Origin: Yuukianura sp. NJ FZ-2021
Lineage: Eukaryota
Assembly (NCBI GenBank): GCA_046563655.1
Contig: CM102287.1
Location: 6,138,001 to 6,202,000 of the forward strand
Length of the DNA: 64,000 nt
Direction of reading: 5' to 3'
Shown here: positions 1 to 64,000 of the stretch, one piece after another
Numbering within the stretch: the stretch's first letter is position 1
How the letters are laid out: every line of letters begins with the position of its first letter
The notes under the pieces: generated by a model
Seen by the model: only the letters and a program-made list of their open reading frames with translations
Database searches by the model: none
Told to the model about the DNA's origin: nothing
Translations under genes and position numbers: made by a program

Positions 1-1219
1 GGCTCAAGGTAAAGTATCCACAGGGTGAAATTGAGTAATCCATATTTACAACAAAAGATTTCAAGTCCTTCAGGATTCCTCCAGATCTACAGCTACGATC
101 ACCTTTCAGCTTGAAAACTTCTTCCTTCAGCGCGGAATGCTGGATTACGTAAATAACAAAAGCAGATTTTACTTTACAATATTTTTTAAGTTCACAAAGC
201 AACTATTTATTTTAAACTTTTACCGATTGCTGTAATTTGTGGCAACTGTTTGCCAAAACCAACATTCGCCCACTCATGACCAAACCTGAGCTGATGAAGC
301 CAAGACTCCTCAAGTTCATTAATTCTACTCTGTCAAAAATCATTCGACAGACTAAAAATGATGACATAGAAAAAACTGCAGTGCCAAAAAAAAAATAGGA
401 AAGAATGATAAGTTCCATCGCAGCTGAAAAGTCGAAGAATATTCTTCTCAGCGTTGTTAGAGGCTGAATTACGGCACGTTCGATTCCAGCAGTTTTCCAA
501 TTGGTTGTTGCCCAACAACAATCAGAGGTATTATCTAACTTTTTCGCAATTTCCTCGGTACGAATGCTTATGGCGGCAGCGGTAGTGTAAAAGAACATTG
601 GAATTAGAAGAACTGTCGTATTGGCCAAAAATGCATGGAGAAGTGACAAAATTCGCAGAACCAGTTGGCCCCGTTCCACCCCGAAAATGGCGTCCACGGT
701 GTCTGCAATCGCTCGCACTGTTATAGGTGCGCTTGGTGAGGTGATTGAATCCAACATGAGTAGGCTATCTGTCCAACCAAAATCCAGCACTCCAGTGAAT
801 AGCCAAATCACAACAATGAGCGCCTGATCGTACCAGAAAGCTCTGCCATGAGAGCTTTGGAAATTGAAAACTCGGTCATACTGTTCAAGATTTTTCAAGA
901 TTTTGATACATTTTGGAATGGAAAGTGTCCAAAGGATGTAGTGCAGATAGCCAACAGGCAGACTTGTACCGTACATAACGGCGAGCGCTTTAGATTCAAA
1001 TTTGACGTCAGATTGGAATGTTTCTGGTAATGAAACTGCGAATGCTGGTAGTGCAAAACTTGCACAAAAAAAGTTGTATGCTCCTACAAAGCAGCACCAG
1101 GCGACACATAGCTTGCGTAATACGTGCTTGTATTTACCTCGAATTCGAAGAGTTGGAAAATGACCAACGATTTGGGTCAAATAACGCAGTTCCACCGTCA
1201 ATATAGTCAAATCCTGCAT
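1..1219 (-). CDS. Gustatory receptor-like 7TM protein, copy 1 (3' end runs off the window)
   Basis: Hydrophobic 335-aa first exon similar to the two downstream paralogs. A second exon at about 1-150 reads ..YSISPCGYFTLS, matching the (T/C)PCGYF exon of the paralogs. Confidence 0.8.
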
Positions 1220-2275
1220 GTTTTGATTGCGAATTTTCTTACAATTTTTTTTTTAGATTTTTAGATTTTTTTTTATTACCGAACATTAGAACATTACAAC
1301 AGAAATACGAATGCTACATAGTCCGAACCGAATTTTCTGGAATGATAATTTCTCATTATTCAATTTCTCATTATATAAGTGAACATAAGAACAATAAAAT
1401 GAATGAACATTAATGTGCTTAAACGAAGTGTGAAACTCTTTGTTAAAAATATTAAAGCATTTGAATTTGACTAAAGCAATTTCGTAAAGTAGAGGTTTGG
1501 CGATGGGTGGCATGCATAATTTCACTTAATAAAAATGGATAAAATCCAGATAGCCATACTAAATTAGCAAATATTTGAAGTAAACTTAAAATTCTTTTTT
1601 AAGCTTTTTCCTACTGAAGAAACAATTCCATAAGCCATTTTGAATTGGTCGATTAAAAAAGAATGACTCATGTGTCAAACCCTAAATTGCAAAGCGAGGC
1701 GGAAACAATACATCAGCAGAATTTACATAAATTAAGTATCTATAAAAGACTTTTAGTCAAGTACAAAGCAATAGAAAAAATTAACCTTGAAAAAAGGGCG
1801 GTAACAGCGTAAGGTAATTATAGACTTTTCCTTGTTCAATTTTTCTTTTTAACCAAAATGAAGAATTTACTGTTGTATTTAATATGTTTAAAGTGAAATA
1901 AACTTTCATATCCCACGCCGGAGTTTGAAGCAAAACATAAAGTACATGACAAATGTATTGGGCAAGCGTAACTAGCGGTTAAAATGTAATAGACGTAATT
2001 TCTCCAACAAAATTCCAAATTAAATTCTCCAATTGAATGTCACATTTAATGTGATTCCGTTCTTAACGTAAACGATTCATATGACACAAATACATATTAT
2101 TTTAATTAGCTAAAAACTAACGTTAGACGTAAAAGAACACACTAGCACGAGCTTTTTTTTTTAAATCAGCAGGAATCCAGAAATTGTACCTTGAATATAA
2201 CTTGAACTGGATATCCTATGCCAGTCAGGGATCAAGGAAGCAAAAAAAAAAATGACAACATTCATTTCAGTGTAA

Positions 2276-3734
2276 CTAAATCGTATTGAATTGGATCAGT
2301 ACAATTGTGTAAGTGACCACAATTCCCAGAATCTGCAAATACAAAAAAAAAGACAATGAATTTAAAGGAAATTTAACTTTTTTTAGACTATTTCTTCTTA
2401 AACTTTATTACTGCTGTCAATGTCGGTTTTTCCAGTTTGAAGTATCCGCACGGGCGTATTTGGAAATTTACGTTTGAAACGTAATGCTTTAGGTCTAATT
2501 CTTTTGCAAAGTTCGGGTCCGTTTTCCATTCGTCGACCGTGTTCATTTCGAGAACAGCTTCCTTTAATTCCTTGTACTACGAAATTATTTAAAATACAAC
2601 TTACTTATCAGTTATCACACATTTTCGATTCTTTATTTGATTTACACCGTAAATTTCCAAATACAACCCCTCTCCCGAATGGTAACCTGCGTCCCCCGGA
2701 GACCTCCAAAGAAATAGTGCCCAGGGGTTCTATTTAGAAATTTACGGTAATTTCACTCAAGAACTTACAGAGCTTTGAATTATTTCTCCACAATTTACGA
2801 TAACAATCATTCGAAGGATTAGGTAAATTGCAGTAGCAGGAAATGCTACAACAAATGCGCTAGAAAACTTCTGCGTGTTCACAACGCAGCGAAATGTAAG
2901 GAACGACATGTTGCATGTAATGGCTGAGCCGAATAGCATGCACAACAGGATGAGTCGTTCAGTTCCAGAAACGAATCCAAGAAATACGAGTCTGAGCCCT
3001 TTCAATTTTTTAAATATGGAGGCAGAGTTCGCAGATTGCATCAGATGGCTTCTGTTTCCACTGCGCAAATGTTGCCCAATATCTTGCATACGCCTAGAAA
3101 TAGCGATTGCCACAGTCAGCACTGTAAATTGACTCAACATGGTAGCAGCTGTCAGTAGCATGTAATGTAAGAGAGTGATGATTTGGAGTACTCTGTGTGC
3201 CATAAGAGGTCCAACAAGATCGGCTAATTTTTCTGCAAGGTAACATCCTTTAGTACATCCGTTTTCTACAATGTATTCTGAACGAGCGAAATCCAAAATA
3301 GATGCCATAATCCATGATACAACAGTAGCTGCCTGATTCCAACCGATCAGTAAGCTTCGGTTGTTTTGCTTTTGACCTCCAAATACGATGTCGTACTGCT
3401 CCAAACTTTTCCAAATTTTCATTACATTTGGAATTGATGAAATCCATAAAACGTAGTAGGTGTAATTAAACAGTGCTCCGGTAAAGCTCAAAACGCCAAA
3501 AACTTTCATTTCGAATTGAACATTTTCTTTGAAAAGAGTATTTTTAACGAAAGTCACAACAACATTTGTAATAAGTATGGCGAAAAAGAAGTTAAAAAAC
3601 GTTATTGCAATACACCAGAACAGTCGAAGTTGACGGCAGAAATGGAATTTTGAAAACTTTGCCTCTCCGAAAGGTGTTTGTCCCAGAATTTGAAAAATTC
3701 GTAGAAGAATTTTGAAAATTTGCAAATCTTCCAT
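2276..3734 (-). CDS. Gustatory receptor, copy 2 (multi-exon)
   Basis: Long hydrophobic exon 1. The last exon (about 2276-2332) reads ILGIVVTYTIVLIQFNTI*, containing the GR TM7 signature TYhhhhhQF. Confidence 0.85.
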
Positions 3735-4499
3735 ACTGTAATGATAGGTCTTACTATTTTAAAGTGAATTCAATGTTTTTATACTCGTGTCGAAACTAAA
3801 ACTGACTATTTGAACTGCCTTTTGAGATGATGGTCACTAAAAGTAAGATTTTCTTGTTAATCAAAACAGTGTACCTTTGAATTTCCAAATTCATTTTAAT
3901 TTCGTTTTGCTGTAGTAAATGAAAAGCATTTTGCTGTTCTATTATCTGATCGAAATCGAAGTGACATTAGCAAAAAGAAAACACCCCAGCCCTTTTGTTT
4001 GTTCTACTCGTTGTAGGTTTAATTTCTCATATTATAAAGTAAGATTGATTTAGCAATTCCCGAATAATTTCTATGTTTCTCTTTTTAATTTCGGATACAA
4101 TTTTTTTTCGCGAACTGCGAATATTCACCCAGAAATTAAAAAATTGGTAAAAATCCTTCAAAACCTTGAAACTCTTCCATTCTATTGTTAAGAGAGTCTT
4201 CAGCTCAATAGGTTGAACGTCTTTAGGACTTCTATATTGTTCGTCTAATTTAATTAGTACATTTAACTTAATAATTTAATTGTTTGCATTCATACTGTAT
4301 CTAAGCTAATAGAAGGAAAGAAATGTATTTGTAAAGATTCTACCAAATTGAAGGTTAATCTTCAATTTTCAGGATTAAAATAGCCCGAACAAAAACCATT
4401 CGAAAACGTTTTCTTTGTTGAACATAGGTAAGTAAGGTGTTTTCTGTATCCACATATTCCATACAGGTCATGTCACACTTCATCTAACTGAAATTTCAT

Positions 4500-5894
4500 C
4501 TAATTTGTGTTGAATTGGATGAGCACAATTGTATAAGTAACGAGGATCCCAAGAAGCTACAACAAAAACGATTTCAAGGTCTTATTTTTTTTAAACATAG
4601 AATTACGAATTTATCATCTAATTTCAATTACTGCCGTCATTGTAGATCTTTTCAAGGTAAAGTAGCCGCATGGACAAATCTGGAAATCCGTATTTGAAAC
4701 GAATAATCTCAATTTCAAGTTGTCAAATTTTTCGTCAGTTTTCCATCCCGCATCCAATCCAAGAACTGTTTCTTTCAAGTTCTTGTACTAATTACAAAAA
4801 TAGAAACTTTAATTCGAATTTGATGTTTCCTTTTTACTTCATTCTCTGAAACTTACACTGTTTTGAACCATTTCTCCACAATTTACCAAAACGAGCATCC
4901 GACAGATGAGATTGACAGCAGTAAGAGGTAGAGCCACAATGAACGCTGTGGATAATTTTACCGGACTGATAATTATGCGAAACACGAGAAATGACAAGTT
5001 GCATGTCATGATTGTTGCGAACGCCATATAGAGTAGCATGAATATTTCCGTTTCCGAGACGAATTCAAGAAATATTGCTCTGAGAGCGTTCAAATTTTCA
5101 AAAATAGCGTAAGAGTCGCCGCCTCTGCTGTTTTCCCTTGGGCGAGTTTCTGAACACGTCCGAACATCGAGAAATAGCCTATTTGCTGGCTTTTGCGTTG
5201 AAAAAGTGGCTTTGCTGTCCAAATGCTCACGAAGTTGATCCAGGCGTCGGCAAATGGCAATGCTAAACAGCAATATGGTACACTGACTCAATATAGCACC
5301 AGAAGTTATTAATGCGTAATGGAACAGAAAGATTACTCGAAAAATGGTATTTGTTGCTTGCATTCCAATGACATCCGCCACTTTTTCTGGAAGCGCCCGC
5401 CACTTATCTAAACCATACTCTACTATATACTCTGAACGAGCAAAATCCAAAATAATTGCCAAAATCCATGCAAAAGTAAGCCCTGCCTGATTCCAACCGA
5501 CCAATAGGCTTCTGCCATTTTCCTTTTGACATCCAGCAGCTATTTTGTCAAACTGCTCCAAACTGCTCAACGTTTTGATTAACTTTGGAATTAATAAAAT
5601 CCAAAGAACGTAGTATACGTAAGCAGCTATTGTTCCTACGGCACTCACCAAACCAAACATTTTAAGTTCAAACTCAAGTTGATGATTGAACAGAGCGTTT
5701 CGAACGGAATAATTTATAGTAAAATTTGCAATCGGTATGACACAAACTATATGATACATACTCACAAGGCTCCACCACAACAAGTAAACCTTGCGGTAGA
5801 AGCGATATTGTGAAAAATATGTGGGTTCAAAAGGAAAATGACCCAGAAATTGCACAACTCGTAAAAGAAGTTCAAAAATTCGTAAGTCTTTCAT
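4500..5894 (-). CDS. Gustatory receptor, copy 3 (multi-exon)
   Basis: Close paralog of copy 2 (shared RSLL.GWNQA and ILDFARSEYIVE). The last exon reads LLGILVTYTIVLIQFNTN*. Confidence 0.85.
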
Positions 5895-6953
5895 TTTTTT
5901 TCTAACAATGACCAGTCCAGTGAGTTTGTCAACCGTCGACGTACTGCTACTTTTCTTTACTAATTTGTAAAGTTAACTTCAATTTTGTTGTTAGTTGAGT
6001 ACACAGTTAAAATAAAACTGGTCTAGTTCATCTAATTCGTTTTGTTTTTCATGTGCGCTTGTCAATCATATTTTTCTTCAAACCCAGAATTACGGTGTTC
6101 AATTGCCGAGTCATTAATGATCGTTGTTTTCTATTGAGTAGGAACAATAAATTGAAGCATTTTTTCGGTTGAGCTGAGCAAACAGGTTAGATTAAACAGG
6201 ACCACACCCGTTACCCCATTTTTTTTCGTAAATTTTCCCCATTATCATAATTTGAATTCGAATTTTTCCAAAAATATGTAACTTTCGTCTGACCCTTTTG
6301 CTGAACATTTGAAATTATGTATTTAGTTAACAGTAATGACAACGAAAAAATAGCATTAGTAAAGCATTGGATTCCATCTTAAAACTTTGCTGCTGAAAAG
6401 TGAGGGACTATTGAAAATCCATTTGTAGCACTGGAAGTTGATAAATTTTGAAAAATAAACCTCACAATTGTGACACTTATGAGTGGACGTGAAAAGTATT
6501 CCGTGAAAAGCGCTTTTGTGGAAATAGTAATAAATTGACAAATGCATTAAAAGGCGGATAGGGTGGATTATTTGCTTTATCCGTTAAGTATTTTTTTGTG
6601 GATATTCTAGTTTCCATAAATAGTTTTAATGGGTTGTCCCTTGTCCAATTAACTTCATGGCTTCTTAACTTCATAGCAGTAAAACGAAGAATGTGGAGAA
6701 TCTTTGTGATAGGTATGTTCGTCATAGATACAAAATCTACAATCCACACTTTTAAAGACTTATCAAGAGCGATTGTCTCTTCCTTGCAAATTCCCTTTTC
6801 GCAAAAATAATAAATGAAGTGGAACGGTGCAAGACGTTTGATTGCGTATTGCGATACAATTTCATAGGATTTAGTAACACAGTGAGAATAGAATCAGTCC
6901 GATGTGTACAAACAACATGACAAATTTCACAAATCCAATTGTAGAGGAAGAAG

Positions 6954-6990
6954 TATAAAAAGGCGAAGATGAATCTGTGAATTCATTCAA
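6954..6990 (+). promoter_or_regulatory. TATA box and Inr-like element of the glycine-rich peptide gene
   Basis: TATAAAA at 6954 with TCATTC about 30 nt downstream; ATG at 7037. Confidence 0.55.
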
Positions 6991-7036
6991 AACTTTTATT
7001 CAGAACTAAAAGCATATTTGAAAATCAGAAAGCAGC

Positions 7037-7336
7037 ATGGCTCATTTGAGGGGCTTTTTGGTTGGAATTTTGATTCTTGTCGTGTTGGCAATGGTTGCAG
7101 TTGATCAGGCTCAAGCCGGTTACAGACGCTATGGTGGATATGGCCATGGTGGTGGTGGATATGGCCATCGTGGTGGTGGATATGGCCATGGACATGGTGG
7201 GTACGGAGGCGGTCACAGGGGTAAGATTTAATTGGATTAGCTGGTGCGAATTTTTGCAAATATGATTCTACTTAAAAAAAGTGAGCATTATACCAAAATC
7301 CTCTTAATTTTAATAGGGTACGGCTACGGAAGGTAA
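7037..7336 (+). CDS. Secreted Gly/Tyr/His-rich peptide (67 aa, 2 exons), antimicrobial-peptide-like
   Basis: Signal peptide ending AQA, then GGYGH repeats. A GT-AG intron at 7221-7316 gives the C-terminus ..GHRGYGYGR*. Confidence 0.85.
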
Positions 7337-8129
7337 AAAATCGGATGTGAAAGACCCTCCGGTGGCTCTACACGAAGACTGAGGTGGCATTTTTGTAACA
7401 CATTGGGAACTTCTTCAGATTTAATTTTTTCTAAAAAAGAATCTAACTATAATTACAAAAAAAAAATTTCTTCTACAATTAAGATTCTTGGAGAATACAA
7501 ATCATAAATGATTTCCGAATTAAACGAATAGTTTGCCAATCATATCATATGAGCGAAAAACATTTCTTATGCATACTAAACTAAACTGCTTAATAAAGTA
7601 ATTTTCAAATGAAAGCAATTGAGAACTCTGAATGTGTTTTCCTTAATCAGAGAAAGAATTAAAACATTTCAGTTTTTTTTTTTAATTTGATCAACCAACA
7701 GATTGGAAACGTGTAATTCGTTTTAGTCCTGAAATGCCGAAAGGCATAGCATTATGCCCAGCGTAACCACTTACTATCACTAGACTTTTCTTTCGGTCTT
7801 CCGGTGGAAAGTGACCTCTGGACATTCCGGATCGACTCGTTAAAATCGGATTAAATTGACCGAAACGTATTTTAACGTTGGAAAATGTTGGGGGTGTGGC
7901 TAACGTTAGAACATGCCGCATGTGCCTACCGTGATGCACTTTGGCCAGACGTTTTAGGTTTTTCATTTGTTTTAGACATTTATGGCTATTTTAAAAAGTG
8001 ACGGAAACTGAGAACATGCGGTTGTGGCTTGTGGCATTAATCAAAGCCAAAAAAAGTGAGAATGTTTTATGAAAGCTAGCATTGTTAAGTTTTGGTTTTT
8101 GTTGCTTCTAAAAACTTATTTCAATATTT

Positions 8130-9373
8130 TTAGAACGTAAGGAGCATGGTAATTGCATTGTCAATGATGATTTTCATAAAAGTCATAAACGTAATTCGCT
8201 TAATTACAAAATACGATCCGACTCTGACGCCTAATGGTCTGCAAGAGACTAGCAATTTCTGGTGATACCGAAAATGCGGCGACGTTGGTACTAAGAATTT
8301 TGCTCTTCGAATAACATTGTCCGAGCTTTCATGAATTCGGTAAGACGCTGGAATTGTATCCATTGCCATCAAAAGAGTTCCAAAAGAAGCCATTCCAAAT
8401 CCAATGACGCCAAGTTTCACATAGCTGAAGAGTCGTACTACGACGTAGTTACTGATAACGTTCGCTCCTAAAATCATGCCAAGAATGAACGGCAAAACCT
8501 GTGTTTGAAAACAATCGTTGAACCGGTTGTTTACGACTTGCAATATTCTGTAATTCCTGATGATTTCTCGAAAATCGCGACCACTATACAAAAGGAAAGT
8601 TTCAAAAAAAATATTAAATTTAAATTGGTTAAATGGTTTAAATTATTTTTACCATTGGATGTTGAGACACACGGTTGTGCACTTGACATAAATGAGAAAA
8701 AAGACGGTGTAGAGCAAGATGGTTGAAGCTACCTGCATTGAAAGATACGATTCGAATAATGCTAGTGGTAGGATTTTCCAACGCTTAGCGACCCGAATTC
8801 CAGTCAACGAAAAAAGTACTTTGGGTTTGTGTCCATTGTTTTGTAAGCAATAATAAACACTGAACAGCAGTAAATGTATATTGCAATCACAATTTTTCGG
8901 GCAGAGGATTTCACTTGTGTCGGAGTTCCTCTTTCCTCTACAATAAAAACCAAATTCGAAAAAATATTAAGTGTAATTTTTGAAGCGATTCATTTAAGCC
9001 TGAACTTACGTTGGGTGAAGTACCGGTTCGTTTTGATGAGTTCGTTGACGAACATTGCAAAGTCTGCAGTATGATGATAGGTATTGGTTTGGAAAGAACA
9101 GTTACAAATAAAAGTGACTACATTAAACAAATTCAAAAAGAGCTTAGTGTAAGGCAAGCCCAAACAGCACGCCGACTGGACGAAACGAATCGTCATGAAA
9201 ATTGTATTGATAAATATGTAGACCATGCCTAGTTTCCATTTAAAAAAGGCAAAGCGTGACTGTTGTAACCTGACTTCTTGAAAATGCGAATCCCACTTGT
9301 AAGGAAAACTCCCTCACGTTCCACCAATTTTTATGACTAACTTAATAGCGTGTAAAAGCGGCTTAGACAACAT
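8130..9373 (-). pseudogene. Divergent chemoreceptor-like 7TM gene with a premature stop
   Basis: ATG at 9373 reads MLSKPLLHAIKLVIKIGGT*GSFPYKWD, with an in-frame TGA at 9314-9316, and continues in frame into the 9226 ORF. The C-terminal exon has the RPLGVRVGSYFVIKRITF motif. The frame of exon 2 is ambiguous. Confidence 0.65.
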
Positions 9374-9570
9374 TTTTGACGTGTGAGCAAAATCCAACTA
9401 AAGTCAAGTTGAACTAAAATTGGAAACGGGATGAGCCTCAGAATTTTGAAAAATCGAAAATCTATTAAGGTGTTACCTAATAATTAAAACCATTAAGACG
9501 TTATCAACTACACCAAAGTTTAAGAACGGAATCATCATACAATTTTTATCTTCATCGTCGTTCTTTCTCA

Positions 9571-9825
9571 GGGAGCACGCCATTGTTTCAAATGAATTGT
9601 TTCAAATACGAATTGTTTCAAAAAAAATTGTTTCAAAACACCAGTTGTTTAGGGTTTAAGGCTTAGATTAGGTTAATTTGGATTAGAATAATTAAGTTTA
9701 GGTTAGTTATGTAATTTTAGGTTAGGTTAGGTTAGGTTTAGGTATGAAAATTAGGTTTTTGAAACAATTTTTTTTTTAAACAATTCGTATTTGAAACAAT
9801 TCATTTGAAACAATGGCATGGAACC
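9571..9825. mobile_element. MITE with long TIRs, 8-bp TSD and internal TTAGG-like repeats
   Basis: Termini GGGAGCACGCCATTGTTTCAAATGAATTG and CAATTCATTTGAAACAATGGCATGGAACC, flanked on both sides by CTTTCTCA. Confidence 0.8.
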
Positions 9826-10326
9826 CTTTCTCATTCGTCGAAACGACATTATTGTCGCTAGTTCATTACACAAAACGAGTGTCTTCGAGGTCTATAACCT
9901 TCCAATCCCATAAAGCATAAGATTAATGAAGAGTCGAGTTAGCTTTGATCAACTTATAGCGCTTTTGGAAGTATGATATCTGGTCAAAATCAAATTTACT
10001 TCAACTTTTAAGACAATCGCTAGAAATTTTTCTAAAGAGAAGCAACTTGCCTTAACTAAATTACTATTTTTTTTTTAGTTTTCGAATATGGTAGATATTA
10101 AAATTTGGTTTGCGGATTTACGGAACAGAATTTGCGGTTATACATGGCATCTATTTGAACAAAACTGATAAACCTGAGTACTGATACACAGGGTGTCTGT
10201 TTCAGAAGTCACACATCAAAAATACTTTGTGTGTTTGTTTTTTAAATTCGTTTATTTATATTTTTAAATTAAAGTTTCTAGTACTTGTCATTAATACCCA
10301 CACTGCTTTACATCGTAATAACTAAT

Positions 10327-10402
10327 GGTAGCACGCCATTGCTCCGAATGAATTGCTCCGAAACGCTTCTGAGCAATTCATTTGGAGAAATGGCATGGAA
10401 CC
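10327..10402. mobile_element. 76-bp mini-MITE with the same termini and a 9-bp TSD
   Basis: GGTAGCACGCCATTG..AATGGCATGGAACC, flanked by ATAACTAAT on both sides. Confidence 0.75.
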
Positions 10403-11799
10403 ATAACTAATAACCTATTGGTTCGATTAAGCTAACGTGAAAGTTAAAATTACCAATGAAAATTACATATAAAGTTAATATTACTTTAATTCTAACAGTA
10501 TGTACTCCTAATTATGATAAATTCTAGGCGTAGTTAACTTATTATAACATTACTATATCCTAATTATATTTAATTCAAGCGCCTGCTTCTGTAAAAGTGC
10601 TTGTTCAATTTTGTGCTAAAACGTTAGTAACTACTATAGCCTCCCTAATTTTTCTATCTAGATTGTTCATAGCCGAAAAGATCTTGCGTGGAGTGTTGAA
10701 ATACCGTATTTTCTCTGTCCTGTAACAACAAATTTACGTTTCGCTTTTTATCAACAACATTAGGAATATATTATATTTTGGTCGTAGCAAGCGTTAACTT
10801 TCATGTGCCACACCATATTATGTTTTTCTATCTAGGAGAGAGCTTAAGCCAAACTGTGAATAGTTTAGTATAGGTAGTGTTTTTAAGTTTTTACATAAGT
10901 TCGTGTTTTCTTGAAAGTAAGTATTTTGAAAATCCGAACTTATATAAAGTTATAACTTAGATAATGTCCAATTCGAATGGCAACAAAAAGGTTTCTCATT
11001 AAATGTTACTTATGGGGTACTGGAAAAGCTTAACAAAAAGTTTGGGATAAGACATTTTTAAGCTCCGCCAAAGCTGAAACTACAAAAACCTTTTTACACG
11101 ACACGGATTTTTCATTTCCTCCCTCATCCATATTCAACACCAAAAATACTGATCGTAGATACGTTGATACGTACTTTGCTTAACACAGGGTAAACAATAC
11201 TTTAAGGTAATAACGTCTAAATGCTGAAAGCAAGAAAGAATATCTGTAAATATTTTTCAGTGAAATGATGCTTTGAATTTTCAGTTGTTTGCAAAAAATG
11301 TAAATATTTTAAAATGTTTTATCTATCTATCAATACTATCTATAAATCTATCTATAAATCTATCAATACATCTGTAAGTGCTACGCTGAAAACTTGGGTT
11401 CAAGGCTCGAATATTTAAAAAACAATTAGGAGAGGAAACGGCCTGTGAAAGTCGAACTCCGGGTAATGTGAATTATGGTATGATTTTTAACGAGATTGCA
11501 GGCCAAACCTGCCACACCGTGCTTGTGTATACAGACTAAAGTCGATATTAATTGTTCAAAATGGCCAGATTTTTTTGTGAAGTAGATTTCAATGGTTACA
11601 ACAAATATTAAATGGAGAAATATTGTCCCCACTTATCGTCAATAGTATTTCCAGAAATTTCTCGCATAGGAGTTACAGAGAAGCAGCTAAATAAACTAAA
11701 CTGTAGTTTGCCGTAAACATAACACAGTTAAACTAAACACTACCGACCTTAAAATATAGGTTACTTAAAAAAAATAAAGCAACGCATCCACTTTAGAAT

Positions 11800-13368
11800 T
11801 TAGCTTGCTGTCCCAAACGCACACAACAAAAAGACTGTTTTGTCCACTACGTTATTGAGAAACTCTAGTACGCTTCTCTCATCGATTTTGTAGGAATGGC
11901 CTACAGTTACAGTAATTGGTTGGAGATGTCGTATTTTCTTTTTAAAACAGTTTAGTTCATTTACTTCCTTCTGTCTTCCGCCTCCATGAACTCGTTTTTC
12001 CTGTTCAAACCGTTTCCATCTTTGAATAACTTCGCTACTTTGAATTTTGAACGTTGCAGAGCCTGCAAGGAATGATCCCATGAACAGCATCGCTGCGACG
12101 CCAAAGGCGAAAGCGGCTGCGCGGATTACAAATCCAATTGTGGATGTAAACGCGAGAAAGAAGGCAATGGAAGTTATGATCAGCAGGCTGAGGTTAGACG
12201 CAGCAAGTGCATAAGAAAATAACTCATCCATTTGTTTCAAAATGAAAAAAAGCTCGACGTAAATCCGAATTCCATTGAATGGATTTGCAGCAGACGTATC
12301 GTCGTTGGTCAGTTCCGTACGATACCTGGGAAAAGGAAATTGAGATAAGTAGCATGAGAGTTATTCTGCCCAACCTCAATAGTAATCTATAAAATTTATT
12401 TCTTTTTGAAACCCTATGTTGTTAAGGTGTTGTATTGTAGTGTATCCACCAGAGATGAAGAAGATGATGTACAAAAGTAGCCGGCCGAATTGCATTACGT
12501 AACTGTAGACGTAGATTCCAACACCAAAAGTCATGCATGCTATGATTGAAAGTATTAGCGGTGTCGGTTTGCCTGAAAACATGAGTCAAACAGTTAAAAA
12601 AAGACAAACAATTTTTGCGTTAATGATGACGTCATGAAATCTTCTTTTCCTTAATTCTTTATGGAATCCTCCTTAATCCCAAAAGGATACACACCTACAA
12701 TGACCATCACCGGTTCACGAACACCAAGTTTCCAAATTTCCCAAAAGTCAATCCAAAATATGAAGGGGACGAGCACACCGAAAGCGTTGGCAGTACAGTA
12801 CAGAACATCCAGCAAACGGAAAACCCGCTGCACTGATTTTTCCACCTTTGTGTCTGACCTCAGTTGACCTTCCGTTTTGGAGTAGTGTACTGTTTGGAGT
12901 AAATAAAAACAAAAATCAATTCAAGTCATTTTGAGACAGCGGCGGGACAATATGGAAGAAATTTGAATGAGAACGCTTGGTGTTCTCTTACTTACTGTCA
13001 CAATAGTCAATCAGGCGACTAAAGTAATTTGTTGTAAAGACAAATTCTGCCTCATGTCGCCAAACTACATTGTCTGCTGCAATTCCAATGAGACAAAGAA
13101 AAAACAATCCAATTGTGCCTAACCACACGCATAAAGAGAGTTGACCTCGTTTAAACAGCGTATCAGCACACCAAAAAATGTACAAGAGCGTGGGTGCCAG
13201 TAATAGTGTCAAATAGTGATTGAGAATAACTTTGACTCTGACCAGCTTCCCTGTTTCAATCAAAACAGCTCTTTTAGGAGTGAGAGTAAATCGAAATACG
13301 CCCAACCATCGACCGTAGCGCAGACATTTGTCTGCCAAAATACACGTCTGCCGACTATACTGAGGCAT
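11800..13368 (-). CDS. Divergent chemoreceptor-like 7TM protein (4 exons)
   Basis: Hydrophobic ORF pieces can be joined by GT-AG introns. The C-terminal LQPITVTVGHSYKID motif resembles that of the 8130 gene. Confidence 0.7.
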
Positions 13369-14548
13369 CACGTAGAGTTTACCAATTAGTTGGATAAATC
13401 TGTTGTAGTGAGCTGTCTGTCATCGTCTCACAACAATTCACTTCTGTGGAAACTTCTAACAAGAATTGGCGCAAATAAACGTAGAGATATTAATTTTTCA
13501 ACCAAATAGCAAACTACATAAAAATGTCATTTACTTCTTTTAGAACGAAGATGGGATCTTAGAAGGAAAGCTTAAAACAGTTGTCTAAAAGCATAAATAC
13601 TATAAACTGGTAAATGTACTTAAAGTAGTATAGTAAGAGCACAATGTAGGTATGGTGTCTCAAAGGCATTTGAGACAAAAACCATTTGATGGTATATGCT
13701 TTCCCAAGAAAAATCGTCTTAATATATTATTAAATTGGGTTAGCGTCTATTATTAAATTTAATGTGACACTGAAAACATGAAAGACTTTCAACTTTAAAC
13801 TTCTATCTTGACACATTTTAAAAGCTTTTGCCAAAGAAAATATTGCTGAACATTAGAAATGCTCAGTAAATGCTATCGAGCTGGTTATGAGATAAATAAA
13901 GAACACTGCCAAATTAACTTTTGTTGTACCAAAGCCTGAACATAACAGAATTGGCAAATGTTAATATAATAATTATTTTTCTGCTTTTTTTTTATTAATT
14001 ACTATTTGGGATTAGTTAGTACTAAAACGTGAGTGAAAAATTTAAAACGTTTGATTATGATAATTGCAAATCTACATAATTATTACAGTTATAACTTATA
14101 TATAACTTATATAACTATATATTATATAACTTATATATTACAGTATAATTATTACAATAATTATTAACACTCTAATGAGTAATATAGCCGTTGTGTATTA
14201 GCATTAGCATGTACAAAACCTTAAAAAAAAACAACTTTTAGTTAAGCCAAATTCTTTAATTCTGTAGTCAGTTGCAATAAATTCTCGTTTGCTTAATGGT
14301 GTACTATCGTAAATATGAGAATATGACTTTTTTCGATTTCCTTAATGTTCTACTTTCATTAGTGTGGCATGGCATGCGACACAGTAGGAACTACAATGTG
14401 TAGCTGCACAATAACTAATACAGCAAATGAATTCAAAATGATACCCTACTTTATATTCAGGAATTATCGGATTCAAATGAGTAATAATAAGCAACTAATT
14501 CAATTGCAGCATTTGAAATATTAAACCATGACAAAAAGGTTAGGAAAT

Positions 14549-17379
14549 TCAACATTGTGAAGGTGACACGGGGACTTCTGGATTCTGAGACATAAAGTTG
14601 ACCGGGGTAATATGGAATCCAGCATCATGCGCATTCATGATTGGCCATTCTTCGGGCCTTGGAATGTGCGTTATTCCAACAGTATACCAGGCCACGACAT
14701 CCGTGTTCTCCAGTGATTCACGATTGCTTATGTATGTGGGCAGTCCTTGGCCCGGGTCACCACTCCTTGGGAACAAGCCGGCAGCTCCTTGCTCATCGTC
14801 TTTATACACTGTGACCCAAAATGGATGCGTAACAAATTGAGCTTGCGGGTAAATAAGGCCTTCAGGATTCAAAAAACTGTGCGCTACTGTAGTTGCCGGT
14901 GTCACAGCGTAACCGCGCATGCTTCCGAACTTGTTACGACTCTTTGGATTCACCATGTGCCATGAGCGACTGCGTTCAAGCTTCCAGTCTCTGCCAGTTT
15001 CCGTTTTGATTAATTTTTTCTTCGCTGAAAATGCATCAAGGTCAGCTCGAAGTCCGGACTTTCCCGAATTTCCTACAACATCAACTTCCAAAACTGAATT
15101 TAATGGTCCATCAACATCAAAATCCATTCGGTAATTGAAAAAGTGTTGATGAATTGGTGTCACAAGGTTGTTGTTGACCAAGTTAAGGCAGGAATCTATA
15201 CACGTTGCGTCATTTTTCACGGAAGATACGCCACGCGGAAGTGTAATTCCCGTAAGTTTGACATTGACATCCATGGATCCGTCCATTTTGAAAATGTACT
15301 CGAACGCATAGTCGTAGTTCCCAATCGCCGCAGCAAACGTTATGACCAAGTCCCGCCCTCTCTTCCCATGGATTGACTTTCCGTCGTCGCTGGTGTGTTT
15401 GTACAAAATCCCGCCATCTCTTTCGTACGCGCCTACGCATGCTTCCTTCACCACGGGCTCTCCTGTACTGTCATCTGCCATCGTGCAATTGAAAAGCAGT
15501 GCGTTTTCTGGAACGTCAATTCCAAGTTCTAATGGAGTGCTCAGACGCCCCAAACCATACTCCTTAAAATCAGCATTAAAATTAATTACAGCAAAAATTA
15601 CTCCACGTTTATAATTTCTACTTACTCCTGCATCAAACGGATTTCGCCAGCGCCAAAGCCCGCCAGTGTCGCCATACGGAACAAACATTTCGGAAATCGA
15701 AATTTTGTACAGTATGAGCCGTTCTTCACAGTCGGCATTGTAACGAACATGATACAACTTAAGACCGTTGAGGGAGTCCATAGCAAACAGAAATTTCCAT
15801 TTATACCAACTGATTTCTTCACCTTTGACCTGGATTGAACTTCCTTCAAGTTGAGTTATTCGTAATGGCTTGAGCTCAAGGTCGGACTTGCGCAAAGTCG
15901 AAGCTGAATCGGTCAAAAGCTCAAAGTTCGACGGCGACGGGATTGCCGTATCGTCTGTAAAGGAGTAGACAGTTTTCGAATTGAGGTCAATTGTCATCTC
16001 TAGTCCTTCAATGGGATGCCAATCATAGTAACTCGCCTCTGGTCGTTGGTAGAATGTGACTAGAGTCACTAATCGTTTTCCTGGAGGATGACCTTGTACC
16101 CCGATGGCTCCAAGTACCCAACTTTCGCATTTGGCATAACTAAAGTTGAGCCCCCTTCGTTCATATGCTTCCTTCACCCTTGGGTCCTTGAAGAACATTG
16201 CTTGGGCTTCCAAATCTTCACTGTGTAAAAGTGGTGGTAACTTGTTCGGTTGTGGTTTTATGCTCAAAATTGACCTTTGACCCAGGTCAACCGTCACTGT
16301 GGACAGAAGATTTGAGCGCATGTCGAAAACGGCTGCAAAAGCCAATCTTTCTCCAACTTTTGTTTTGAAACCATTCCAAATGGCTTTGGTAGGTTCCTGA
16401 CTTCGGATAATTGGAAACTGGATGTCGTGTGAAAACTTTGAAGAGGCTCGAATGATTCCTACGACGGAATTGACCTCCTCAGTGGAAAGGTCATTGAAAG
16501 GGCAGAGGTCACCGTCGCTACAAAACCGAGCTGCTTCACACTGTCGAGTAGCGCTGTTGCAGTAGGCCTTTCCATTCACCAGGGGGCAGCACTCGCTTGA
16601 CTCTCTGCATGATTCTTCAAGACTTGAACATGAACCTTCAATTTACATTTGAATAATTTATCATTTATTGAAGCAATAGTAAAAAAAATATAATAATAGC
16701 CCGGATAAGGAAGATAAATCAATATTTAGAACTTTCCCGTCTTTAAAAACTTTAAGATCTTATAAATTCTTTGTTAAGGATGAAACTTTTTTTTTAATAA
16801 CTGTACAATTTTTAATGAAAAAAAAAACATTTTTTTTTTTACATAAAAACAGAATTTTCCGTTAATATTTGCAGTTTTCGCGCAAAGGCAAAGAACGAAA
16901 GAATCATTGTCTTCATTTTTGCACCACACTAATAACGTTAAGTTCTTAATTAATTTTCAAACTATTATTACAAACGATTTAAATATACATACAACTAAAT
17001 GTATAACTAAAGAAGCGTTGCAATGCAGCGGATCTCGGCCAATGACATGCCCATTCGAAAATCAACGATACAAATAATTTTTGCTTAAACTACCTCAGTG
17101 CGTAGTACGTAATAGATACTGTTTCCAGCTTCATGTAGATACTAGCCAAAACGGGTTCAACGCTAGTTACTGCATCATTTAAACGAACTTTTTGAAGAAA
17201 GTTTTAAGTTCTTGAAATGTTTTTTGAATCTTTCTTATCCAGGGTAGTTTGATTATTGAATAATTATTAAAATAATCAAAGAAAAAATATACAAAGCCTT
17301 GTATATGGAGCTCACCAGCTAAAGAGTTGTGAACGACAGTCCCAAGAAAGAAAATCAGAACAATTGTGATGTGTTCCAT
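14549..17379 (-). CDS. Secreted copper-containing (TPQ) primary amine oxidase with N-terminal Cys-rich module; exons 17316-17379, 15626-16635 and 14549-15562
   Basis: TPQ motif GNYDY; Cu ligands HQH and THIPRPEEWP; catalytic Asp in FDAGEYGLG after removing a 63-nt intron (15563-15625); signal-peptide exon MEHITIVLIFFLGTVVHNSLA. Confidence 0.92.
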
Positions 17380-17770
17380 TGTTTTGGACAATGAAAGTGA
17401 AAGGAAAGTGTTACTTGAAGATTCGATATTAGTTCTGGAATTCGCTAGTGAAGAGGAATGCATGTAGGTAATGACTTTTCGAATTTCTAACTCATTAAGC
17501 TGAACATGCTCAATTACTTCACGAACTCTCATTAGCGCTTTTATGACTCTGTGCGTGTGATACGCTTATGAATTTTGTGTCATAAGGTTATAATTTAACC
17601 TTCAAACGAAAGTGAGAAGTAATTTACACGTCTTAGCTCATGAGCGTTCAGAGAAGGCTAAAATTAACTTGAATTTTGAAAATCGAATTCCCTATGAATT
17701 AAAAAATAATTTTCTTCTCACTTTATTTTTTTCATGCCAGCTGCAATTCTTTGTTCAGGTATAGATTAGT

Positions 17771-21107
<3,337 letters not shown>

Positions 21108-21242
21108 GAAAGCGAATTTTTACACGAAAGTACTATCTTCAAAGTAATAGAGACGGAGAGTTTTATAACTTTAGAGAAAAAAAATGTGATAATCAAGATA
21201 AGTTTCTGCGAAGTTTTTTTTATGAAATCTAACAAACAACCT

Positions 21243-21296
21243 TAAGTGTCATTCAAGTTGTCATTAAGTGTCATTCAAGTTGTCATTAAGTGTCAT
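21243..21296. repeat. Short tandem repeat (TAAGTGTCATTCAAGTTGTCAT unit)
   Basis: About 2.5 copies, directly visible upstream of the GH1 gene. Confidence 0.7.
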
Positions 21297-22328
21297 TGCC
21301 ATCAAGTGACAATAATTGATCAACAAATTTCTTCAACAACACTTGTTTAGAGATACCAAAGCTATCTCAAACTTTTAACCATGGGGTGACCTCTGCCAAA
21401 ACCTCGGTGTTTAAAAGGTGCAATTGATCAACAATCCATCGGTTAATAACGCATCTGCAATCGGTTTTGACGTAATTTCTCAGTTGAGAAAAAGCAGTTA
21501 CGCAGATAGATGGACATTCCCAAACCACGCGACCTCTCCAACTTCCACTTGTAAAATTCATACTTGTTTTTAAAAAATCTTCATTCCTAATAAAAAAAAG
21601 CCGCTACTCCTAATTGACCATTGTCTGATTATTTTAAAAGTCACACGACCTCAATCAAGTGGCATTTCAAGTAGGCCAAAAACAGCTCGGAATTTCTGCG
21701 CAGTTGCGTTGGCATAGAAAGGTCGTATGTACCCCATGTACGTAACGGGGGCTTGTGTTTCGATGTATTCGATGGTTAATTGAATTAGGCTTTAATTAAC
21801 GTTAGGTTAGGTTTGGTTAGCATAATTTCAGTGCTAATTAGCTAATTTAGCGTGCTTAGATTTTTGGATGCTTTAGATTATTGTTGCTTAGATTATAGCA
21901 TGGGATCTCCTGAACGGATCAAAAAATTTGAATTCGTTGTCAATCGCAATCGCGTTCTGAAAACCTTTAGAGACACAAATATCATGTCGTGTCATTCATA
22001 AAACAAAACAAAATAATACAATTCATAGAATTTTATTTTGTATTTTTTGACTCTGAATGAAATAGTATATGAATACATACCTTTATATTTTACAAAAGTC
22101 ATAGCAGTTTTAGAAACAGGTCAAACGTTCATTGGATGCAATTATAACACATGATATTTTTCTCGTAAGGGTCAAAGTGAAACAAGAGTCTTTGAGAAAC
22201 AGATAGATTTCGAGAACAAGGTCAACATGAATTTTAGTTTTAAAAAATGATATTTGCATTTCGCCCAATTGTAACTATAGGCGTGTCATTCATCTTATCC
22301 AACTGCAAACTTCCGAAGAAACAATTGG

Positions 22329-25300
22329 TTACTCCACAGAAACAAAGTGAGTTTCATCTTTTACCATGGACAAGCTAAAGGTGGCAGCAGATTCAGCAGC
22401 ATAAGGATGGTCATGAGCAACATTTGAAGCCAAGGCTTCAATTGTTTCAAATAAGTTCGTTGTTTTCGGTGGTCTGTTTTGTGGGGGCTTAACGGAGTTA
22501 AGTTTAAGTATACCAGGTTTCACATGATCATTACTCAACTGTACTTTTCGAGGCCGAATACGTCGTCGAATTGTATTAACTTTCAGAGCCAAAGGTCGAG
22601 TCACTCCGTGAAGATTGTAGTAAAGTCCACAAGAGTTACAGACGCGTTGCCCCGCTCGATTTCTTCTCCAAAGTGTTGTGGTGACGGTGTGACAGTTTGA
22701 ACAAGTGGCACCCTGAAGTACCATCCATGCTTAATTTTGAACTCAATTCTTTTCAGTGTAAGAATCTAGTGTCCAGTTAGTAATTGTTACTGTTGCTTAC
22801 CCCTTGTCGATGTGCTGGTACCGACTCTCGGAGAAAAATGTCATCTCCACCTCTAAAGACAATTGGACCGGAATCATCTACAGGGAAAAGGAGGCGTGTT
22901 GTTAATTGATGAGTACTTTTAATAAATTGTATAATTTAACATTAGATTATACGTACCATTTGTAGCTATTCCCTTTACATGAGCACAAATGTCAAGATGA
23001 ATTTGAAAATCTTCTGGTTCAGAAAATTGTTCTGAGCAGAATTCACATATGAAATCGCCCTTGGAATCATTCATAGCAAACGCTGCTGGATCTTCGGACT
23101 CGTCAAAGGAAAAGTCGTCGGAGAACATTTCATCTAAACCACCCAAACTCCGATCAATGGCATCAGCAGCTAAAAAAGAAAATAATTTTAGGTATTTGTT
23201 ATGTTTTGTTTTTTTGCACTCAAAAACGTTTAAAAAAGTTATTCACATGTTTGGTGGATTTTGCTGTGTTCTTTGAACTCTGCTGCAGTCATGTTGTCAA
23301 AATTGCAATTACAGTAGATACAAAAGAACGGATCTTCTTGTTCCAATTTTAGTCTTTTTTCTTTCCCAGGCTCCTGCTCGTCAGTAGCTGGACTACCGTC
23401 AAATTCATCTTCCAGTTCCATTACTTCTTGCTTTAGAAAACCTGGATAGACGATGAGGTTTTCCCTGGAACCTTCCGTTAGCAATTCATAATTTCCACCG
23501 TCGTCGATACTTCCGCTATTGGATGTGGACGTTGAAGTGGAGTACATTGCTGGGGGTTCTTCCAAGTCGAAAAAGTCAAAACGATTGGATTGACCAATTT
23601 TGGAGCACGCTTCAAAACCATTTTTGACGTCGTAAAGGTAGCAGCCGTTGCAAATTTGACGACCTTTGAGGTCCGTTCTCCAACAATGAGTATGTCTTGT
23701 TTTGCAATTCCAGCATTCGTCGGGCTTCAACACAGTGTTCTGTGAAAGACAACAAACTGTGAATTCCATTAAAAAATTGAATTATTTTTTAATTCGAATT
23801 ACTATTTCTCGTCGTACAACTGGTTGAATTCTACCAGCTTCTTTCTCTTCATTGATTTCTGCAAAATAAAAAAAAATCATTTCGATAAGATGTAAAAATG
23901 ATTGGATTGGAAACACGCAACTTCAGCGAATGAATTTCACTTACCCTTTAGGTGAGTTTTGAAATGAAGTTGGAATTCTTTCAAATCAACAAATTGCAAA
24001 TCGCAAAATTTGCACTTGAAGGGGTCATGAGCTTGAACTTGTGTAGAATCATGAGTCAAAAGATGAAGTGACATTCCTCTTTCAGTGCCAAACATTCTGT
24101 AGCAAACTGGGCAAGGGTATTCATATTCAACAGGATTATGAGTCAGCATGTGCTTGTTCAGTATTCCACGGACATTAAACGCCTTGCCGCACTCCTTACA
24201 TTGAAAAGGAAGTTTATCTGAAAAATAATGAAAATTCATGTTTAGAAGGCTCATTTTAAGAATCGGGAATTGTGAATTTAGTTTTACGTGGAAAATGATT
24301 TCTTCGGTGGTAAACCATAGACGAGTTTTTCACAAATCGCTTCTGACAAATGTCACAGATATACGGCCTGCGTTCTGTATCAACACAGTATCGATGGTAG
24401 CTGATGTTATTTCTAGTTCTGAACTTTCGAGTACATTTCGTGCACTCATAAAGTGTAGGATTTCCACTTAGAACTCGAATGTGATCCGGAATTGGTTTCC
24501 TGTTATGGTAAGTTATTTCATCTGGACCATCGTCTTCATCTCCATTTCCGCCGGATCGTTTCCGTCTATTTTTGTTTGGGTATCGAGGACCCCAGCTTCG
24601 TGTTCTGTCGTATCGAAAATCCGCCTGGAAATTACGAAATTAATCATTGCTTAGCGTGTGTAAAAAATTAGGACAATAATTACAGAAATTGAATGCAAAG
24701 CGTTGTTACCGGTTCGTATTCATGTGAAGGCTTGATCAGAGCATTATTAACTTCATCTTCAAGCCTCATGACATTGACAGCACAGGCCCTGTAGTTAAGA
24801 TAAGATTTTCCAATTAAAAAGGAAGACACTCTTAAGTGTCTCTGATATTGACATTCAAAGATGAAATGCTAGCAACAGAACAACGGAGAAGAAATTTACT
24901 GAATCAAGTTAGGAGGTTCCGAAGATGATTTCTTCGCTGGCATTCGTTTCCTCCGATGAATTGCAGCATGATTCAAAAATTTAATAGGATCCGTAACGTG
25001 AATATCACAGTGAGAACATTTGTAAGTCAAAACGGGCATAAGACTGTTTAGTTTCAATTGTTCCAAATCATCTGCAACATTACCGCTACGGATCCTAAAA
25101 CACATTCAAACAAATTATCATTAAGTGATGGAAATTGTTTAAACGAATCAATATGATCAACTTAACACGAGCAATCTAAACAAAAAACGAATGCAACAAA
25201 GAAATTAATCTACCCAATAATACTACTCTAGTCGTGTGTCAAAGGTCATCATAGTCCTTATTATAAATTACTGTTTTATTCCACACAACTTTGAATGAAT

Positions 25301-25964
25301 GTCATCTTAGCAAGGAATGAAATATCGCTACGACTGTTATCGTAGTAAACTCATTCCATTATCTTAATACAACTCCAAGCGCATGCGCCCAAGTTCACAC
25401 TGGCGACAAAGCGTAGAGGACTTTATTTAGAAGCAACTATTAGTAAGTAGTATTAGCACCACTACTCCTCTCCTGCAATGTCTTGCAGTTAATAACAAAA
25501 ATTATTCAACAAACTGATGAATGTAAATAATTTTTATTAGTATTCTCGTCTGGCTAAATTATGGTAGCATTTTAACTGCGTTCTGCTCAAGACTGTCATG
25601 AGAGCGCAATCTCAGCGTATCATATCCAGCATGCCAACGTCATCAGTTAAGTAATTATTATATTAATTACAAATTCTGTAATGTAAATTGCATTACATTG
25701 CATAATGTAATATATTACGTAATTAACAGAAACAAACATGTTTACATGCGTACAACACCATAAAAATTGCGAAAAATTTTAAATTGGAATTGATTAATTT
25801 TACCTTTGTGTTTTCGGTCTAAGATGAAACAATGAATTGGCCAATATTTGTTGAGCACTGGTACTGTCGGTATCATCGGTTTCCGACTCTTCCTCTTCGG
25901 GTTCCGATTCTACCAACGACATTTCAAAACCATACTCTGCGTCTGGATCTATTTCGTTTTCCAT
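22329..25964 (-). CDS. Zinc-finger transcription factor with multiple C2H2 fingers and two GATA-type C4 fingers (multi-exon)
   Basis: C2H2 fingers include [22 protein letters not shown] and CKFC..HFKTH. GATA fingers are [25 protein letters not shown] and [28 protein letters not shown]. Acidic N-terminus. Confidence 0.8.
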
Positions 25965-27291
25965 TTTGTTGCGATTTAAAAACGACTGAAGATCAACTGA
26001 GTCTTTACGTATAGTTCCACAATTAAAAAGAATTATTCCGTTATTCAATTGGCATCAGCTGTGCAATTTAATTTTCTGTTTTCAAGATTTTGTTCGTTGA
26101 AAGTGTGAGGAGAGAAGACAAAAGAATGAAAGATAACAGAGGGAATACAGGGAATGCTTTTTTGGGAATGGGATTGGGAAGTGAGGGAGGAGTAGTTGAT
26201 GGGCTAAAAGTGGGGTTGCCATAGGTATCTGTCATGGGTGCGCAAAGGCATGGTCAAGGTTCGGTGTGTAGAAGGCGTATTTCATTTACTTTTGATACTT
26301 TGATACATATATACATTATTACATTATTCTAATGTTACAATGTATTTCAGTGATTGTGTACACAACACGCATCACACAATTATTTACGACATGTACTACA
26401 ACATAATATAATGTACTAATATAGAGCATCTCATTAACGCTATCTAATTGGTGATGTATTGCGTGTTACTACTAAATCAGGCAAAAACTTTGGTATTAAA
26501 CCAGTATAATATTGACCACAGTCACTCACCTTACCCTAAGGATGAATTAAATTATTAACAATAATTGTTAATAATTTAATTGGATATTCCAATTATTGGA
26601 ATATCCAAATGCTACACATTACACTTTCTGTATAAGTAATGCCAAATAGTTCGCAAGTTTTGTGCGTTGTCGACGATATAATCGTCTGTTTCACTGTGTG
26701 TGTGCGCGCGTTGGTTTGTTACACTTTACACATGTCTGCACCTTTCCTCGTTTTTACTCGTAAATTCTCCCCACAGGATTCTACTTTCACTTTTCTACGA
26801 AGAGGGGCAGGCCGGAGGCAACACAGCACATGTTAAATGCAGGGGGCAATACATTGCAGCTTTTAACATTCAAAACTTTACGGTTTCCCGCTGGTGGTAA
26901 CTTTCGCGTCGCTTGTCGCTTTGTGTTCAACAGCAACACAAAAATTCGGATTAATGATTTAAGTAACTACTACTACTATTGATATTTATAATGTTTGAGT
27001 TAGAACTCTACTGAAATCCATCCAATTTACACTTCAGATTCCGGTTCAAATCCTTTCCATTCCGAAGGTCACCGCTGCGTCGCTACTAGGTGATATGGTG
27101 TATTGGCTCTGAAAAAATTAATTTACGTTTGTACTGCACTGTATAATAAAACATTCGCTAGATATATGTACTATGTATTCATTTATATTTGATAAGTATC
27201 AAAAATTTTCCAATGACTTATATTGCATGTAGTTGTAGTTAAAAAAATCTGTCAAAAAACGAGTAATACGATGTAAATATGAAATATGCTA

Positions 27292-27813
27292 CAGTGGATT
27301 CTCTAAATAAGGGACAGGAGCTCCTCCTCTTTCTCACTTTCACTCGAAGTCGCGGTACCGTAAAGTTTTAATTTTGGAGGGAACGTATGTTTCAGTTTAT
27401 CGGCTTATTTTTTACGATTGTTTTTTTTTTTGGTTAATTTTTTTTGGTGCGAAACAAAAGTAATTAGATAGGTAATATATCAGCGCACAGACTGCGCAAC
27501 AGCGCACAAACTGCGCAACAGCGCACAAACTGCGCAACAGCACACAAACTGCGCAACAGCGCACAAACTGCGCAACAGCACACAAACTGCGCAACAGCAC
27601 ACAAACTGCGCAACAGCACACAAACTGCGCAACAGCGCACAAACTGCGCAACAGCACACAAACTGCGCAACATATTATATTATATAACCTGAGCACACAA
27701 ACTGCGCAACAGCACACAAACTGACCGTTTGCCAGAAATCTTACGGTACTGGGGGAGGCGCCTACTACCAATCCTCCAATAGTGATTTTTTCCCTTATTT
27801 AGAGAATCCACTG
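27292..27813. mobile_element. Tc1/mariner-pogo-type MITE with TA TSD, containing a minisatellite
   Basis: TA|CAGTGGATTCTCTAAATAAGGGA ... TCCCTTATTTAGAGAATCCACTG|TA. Confidence 0.85.
27481..27722. repeat. 19-bp minisatellite (CAGCRCACAAACTGCGCAA), about 10-12 copies
   Basis: Directly visible tandem array; it generates the spurious Cys-rich ORFs. Confidence 0.9.
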
Positions 27814-28073
27814 TATTACCAAAAACTATGCTATTACCAAAGTTAGGAAAAAATTCCTAACCTAACGAAAATCTGGAGTGGTCAAATCCATTAACAATGA
27901 TTCCTTTGTATACGGAATTTAGTGTTATACACGCAATTAGTCAAATGAGTAAAATTAACCTTTATTGAAATGTTTTGTATTAGTTATTTAATTTAATTTA
28001 AGAAAAATGTATCAAAAAATAATTTAAAAATATATCCACGCAAAAGAAAATGTGCCTTCTGTTGGTGTCATAT

Positions 28074-28442
28074 TTATTAAGTATCGTCAGACACTTTTAG
28101 GGATCGTAATGTCCGTCCGTCCGTCTGTCTGTCCGCCTGTCTGTCTATCTACGCGCGTCTACAACTCAAGGACCACTGGACCAATTTCCTATCTGTCTTC
28201 GCAGGTGAACTTTACATGGTCCGGGGGTGAACAAGTGGTTTCCGGTTTGACCGGAAGTGGCCAACTTCCGGGTCAAAGGTCAAGGTCGGATGGATGTTTG
28301 ACAAGGACTAAAATTCCGATCGTTTTTTGACTCAAGTGACATCCAACAATATCAGAGGTCAATGCGGTCAACAATATCCTGCGCGGGAACTCTCTACAAC
28401 TGATCTGACGATACTTATTTACATCGTTTTTGCAAGAAGTTT
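28074..28442 (+). mobile_element. Helentron-associated (HINE/DINE-1-like) non-autonomous element, copy 1
   Basis: Subterminal inverted repeats AAGTATCGTCAGA and TCTGACGATACTT, a GTCY microsatellite near the 5' end, and a related copy at about 44853. Confidence 0.7.
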
Positions 28443-28982
28443 ATTTTTACCGCACAAATATTACTAAATCAACGCCTGGAGACCATGTTCATACTTAAAT
28501 CAATTTTAAAACGTAGAAGTTCAATGAAACTGGTATACGAGATTCATTACATTTTTGTAAATGCAAAGTACCGAGAAGACACGACAAAATTTACACCCAT
28601 TACCAATCATTATGATGCATGCATTATAGATAGCATTAGGAAATTTACGGTACACACCAATCCACGCTTCATAAAATGACCATAACAAAACACAAGGGGA
28701 AACAGAAAAACAAGTTTTTTTTGTCAATATTTTCTGCCCCTGGTAATTCCACTTTGCAAAAGGAAGAATCAGCTGCAAAGTGGAAACTTATAAGACTTTT
28801 ACGGAATGATTCATAAAATGAGTATTTGTCATTTCTTTAGATTAGATTTACGTTTAAAACTAAACCCATTACACAATCATACGACAAGAAGTTCAGCGTT
28901 TCAAAAAGCTAGGGTATACGCATCTCTTGAATAGAAATTCAAAAAAAAAAAACTATTTGAGGAAATAATAGAAGTAGAAAAT

Positions 28983-30846
28983 ATGGACAACACTGAACTG
29001 ATTCCAGAAATATCACCGGTACAAAAAAGATGGCGTCCAACCGTAGAGCCTCTCATATTTATTGTGTCAATGGCCACGGCCATTTCAGCGCTCACCACTC
29101 AAAATTTCTTTTTGCAACGAATTTGCGAACACGAATTTACAAATGGGACTTTTGATGTGCTCTCCTTTTGTCACAATTTGACACACTACAAACAGCAAGG
29201 TAACGTTTTATACAAATTATATTTATACAGGTAACAAATTATGAAAAAGATCCGAGTAAGAGTGGGATACAAAACAATTAGCATTACATTATGGCCAATA
29301 ATTTGTTATATTTACAACTGTGCAGAAGCCGAAGTCGAAGCAATCGCAGGAGTGTACGGTACATATCGAACGTTTATGACTGCCGGACCGCCAATGATTC
29401 TTGCATTAGTTTGGGGTCAACTCAATGACCGATTCGGGTCAAAACGGATGCTGTTTATACCTCTAATGGGATATTTGATTTCAAATGTCATATTCTTCAT
29501 TCTGACGTACTTCCAAGCATCACATCCAGCATTACTCCTACTTGCAATTGTACCGGATTCAGTTACCGGTGGATCCGTGGCTTTAACGATTTCGCTGTTC
29601 AAACTAGTTGTACATACTTCGACTCCAGAAGAACGTACGTTCCGGATTGGAGTTGCGGAAGGAGCTATGCTAGTTGCAAATCCAATTGGAATGCTGATTG
29701 GAGCAAAGGTACCGGTATCCCAGCTTCATTTCAAAGTTTTGGACAAGCCGTAATCAAATTCAAAATTTGGGTTTTTAATCTGTTGTTGTACGTTTCAGAT
29801 TTTGGAGACGTGTGGATTCGGTCCGGTTTTTCTGATAAGTGGTGCTTTACACATTTTGGGGATGATATCTGCTTGGATTTTTGTTATTGACGATGGACCG
29901 TCTTCAGGGAGTAACGAATCCTCAGAAAACGAATCTTCCCGTTGCTGGTCGCTGGAAAAGTTGAAGGAGTCGGCTCGTGCTTTTGGTCCACACAAAACGT
30001 TACTGTGTCTACTCATATTCATTCCGTCCGTTCGTGTTTTTGTAATGGGTGGAAACGGAACAATCATGATGAATTATACAAGATTTAAATTTGACTGGGA
30101 TCCACTTGCCTTCTCCAGCTTCAGTACTTTCGGTGGCATAGTTTCTGCACTCGGGCTTTTGGCAGTATCAACCATAGCAATGAAAATCTTACATGTTTCA
30201 GACGCATTTCTAGGAGCTGTGGCCTCATTGTCATTTGCTATTGGATGTTCCGTTTGGGCATTTGCCAGCAGTCCATGGTTTATGTACTTTGGTAAACAAT
30301 TTCAACAAAAATTTCATTTTTTTCATTGCACTTTTCAATTTCAATTTAAGAAAAAAGTTTCCGGTTTATTTTTTTAATCAGGCTCGGCTATACAACTTTG
30401 CCAAGGAATTTCAATCATCATTGTTAGGTCAATGATTTCTGGAATTGTTCCAACGGAAGACGTAGGAAAAGCACTTTCGCTGTTGTCAATTCCGGAAAAT
30501 TTGATGCCATTTATTTCAACACCACTCTATACTGCCATCTACAATGCAACTGTGACTGGATTTATTGGAACAGCGTTTCTGGTTTCAACGTATCTAAACG
30601 CATCAGTTGTACTTGCTTACCTGTACGGACTTATCTTCTCTACGCAAAGAAAACAATTTAAAGAAATTTTTGCAAAATTTGAATTATGTGTTTTTTTTAT
30701 TCCCTAGGTACATTTATTTAGCATTCCCTCCATCCGCTACTAGAAACCCTCAACCACTTTATGATGAAGTCGACTCTGACCAGGACCACGAACATACTCA
30801 AATCGAAGAGACTGAAACAAGAAATAACTCGGTACAAGCGACATAG
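28983..30846 (+). CDS. MFS transporter, SLC46/proton-coupled folate transporter-like (multi-exon)
   Basis: Motifs TVEPLIF, WGQLNDRFGSK, STPEERTFRIG, YTRFKFDWD and PLYTAIYNATV; multiple TM segments. Confidence 0.88.
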
Positions 30847-30954
30847 CCTTATGTGCGTTTCTACAATATTGCATTTCCACTTATTTGCAATAAGTTACAT
30901 TGTTATGAATTGTTATAATTATTTAAAACGCCATACGATTGTAGTTACTATTTA

Positions 30955-31187
30955 CTTAAGAGGAGAGGCTTTCAGTCGTTTCTCAAAATAAATTATGGGA
31001 CTAGTCGAAAAAAATTTCTTATAATGAAAGAAAAATTTTGACACTAGTTTTGTTTCAAAGTGCGAAAAAAAAGTTAACCCGAGGTGGATTCGAACTAGTG
31101 TTAAAATTTTTCTTTAATTATAAGAATTTTTTTGCGACTAGTCCCATAATTTAATTTGAGAAACGACTGAAAGCCTCTCCTCGTTAG
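30955..31187. mobile_element. Fold-back MITE with TIRs of about 95 bp between convergent genes
   Basis: GAGGAGAGGCTTTCAGTCGTTTCTCAAA..CTAGT is near-perfectly inverted at 31095-31182; the element is flanked by TA. Confidence 0.8.
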
Positions 31188-31226
31188 TATTATTTGACCA
31201 ACTTCTTCAGTAAACGGCACATCTTC

Positions 31227-33071
31227 TCAAGGGCCCTCGCCTATAAACACTCCGTGGGAGCTCAGCGGCAGAGAGGCGTTGAACGTTGCCCTTGCAATTT
31301 CTTGCATATTTTTAGCATCCAGAAACAGCAAGTAGTCACCCGAGTTGGCTTCCCCCTTACTAACAGTTGCAATCAAAATACCGTCATCTTCCGCATTTCC
31401 GTCCGGATTTGCCACAAACAGTCCCTCACTGATCACAACTCCTTCTGCCTCATTGTACTTCAAAACCTCTCCAGTAGTTGTGTCCACTTTGACAATGGAG
31501 TTGACATGTGGTCCCACGGTATCAAAAAATGAAGTACCGTAAAAGTACTTATAGGGTTTACCCAAGTATCGGTGATTTATAGTTGGAAATTCAATACCCG
31601 GTAATGTCAAATTTTCTGGGCGAAGGACAATAACTTTGCCATCTCGTACAGCACTTCCACAATGTTTCAAGTTTTCATTCAAATTGACTCCTTCTGTGAC
31701 CCCAGTCAGCGATTCCAAAAGCGGAATGACAAATCTCTGAGGTTGTGGCAAAGAATTTTGTACTTGATTTCCTGCGCGTAGGTCAGCAACCATGTTGGAT
31801 AGGATGATGTCGTTATTTGGATATGTTAAAATATCAACAACGAGGTGGCTGGTGACATCATCAGTTTTCAATTCCCAACAATTGATAAAGTGGAAGTAGA
31901 AAAATTGAGATTCAGCCCGAATTTCGACTGAAGAAAAAGGTTTTCCGGTGGATTTGGAAACAATGAAAAATCGATTTTTGAATTTCTTGTCCCACTTGTT
32001 CAAATCTGCAATGGAATTCCCTGCTCGGAATGCTGCAGCAATAATTTTTGGTACTGAAGCTTGATACGGTTGTTCCAAAATAACGATAAAGTTTTGACTC
32101 ATGCCAAAACTATGAATGTAGCTAAATTTTGATAGAGATGAAGATGGAATGCCTCCAAAAACTTCGGATTCTTTGAGTGCTTCGCCCAGCTCACCGACTG
32201 TTGGATCAATTTTGAGCATGTGATACTTGAGTCCAGTGTACATAGATGGACCAATGTTGTAGACAATCCCAGTTTCAGGGTCTGTCAAAGGATGGGCACT
32301 CGTGCATCCTAAGCCGAAAACGGCGTTGCTATCATATCGTTCAGCTATCGACAGCGTACAGGAGTTGACGTGTTGAAAGTTGCAAGTTTCAGCGCATGTG
32401 AATACGTTCTTGCCGATTTTGAAAATCGAGGCTACAAATATTTTTGAACAAAAGGTTAAACAAAATATTGAAAAACAAAATTATATGCCGGGTCGGGTTC
32501 TTTAAAAGGAACTCATATTTAGAATACCCGGTAAATTTTGAACGGAGATTTTTTAACTTACTATTTCCATTGTCGCTAAACACTGGTATTACCTAAATAA
32601 AAACAAAACTGTTAGGCTTATTATGCTATACTTTAGGGTTTAGTATTTGCTATTATTTCCATAGTATGTGTTCTACGAAAATTTAATATATTAATATATA
32701 TTACAAAATTTGTAGATGCTTACATCTGGAAGATGTCTAACAAGGATGCTCTTTTCCGGATCGGCGTAAGACCTTGTACAGAACTCGATATAGCACGGTT
32801 TTCCAGATCCAACGGCTTTTCGATGTGCTTCGGAATCCAGAAATTTTTTAGTCAAACTCACCAATTTTCCTCCACGAATTTCCAGTCGCGTCAAAATTGT
32901 GTAGCCATCATAAAAATTGTTCACAGTGAAATTGGACGGTAAATCAAATTTTCCTGGTCCATTTCGAATGATGACCCCATTTGTATAAGAAGGCAGCACT
33001 TGACCCACCACTTCTACGGTTTCAGCGTCAACCAGTTCCTCTGCATTTTCAAACAACTTGTTTCCTCCCAT
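31227..33071 (-). CDS. Carotenoid oxygenase (BCO/RPE65/NinaB family), 3 exons
   Basis: RNGPGKF, EFCT..PE, SDNGN, EFPTIN and SEGLFV motifs; four Fe-binding His (TSAHP, YIHSF, YFHFIN, LSSHG); small exon at 32562-32592. Confidence 0.9.
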
Positions 33072-33928
33072 GCTGAAATGTGGATATGAAATTTTAGAAG
33101 TTGAATTTCGAAAAAGTTCGGTGTTAGTGGCAACCGCGAAGTCACTTTACAAATCTCCTTTTAAAGGTGTACAGAAAAGGTCGCCGGGAATTTTCAAACT
33201 TGAGTATTCTGGAACTGTGAATCGGAATTCAGAGAAAGTCGTTTTATGGCGAACTTTATCCACTGGCAATTCGAATTCGCGGAACTAACGACTATGCGTT
33301 GAGGAAGTGACAGTGATAAATTTGTTATTCCAGAATCTTACGGCTGGCTGTTGCGACAGAATTTAAACAAGTCAACTGATTGCGTGCAAAAAAGCTGTCA
33401 CGCCACTTTATGAAAATCAAAACACCAACAATGCTGCGAAAAAAAGTGGAATTTTCGCGGAAAAAATCAGGAAAGAAATTATGAAATTAAATTTTGCAAG
33501 TGCAAGATCGTTGTAGAATTCTTGGAGTTGACTAGGAACAAATTTTCCTTATTGCGAAAAATCCTTTTGGAACAGGGAGTGGCTTATTTTTGACATAAAC
33601 ATCAACAATACAATGGAAATGGAGACAGTGGATTATATGTACATGACGCATAAAAACCTGTACAAGGGATCAACTTCGTCAGTCCTGTCACTGCGTCAAT
33701 TCCGAAAATTATTTGTTGTGAAACGGAAAAATTAGACAAGTAACGTAGAAGGAAAATATTTGCAAATGTTGTGAAATTCAGTTAGGTCGGAGAACTTTTT
33801 CATAAATTTAGGCTCCATTGCCACAAAAAGGCAGGATGAAACGAAAGATGCTGCCAGTTTGAGGCTCCAACAACTCGGAATTTTTTTTTATGTTCGTGTG
33901 AAAATTTGAGAAGTTCAAAAAAAAGAAC

Positions 33929-36212
33929 ATGGTGTCTGGTTTTGACGTTTTGCTTTTGGTCTTATTTTCCATCTTCTTCGTGGCAACGCTAAAGGAAGAG
34001 AAGAAACGAAGAAGAAGTTCAGTAACGTCGAATTATGCGGCAGAAAGAAGACGGTCATCAGCATTGTCAAATTCGGCGGTAGGAAATATTGAATCACTTA
34101 AAGAATTTCACGGTAAGCAGAAAACCGCAAATAATACTAAAACAAAATTCGCAAACGGAAATATATTAGCGTCTTAGTTCAAGTTATTTTCATTGCAACA
34201 CAAAAATGTTCGAATTCTCAAAACTGAATTCAGCATTTAAAAAAAAATTAATAATTCAAAAATTGCTACAGAATATTCAAAAGTTAAAAAAATTTTAAGG
34301 TCCACGTGCTTTACCGATTATTGGTCATGCGCTTCAGTGGATCTGGATCGGCACTACGCGAAACTTATACGACACGATTCATGAATTTTGTAGACGCTAC
34401 GGATCTGTTTGTGGTCTCTGGGTTGGAAATCAATATTTTGGTAAGGTTTTGAAAATGAAAAAATTTTTTGATACTTATTCAAAGAAAAATTTCGGTTTAA
34501 ACAGTTTTTATTGAGGATCCGGTAATTGGAAGGGAAATTTTGAATCAAGAAGACCTTCATCGTAAATTCCCAGCAACATCAATAACATATGAATTGTATG
34601 GACATTACAATTTAGGTAATTAAACCGAAAGTTTAAAAAAATTGTTCTACAAAATGAAGAAATGATAAAATGTGGATGAATATTTTACAGGAATTAGCCA
34701 GGCACATGGTGACGTCTTAAAGGAGATGCGTCGATTTGCAAGTCGCGGGCTAAAACGCTTTGGGTTTGGCAAATTCGCATCCATGGACGATATTGTTCGG
34801 CATGAACTAACGAAATTTTTAAAAGCATTTGAAACTTCGCGTCAAAATGGCAATGGGGTAGTTTCTATGGATGAAGCATTTTATGTACCTACACTAAACG
34901 TTCTTTGGAAACTGATGACTGGTGAAGCCTTTACTCCACATGACAGTCGTCTCATAAATCTCATCGGCTTGGCGCGGAAAGTTTTGAAAACGGATCCGCC
35001 TGGCGGCTCGCTTCCATTTGCCTTCACATTTTTGACGTACATACCTGGCTTAACGATTTTTCAAGACGCCAAAAAATTTTGGTTCGAAATACGGGCACTC
35101 CTTGGAGAAATTGTTGTCCAACGGAGAGCTAATGGCCACTTCGTAAAGGACCCGGAGTGCTTCATAGATTTATTTCTCCATGAAATTGAAGCTGGTGAAG
35201 ACCCGATGTATACAGGTAAAAATGTTTACAAATAATTTAGTCTAATGTATTATTCTATTTATTTGATTGATTGATTATTGTATTTATATATTTTATACAA
35301 TATTTTCAGATGCTCAAGCCATTCAAACATGTATGGATTTGTTTCTCGCTGGATTGGACTCGACTGCGAATACTCTGGATTGGATGATAATTTACCTCGT
35401 TTCTTATCCAACAGTATATGCCAAAGTTGTGGCAGAAATTGAAGAGGTCATAGGTTACGAGCAGCTTCCCACAGTGCAACACAAGGCGAGGTAACCTACC
35501 TGCAGTTGTGAAAAATCTTAGATTTTGGTTTCATGCGTTAGGTTTTCAAAAAATTTGTAGTTTTTACAATTATGAAGTTTAAAAAAAAATTCTGCAGAAT
35601 GCCGTACACGGAGAGCGTCATGCTTGAAGTGATGCGAATTGCCAATGTGATTACCTATACGATGAGGGCGCCACTTTATGAAACTACGTTTCAGGATTAC
35701 AAAATTCCAGAAGTGAGTATTAATTTACGAAATTTTTTCAAAAATTAAAAGAAGCTCTAAAGAATTTTCTGTCGTTTGTTTTGTAATAGGATACGCACAT
35801 CTTAGTGAAGCTGGATTGTTTTCATAAAAGTAAAGAAATTTGGGGTGATCCAGAAATTTTTCGGCCTGAAAGATTCTTGGATTCAAAAATGAATATTATC
35901 AACGCTGATAAAATTTTCACATTTGGATTTGGTAAAAACGTGTTTCTCAAAAGCTTCGTTTTCGTTTACTAAAGTAATTTTCCATCTCCTTTGACTTTCT
36001 TCTTTTCATTTTCAGGAAAGCGAGCTTGCATTGGTGAAATTTCATCAAAATTGAGCATCTTCCTCTTCCTCACAACGTTTTTACAAAATTACTTTTTGGA
36101 AGTTTCGCCTCATCATCCCGCCCCGTCTCTCCTGCCTGAACGTGGAATATTGATTTCTCATCCAACTGCATACTATGTCAAGGCCACTCCAAATCCCAAA
36201 AATAACAATTGA
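33929..36212 (+). CDS. Cytochrome P450 (CYP2-clan-like), multi-exon
   Basis: N-terminal anchor; GPRALPIIG; I-helix DLFLAGLDST; EVMR; FRPERF; heme motif FGFGKRACIG formed across an intron. Confidence 0.9.
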
Positions 36213-36816
36213 ATTTCTATCAAATACAAATTAATTATTTATGTTTGTACTCAATTGTAATTAAATATAAGTTGTTTTTATCCTATAAGATTGTCATTGT
36301 CATCAAACACTAAACTGGCTCTCCGAATTAAACTTACTCCATAGCGAAACAGGAAAAGTTGGAATCTTTTCGCAATAATTATAGTAACTTATTTCCTTTT
36401 GTGAACAAATCTTAGGAGGAACTGGATTGAAATTTTTTAATACGAGTGTCATTTGGAACTTCCTGAGGAAAGGATTTTCCTGGAAGCATATGAGATGTTG
36501 TCTTCTTTCTATGGAAATAAACCAACGGTTTTCCTTGTCACTTTCAACATCTTAAAGTTCTCATGAATTCTATTGTAACAAAAAATTTCATAACAAACAA
36601 GTTTTTCCATTTTCAAAGAAGACAACAGGATAATTGCTTGTTGTTTATTGACGTTTTTTGTTGAAAGCGGAAAATCTAGATATCCACAGAAGACCAAAAG
36701 AGTTGACTCTATTCGTAATTGTAAACTATTACGAGTATTAAGTATCAAGTAGATAACTCAAATTCATTCTATTGAAATTGAAGTCAAAGTTTTTGGTTAG
36801 TTTTGTATCAACTACA

Positions 36817-39208
36817 ATGTTCGTTGAAGTCTTGATTCAGTTACAATTGTCTACGATTATTTTGGGCATAGCGTCTATTTGTAGTCTCCTATTTGTAAAA
36901 TTTTTTATTCCGAGGCAAGTACTATTCTCCTCGTGTGTTCATTAAGCTTTATTTTCTTTTTTAACAACATATTGGATGCGACATTGAGAAAACTTTTTGA
37001 ACGTGTATTCTTTTTTATACAGAAATTCTAAGGAAAACCTCAAGTGGCTCAACGGTTAGTCTTTTTTGTGAAATGACTTGATTTGTATGTAAGTAATTGG
37101 TTTGCTATTCGTAAGTAATTGGAGTACTTTTTATCTTTTTACAAAGGGCCTCGCACGCTCCCGCTTATTGGCGCTGGGATTCAAATCGCGTGGCTTGCAG
37201 CTACAAGGACGTTGAATGACACTGTGAAAGAATTGGGTGCAAGATATGGCGACATTTGTGGAGTCTTTGGATCACGAAACAATTACTTTGGTAAGAAAAA
37301 ACGGATTTGCTCAAAATGCAAATTTATAATAGTTTTCAAGATTGTTGCGTTTATATTTAAAAAAAATGTTTTGTAGTGTTTGTTACTGGAGCAGAAATGG
37401 CGAAGAAAATTCTCAAAGATCCAAATTTTGAAGGAAAGTTTCCCCAAAGTTCTTGGGATAGCCTGTTGTACAGAAAACCTAATTTAGGTTAGTGAGAGCT
37501 AATTGACCTAGCCAAAATTAACCTATAATTAACCTAGAACCCAATGCATCTCTGCATCACTATGATATCTTGTGCTGTGTTTTGATCTTAGGGATATTGC
37601 ACTCCTTTGGATCGACCAATAATGAACTGCGTTCTCGCACAATTTCAAAATTACGAAAATATGGCTATGGAGATCCCAAATTTCCTGACCTCCTGACCTC
37701 CCTTGTCCAGCGCACAATTAGAAAATGGGAAAGTGAAATTCAAAATCAAGATGCAAGTCAACCTGAAATAGTTGTACTCATTGACAAGTACTTTTGCATG
37801 GAAGAGATGATGGACATGATATGGACCATATTGATTGGAAGTCCATTTCCTGGAGACCATAAACTTTTTAGAAAATTTGTGGACAATGCAGAATTTTCTC
37901 TAAATGAAAAAGTGAAGCAATTTGTAATTTTGTATGCCTACAAAATTGCCAGGTTTATTCCATACCTCACCGTTTACCAACCCACAAAGGCGTGGTTTGA
38001 AGAAACTGAAGAACTTATCAAAGTACCTTTTTTAAAAAAAGAAAGTTGCTGCAAAGTTGAAACACTTTCTAATTTTGAGTTTTTTAAAAGAAAATCATCC
38101 ACAACCGAAGATTGGCGTATAAGAACGTAGAAGCAAACTTCCTGGACAGCTTCCTTTGTGATATTGACAGCAAAGTCCACGAGGATGTTACAGGTCCCGT
38201 GCTTACTTTTAAATTTAAAAAGTGGATGTTCTAAAAATATTTTTAGTTTAAAATATTTTTTAATTTAAAAAATTATGCAGAGGAGCAACTGATTTGGATT
38301 TTGAATGATTTGCACTTGGTGGGAGTGACTGGCTTGGCGTCAAGCAGCTTGCAGTGGGCTATTCTATTTCTATGTCTCAATCCAATAGTAATGGACAAAT
38401 TTGTAGAGGAGATTGATAGTGTAATTGGATCGGAGAGATCTCCCACAATAGACGACAGGTCAAGGTATGTATATGTAATTCTAATCTATTTTCCAAATCA
38501 AAACAAAATTCGTCGAAAACAATTTTGTCGAAATTGGGTGGAACCACTCTAACCTGATTGTTCATCACAATCTACAGAATGCCTTACACCGAAAGTGTTA
38601 TACTGGAGACCATTAGAATGGGAAATGTTGTAAACTATGCAATGAGGTCCAACTTGAATGACATTACTTTCGACGGATACTTTATTCCAAAGGTAAAATA
38701 CAACAATTTTACAATGCATTTCTTTTTTCAATCACATATAAGTATTTAGTATACATAATATTGGATAATATTCTGTGTAGGAAACCCTTGTGATGGTTGA
38801 TACGGAATGCCTTCGGAAGGATCCGCAGATATGGGAGGATCCAAACATTTTCAGACCTGAACGTTTCTACTCTGCGGAAACTCAAACTGTCGTGAATACT
38901 GAAAAGCTAAACGCTTTTGGATTCAGTAAGCCCAATTTCCAAATGAAATTAGTAGCTTTTACAATCAAGAATTTTCACACGAGCAATTTTTTTAATTGCT
39001 AATTTTCATGTTCTCTTTATTTTCAGAACGACCTTGCCTTGGAGAAAATATTGTTAAGCAAAGTAATTTTATATTTTTGACGAATCTCTTTCAGAAATAT
39101 AAAATTCAACTTAAGCCAAACTCTCCAATTCCATCAATCGAAAGCAAAAGTGGATTAATTGGAGGACCTAATCCATTTCACATTAAAGTTGCAACTAGAC
39201 ATATGTAA
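36817..39208 (+). CDS. Cytochrome P450 paralog with atypical I-helix and heme loop; first intron GC-AG
   Basis: Anchor exon 36817-36914, 32-nt exon 37023-37054, GPRTLPLIG, ETIR, FRPERF, heme region AFGFKRPCLG. Confidence 0.85.
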
Positions 39209-40067
39209 TCCTGAAGCTTCACTTTCAAAATTTGCGATTAAATAAATGAGCCATGTCAATGTCAAACCTCATCCTTATGTCAAAAAAAAATTAATAAAGG
39301 CAAATTAAAAATAAAATTCACTTAAACTACAACAAGCATTCACAATCAACCCAAAAACCAATCCGAAGTTGGAAATTGTTTTATCCTAATGGTTTCTAAT
39401 CGCAATTTGGAAATTCTCATCAAAATTGTAGTTCGGCATACCCATCGAACTTAAAACTTTCCAACAAACGAAGACGAATTATTATATAAATTTTAATTTA
39501 CTTAGCAAGATAAAAAGTTTCCCTGGGAGAACCATTTCAACTAAACAGAAAGCTATAGGTTTCGAATTTCGTTTTATTAAAGGAACCTCCTCAACGGCAA
39601 CCGGGCAACCTTCGCAACATAATTTTTCCGGAGTGGAATAATCTTCTTCTGGAAATTTAATGTAACTTTGCAAATGCTTTTGGTTGTCCTTCAAGCGTAT
39701 TTTCATTCTGCTGAATGTTTGAGCTATTGTGGGGCAAGGAAGAAATATTGACAGTAGCCACACGGAAAGGTACTTTTAGCCTAGCGAGTTTGCCACGAGT
39801 CTTTGAATTATACATCATCTCATAGAAGCATTTTCAGTCCACAGTCTGAAGTTCAGACTGAATTCTTTATGTGCAGTTCAGACTCTGAACTGCACATCAA
39901 GAATTTCAATGTAAAATGAATTTAAAATCATTACAGAAAAACTATTGAGAATAATTCTCAACAAAGAGAATAAAGAACAATTATTGTTCTTTATTTATCA
40001 GTTTACAAAATAATATACAACTTTTAACATCTCTTTGCGAGTCGACTTGTCATCATCAATAATCATC

Positions 40068-41408
40068 ATGCTGTCCGATTCTGCTTTAAAGTATGTCCGT
40101 TTGCTCAACATTTTGTACTATTTTTGTTTATCCAATCGCTACTTTGAATTTGATTCCAAAAAACACCGTGTAATTGTGCACCACGATCCGAGAAATTTCA
40201 GACACGAATTCGCTCCAATTCTACTCTCGTACTACAATGCAATACAACTATTATTGTTGGTAATAACAGCTCTGTACGACTGGTATTTTTATAAAGATCT
40301 GGAACTGTACACTCGAATTTACGCCCTGGCCGTGTCCTTGATAATACTTTGCGCTACCTCTGCTCAGTTCATCCTCATTTGCAGAAACGAAGCACTCAAT
40401 GACCTTACAAAACTCTTCGACTTTGATCAACAAATAAGTGAGAAAGTTACATTTTTATTCTAATTTGTTATAAGAGATTCTTATTAAGATAATTTTTACT
40501 GTTTAATAACGCAGATAAAGTCGTGGAAACGGCGGAAAGGCTTCCGTCGTCTTTCAGAACCGTGACAGCATTTATTATTTTCGCCGCTATATTTTCTCCG
40601 CCCACGTTTTTGTACGCCGTTGTCAACAAGATACATGCCGCTGCAGTTGCGAAAACATTAATAGAAGGGATTTTTGGACGGTTCGCCTGGATTGGTCTAA
40701 TTTTGAGTTCAGTTGCATTTTGTGCATGCGTTGTTGTGAGTAACACTACAGTTGCAACTGTACTTCTCGCGAACGAACTTCTGACTCTTGTTATGGGTTT
40801 CTTCAAAATGGCAAGGTATTATAACAGCTCATGTTAACATGCTCTAAGCTAATCTCTGTCAGTTATTGTAGCAGGGTAAATTAAGTCAAACATTCGATAC
40901 TTAAATTGCTTGATTAAATTGTAGGAAACACATCGAATGTACGGCGGTTCTCGAGCAAGCGGCATGGAGGCGGCGATTTACTATTTTGTTCAGGGCATCA
41001 TTTCTTTGGACAAACTTTTACACCTATGAATTCTCAGAGTTGCTGTCACTAGTAATGGTCCCAGTACTTGCCATGACTACACTGGTGTTATTTTGCATCA
41101 TTCGATTTCATTCCGAGTGTGGGCTGGTTCCATCTGTTGGCCTCTTGGTAATAATCTTCGCAACATTATGGCACATGAGAGACATATTTGACACGGTAAA
41201 CAAAGTCAAAATTTATGAGTCGAAGCTTCTACGTACTATACAAAGGGAGCCTGGCTTTACCCCAATCGAGAAGAGGTCCATTTTTGCTTGTCCCATTCGA
41301 CCTATTCCACTTGGATCATTCAACAAAATAACGCCAGCAACATTCTTCTACATTGTAAGCGATGTCATCGTTGGCAGAGCCATTGACTTAGTCTTGCTTA
41401 CCAGATAA
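40068..41408 (+). CDS. Divergent chemoreceptor-like 7TM protein (3 exons)
   Basis: Hydrophobic exons; C-terminal CPIRPIPLGSFNKITPATFFYIVSDVIV; paralog of the next gene. Confidence 0.72.
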
Positions 41409-42555
41409 AACTGTTGTAGATAATGAGAAAGTTCTTGTGCAACACATACGCTAATAGCGTAACGCTAGACTCCTAATATCTAATTGTTCACATATTCTTT
41501 AACATTTATGTGCTTACTGCTTATATCCACGACAACACTTACAATATTCTACCGAAGTTTAGTAGTCAAGCCACAATCCTAACCGTAGACGATTTTCATG
41601 TAACCCGTAGTTCGAAGTCAACGGTTTGGTAAAATTTTGTTGAACGAAAGGAAATTTCTAATAATCGTGCAACATCTGCAATAGCAATTGGAATTTGTAA
41701 ATCTGTATACAATGTGTTGTGGTTAGCCTGTTTCACCTTAAACATTCTTAGAATGTTAAAAATAACCTTTCAATAAACGAGTTTAAGCTTTACCGGTGTT
41801 ATACGCAATATATTTATAACTTCTCAAAATTCATCGCTAGTTACTTAAGAATGCCGTCATTTCAAAGATTTCACAAACAAATTATTTAGTCAACTAAGAT
41901 TCTATAACCGCCAAGCGTTTTGTTTGTTTGCGAAATTTTTTTTTCTAAGAAGAAAACCATTTTTTACGTTTAGGTCCACGTTTCGTATCATTTTCTTTTT
42001 TGACAAACCTTCTGATCCGAGTAGCTTAAATTTCGAATTAGTTTACCATGTAACTATTCCAAGTGCTATATGCTCAGCAAAAAGACATGAAAGTGGTAAA
42101 AAAAAATGTTAGAAACAGTTATCAAGTTAACTGCCGACGGCATCAGACTATAATATGTTTCTTTTTTGTCGTTGAACGATTTTTTTTGTGTTTCTCTATT
42201 TCTTCGGAAATTAAATTAACCAAGTTATTACCAGCGTAAATAACAAATAAAAACCTTAATGGTCTGAACCATGCCAAATTTGTCAAAAACATCGTGGTCC
42301 GCTTTGCCAAAAACTGAAAAATATGCATTTTTAAAGAATGGATCATTTCAATTACTTGAATTGCAAAAAAAAAAAAAAAAACACTTTCAAATGTAATTAC
42401 AAAAGCTAAAGTAATTTCAAAAAAATACAAATAGGTTAATCTTTCTTAATTACTCTTTCACGTCAAGTGCCAGCCACAATAAAACAGAAAATTATGTTGC
42501 TGTTTGTATTAGTCGTCAATTTCTCTGAACATTAGTTGAACCTCACTTTACCAAC

Positions 42556-43909
42556 ATGTTTTCTGCAAGTTCCCTGAAATACGTCAGAATCCTGAACTGT
42601 TTGTACTTTTTTTACTTGTCTAACATTTATTTTAAATTTGATAAAAGCAAACAAAGACTAATTGTTATTCATAATCCGAACAATATTCGAGAGGAATTGG
42701 CTCCAATTTTCACTTTTCTTTTCCGTCTCAGCCACATTTACTTTATCATTTTTGTGATTCCGTATGAATGGCTCGTTCAAGGCCAATTCGAAACGTACAA
42801 GACAATTTGCACATTGGTATTAGCCATGACCGTCATCTGCTGTATTTTTGCGCACACGATTTACATGAAGAAAACTAAGGAAATCACGGTTGGGTCAATT
42901 GCGATCTTCAAATTCGATAGCCAATTGAGTAATTATTCCCGAAAAAATTTTTTCAAAATTATTTCTTTCTAACAAGAAGTTGTGAACCAATTTTGTTGCT
43001 TTTTTGTTAGATAAAGTTGTTGCATCATCAGACGAATTAACTTCGCACTTCAAGGCCATAAGTGTGCTCATGATTATTGCAACAACAATTACTCCTTTGG
43101 CATATATTTCTTGTTTAGAACAAGGGTACCATTTGGCTCTCATGTTTGATCTTCTTTTTAAGAATTTAGTAGGAGAATTTTACAACATACGTCAACTTCT
43201 CGGCGGAATTCTAGTAGCTGGTATTGTCTTGTTGGACGTGGCCTTTGTTTCACTTGTTTTACTTTTGGCCGAACTTTTGGAAATGATAAGTACATTCTTT
43301 CAAATGGCAAGGTACGTAATGCGCCGAAATAGTTTGGTTCAAAACATCAAGTACCATATAACTTTAAATCTTGATTGTTTTATTTGTTCGAAAGGCCATA
43401 TAAACTTGTTTTTGATACCTTTGTATTTCAGCAAACGCATTAGAGGCGGAAATGTTCCGATGATTTGGAAGAAACGATTTGCGGTTTTGTTTCAATCTTC
43501 ATTTGTTTGTACCAATATCTATATTCATGAATTTTCAAATCCCCTTTCAATTGCAATGGTTCCACTACTTGCTATGGTCACTTTCAATCTCTTCTGTCTA
43601 ATTCGCTTCCACAGTGATTGCGGAATCAGAATTAGTTGCGCTCTATTGGCAATTTTTATTGGAACACTTTGGAATCTCAAATCAATTTTCGATTTGGTCA
43701 ACAAACTCAAAATCAATGAAAGAAAGCTACTCAGAGCAATTCAAGTTGGATCACTTTTTACAACTGATGAAAAACGAAGTATTTGCGCATGTCCCACACG
43801 ACCAATTCCTTTGGGGTCTTTTAACAAAATTACACCAGCAATGTTCTTCTATGTTGTAAGTGATGTCATTGTTGCCAGAGCTATTGACCTTGTTTTGTTA
43901 TTTAAGTAG
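42556..43909 (+). CDS. Divergent chemoreceptor-like 7TM protein, tandem paralog (3 exons)
   Basis: Same exon structure as the previous gene; LKYVR.LN and CPTRPIPLGSFNKITPAMFFYVVSDVIV. Confidence 0.72.
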
Positions 43910-44852
43910 CATTCTACTCATAGTTTCGAAATTTTGAGTAATTTTTTTCACTTTCTCACTTTCTCTTCAATATATCGTAAGTACTGCATCGTACTGATGA
44001 ATTGGGGTAACTTATTTTATATAAGTTACTTTTTGGCAGAAAATGAATCATCAAGAGCACAGTTTCGAGTTGAAAATTGAAAAAATTAAACTTTTCATAT
44101 TATGTACCCATTTGTTACATGCTAAGAATCATTATCCATTCTATTAATTACTAGGTATCAATTAGCAATGAAGTTAAAAGGTGAAAAACAGAAGCTCAAT
44201 TGTCTTGCGTGTCCTGCGGAAGGTAGGTCATTTCGTTTCCACGAAAAAGATAGTTTCTTTTAAAAGTCTAGCATTTACAATTATACTATAATGTTATAGT
44301 TATTGTAGGAAACTTACTAAAAAGTGAACTTTTGTTTGGCCATAGCAATTTTTAATAAATCAAGTAAATATTTATATTTACGCGATGAGTTTATTGGATG
44401 CAGCGCCTTAAATGAATAGTGTTTAGAATACAGTAGCGAAAGTTAAGGCCTTGGCACATCGGCAATAAAAGTGCAAAAATATTCTGCCGCCACGAAGATT
44501 GGTCGTGTGTCCTAGGTAGAAAAATCGAAAGCCTTTTTTATTAAAAGCGTTTTTTGGCATTAGAATTTTGTTTCATGTGACATTTTCGTTACTTACCTTA
44601 TCAATTGTCTCCAGCGGGGTTTGCAAATGGGCGGAAAACGAAGCCAGTTTTTGTTGAAACGACGCATGGAAAATTACTTTCTCTTAAGATTATAAACTTA
44701 GTCGCCAACAGTGAAAAACTAAAAATTCTATCAAAAAAGAGATTTCGCCCTACATGTAAATACTATAGGGTTAGCGGGATATGTCGTAAGTCTTCACAAT
44801 AGAATTTCTCGAATACATACTCGAGTGGAGAGGTTAACCTAAATATCTTGCT

Positions 44853-45380
44853 ATTATTAAGTATCGTAATATACCTATAGGGATTGTCTTGTCTGTCCGT
44901 CCGCCTTTCTGTCTGTCCGTCCTTCCGTCCGTCTGTAACGATTACAACTCGATAAGCACCACCCTGATTTGTAAGCGGTTTTCTTTAATTAGTAACTACT
45001 GAGCACATGACTAAAAACTTGTTTTTGTATTTAACAAAGATCAAAGTGGCAAAGGTCAAGGTTATGATCCATTTACAATACAAAAATGGATGGACAGACT
45101 CGGAAGCGGTTTGCGTTGATGTGCTTTTGATGACCTCGAGTGACCTCTACCAGGGTCAAAGGTCAAGGTAATTTTTCTGCACAATTCGGAAACGGATGGA
45201 CCGCTCCGGAGTGGTTTCCACGGAGAGATGTTTGACGACGCGAGGACTAAGATTCCGAAAGTTGTTTGACCTCAAGTGACCTACAACAATATCAGAGGTA
45301 AAGGTCAACAATATCCCGCGTGGGAACTCTCTATAATTGATCTGACGATACTTATTTATAACGTCTTGGCAAGAAATTTA
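44853..45380 (+). mobile_element. HINE/DINE-1-like element, copy 2 (longer)
   Basis: TATTAAGTATCGT start, GTCY microsatellite, shared 3' block GACCTCAAGTGAC..GGGAACTCTCTA..GATCTGACGATACTTATT, then a TCTTGGCAAGA palindrome. Confidence 0.7.
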
Positions 45381-47598
45381 TTATACGCAAATTGTACGTC
45401 AGTTTCGTTTATATAAACGCCTATGAAGGACGTCACGTTTGATCAAGACTTTACTTTCCTGCATCAAGCTGCGAGCAAGCGGGAGACCACTCAGCTGCAG
45501 ATATGACTTAATGCAAATTTTACACGAGTCGTGTAAGCGGGTAGCTTTTTTTTGCAGAACAAAGAAAGCAAACACAGTAAAGGGTTTTCTTTTTTCTTTA
45601 CTTTTCTTGCTTCTATGCAGGTAAAGGAAGTTTTTGTCATTTTAGCTTTAATGGCGGAGCAGCCAGCAGATTTCCAAATTTTGAAATTGACTTAAATGAC
45701 GATCGAGCATATTGTTCTCAAAAGTTTGATTTTTTATGCTAAACCCATTTATCTGTAGTGTAGTTGATGCTGCGAATACAACACACTTTCAAGAAGAAAA
45801 CACGGCGTAGGTTTAATAAAACTTGAAAAGAAACACGAAGTAACGGTTTCATGTTTTGTTGTTTTTCATGTTCAAATTATAAAACAACATTCGGCAACCA
45901 AATTACGTCAAATGAGTTCAAAAATGAGTTATTGTTGCTGCTGAAAGCAATTTTTATTCCAAAATCGTTTGACAGCCTACTGTTGCAATTTTCTTTCATT
46001 CATTCTTTTCTTTTAGCAAATCTAAACAGAGTATAGGCAATGTCGTATTGTTTTCAGAGAGCATAGGTAGAATCTAGAAAGTAAATATAGTGAGAAATTA
46101 AGTTAACCTAGGTAGTTAATTTGAGACTGCACTCGCCAAACCTACGGATTGTATTTCTGTTTTTCAAGAAATTGTTTTCCCTGTTCCAGTGATATGCTTT
46201 GAGAAAAGCATTAAAATTTATTCGTCCAAACCATTTGTCAAATCTGTTCCTCTAAAAGCCATATTGTCAAAAAATATAAGCGACGAGACGTAAGCTTAAC
46301 TACCTAACAACTTTTCACGTTACTGACGTACATGAAAAGCTGGTATTGTCGCTAATAATGTAAAAATGATGCTCCAAAGCAGTAAAAGAAATAAAAAATA
46401 TTGTATTTTACTCAACGTAAACCATGTTATTTACAAAGGTTTGTACAAAGTTGAAACGCCAAATCAAATTCATGTCTAATCAATAACTATAGTGAACTAT
46501 GCTGTAGTTCAAAAGAAAGGGAAAGTGAAAGAAGCTGAGTTTTGTCATAGAAAATGCTTTGAAGAAGGAGAAGAAGTTGTCCGTATTTCCAGGAACAGTG
46601 GAACTTTCAGGCTAATTGAAAATTAGTAGCAGTTGGATATGAAATATATGTTTTGGTCGTAGTTGTCATGGAAATGTTGCCATGGAAATTCTGTCTCAAT
46701 TTATTTTCAGTTATGCAGGAAATGAAAGAAGGATGAACTATTTATTAGAGATCCCGATTTTTTAAAGCTGTACAATAGAACTGGCATTTCTTTTTGTTCA
46801 GTTCACGACTTGTAAACTCCATACATCAAGGGTGCAACACGGTTGGTGCAGTGGTGCACTTGGTGTTTGATACAATTTTGAAGGTCAAACACAAGCCATA
46901 TTCCGTGTTGTCAAAACTTGCTGATGCTAAGCTGATCATTTCATACAATGTAGTAAATATAATTAATTACTGTTACTAGAAGAGCGTGACGGTACGAAAA
47001 CTTACATTTAATTGAAAACAAAAACTGAACCATCACGGAGTGAATTTTATTCACAGTTCGTTTCAACAAATTATACAATGTAGTGTAGTACTTACGCTAT
47101 GTCAGGTAATAGATAATCATACCGAACAACATGAAGAAGTCATTTTCTTATCTAAAGCAGTTTCAATATACTTTCGTACTACTATTATCATATATATTTT
47201 TTGAACCTGTATAATCACATGTGACAAAATTTGATGATTACGTCTTGTGGTTATACATCGGGTTAAAATACCCTGATATTTGATCCTCGCACTTTACTTT
47301 ACAAGCTCAAACATAGTAGTTGAGATTTGGTTTCTTCTCTTGGTTGGAAGGATTTAGCAATTATTTCCTTTAATACATGAAAACTTATTTCCTCAACATC
47401 GGTTGACTACTTGTATTCTACATCATTAGACCATCCCTCCTTATATACATTTACTGATAATTATGTAAATCTAATAACATATAGAGTCAAATTTTCCAAA
47501 CACATTTTCCAAGCACCTTTAATATTTTAACCAAAAATTTCATGCAAGTACTTAAACAAGCGCAAAAGAGTCTTGTAATGTGAATCTTCGCAGTACTT

Positions 47599-50500
47599 TC
47601 ACGGAAACAATTTTTGTGTTTCCGGCGATTCATCAGTACCCTGCGCCTCGGCAACTTCTGCCGTCAAAGGCGACGGAACTGGAGAACTCGTGAAGGAAAT
47701 CAACTTGCTATCCGGTTCCCGCTTAAACAAATTCAGGGACTCTGGGGACGGATTTCCATTTGATGACTTTCGGGGTTTCGTGGTTCCAAAATGTCCATTT
47801 TTCATAACAGTTGCCCTAGGGGTCAAAAACATGACAGAAGTGTTCAAAATACTTTGGCGTGACTGACGACGCATGGAATTTGCAGAACGTCTAATATGGA
47901 ATTTTCGGTACTCCCTCCGGAGAGCTTCTCTGACATCATTAGAAAAGAAACAATAGAGGAGACTCACGAGAACTCCCTAGTGAAGATGAGAAACAAAAAG
48001 TTAATTAAAAGGTCTCACGTAACATTTCCAACATTAGAATTCATGTTCCTTGACTATCATGGAATAAACTTTTTAGAATTCTAGAAATTCAACTTTTGTG
48101 GGTCTCAAAAGTGAAAGTTGCGGAGAGTAATTGTAATTTCGCTAATCTTACCTGAGAAGAAAGGAAAACCGTGTTTGCCACCATGTACACATTTTCAAAA
48201 CTTCCACCAGGGTTGTACACAAAGAGAAGATTGTTAATCCCAAGGAGTGGAAACAAAATCCCGGTGGCTTTCACAGCTCGTCTGCAAATGAGACAAGAAG
48301 AAAGTAAAAAATTGCGCCAGTAGAGGACTTGTTACCGGGAAAATAAAACAATGAGCGAACTGTAGAGATGCTGGAATTGTGCTTATGGTGTAACTGTGTT
48401 TCACTTTTTATTACGATTTTCCTATGTTTTCCAAGTTGGACTGGATGCTTTTTGAAATGGTTACCTAAATTGTGCTGCATCACTCGATGTATTTGCTCTC
48501 TGGATTTTCGTCAGAAGAATTCGCATGATGTTTATCAAGAACAGCAAATTTACCTGTTTTGGCATCAAAAACAGAAATTAGTTTCTTCCTACATGCAGCC
48601 CCCCATGTTTACCACTGCTTTGTTTTTGAAAAGTAATTCATTGAGGCAATATAGTTCTTTACTTTAAATATTTACCATTCTTATTGGTAAATTATACTCA
48701 ACCTTCCTTAGGTAGGTGAAAGTTTTGCAATTTAATGTTAGCCTTAATCAATATAAAAGCTTTTTGATTTTGCTTAAAATTCAGTAGACGGTAAAATCCT
48801 GTAAATTTTGGTTTGCTAATGAAATAGTCGTTTTTCTGATGTCAAAAAGCAGTGCTAATTTTAAATTCGTTTAATCAGCCTTGATTCTTGATTTATCAAA
48901 GATTCTTATTTTGGGCATTATTTTCTCAAGCGTGATTTAAGCGTGATATCAACAAAGCAGAGTTAAGTTAGTGTTTTCAATTAAACTGTGAGTTGAGTCA
49001 ATATTTGTAATTTGTTAAATTCAAATTCCACAGGATTTGACGTCATACCGTCATCGAATTGCGTACAAAATTATACGTGTTTTTGTTTACATTTGAAATA
49101 GTCAAAAACGTACAAAAAGGGCAAGAATCATAGGTCCAACAAGAATCCAAATATACTGATGACGAGAGAAGCTCTGCCAGCAATGATTTGAAAGATGAGT
49201 TTCCATTGTTGCCGCCCATGCTAATATTAGGATGAGAGGTAAAACTGAAATTTCAAAAATACTTTTGAAGTAAATACTTTTAAAGATAATTTTTTTTTGC
49301 AGAAGAAATTGGAAGTATTTCATACCCCATCCAATACAGAAGTATATTTTGAAGGGAGCTCCCTTGTCAAAAATGTTTGTCGTAAGACGTCCATGGAGAT
49401 AATGACCTTGAATAAACATCCAATTGATGCTGGCTACAGTAGCGTACATCAATAGACTCATGACGATTTTGCAAATCCAATCCTAGTGAAATGATGATAA
49501 ATCACATTTTGAGGAAAACTAACGCTTAAGATATAAACAGCATCTACTTACCACTGTGCGGTAATGGGTGCTGCGTTGAAAAATATATGGTTCTGTTATG
49601 ATGATGAGAAGAACAAAGCGAAGTGCCAGTGAAAGCATTAGTTGAACATGGACCGTAACACGTTCACACTTTAAGCTCCTAAAATAGAACAAGGATATTC
49701 GAATAATCATAATTTTTCAAAATTTCACTCACGTTTTCAAAGATTCCACGTGCTTAAGTTTAACTAATTTAAAGTTAGGTCCACGTGTAATATTAAAATT
49801 CAACTTTTCCATTTGTTTTCATACATTTCAGACAATCCTTCCCTCGAACCATTAAGTACGACTTTGATGAAAAGTTTCCGCATGTCGTACGATGTAATAT
49901 ACTAAAACCCTTTGATGGCCATTCCTTTGAAGAAGTCTAAATCCTTAAAGGAGACAGCAGACGTATTACCCGTTAACCAAAGATGTCTCAATGGAAACCA
50001 CAACGTTAACGGACAAGGGATGCAATAATCTTCTTCCGTAATACACTATTGGAGGAAAAGGAAATGTTAGTAGAGAGGTAGTGAATTCCAATTTCTATTT
50101 AAGCCCATAGTACCAACCAATACATTATTGATTCCATCACACAAGCAACGTCAAAATGAGTCAAAGAGAAAGTCCTAAGTTTGTCCAAGACTTTCATCTT
50201 CGGCACAAAATCTTAAATTTAAAATGACATAGACGTCTTTTCACGCAAAAGTTTTGCAGGGAATTTTCTCGGTTGTAATGTCATACAGTTCCACCAAACA
50301 TTTCAGGTTTCGAAAGTATCAAAATCAAAGAAAAAAACACTATTAAATATATTAATGCTGATCAATACGGACCCAACAGGAAGGACTTTCCAGACAAACT
50401 TTTTTGACTGTCGTCAGTCACGTTTAGTTTAAGCTAATTTCTAAAGAATAACTTGCTTTAACAAAATCAGCTAAAAAAGTCTATGAACCATATCCGCCTA

Positions 50501-53500
50501 AGGTCCAGAAACTTCGTCCAGCAAGGGAGAATACACTGGACCAACAGTATCACAAATGAGAGCAACTTTTAGTTTTAGGTTTCAAAAAAGTTTGGAAATT
50601 GAATTTAATGTGCTGACATAACAAGTAATTTTGGACGTGCTGTTGGTTCATATGATTTCACACTCATTAGTATTAGCGAGGCTTCAAATAGATTCAAAGC
50701 AAAATGTATTTGGTCAGCCTTAACTTTCAATTTCACCAGGCACCAGCCACGAGCCATGAGGTGACGTGTAGCCAGTGAAAGTGCTTAAAGGCAAAGTGGT
50801 TGGCTGGCTGAATTTAAGTGTTAAGTGGATTGAGAAAGCAAGAGAGCAGAAAAGTGGATGCATTATTACACCAAACACATTACATTGCTCCACTCACCAA
50901 CAGTGTTAATGCAATTTAAATCCAAATCTGGGTCATTCTGCATCAATCAAGGTTCCTGCAAAGCTTTGTGCTTTCGCAGCGTAAACATGGTAAAATTGAA
51001 AGTAAAATATTGCGTAATACGTTCATAATTGCGGAACACAAAATTTCCGCTTCATTGCCGCTAAGTTCCTAGAAAATAGTACAAAGTGCATGTGGAGTAG
51101 ACTTTCGTGGTTACATTCTGGATGTACACGCACTATTACAAACGAAATGCTAAACCGCAAAATAAAGTTAGCGAGCATAGCGAACTATGGTGTTCCTCAT
51201 GTTTAAGTGCCAAAAACACAATTTTAATTAAAACTGAAGTATAATTAATTTGCAATTAACTGGAAAATATGCTAAAACCATCAAATTTATGGTCGAGTAC
51301 AAATTGGGAAAGTTTTCACGAAGTAAACAAAAAAAGTGCATAGTAAAAAGAAACAAAAAAAAACTAGTCGGAAAATGCAAATTAGACTTGGAGTACGAAA
51401 GTAAAGTCACAGTAGAATAAATTAAATGTAATGATTTTGAATTCAAAATATGAACTCTTGTCAACACTTTTGAATAAAATCTGGAGAAAACTTATTAGTT
51501 GAAAACTTTCTCTTGAAGCATAAAAGAAATGCAGGTTTGTTTACTGTGTATTGCGTTAATTTCTTTGAGGGTTTCAGACTTGTTTACTCGCGTTTCAGGA
51601 CAAAAATTGCATTTGTTTCTGTTTAGTTTTTCAGAAAAGAATAACAAGACGCGAGTGTAAAACGAAAAACTATTTTGCGACTTAAACTTTTCCTGTGTTT
51701 ATTCCATTCACCAAAGGAAAACTTTGGAATTAGAAATTCAATTTGCTGAAATTGAAATGTCTTCATGCTCAAAGTACCTATACAAGACGGATTTTAAAGT
51801 ACGCATGAAGGAAAGTGTTGTTGATGATACATGATAACCTCAGAGTTTTCAAACAATTTTTTGAAACTCAACAAAACTAGGGCTTTAAATTTTTTGGGGG
51901 TATTTGGAAAAGTTGGGAAAGCATTCAACAAAAGTATGGATTTTTATTTCTTTTCGTCAAATCTCTGTATTTTTTCTCAACTTTTAGAGTTTTCAATTGA
52001 GAGTTATTTCTGAAATGCTTGGTTTTGGAAATCTTATCTCTTCAACTAATTTGGAGTGAGAAGTTTTAACTGATTTAGAAAAGTTTGCAGTTTTGGTTTC
52101 GCTTGTCTTACTTGAAGTAATGGAAGATGAAGAGCGACGTTGCAAGTGATATGAAGGACATGATAGAGCCCAAGAATAAAATCCAACGAACAGCATCCAC
52201 TACAGCATCATTTGTCATGTTTGTCTGAAAAGTAAAAAGAAAATGTTTTAACTCATGTGAACATGGAAAAATTGTTTCCTTCAAACAGGCGAAATATTAA
52301 GTATTAAATATTTTTAATCAAAAACCGCAAAATATTTTCTTAATTAACATTAAGGGCAGGAGAATTTCCCATTGGGAAATCAATAAATATTTAGTAGAAA
52401 AAAAAAACCAAAATATTGTATATCCGTGTTTGAGACAACTGGTTGTTGATTCCATTTTACAGGTGACCAATTGGCTCGTTGATGCCATTCAAATTGACAG
52501 GGGTGTTTCGAAAGTTCACTTTTGACCTCATTTGACCTTTCAACAAGGCCAGAATGAAAGGTTCAAGGGGATTGTTATATAACTAAAAGCATGCTACTCA
52601 ACCCCCGAAGCTTGTTCTAAGAAAAAACATCTTTTTAATGTTTTGCAGTGGGGTGTAAAAATGGATTTTGAAAAGATGATTTCCTAATGCAAAATTATTC
52701 AAAATGGAGCTACTACCAAAAGAATTAGCCCCGCTAGTTAAAAAAAAAGCTTAGCTTTAGCTTTTGAAAATTTGCTCGAAAGTTTTGAATAGAAGTTTTT
52801 TTAACAAAACCAAACAGGCAAACCAGGATGCAAAAAGTTTTTGGAAATATCCTTCAATGTCTTAGTTTTGAACATTTTGAAACCTTAGGGAATGCTTTTG
52901 TAAGCTTGATGAGAATACCACGGAACCTCACAGTGTTGAAGCTCGTGCTGCTCGTTTCCACTGCTCATAGTCAGTCCCAGTCGCAAGGGACTCGATTCAA
53001 AAAAAAATGTTAAGAAAAAAATTCCGGAAATTTGAAAATGCCTTTCGAAATGTCCTGAAAACCATGAAAAACTGGAATGATCCTGTTCGTTCAGAGCAGA
53101 GAAAAATTATCACGGAAAAACTATTAATTTCTATCCTCACGGATGCCGTTGTTTCCGGAACCGGTAATTATGATGATTCTTAATGAGTAGAACGACTTAC
53201 TACTAAATTGAAATAATTTCAATTGCATTAAAATATAACAAAAAAGCTATATCTGAAGGATTTCTCCTTATTTTAAAAATCCAAACGCTTGTATCTATTC
53301 TGACCAGGAAAAGAGTCGTTTTAAAGTTCATGGAAAAAGTCGAGCAAATTAGTTTTTCGAGTAGTAGAGTAGATGAACTTTTGTTTGTCTTGATGGAGAT
53401 TGATTACCTTAAGGTTTAGCTTGGAATAGAACAAGGTTGCATCTCAATGCAAAATTTTGTATAACAATGGATTATTTTGGAAGAGTGACAAAGAATTAAA

Positions 53501-56500
53501 AGAACATATCCTAGAAGGTCACAGTTTTCAAAATCCTGGCTTCAGTCCAAAGTTGTTTCGAGAATTCTATATACTGAAAATTATGAAATTCGCGGCAGAG
53601 TATCCCTTCAGTATTTGGAGAAGCATGCCAGTCTCAGATTTAGGAAATATATTGTGAGACTGCAAAAATAGCGTCATATTGTTAAGAAAGAGAAGCGAGC
53701 GCCCTCTATTGGTACTGTAGGGACAACTCTTCCACTTCTCATCTTTTCCCATTCCAAGTCAAAAGCCAGGAAAAAACACAAACTCAACCACAACTAAATA
53801 ATCGAATTTTAACTGAAGTTAGGGACTCCGAATCATCTCAAACTTAGTACTAATCAACTCCCAGAAGAAAGTTGATTAGTACTAAGCATAATTAGATCAG
53901 CTGCTATTCTCCTCTATTGTTTTAAATTGCAAGATGAGTGCATGGATGAGGCTGCCTTTTCAATGGGAGAAGGCAGTAAAGGCTCCTCTTCCATACACTC
54001 GGGACCCAGTCATGCTGTCGGATCAAGTAGACGTCACAGGTACGGTAGACGTGGTGAGATAACTCGCCTGCTACCACAGGTGGTTCGAATCTCTCTCGGT
54101 TTTCCGGAGATTCTCGGTAGGGTTCGGCAGTTTCGTTTCATACCGTTTCGTTTACCGTTTGATTCAGTTTCGTTTACCGTTTCGTTTCGTTTAAAGTTTC
54201 ATCTACGTGGTTTTCAATTAGTTTTCTCATTTGGTTTTTCTCATGGGCTTTTCACATTAACTTAACGAGTTGAGCGCGGCGCGGTTTTCTCTTTTTGTTG
54301 TTTGGAATTGAACTCACAACATCTCAGTCTCATGTCACGGGGTTGGTGACCCCTAAAATTGCTGTGTACCGCGGCATGTGATTTATTGGTAGTTAGTACT
54401 GGTTGGTTCGGTTCGAGTCGGAGTTGGTTCGGTGCGGCACTGGGGTGCGGGATTCTGTGATTTTCGGGCTGGAGTACTCGAGATCGACAACAGGCTGGAG
54501 TAGCTGATCAACTGAGGCCAATTTCTTTCTATTACTACCAGAGGTAAAAAGGGGGTCAAGTCGTGACCTTGAGTGACCGGTCGGCCCTTGGAAGGGAAGA
54601 AACCCCCTTTCAAGGTGAAACTGCTAAGGGCCCGGGAAAAACGTAAGGATAGGAACGGAAAGGGTTGGGTTTACAAATTAGAGCGGAAGAGAAGTCCCTT
54701 AATTTAACCACTACGTAAAATTCCTTATCTTACAACATGGGGGCTCAGACGGGAAACCCTTAGGCGGTAGACCGGTCAAGACAAGAGATGTCAGAGTTCA
54801 AATCCAAACAATGATTTGTCCACTACGCGCGTAAATTCAAAGTTAAGGTCAAAGGTTAAAGTCAAAGTTAAAATCAAAAAATGGAAAGGAGGTCGCGCAG
54901 AGGTAGAGCGCAGGGAAACGGTTGTGCTGAGGCAGTGACCCGGACAAGAAAGATGGCTGAAAAAGTACCGCAAGTGGATCGGAAGATTCTGAAATGGAGA
55001 GATTGCCCTCTGCCGAAGTTTGATGGAAGCTACTGCGTACAACCGTACGAGTATTTGCTGAAACTGGAACGGTACATGCAGGTTTGGGGAATCTGTGAAG
55101 AGGACATGATGGAGCAAGTCTTGCCAGTAGCATTCTCAGGAATGGCAGCAATTTGGTACCAATTCATCTACAAGATCCTGGACAGTTGGAGTACGTTTCG
55201 TTCCGAATTCCGGCGCAAGTTTGAACCGCTAGGCTACCAACGTGAGCTGAAGAGAGCACTGATGGATCGCTACCAAGGCAGGGAAGAAAAGTTGACCGAT
55301 TACGTGCTGACGATGTGCTCACTATTCGCCAAACTGGAAGTTGCAACTAGTGAAGAACAGAAGGTCATGCAGGTCATTGAACTGATGAACCCAGAATCGA
55401 GAGACAGACTCAGGTGGATTGGCCAAAGCTTTGCAGACACACGGGAGCTGTACAAAGCAGCCGAAGAAGTCGAAAGAAGAATCGCTCTGGACAACATGTA
55501 CCACGAGCCAACAACAGACAATGTCATTGACCCCGGGCTCTCCTACCATGGGAGTGATCATTCCACAGACGCTGATTCTGGATGGATTGACAGGCGTGGA
55601 CGGAAGTCTCGAGGTCAGAGGGAGAGGTCAAGTTTTGGTGGGGCTTCTCAAAGGTTTTCAAGGCAGTGGGGGAATGGTATTGACCCAAGGGAGCTGTCAG
55701 TTCCTGTGGACTCGTACGTTGACGATTCGTCTTCGGTATCGTTTGCTCCAATGTCTTCGGAAATTCAGAGTGGGATCTACAAGGGAATCACGAGTGAGCG
55801 CCCTACTGTAGGAAATGATTGGAAGGGCGGTGATGAGCCTCGTACTCATGCGCAGACCCAGGAGTCTGGCACGACGGTGATTTCCGCTTCCAACTCTTCG
55901 ACGCTTGATACTGAAATGGACATGGAGGAAGAATCTTTGGAAGATTCGGGGTTTGAATACTGTGGACTGATTGATGCCTTTGAGAATTGCACAAGCCTCT
56001 CATCGAGCCAAGACGAAGTTACTTCGGAAACTCTGATTCAAGAGACGGAAGTTTCATGTTTCCTGTTGGATTCTCCAGAAGAAAGCCATTGTCAGTATGA
56101 AACTGCGGCATTGGGCAACAACACTTCTGAAGCTTGGGAAGAGATTACTGGGACTTTTGGCTGTAATTCTGAAGAATGCATCGCCACAGAGATTGACCAT
56201 TGGGAAGACTGGGCAGAAGCGACTGTTGGCAGTACCGAGGCTATCACAGATTCTGAAGTAGCTGTCTTGTCACTGTCCAGTACTGAACCGTGTCGCGAGA
56301 AAGTAGTGGACAAAAGCACGCAACAGCAGCGCTTAAAATTAAACAAATTAAATGACTACCAAGATTATGACTCTAATGCTCGTCTTTTCTCTGAGTTCCA
56401 GAAAACTCAGTTGGACATGGACAGATGGAAGCGAGTAAACCTGGATTTGACTACGACGGAGGCACGTTATCTCCACGACGGATTCGTGCAGAGGAAAAGA

Positions 56501-59500
56501 GATGGGACTTGGCCTTTCCGAGGAAAGATGGCACAGGATGAGGATTTGAAATGGAAAGATGGCCGCCAGAAACGGAAACTGTTGTCTGGGCGAGTGACCG
56601 CGGAAGGAGAAGACCCTGGAGGCTTCTGCCTGTAAATTTTCATATGGATTGGACCTTGGATTACCTACTACTGGATTCCCTCCCTTGTAAATTTTTCGAA
56701 TTTCGTCCTAAAAATGAATTTTTGTCCCCATAGTAAATTAACAAATTAATTTTTCTTTTGATTTTTGGAAATGTTAAGCTCAAGTTAAATCTAGAATTTA
56801 AGGTTTCTTGTAAATACTGTAAAATGGAATGGAAAGTTGGGTAAGAGAGAGAAAAACTGAATAAGAAGTGTACTGACCGCTTCGTGGCTTTGTGAGGGGG
56901 GATGTTGTGAGACTGCAAAAATAGCGTCATATTGTTAAGAAAGAGAAGCGAGCGCCCTCTATTGGTACTGTAGGGACAACTCTTCCACTTCTCATCTTTT
57001 CCCATTCCAAGTCAAAAGCCAGGAAAAAACACAAACTCAACCATAACTAATTAATCAATTTAACTGAAATTAGGGACTCCGAATCAAAACAAACTTAGTA
57101 CTAATCAACTCCTAAGAGAAAGTTGATTAGTACTAAGCACAATTAGATCAGCTGCTATTCTCCTCTATTGTTTTAAATTGCAAGATGAGTGCATGGATGA
57201 GGCTGCCTTTTCAATGGGAGAAGGCAGTAAAGGCTCCTCTTCCATACACTGGGGACCCAGTCATGCTGTTGGATCAAGTAGACGACACAGGTACGGTAGA
57301 CGTGGTGAGATAACTCGCCTGCTACCACAGGTGGTTCGAATCTCTCTCGGTTTTCCGGAGATTCTCGGTAGGGTTCGACAGTTTCGTTTCATACCGTTTC
57401 GTTTACCGTTTGATTCAGTTTCGTTTACCGTTTCGTTTACCGTTTCGTTTCGTTTAAAGTTTCATCTACGTGGTTTTCAATTAGTTTTCTCATTTGGTTT
57501 TTCTCATTGGTTTTCACATTAACTTAACGAGTTGAGCGCGGTAAGGCGGCGCGGCGCGGTTTTCTCTTTTGGTTGTTTGGTTTGAACTCACAACATCTCA
57601 GTCTCATGTCACGGGGTTGGTGACCCCTAAAATTGCTGTGTACCGCGGCATTTGAGTTATTGGTAGTTAGTACTGGTTGGTTCGGTTCGAGTCGGAGTTG
57701 GTTCGGTGCGGCACTGGGGTGCGGGATTCTGGATTTTCGGGCTGGAGTACTCGAGATCGACAACAGGCTGGAGTAGCTGATCAACTGAGGCCAATTTCTT
57801 TCTATTACTACCAGAGGTAAAAAGGGGGTCAAGTCGTGACCTTCAGTGACCGGTCGGCCCTTGGAAGGGAAGAAACCCCCTTTCAAGGTGAAACTGCTAA
57901 GGGCCCGGGAAAAACGTAAGGATAGGAACGGAAAAGGCTGGGTTTACAAATTAGAGCGGAAGAGAAGTCCCTTAATTTAACCACTACGTAAAATTCCTTA
58001 TCTTACAATATAATATGTTTAGAGCAATTGACGCGCAAACTTGGCTAAATAAAGTTACCTCAGTAATGTTTAAGTAGATGTCATTTCCCTTGTCATCACT
58101 AAAGTGTTGTCTTTATTGGATGCCTTTACCACCAGCGTATGTCTATATCAACCGAGTGGTTGTGGTATGTGGCTACAAAATTTTAAATCCCTAACAACGT
58201 AAGAGAGTAACCAAACCAACCTTGGTGCTTACAGCGGTATTACATGGCAGACGTAACTTATGCCTTTACAGTGCCGCTGATTTTGTGTGTAATCTAGGAT
58301 AATTGAAATCAAAAATACCGGGAAAAGCTAACCTAAACAAATCTGTGTTTTGTGTACATCTGTGACTCTAAAATGGTGGCAACCTTGATGCTTTCCCTGA
58401 CTTTATTCACATCTTTCCTATCCAAATTGTAATTGATATTCAAGATCTCTTTTGTTGAGTTGTTCTTGAGGGCTATAGATAGAATTTTACTTACGGGAGC
58501 AGTTGTTTGTTCCAAGCTATCCAAACACTCGTTGTAGTTTGTCCAGTTTCCCCACAGCCAAGTCCCATCTTCGCCACAGATTCGAATTGCGTTTCCTAAA
58601 ATTTGACAGAAAGATTCACTTTCACCATGTTCACTCATTCTCTGCTATGATAGACAGGTTTTCATCACATCCCCCGTACTGCCTTGTAGATGCAAGATTT
58701 CAAATGAACCCGAGTTAATTTAGTGGAAATTTCAAAGTTGAACGGAATCCTCTGAACAAATATCAAGAGAAATCAACAAAGGACGCAAATAATCATCAAA
58801 AACAATAGGCAAACAAAAGCGTAAGCAAAAGATGAAATTGTTTTTCACTCCACAAAATTGCAAAACAACCAAACCAACCAAATACATCTATGTCGTCGTC
58901 GTTCCAGAATTGGTTACTCGATTCTATCGTTACATGTCTGTGATGGCGGCATCAGAATATGTCAAACCACCAAAAATTCAAAATTTTTGTTAATATTTGG
59001 AAACTTGCTCTCTGCTGCCAATTCTTTGCAGATCTTTCCCCCATACGATAGGAGGGAAAATCAAGATTCACCTAGTTCTTCGATTATTCCTGTGTAACAA
59101 TGCTTCTCATTCATATCATTCGCCTGCTCCTTTACGAGAAAAAAGTGTCATCTTCAAAGGATAAATTCAGAAGATCATTCATATCATAAGATGATCAATA
59201 AATCAAATCAAATCATAATTTCCCAGACTCAAATTACAAATAATACTCTTTATAAATTACTCGAGGAAACGCTCCCTCCGTTATCAAAATAAATGTAATA
59301 TTGTTTCCTACTTAACTGCACGGCCTCTCTTACATTGTTCGAAAAGCGTACTCAATTACTGTTAATTTTTGTTAAAGAAAGAAATTCGAACAGTCAAAAA
59401 TAAGTCAAAGCTAGGATTAAACTTTTAAGTAACTCGGTAGGATAATGAAGCTTCGTAACTTCAATGAATGAATATGAATGAATAGGTGAAGTGATGTTAT

Positions 59501-61203
59501 TTATGGGGAAAGGTGAAAGTGAAAGCAATTATGAGTACAGCATCATTAGAGAGACCAATGAGGAGCCGGATTTACTACAAACGAAACTAATCATACCAAA
59601 ACCAAATCGTCAAAGCGGATAAAGTGACCCATATTTTACACAATTTGCGAAACTGCGTTTGAGACTTTTGAAAGCTCTTAAGTTTAACTATAAGTATATT
59701 TAAAAAAAGTGTAATGTCATAAAACTGAAAATACAGGTTGGCAAATGCTGAGAATTTCTAGTTGAAATTGGTGGGAATTTTTAACCTAGTGTAAATTGGC
59801 AGAAATTTTTAATTGCTACCTGTAATTAATGCAATTTGATCCGGTTCCATGTCCGAGTAGTCCTGCATGACCTCACTGCATGGTCGCGTCAATGTCGTAC
59901 CAGCAGCAGCGAATGGCCAACAATACACAGAGTCCCAAGTGGCATTGCAGTATCTATTTGGGAAACCTAAAAAAAAGTGTTAAGAAAATATATCGTCGAG
60001 TGCAATTAGTTCCATTTCCATTACTATTTTAATTCATGGTATTTGTATTTTTATCTCATCGCGTATTTCAATTTCAAAATAAAAATTCTGTCGTGCAATC
60101 GTATGAAAACGCAAATCAAATGAAAATTTTACAAAGTATAAAACAAATTGTCCTTTTAACTTTCCACTCTTTAGAATGTCACTTTTTTTTTCAAAATACA
60201 GGAATTTCTGCCTTTCTTTCTTTTTCTTTTTTTAATTTGCGACAAGGCGGAAGTTGCGGGGGCAAAGAGTGACGGTTGAGGTTAGTGGTTTGTCTTGTCA
60301 CTTGAATCAAGAATTCTTCCTTGGCTGGAATTTCTTTGAGAAATGTGACGAATGACATGAATTTACCAAGGAGAAAGTATGGAGACAAGGAGCAATGGAA
60401 GCGAATGATTTAATTTTCCGAATTTGATCCTTCACGACGAAATTTAGTTGGCATGCTGTTTCGAACCGTATTTATTTTCGACATTCGCACTTCGAAATAA
60501 GGTATTCCAATTGTGAATGTAAACTGAATTTAGCCCGTCCGCTTCCTTATTTCTAAAAAAAACTTCCTGTTCCTATTTTTTTTTTCATTTTCCTATTCCT
60601 TTCATTCAAAAAAACCATTATAAATTTGAATGACAAACGCGAATGGGTAATTCCGAACCATATTTGTTTTCATCATTTGCACTTCGAAGAACATTCTGTA
60701 GGTATTCCAATTCAAAATATAAATTGAATTTAGCTAACCCATGCATCCTGATTTGTAAATAATGAACTTCCTGTCCCAAGTCCCAAATTTTGTTTACGTT
60801 TCCTTATTCCTTTCATTCAAAAGAATCCTTATAAATTTGAAATTTAGGAAACTTAAAACACATTTCTTGGAATCATACTGCTGGGTCTTATGGTTTGTCA
60901 AATAAGAAAGCAAGGGGAAATAAAAATGCCAAAAGTTGTGATTTATGTTCTTCAGTTCTGCAATTTTAGTAATTACTGCGCATTAAGCAAAGAAGGACAC
61001 CCAAAAATGTCTTCTTTCCAAATTAAAAAAAAAATCTCAGTTTTGTGTTTTTAGTTTTTCAAAATCTTACCAGTATTATTTTCTCTTTCCATTTGGAATT
61101 CATCCCAGCTTTTCTGGATACATTGATCGCTTTCATCACTGGAACCGTCTTGCTCACTTTCACTTACTGCGACATCCCTTTCGGTACGTAAAAAACGACT
61201 CAT
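47599..61203 (-). CDS. Class B1 (secretin family) peptide-hormone GPCR, PDF/CRF/calcitonin receptor-like; 5' end uncertain
   Basis: Ectodomain exons CIQKSW (about 61070-61203), YCNATWDSVYCWP (about 59825-59965) and RICGEDGTWLWGNWTNYNEC (about 58495-58595). TM1 exon at about 52112-52224, followed by SLKCERVTVHVQL, WMFIQGHYLH, IGWG, LFPLLGI and SLLYCFFSNDVR. Confidence 0.88.
53653..54734 (+). repeat. 5' LTR (1082 bp)
   Basis: TGTGAGACTGC...CCTTATCTTACA, repeated at 56906. Confidence 0.92.
54738..54755 (+). other. Primer binding site, tRNA-Pro-like
   Basis: TGGGGGCTCAGACGGGA lies 3 nt after the 5' LTR; the first 9 nt match the canonical tRNA-Pro PBS TGGGGGCTC. Confidence 0.75.
54881..56635 (+). 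CDS. Gag/Arc-like capsid protein with a long acidic C-terminal extension (584 aa)
   Basis: The capsid pattern LPKFDGS..PYEYLLKLERY..A.IWY..W.TFR.EF..RYQG.EE.L.DY is typical of Ty3/gypsy Gag and Arc. No CCHC knuckle, RT, RNase H or integrase motifs were seen. Confidence 0.85.
   Translation: MERRSRRGRAQGNGCAEAVTRTRKMAEKVPQVDRKILKWRDCPLPKFDGSYCVQPYEYLLKLERYMQVWGICEEDMMEQVLPVAFSGMAAIWYQFIYKILDSWSTFRSEFRRKFEPLGYQRELKRALMDRYQGREEKLTDYVLTMCSLFAKLEVATSEEQKVMQVIELMNPESRDRLRWIGQSFADTRELYKAAEEVERRIALDNMYHEPTTDNVIDPGLSYHGSDHSTDADSGWIDRRGRKSRGQRERSSFGGASQRFSRQWGNGIDPRELSVPVDSYVDDSSSVSFAPMSSEIQSGIYKGITSERPTVGNDWKGGDEPRTHAQTQESGTTVISASNSSTLDTEMDMEEESLEDSGFEYCGLIDAFENCTSLSSSQDEVTSETLIQETEVSCFLLDSPEESHCQYETAALGNNTSEAWEEITGTFGCNSEECIATEIDHWEDWAEATVGSTEAITDSEVAVLSLSSTEPCREKVVDKSTQQQRLKLNKLNDYQDYDSNARLFSEFQKTQLDMDRWKRVNLDLTTTEARYLHDGFVQRKRDGTWPFRGKMAQDEDLKWKDGRQKRKLLSGRVTAEGEDPGGFCL
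56894..56905 (+). other. Polypurine tract
   Basis: GAGGGGGGATGT immediately before the 3' LTR. Confidence 0.7.
56906..58007 (+). repeat. 3' LTR (1102 bp)
   Basis: Direct repeat of the 5' LTR with scattered substitutions and small indels. Confidence 0.92.
60460..60841. repeat. Degenerate tandem duplication (units of about 170-190 bp) in a GPCR intron
   Basis: The blocks GCACTTCGAA, GGTATTCCAATT, TGAATTTAGC, ACTTCCTGT and TATTCCTTTCATTCAAAA..TATAAATTTGAA each occur twice in the same order. Confidence 0.65.
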
Positions 61204-63149
61204 TGTTGTAGGTGTGCCACCTACGCTTTTCAATCTCAGTGGACCAATACAAAGTTTCAAATAAGATGTAAGATGTTGTTAACTGTTCAAGTATTGATAG
61301 ATTATGGTTTGCATTCCAACGAATTTTAGGATGGTTGAATTTTAGAAGTAGGATACTTTGGTATGCGTTTAAACCTTAACTTTTTGTCTCAAGAAAACAA
61401 ATGCGTTTTTATAAAGATAAAATTTTAGCGTCCTCGTCGGAAGACAAAAATCTACGTGTTGTTTCTTCGACCTAAAAATTTTGACTAAGCAAAGCCACGA
61501 CAGACTTCTAGTTTGTTAAATCAGCTCGACTTTCTCTCAACTTTCACTTTCAGCGATTCAATCCGTTGTGGTCCACCTACAACTTGAAACTCGAGAAAAG
61601 ACTTTTATTCTATCTTTTTTAGTGTGAAATGCTACTCGCTCCCTTTTGAGTTAGCTAAATAAACTTGAATGTACTTTGAAAAAAAGTGACGAAAATAACT
61701 GGCAAAGAGTGCTCAAGATTAGATTAGAACTTAGAAAGCAAAATTAACTTTCTCGCTTTTCCAGCTTTTAAGGTACTAGCTGGAATTTTGCTTGGAAATA
61801 GCACTTTTGACATAAGCGAGTGTTCTTTGACCAAAGTTCGTGATATCTAACTACAGAACTACTTTTGGTGGGGAAATGTATACTAATAAGTCACACTCAA
61901 TTAGTTGCCATCAAGGTCAAACAAGATCTGACTGTAGATGGTACGAGGAATGTGGTTAGATTGAAGGCGTTTGTCAGCGTGCGACTTTTTATCCAAACGA
62001 TCACGTTCACATAACGATATACAATGTAGTGATTGGTTGCAATGCAAGAAATGTAAAGTAGAAGTCAGTTGGCTTCTGAGTTGAATTCTTATCCAGACGA
62101 CCTTGTGTCAAAGTTGCAACTAAAGATTGATGTCAAACCTGTTTCGGAACACTGTCGCTACTGGAAAGTAGCCAAATTTATTCAGTTGTTCAGCTAATTT
62201 TAGACATACATATGGACTTATTGTGCTGTCAAGATTTTAGGTACTACTTTTAGATTGTATCTTCATGGACTTTTTACAAGCTTTGGAGAATACTTTTTCA
62301 CAGCAAACCTGTAGTTAATACGACATGAAAATAATGAAGCTGGGAAATCTAGCTTATTTAATTTTACGCGTTTATTACACTGATTACTTGGTATGACGAA
62401 CGTTGTTTAATTTCAGTTGCGTTTTAATTTATAATTCCTAATGAACTGTATTGGTAGTTAGAAGGTAAAAGTTATTAATTCAATTAACGCAGAAAAGAGG
62501 ACTAATTAAGTTAAATACAAATTAAGAATTTCTTTCAAAATTGCAAATCCTCAATTTAAACCAAGCCTATCTGTTACTTTAGTGTTAAACCATACAAGTC
62601 TAAAATTCTGTGCGTTTTTCGGATAATAAGGTTTATAATTTAAGTACTAATTATAATTCTAATTTACATATAAGAAGTTTTTTCATCTCAGGTATCAGGT
62701 AATAAGAACGAATTCATAAGAATATAATTTTAATTCACCGTTGATATTTTTCACTTTACATGTCTGATTTAATATATTATTAAGTAAGCAATAATTAATT
62801 CGAAGTGGTTGATTATGAGAACTTTCTCATCATAGACCTAACTTAATTACTACTGTGCCAGCCTGATCGTATCTTCAACAAAAAACAAGGTAGGGCAATG
62901 CTCAAGGGTTGAGCATGGGTCTTCTGGAGGGAGTTGACAATTGATGCGACTTAAACCGGCCTGCCTCAAAACTGTAGAAGAACTGAGAAACCGTTTTCAT
63001 GTAGCGGATGTACCAAAACGTCGCTCAAAATTTTCAGCGCGGATGTGAGGTACTCTTTTGTGCATGAGTTGCACCAAAACTGCATTGGCAATGGCATTTA
63101 AGGTGTGCGGACACCCTGGAAACTGGGGGTCAAAATGCCGCTGTAACAC

Positions 63150-63442
63150 ATGAAATGAAAAATGATCTGGGACATCATAGAAAGGTCGTACAGTGACCCA
63201 CAATATATCAAACTTTAGGAAAAGACTTGATCTAGTTTCTCGCTAAAAAAAAATTACAAAGTTTTAGTTCCATCTTATGTAAATATGGAGGTGAAATGTT
63301 TGGGTCCATTTTTTTTACAGTTACAACTAAAATTTTGTAATTTTTTTTTAGCGAGGTACTAGATCAACTCTTTTCCTAAAGTATGATATATTGTGGGTCA
63401 TTGTACGACCTTTCGACGCTGATCCCCACGATTTTTCATTTT
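63150..63442. repeat. Long inverted repeat (arms about 120 bp, spacer about 45 bp), probably transposon-derived
   Basis: CTAGATCAACTCTTTTCCTAAAGTATGATATATTGTGGGTCATTGTACGACCTTT is the near reverse complement of 63181-63235. Confidence 0.75.
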
Positions 63443-64000
63443 CAATATCGCAGTTTCAGAAAACTTATTTACAAAACCCAAACGACGGCAACCGAACTTG
63501 AGTCAGTATTTTGTTTGTTTGAAAGTTCATACTTTTTTGACCATCTTTGCACTGAACGTTTTTCACATGAGTGTTTCTTGTTGTCGATGTCTGCAACTTT
63601 TACTAACTACACAAGTTCGGTTATCGTGGTAACTAAATTTAACAACTGTTGTTAATTAGACGCATAGCACACGTCCTTAAATGCACTAAAATCATGTTCC
63701 AGTTTTGCGCCCCAAAATATTTTTACTAAATTGATGTTCTTAATTTGTTGAGCAGGATGCACATAATGTATTATCGGTGTTGCCGTGGCAATGTACTTAT
63801 TAGCGAAAAGAGCGTGAACCAAATGGCGTCAAAATAATGATATCGAAATTTATCTTTGTGCATCACGCACAAAATTGAACGCTGAGGAGGATGAGTAGAA
63901 TATCCTTTTTTTAAAAATCAAAATCGGTTCAAATACATGCACCATGTGTTAAATCAAGTGCATAAGTAATAGAGTCGAATATAGCTTGTTAAAATCAAAA

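Follow-up and report, generated by a model that had tools for sequence, protein, structure and literature searches.

A gag-only, Ty3/gypsy-derived LTR element with an orphan protein tail in a GPCR gene intron of an animal-like genome

Results

The element and its insertion site

The stretch of DNA analyzed (the window, 64 kb) carries a secretin-family (class B) GPCR gene on its reverse strand, and an LTR element lies antisense within an intron of that gene, between the HRM and the 7tm_2 exons (Table 1). The host genome is animal-like. The element is 4,355 bp long, with 2,184 bp in its LTRs and ∼2.17 kb in its interior; no Rfam family was matched at E ≤ 1 over positions 53000-58700. A neighboring ORF gave a sub-threshold match to 7tm_7, which was the sole hint on the host phylum.

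Table 1. Features of the element and of the surrounding gene (positions in the window)
Feature	Positions	Strand	Description	Evidence
GPCR gene	48089..59976	-	Secretin family (class B)	
HRM exons	59809-59976, 58333-58641	-	Part of GPCR gene	
7tm_2 exons	49519-49713, 49102-49479, 48089-48328	-	Part of GPCR gene	
5' TSD copy	53649..53652	+	ATAT	Letters read; empty-site joint
5' LTR	53653..54734	+	1082 bp, TG...CA	LTR alignment
Palindrome	near 53843-53886		44-46 nt, in 5' LTR	
Tandem repeats	54130-54257		GTTTC-type, 12/22 nt, in 5' LTR	
PBS-like site	54738..54753	+	TGGGGGCTCAGACGGG, 3 nt past 5' LTR, TGG at start	
5' UTR repeat	54832..54878	+	Tandem 12-mer, ∼3.8 copies, immediately 5' of start codon	
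Gag ORF with orphan tail	54881..56635	+	Single ORF, 584 aa + stop, start context AAAAAATGG	
Residues 1-35	54881..54985	+	Arg-rich basic N-terminus, net charge +7	
Residues 36-230	54986..55570	+	Predicted two-lobed CA domain, Ty3/gypsy type	Pfam, phmmer, AlphaFold, Foldseek, VIA, PDB sequence matches
Residues 238-262	55592..55666	+	Basic Arg/Gly/Ser patch, candidate nucleic-acid-binding stretch	
Residues 301-480	55781..56320	+	Acidic, Ser/Thr/Glu-rich, 7 Cys, net charge -34	
Residues 481-584	56321..56632	+	Mixed-charge C-terminus, net +4, RKR and KRK clusters, low-confidence helices only	
3' untranslated interior	56636..56893	+	AT-rich, 33% GC	
PPT	56894..56902	+	GAGGGGGGA, 9-nt purine run ending 3 nt 5' of 3' LTR	
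3' LTR	56906..58007	+	1102 bp	
3' TSD copy	58008..58011	+	ATAT	Letters read; empty-site joint

The two LTRs were 95.2% identical over 1107 aligned columns and both started with TGTGAGA and ended with CTTACA. Because they differ by 23 mismatches and 6 gap openings, the copy is not young, and it may itself be inactive. Among contigs assembled from public sequencing runs (X1 to X4), one X1 contig joined position 53648 directly to 58008, with the 4 letters common to both sides being a single ATAT, and element-free joints (53550 to 58064 or 58072) were present in 4 of 4 runs. This copy is missing from some chromosomes; that is, the insertion is polymorphic. With direct TG...CA LTRs, a TSD, and an empty site, the element has the structure of an LTR retrotransposon, as stated in the initial annotation, which had described it as intact. 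The same annotation considered all cis signals to be present, and this holds for the LTRs, the TSD, the PBS-like site, and the PPT (short and set 3 nt off the 3' LTR), but not for a TATA box or AATAAA/ATTAAA, which are absent from both LTRs. The PBS-like sequence may be of the tRNA-Pro type; ARAGORN detected no tRNA gene in the 64-kb window.

The capsid domain

The ORF matched Pfam Retrotrans_gag (PF03732) with an E value of 7.7e-8, and phmmer retrieved 1138 relatives at E ≤ 1e-3, with identities of up to 35% and a best E value of 2.5e-31. For all 150 relatives among the matches listed, the best-aligned stretch of the query began within its N-terminal capsid part. Retrotrans_gag was found in 27 of the 28 relatives scanned; reverse transcriptase, RNase H, and integrase occurred in Ty3/gypsy order in all 4 scanned relatives longer than 1300 aa, and the domain order RVT_1, RT_RNaseH, rve was seen in the relatives P0020, P0096, P0111, and P0114. 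In a MAFFT alignment, the query kept the majority residue at 19 of the 24 capsid columns conserved at ≥80%. The AlphaFold model had a pLDDT above 94 across residues 41-220, and its VIA comparisons gave Z scores of 12.7 for the PEG10 CA-CTD, 12.1 for the Arc C-lobe, 11 to 12 for dArc1/2, and 9.0 for the Ty3 capsid (6r24), with the PNMA2 capsid also among the structure matches (Foldseek/VIA). Foldseek matched dArc1 (E 4.5e-7), and sequence matches in the PDB included dArc2 (E 6.7e-8) and Arc (E 1.8e-6). A homodimer prediction for the capsid domain returned a score of 0.00 and no answer, which speaks neither for nor against assembly. On the basis of the sequence matches and the predicted model, we are confident that residues 36-230 correspond to a two-lobed capsid of the Ty3/gypsy type, in agreement with the Arc-like, Ty3/gypsy capsid originally proposed.

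The orphan tail

The capsid domain is followed by a tail of 354 aa (residues 231-584), in which the acidic part (residues 301-480) contains 16% Glu, 13% Ser, and 12% Thr. None of the 150 relatives among the matches listed aligned to the tail, and phmmer and blastp comparisons of the tail with these relatives yielded nothing below E 0.14. Atlas searches with the tail and with the C-terminus (residues 470-584) gave no usable match, and, in a tblastn search of the window, the tail matched only itself. When folded alone, the tail had a mean pLDDT of 36.9 with no confident fold, and its composition was that of a disordered region. The tail is nevertheless a real ORF, far longer than expected by chance: its stop-free run of 354 codons compares with a maximum of 251 in 2000 shuffles, and the other five frames across it contain 8 to 25 stops.

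The CX2CX4HX4C zinc knuckle was absent from the query (0 motifs) versus present in 79 of the 150 relatives among the matches listed, and zf-CCHC had no Pfam match at E ≤ 1, in line with the initial annotation. MAFFT placed the zinc-knuckle columns of the relatives on tail residues Cys393, Cys428, Cys433, and Cys471; we rejected this as an alignment artifact because these residues are too widely spaced to form a knuckle. As in Gypsy Gag, where an unstructured region has nucleocapsid (NC) properties, the basic patches could take over an NC-like role. The earlier description of the tail as an Arg/Gly-rich patch, an acidic region, and a basic end was roughly accurate for the first two parts, but the end carries a net charge of only +4.

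Absence of pol

When 5 gag-pol or gag-protease relatives were compared with the element by tblastn, the capsid part alone was matched. Pfam scanning of alternative frames covered the 20 stop-free pieces out of 34 pieces of at least 35 aa (the 14 omitted were mostly shorter) and gave a best E value of only 0.11. There is no protease, reverse transcriptase, or integrase anywhere in the element, which upholds the reported 2.17-kb interior with one 584-aa ORF and without pol; the tail likewise gave no pol trace in any frame. The element is gypsy-derived but is not an autonomous member of the Metaviridae, having gag homology but lacking its own pol with integrase. Searches of word-indexed proteins of near, greater, and smaller length retrieved no match at E ≤ 1e-3. 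Scans of metagenome and viral contigs with the protein, and of metagenomes with the LTR-end/PBS pattern, returned no usable locus. These searches thus yielded neither a close relative nor an autonomous partner.

Repeat family and sequence variation

Contig depths summed for the LTRs, capsid part, tail, and 3' UTR, which do not give a copy number, were 11- to 14-fold those of the flanks in X1, 5- to 14-fold in X2, 3- to 5-fold in X3, and 2- to 3-fold in X4, and the contigs covering all parts of the element came from two differently labeled organisms. In X1, 901 contigs fell into identity classes of 273, 306, 241, and 81, and single ORF or 3' UTR sites had up to 12 to 13 distinct contigs with another letter. 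The depth ratio of the 3' UTR bin equaled that of the ORF in X1, X3, and X4, the LTR depth was no higher than the interior depth, and two diverged X4 contigs spanned 56608-56887, running from the last 28 nt of the ORF into the 3' UTR. Because the contigs were short (130-820 nt, with no complete second copy seen among them), the gag-only structure of the other copies is deduced from the even depth and these two junction contigs. The parts of the element are repeated in many diverged variants, and the gag-only form would therefore be a repeat family and not a one-off deletion; the initial annotation had named a unique internal deletion beforehand as an outcome that would speak against its reading.

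Among 13 listed ORF sites at which most other contigs differ from this copy, 4 changes were synonymous and 9 were non-synonymous; with 22% synonymous expected for random change, this proportion is no different from that under neutral decay of this copy. The 12 best-supported indels among copies were all located in the LTRs and none in the ORF (listed indels only, a depth-biased set), and one listed X4 variant, with 39 nt in place of 6 nt (net +33 nt), kept the frame. If the ORF had decayed as the LTRs did, ∼4 frameshifts and 0.9 stops would be expected, and the joint probability of its being intact would be ∼0.007, a value inflated by the location of the LTR indels in simple repeats.

Discussion

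The results are best explained by the locus holding a member of an LTR family that is derived from Ty3/gypsy, non-autonomous, and present in multiple copies, with a Gag-only interior and with Pol provided in trans, a reading that we consider probable. In the Gag protein, a short N-terminus rich in Arg would precede a capsid domain with the canonical two lobes, and the zinc-knuckle nucleocapsid appears to be replaced by a largely disordered tail in which a basic patch is followed by an acidic region and then by an end of mixed charge. As protease, reverse transcriptase, and integrase are all missing from the element, its copying and its insertion with a 4-bp TSD would be carried out by Pol supplied in trans. 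The donor would be an autonomous element that recognizes the LTR ends, PBS, and PPT of the gag-only element, whose Gag would probably contribute to the shared particles or compete in them. We thus infer, as did the initial annotation, that the element builds its own capsid and borrows Pol.

Loss of pol is the usual origin of non-autonomous forms, as for RLG_Quinta from RLG_Cereba in the available text of PMC11302176, and the locus might accordingly descend, by deletion, from an autonomous gag-pol element with the same gag and tail; most of the repeat signal would then be due to autonomous copies, with the gag-only form being uncommon or confined to this copy. The full-length structure of other copies was not seen in the short contigs. 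We nevertheless regard this explanation as unlikely on the basis of the matching 3' UTR and ORF depth ratios in X1, X3, and X4, the two diverged contigs linking the ORF end to the 3' UTR, the LTR depth not exceeding that of the interior, and the lack of any PR, RT, or IN remnant in any frame. It is also rather improbable that a real capsid is followed by an unconstrained, accidental extension, translated or not, that arose once the original stop codon or NC-pol had been lost. The lack of tail relatives among the 150 listed matches and of a usable Atlas match, the low pLDDT, and the disordered make-up all favor such an origin, whereas the stop-free run is longer than in any of the 2000 shuffles while the other frames are interrupted, the best-supported listed indels, though depth-biased, avoid the ORF, the listed +33-nt variant keeps the frame, and an intact ORF is not expected under LTR-like decay, even if that probability is inflated.

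The nearest solved structures are those of domesticated capsid genes, and the ORF could on that ground be a gag-derived host gene of the Arc, PNMA, or PEG10 type and not a mobile element. This possibility is extremely unlikely, as the ORF is flanked by LTRs, TSD, a PBS-like site, and PPT, an empty site exists, and the sequence occurs in many diverged repeats and, here, antisense in an intron of another gene. Arc, dArc1, dArc2, PEG10, and PNMA2 share with the element the two-lobed CA fold (VIA Z 10-12.7) and sequence similarity, but they are LTR-free host genes at fixed loci, whereas the element is LTR-flanked, repeated, and insertion-polymorphic. The suggestion in the initial annotation of a mobile precursor of Arc-like domestication received no specific support, since any Ty3/gypsy capsid shows such Arc likeness. 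A further, unlikely proposal is that Gag-plus-tail is more than a remnant and acts as a specialized hyper-parasite or Gag-supplier that co-assembles with the partner Gag, with an animal TR-GAG family as a living intermediate between mobile gag and a host-used capsid gene. The long acidic disordered region would then take the place of the zinc-knuckle NC and lie in the capsid lumen with Arg-rich patches on either side, and co-assembly would either capture the Pol and packaging space of the partner or poison its particles, the latter being restriction-factor-like and comparable to the Ty1 p22 Gag fragment named in PDB titles.

Gag-only LTR elements are a well-known type in plants but have seldom been described in animals. 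Their establishment in plants, as TR-GAG and Quinta, means that the novelty of the present element had been overstated. As described in the available text of Chaparro et al. 2015 (PMC4350172), plant TR-GAGs have LTRs, PBS, PPT, and a single Gag-only ORF, with mobility presumed in trans, and are given as <4 kb and from plants; TR-GAG1 has a Copia-like Gag (UBN2) with a zinc finger, and no autonomous partner was found. The present element likewise has LTRs, a PBS-like site, and a PPT around a single Gag-only ORF, but at 4,355 bp it exceeds that size, and it is gypsy-like, lacks the zinc knuckle, and bears the orphan tail in an animal-like genome. In the corresponding text of PMC11302176, RLG_Quinta of wheat and oat is a Ty3/gypsy element of the non-autonomous kind, and its one ORF codes for GAG together with a domain of unknown function; lacking RT/INT, it is thought to supply Gag and borrow the enzymes of its partner RLG_Cereba, with which it shares the PBS, LTR termini, and PPT, and RLG_Sabrina and RLG_WHAM are named alongside this pair. 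Our element is also a non-autonomous Ty3/gypsy element with GAG and an extra region (the two regions being likened by description only), whereas Quinta has a plant host, a centromeric niche, and a known partner. The Gag of Drosophila Gypsy has an unstructured region with retroviral NC properties (Gabus et al. 2006, PMC1635307) and is likewise comparable by description only; Gypsy is autonomous, however, and the abstract of that paper describes nothing comparable to the long acidic region. Animal TRIM/LARD-type elements, as far as covered by the available portions of PMC10886601 and PMC3286476, rely on autonomous LTR elements and retain LTR, PBS, and PPT; they have 4-bp TSDs, but encode no protein, unlike the long intact gag ORF here. 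The TR-GAG papers among the matches listed were all on plants, and no gag-only LTR family of arthropods or other animals was described in the papers covered by our literature searches, although such a family may be recorded elsewhere, for example in Repbase entries or subscription journals. The element is best filed with the known gag-only LTR elements, here in an animal-like genome.

Taken alone, this is an unremarkable case of a transposon inserted in an intron, with a protein tail that lacks an explanation. If confirmed genome-wide, it would document a gag-only LTR family from beyond the plants, and would provide a tractable case for studying RNA packaging by a capsid protein that has a long acidic extension and no zinc knuckle, the effect of gag-only elements, beneficial or detrimental, on their autonomous partners, and how a capsid gene persists after the loss of pol. 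A pol-less capsid gene is the state through which any Arc- or PNMA-type domestication must pass.

Anatomy and insertion of the element

Two LTRs were delimited by direct-repeat search and BLAST, and they align with 95.2% identity over 1107 columns, with 23 mismatches and six gap openings (2, 12, 1, 13, 1, and 1 nt). Both copies start with TGTGAGA and end with CTTACA, and ATAT stands before the 5' LTR and after the 3' LTR. A PBS-like site, TGGGGGCTCAGACGGG, which we presume to be tRNA-Pro-like, begins 3 nt past the 5' LTR, and a purine run, GAGGGGGGA, closes the 2.17-kb interior with a 3-nt gap to the 3' LTR; no tRNA gene was found in the 64-kb window. Since the LTR pair, ATAT, PBS-like site, purine run, and 584-aa ORF were all located, the coordinates and anatomy put forward in the initial annotation are correct. 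Its statement that all cis signals are present is too strong for promoter and polyadenylation, as neither LTR was found to contain a TATA box or either polyadenylation signal (AATAAA or ATTAAA). An imperfect palindrome of 44-46 nt occupies the upstream part of each LTR (53843-53886 and 57094-57137). Each LTR also contains an ATG-started ORF on the + strand that is open in both copies (107 aa, 53942-54265; 109 aa, 57193-57522); neither matched Pfam, and both are probably due to chance.

Features of the element and of neighboring genes (window coordinates)
Feature	Position	Strand	Method
5' LTR	53653-54734	+	direct-repeat search and BLAST
3' LTR	56906-58007	+	direct-repeat search and BLAST
Single long ORF, 584 aa	54881-56635	+	
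HRM exons of GPCR gene	59809-59976, 58333-58641	-	
7tm_2 exons of GPCR gene	49519-49713, 49102-49479, 48089-48328	-	
Copper amine oxidase, one 697-aa open frame	14549-16642	-	
GH1 glycosidase exon	19286-19795	-	
RPE65-type carotenoid oxygenase, 417-aa frame	31227-32480	-	
P450 exon	34669-35235	+	

Logan contigs from four public sequencing runs, of which X1, X2, and X4 represent one sample (organism A) and X3 represents organism B, were aligned to 52500-59200. In one X1 contig, 53648 is joined to 58008, the two sides sharing four letters; this is an empty site with a single ATAT. All four runs also have contigs in which 53550 is followed, after 20-29 other letters, by 58064 or 58072, and these joints represent an element-free, more diverged allele. 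We conclude that the element truly transposed and that its insertion site is polymorphic; an LTR element lacking protease, RT, and integrase was inserted with a 4-bp duplication. Because only those 20-29 letters lie between the joined ends, the diverged allele lacks about 150 nt of the immediate flanks (53551-53652 and 58012-58071) together with the element. Either the insertion may have occurred within an older, small insertion, or a rearrangement may have affected the flanks. In X1, X2, and X4 contigs, ∼22 nt from the start of the LTR are joined to its last ∼18 nt (53653-53676 and 57990-58007) by 30-32 other letters resembling the LTR end region; this joint looks like an LTR-like repeat that has been shortened drastically and has the same termini.

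The element lies antisense within an ∼8.6-kb intron of a minus-strand gene (48089-59976) for a secretin-family (class B) GPCR. For an animal genome, the exons of the copper amine oxidase, GH1, RPE65-type, and P450 genes are of unusual length. Long single-exon ORFs are clustered at 212-5972 (-), 8130-12360 (-), and 40914-43909 (+) and resemble multi-pass membrane proteins; one of these ORFs gave a sub-threshold match to the 7tm_7 chemoreceptor family (E 0.004), and the others matched no Pfam family. The clusters may be lineage-specific chemoreceptor arrays.

A repeated, diverged family

Contig depth was summed for each part of the element and divided by that of the flanks, a ratio that does not represent a copy number.

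Summed contig depth relative to the flanks
Part	X1	X2	X3	X4
5' LTR	13.7	12.0	3.2	2.7
Capsid part	13.1	13.6	4.9	2.1
Tail	11.3	10.9	4.6	2.1
ORF end and 3' UTR bin	11.9	5.1	3.5	2.2

Contig diversity agrees with the depth ratios. Among the 901 X1 contigs, identity was 99% or more for 273, 95-99% for 306, 90-95% for 241, and under 90% for 81, and up to 12-13 different contigs carried another letter at single ORF or 3' UTR sites. Two diverged X4 contigs cover the final 28 nt of the ORF and continue into the 3' UTR; across about 280 nt, 18 and 24 of their letters differ. On the basis of the depth ratios, the contig diversity, and these two contigs, the gag-only interior probably recurs as diverged variants in organism A and occurs in organism B as well, as deduced from short contigs among which there is no complete second copy. 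The element exists in many diverged copies, and a one-off internal deletion of a gag-pol element is unlikely.

A Ty3/gypsy capsid followed by an orphan tail

The ORF protein matched Retrotrans_gag in Pfam (residues 81-166, E 7.7e-8) and gave a sub-threshold match to the Arc capsid. When 1.84 billion representatives were searched exhaustively with phmmer, 1138 matches had E<=1e-3, the top relative having 35% identity and E 2.5e-31; in all 150 matches listed, the best stretch begins in the N-terminal capsid part (essentially residues 35-230), and in none does it fall on residues 231-584, the tail. Retrotrans_gag was detected in 27 of 28 relatives scanned and a zinc-knuckle family in about half, and the four of the 28 that are longer than 1300 aa carry RT, RNase H, and integrase, arranged as in Ty3/gypsy elements. 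Of 24 capsid columns with conservation of 80% or more, 19 have the majority residue in the ORF protein. AlphaFold, using a 100-sequence alignment, modeled residues 41-220 as nine helices (pLDDT >94), for which Foldseek matched dArc1 (E 4.5e-7), dArc2, Arc, PNMA2, and Ty3 capsids; in VIA-align, PEG10 CA-CTD scored Z 12.7, the Arc C-lobe 12.1, dArc1/2 11-12, the Arc N-lobe 10.5, and Ty3 9.0, and PDB sequence matches included dArc2 (E 6.7e-8) and Arc (1.8e-6). The Pfam, phmmer, AlphaFold, and structural matches uphold the description of an Arc-like Ty3/gypsy capsid, and the Arc likeness is what any gypsy capsid would display.

The tail comprises a basic patch of Arg, Gly, and Ser around residues 238-262, an acidic region of Ser, Thr, and Glu at residues 301-480 with seven Cys and a net charge of -34, and a mixed-charge end. 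The CX2CX4HX4C motif, present in 79 of the 150 relatives listed, is absent. This composition broadly agrees with the initial annotation except for its basic end, as the last 104 residues have a net charge of only +4. No relative of the tail was obtained in local phmmer and blastp comparisons with the 150 relatives listed (none with E below 0.14), in three word-indexed protein searches, or as a usable match in two Atlas searches, and no confident fold was predicted in the full AlphaFold model or for the tail alone (mean pLDDT 36.9).

Degraded pol was considered as a source of the tail and rejected: five relatives of gag-pol or gag-protease type, used as tblastn queries, matched the capsid region only. 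A pol remnant in other frames was likewise rejected, the best Pfam match among 20 stop-free pieces being no better than E 0.11, and the absence of pol first proposed is confirmed. Even so, the tail is a maintained reading frame: it runs for 354 codons without a stop, whereas none of 2000 shuffles gave more than 251, and its remaining five frames contain 8-25 stops.

The case for selection on the ORF is only suggestive. Among indels between copies, the 12 with the best support are all LTR indels, and none of these 12 falls within the ORF (a further 199 have less support); one X4 variant with a net gain of 33 nt keeps the frame. Had the ORF gathered indels and substitutions as densely as the LTRs, about 4 frameshifts and 0.9 stops would be expected in it since insertion, with a joint probability of about 0.007 that overstates the case because the LTR indels sit in simple repeats. 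The codon differences count against selection: at the 13 ORF sites listed where most contigs differ from this copy, four differences were synonymous and nine were not (22% synonymous by chance).

Known gag-only elements and a possible route of transposition

TR-GAG elements share the gag-only LTR layout, and their hosts in PMC4350172 are plants, as they are in all the papers listed under that term. Nearer to our element is wheat RLG_Quinta, described in PMC11302176 as a non-autonomous gypsy element, its single ORF coding for GAG and for a domain with no known function, that is mobilized by RLG_Cereba. The animal non-autonomous LTR elements described in PMC10886601 and PMC3286476 are TRIM-like or repeat-bearing and non-coding, whereas the element here encodes a 584-aa Gag-type ORF. 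Our literature searches met no description of a gag-only LTR family in animals, which is weak evidence of absence. The layout is already known from TR-GAG and RLG_Quinta, and the tail is the unexplained part. By analogy with the unstructured NC-like region described for Drosophila Gypsy Gag in PMC1635307, two stretches are candidates for binding nucleic acid, namely the patch at 238-262 and the N-terminus, which is rich in Arg. We infer that Pol would be supplied in trans by an autonomous element recognizing the LTR ends, PBS, and PPT, and that the Gag of the element would enter the same particles as that partner.
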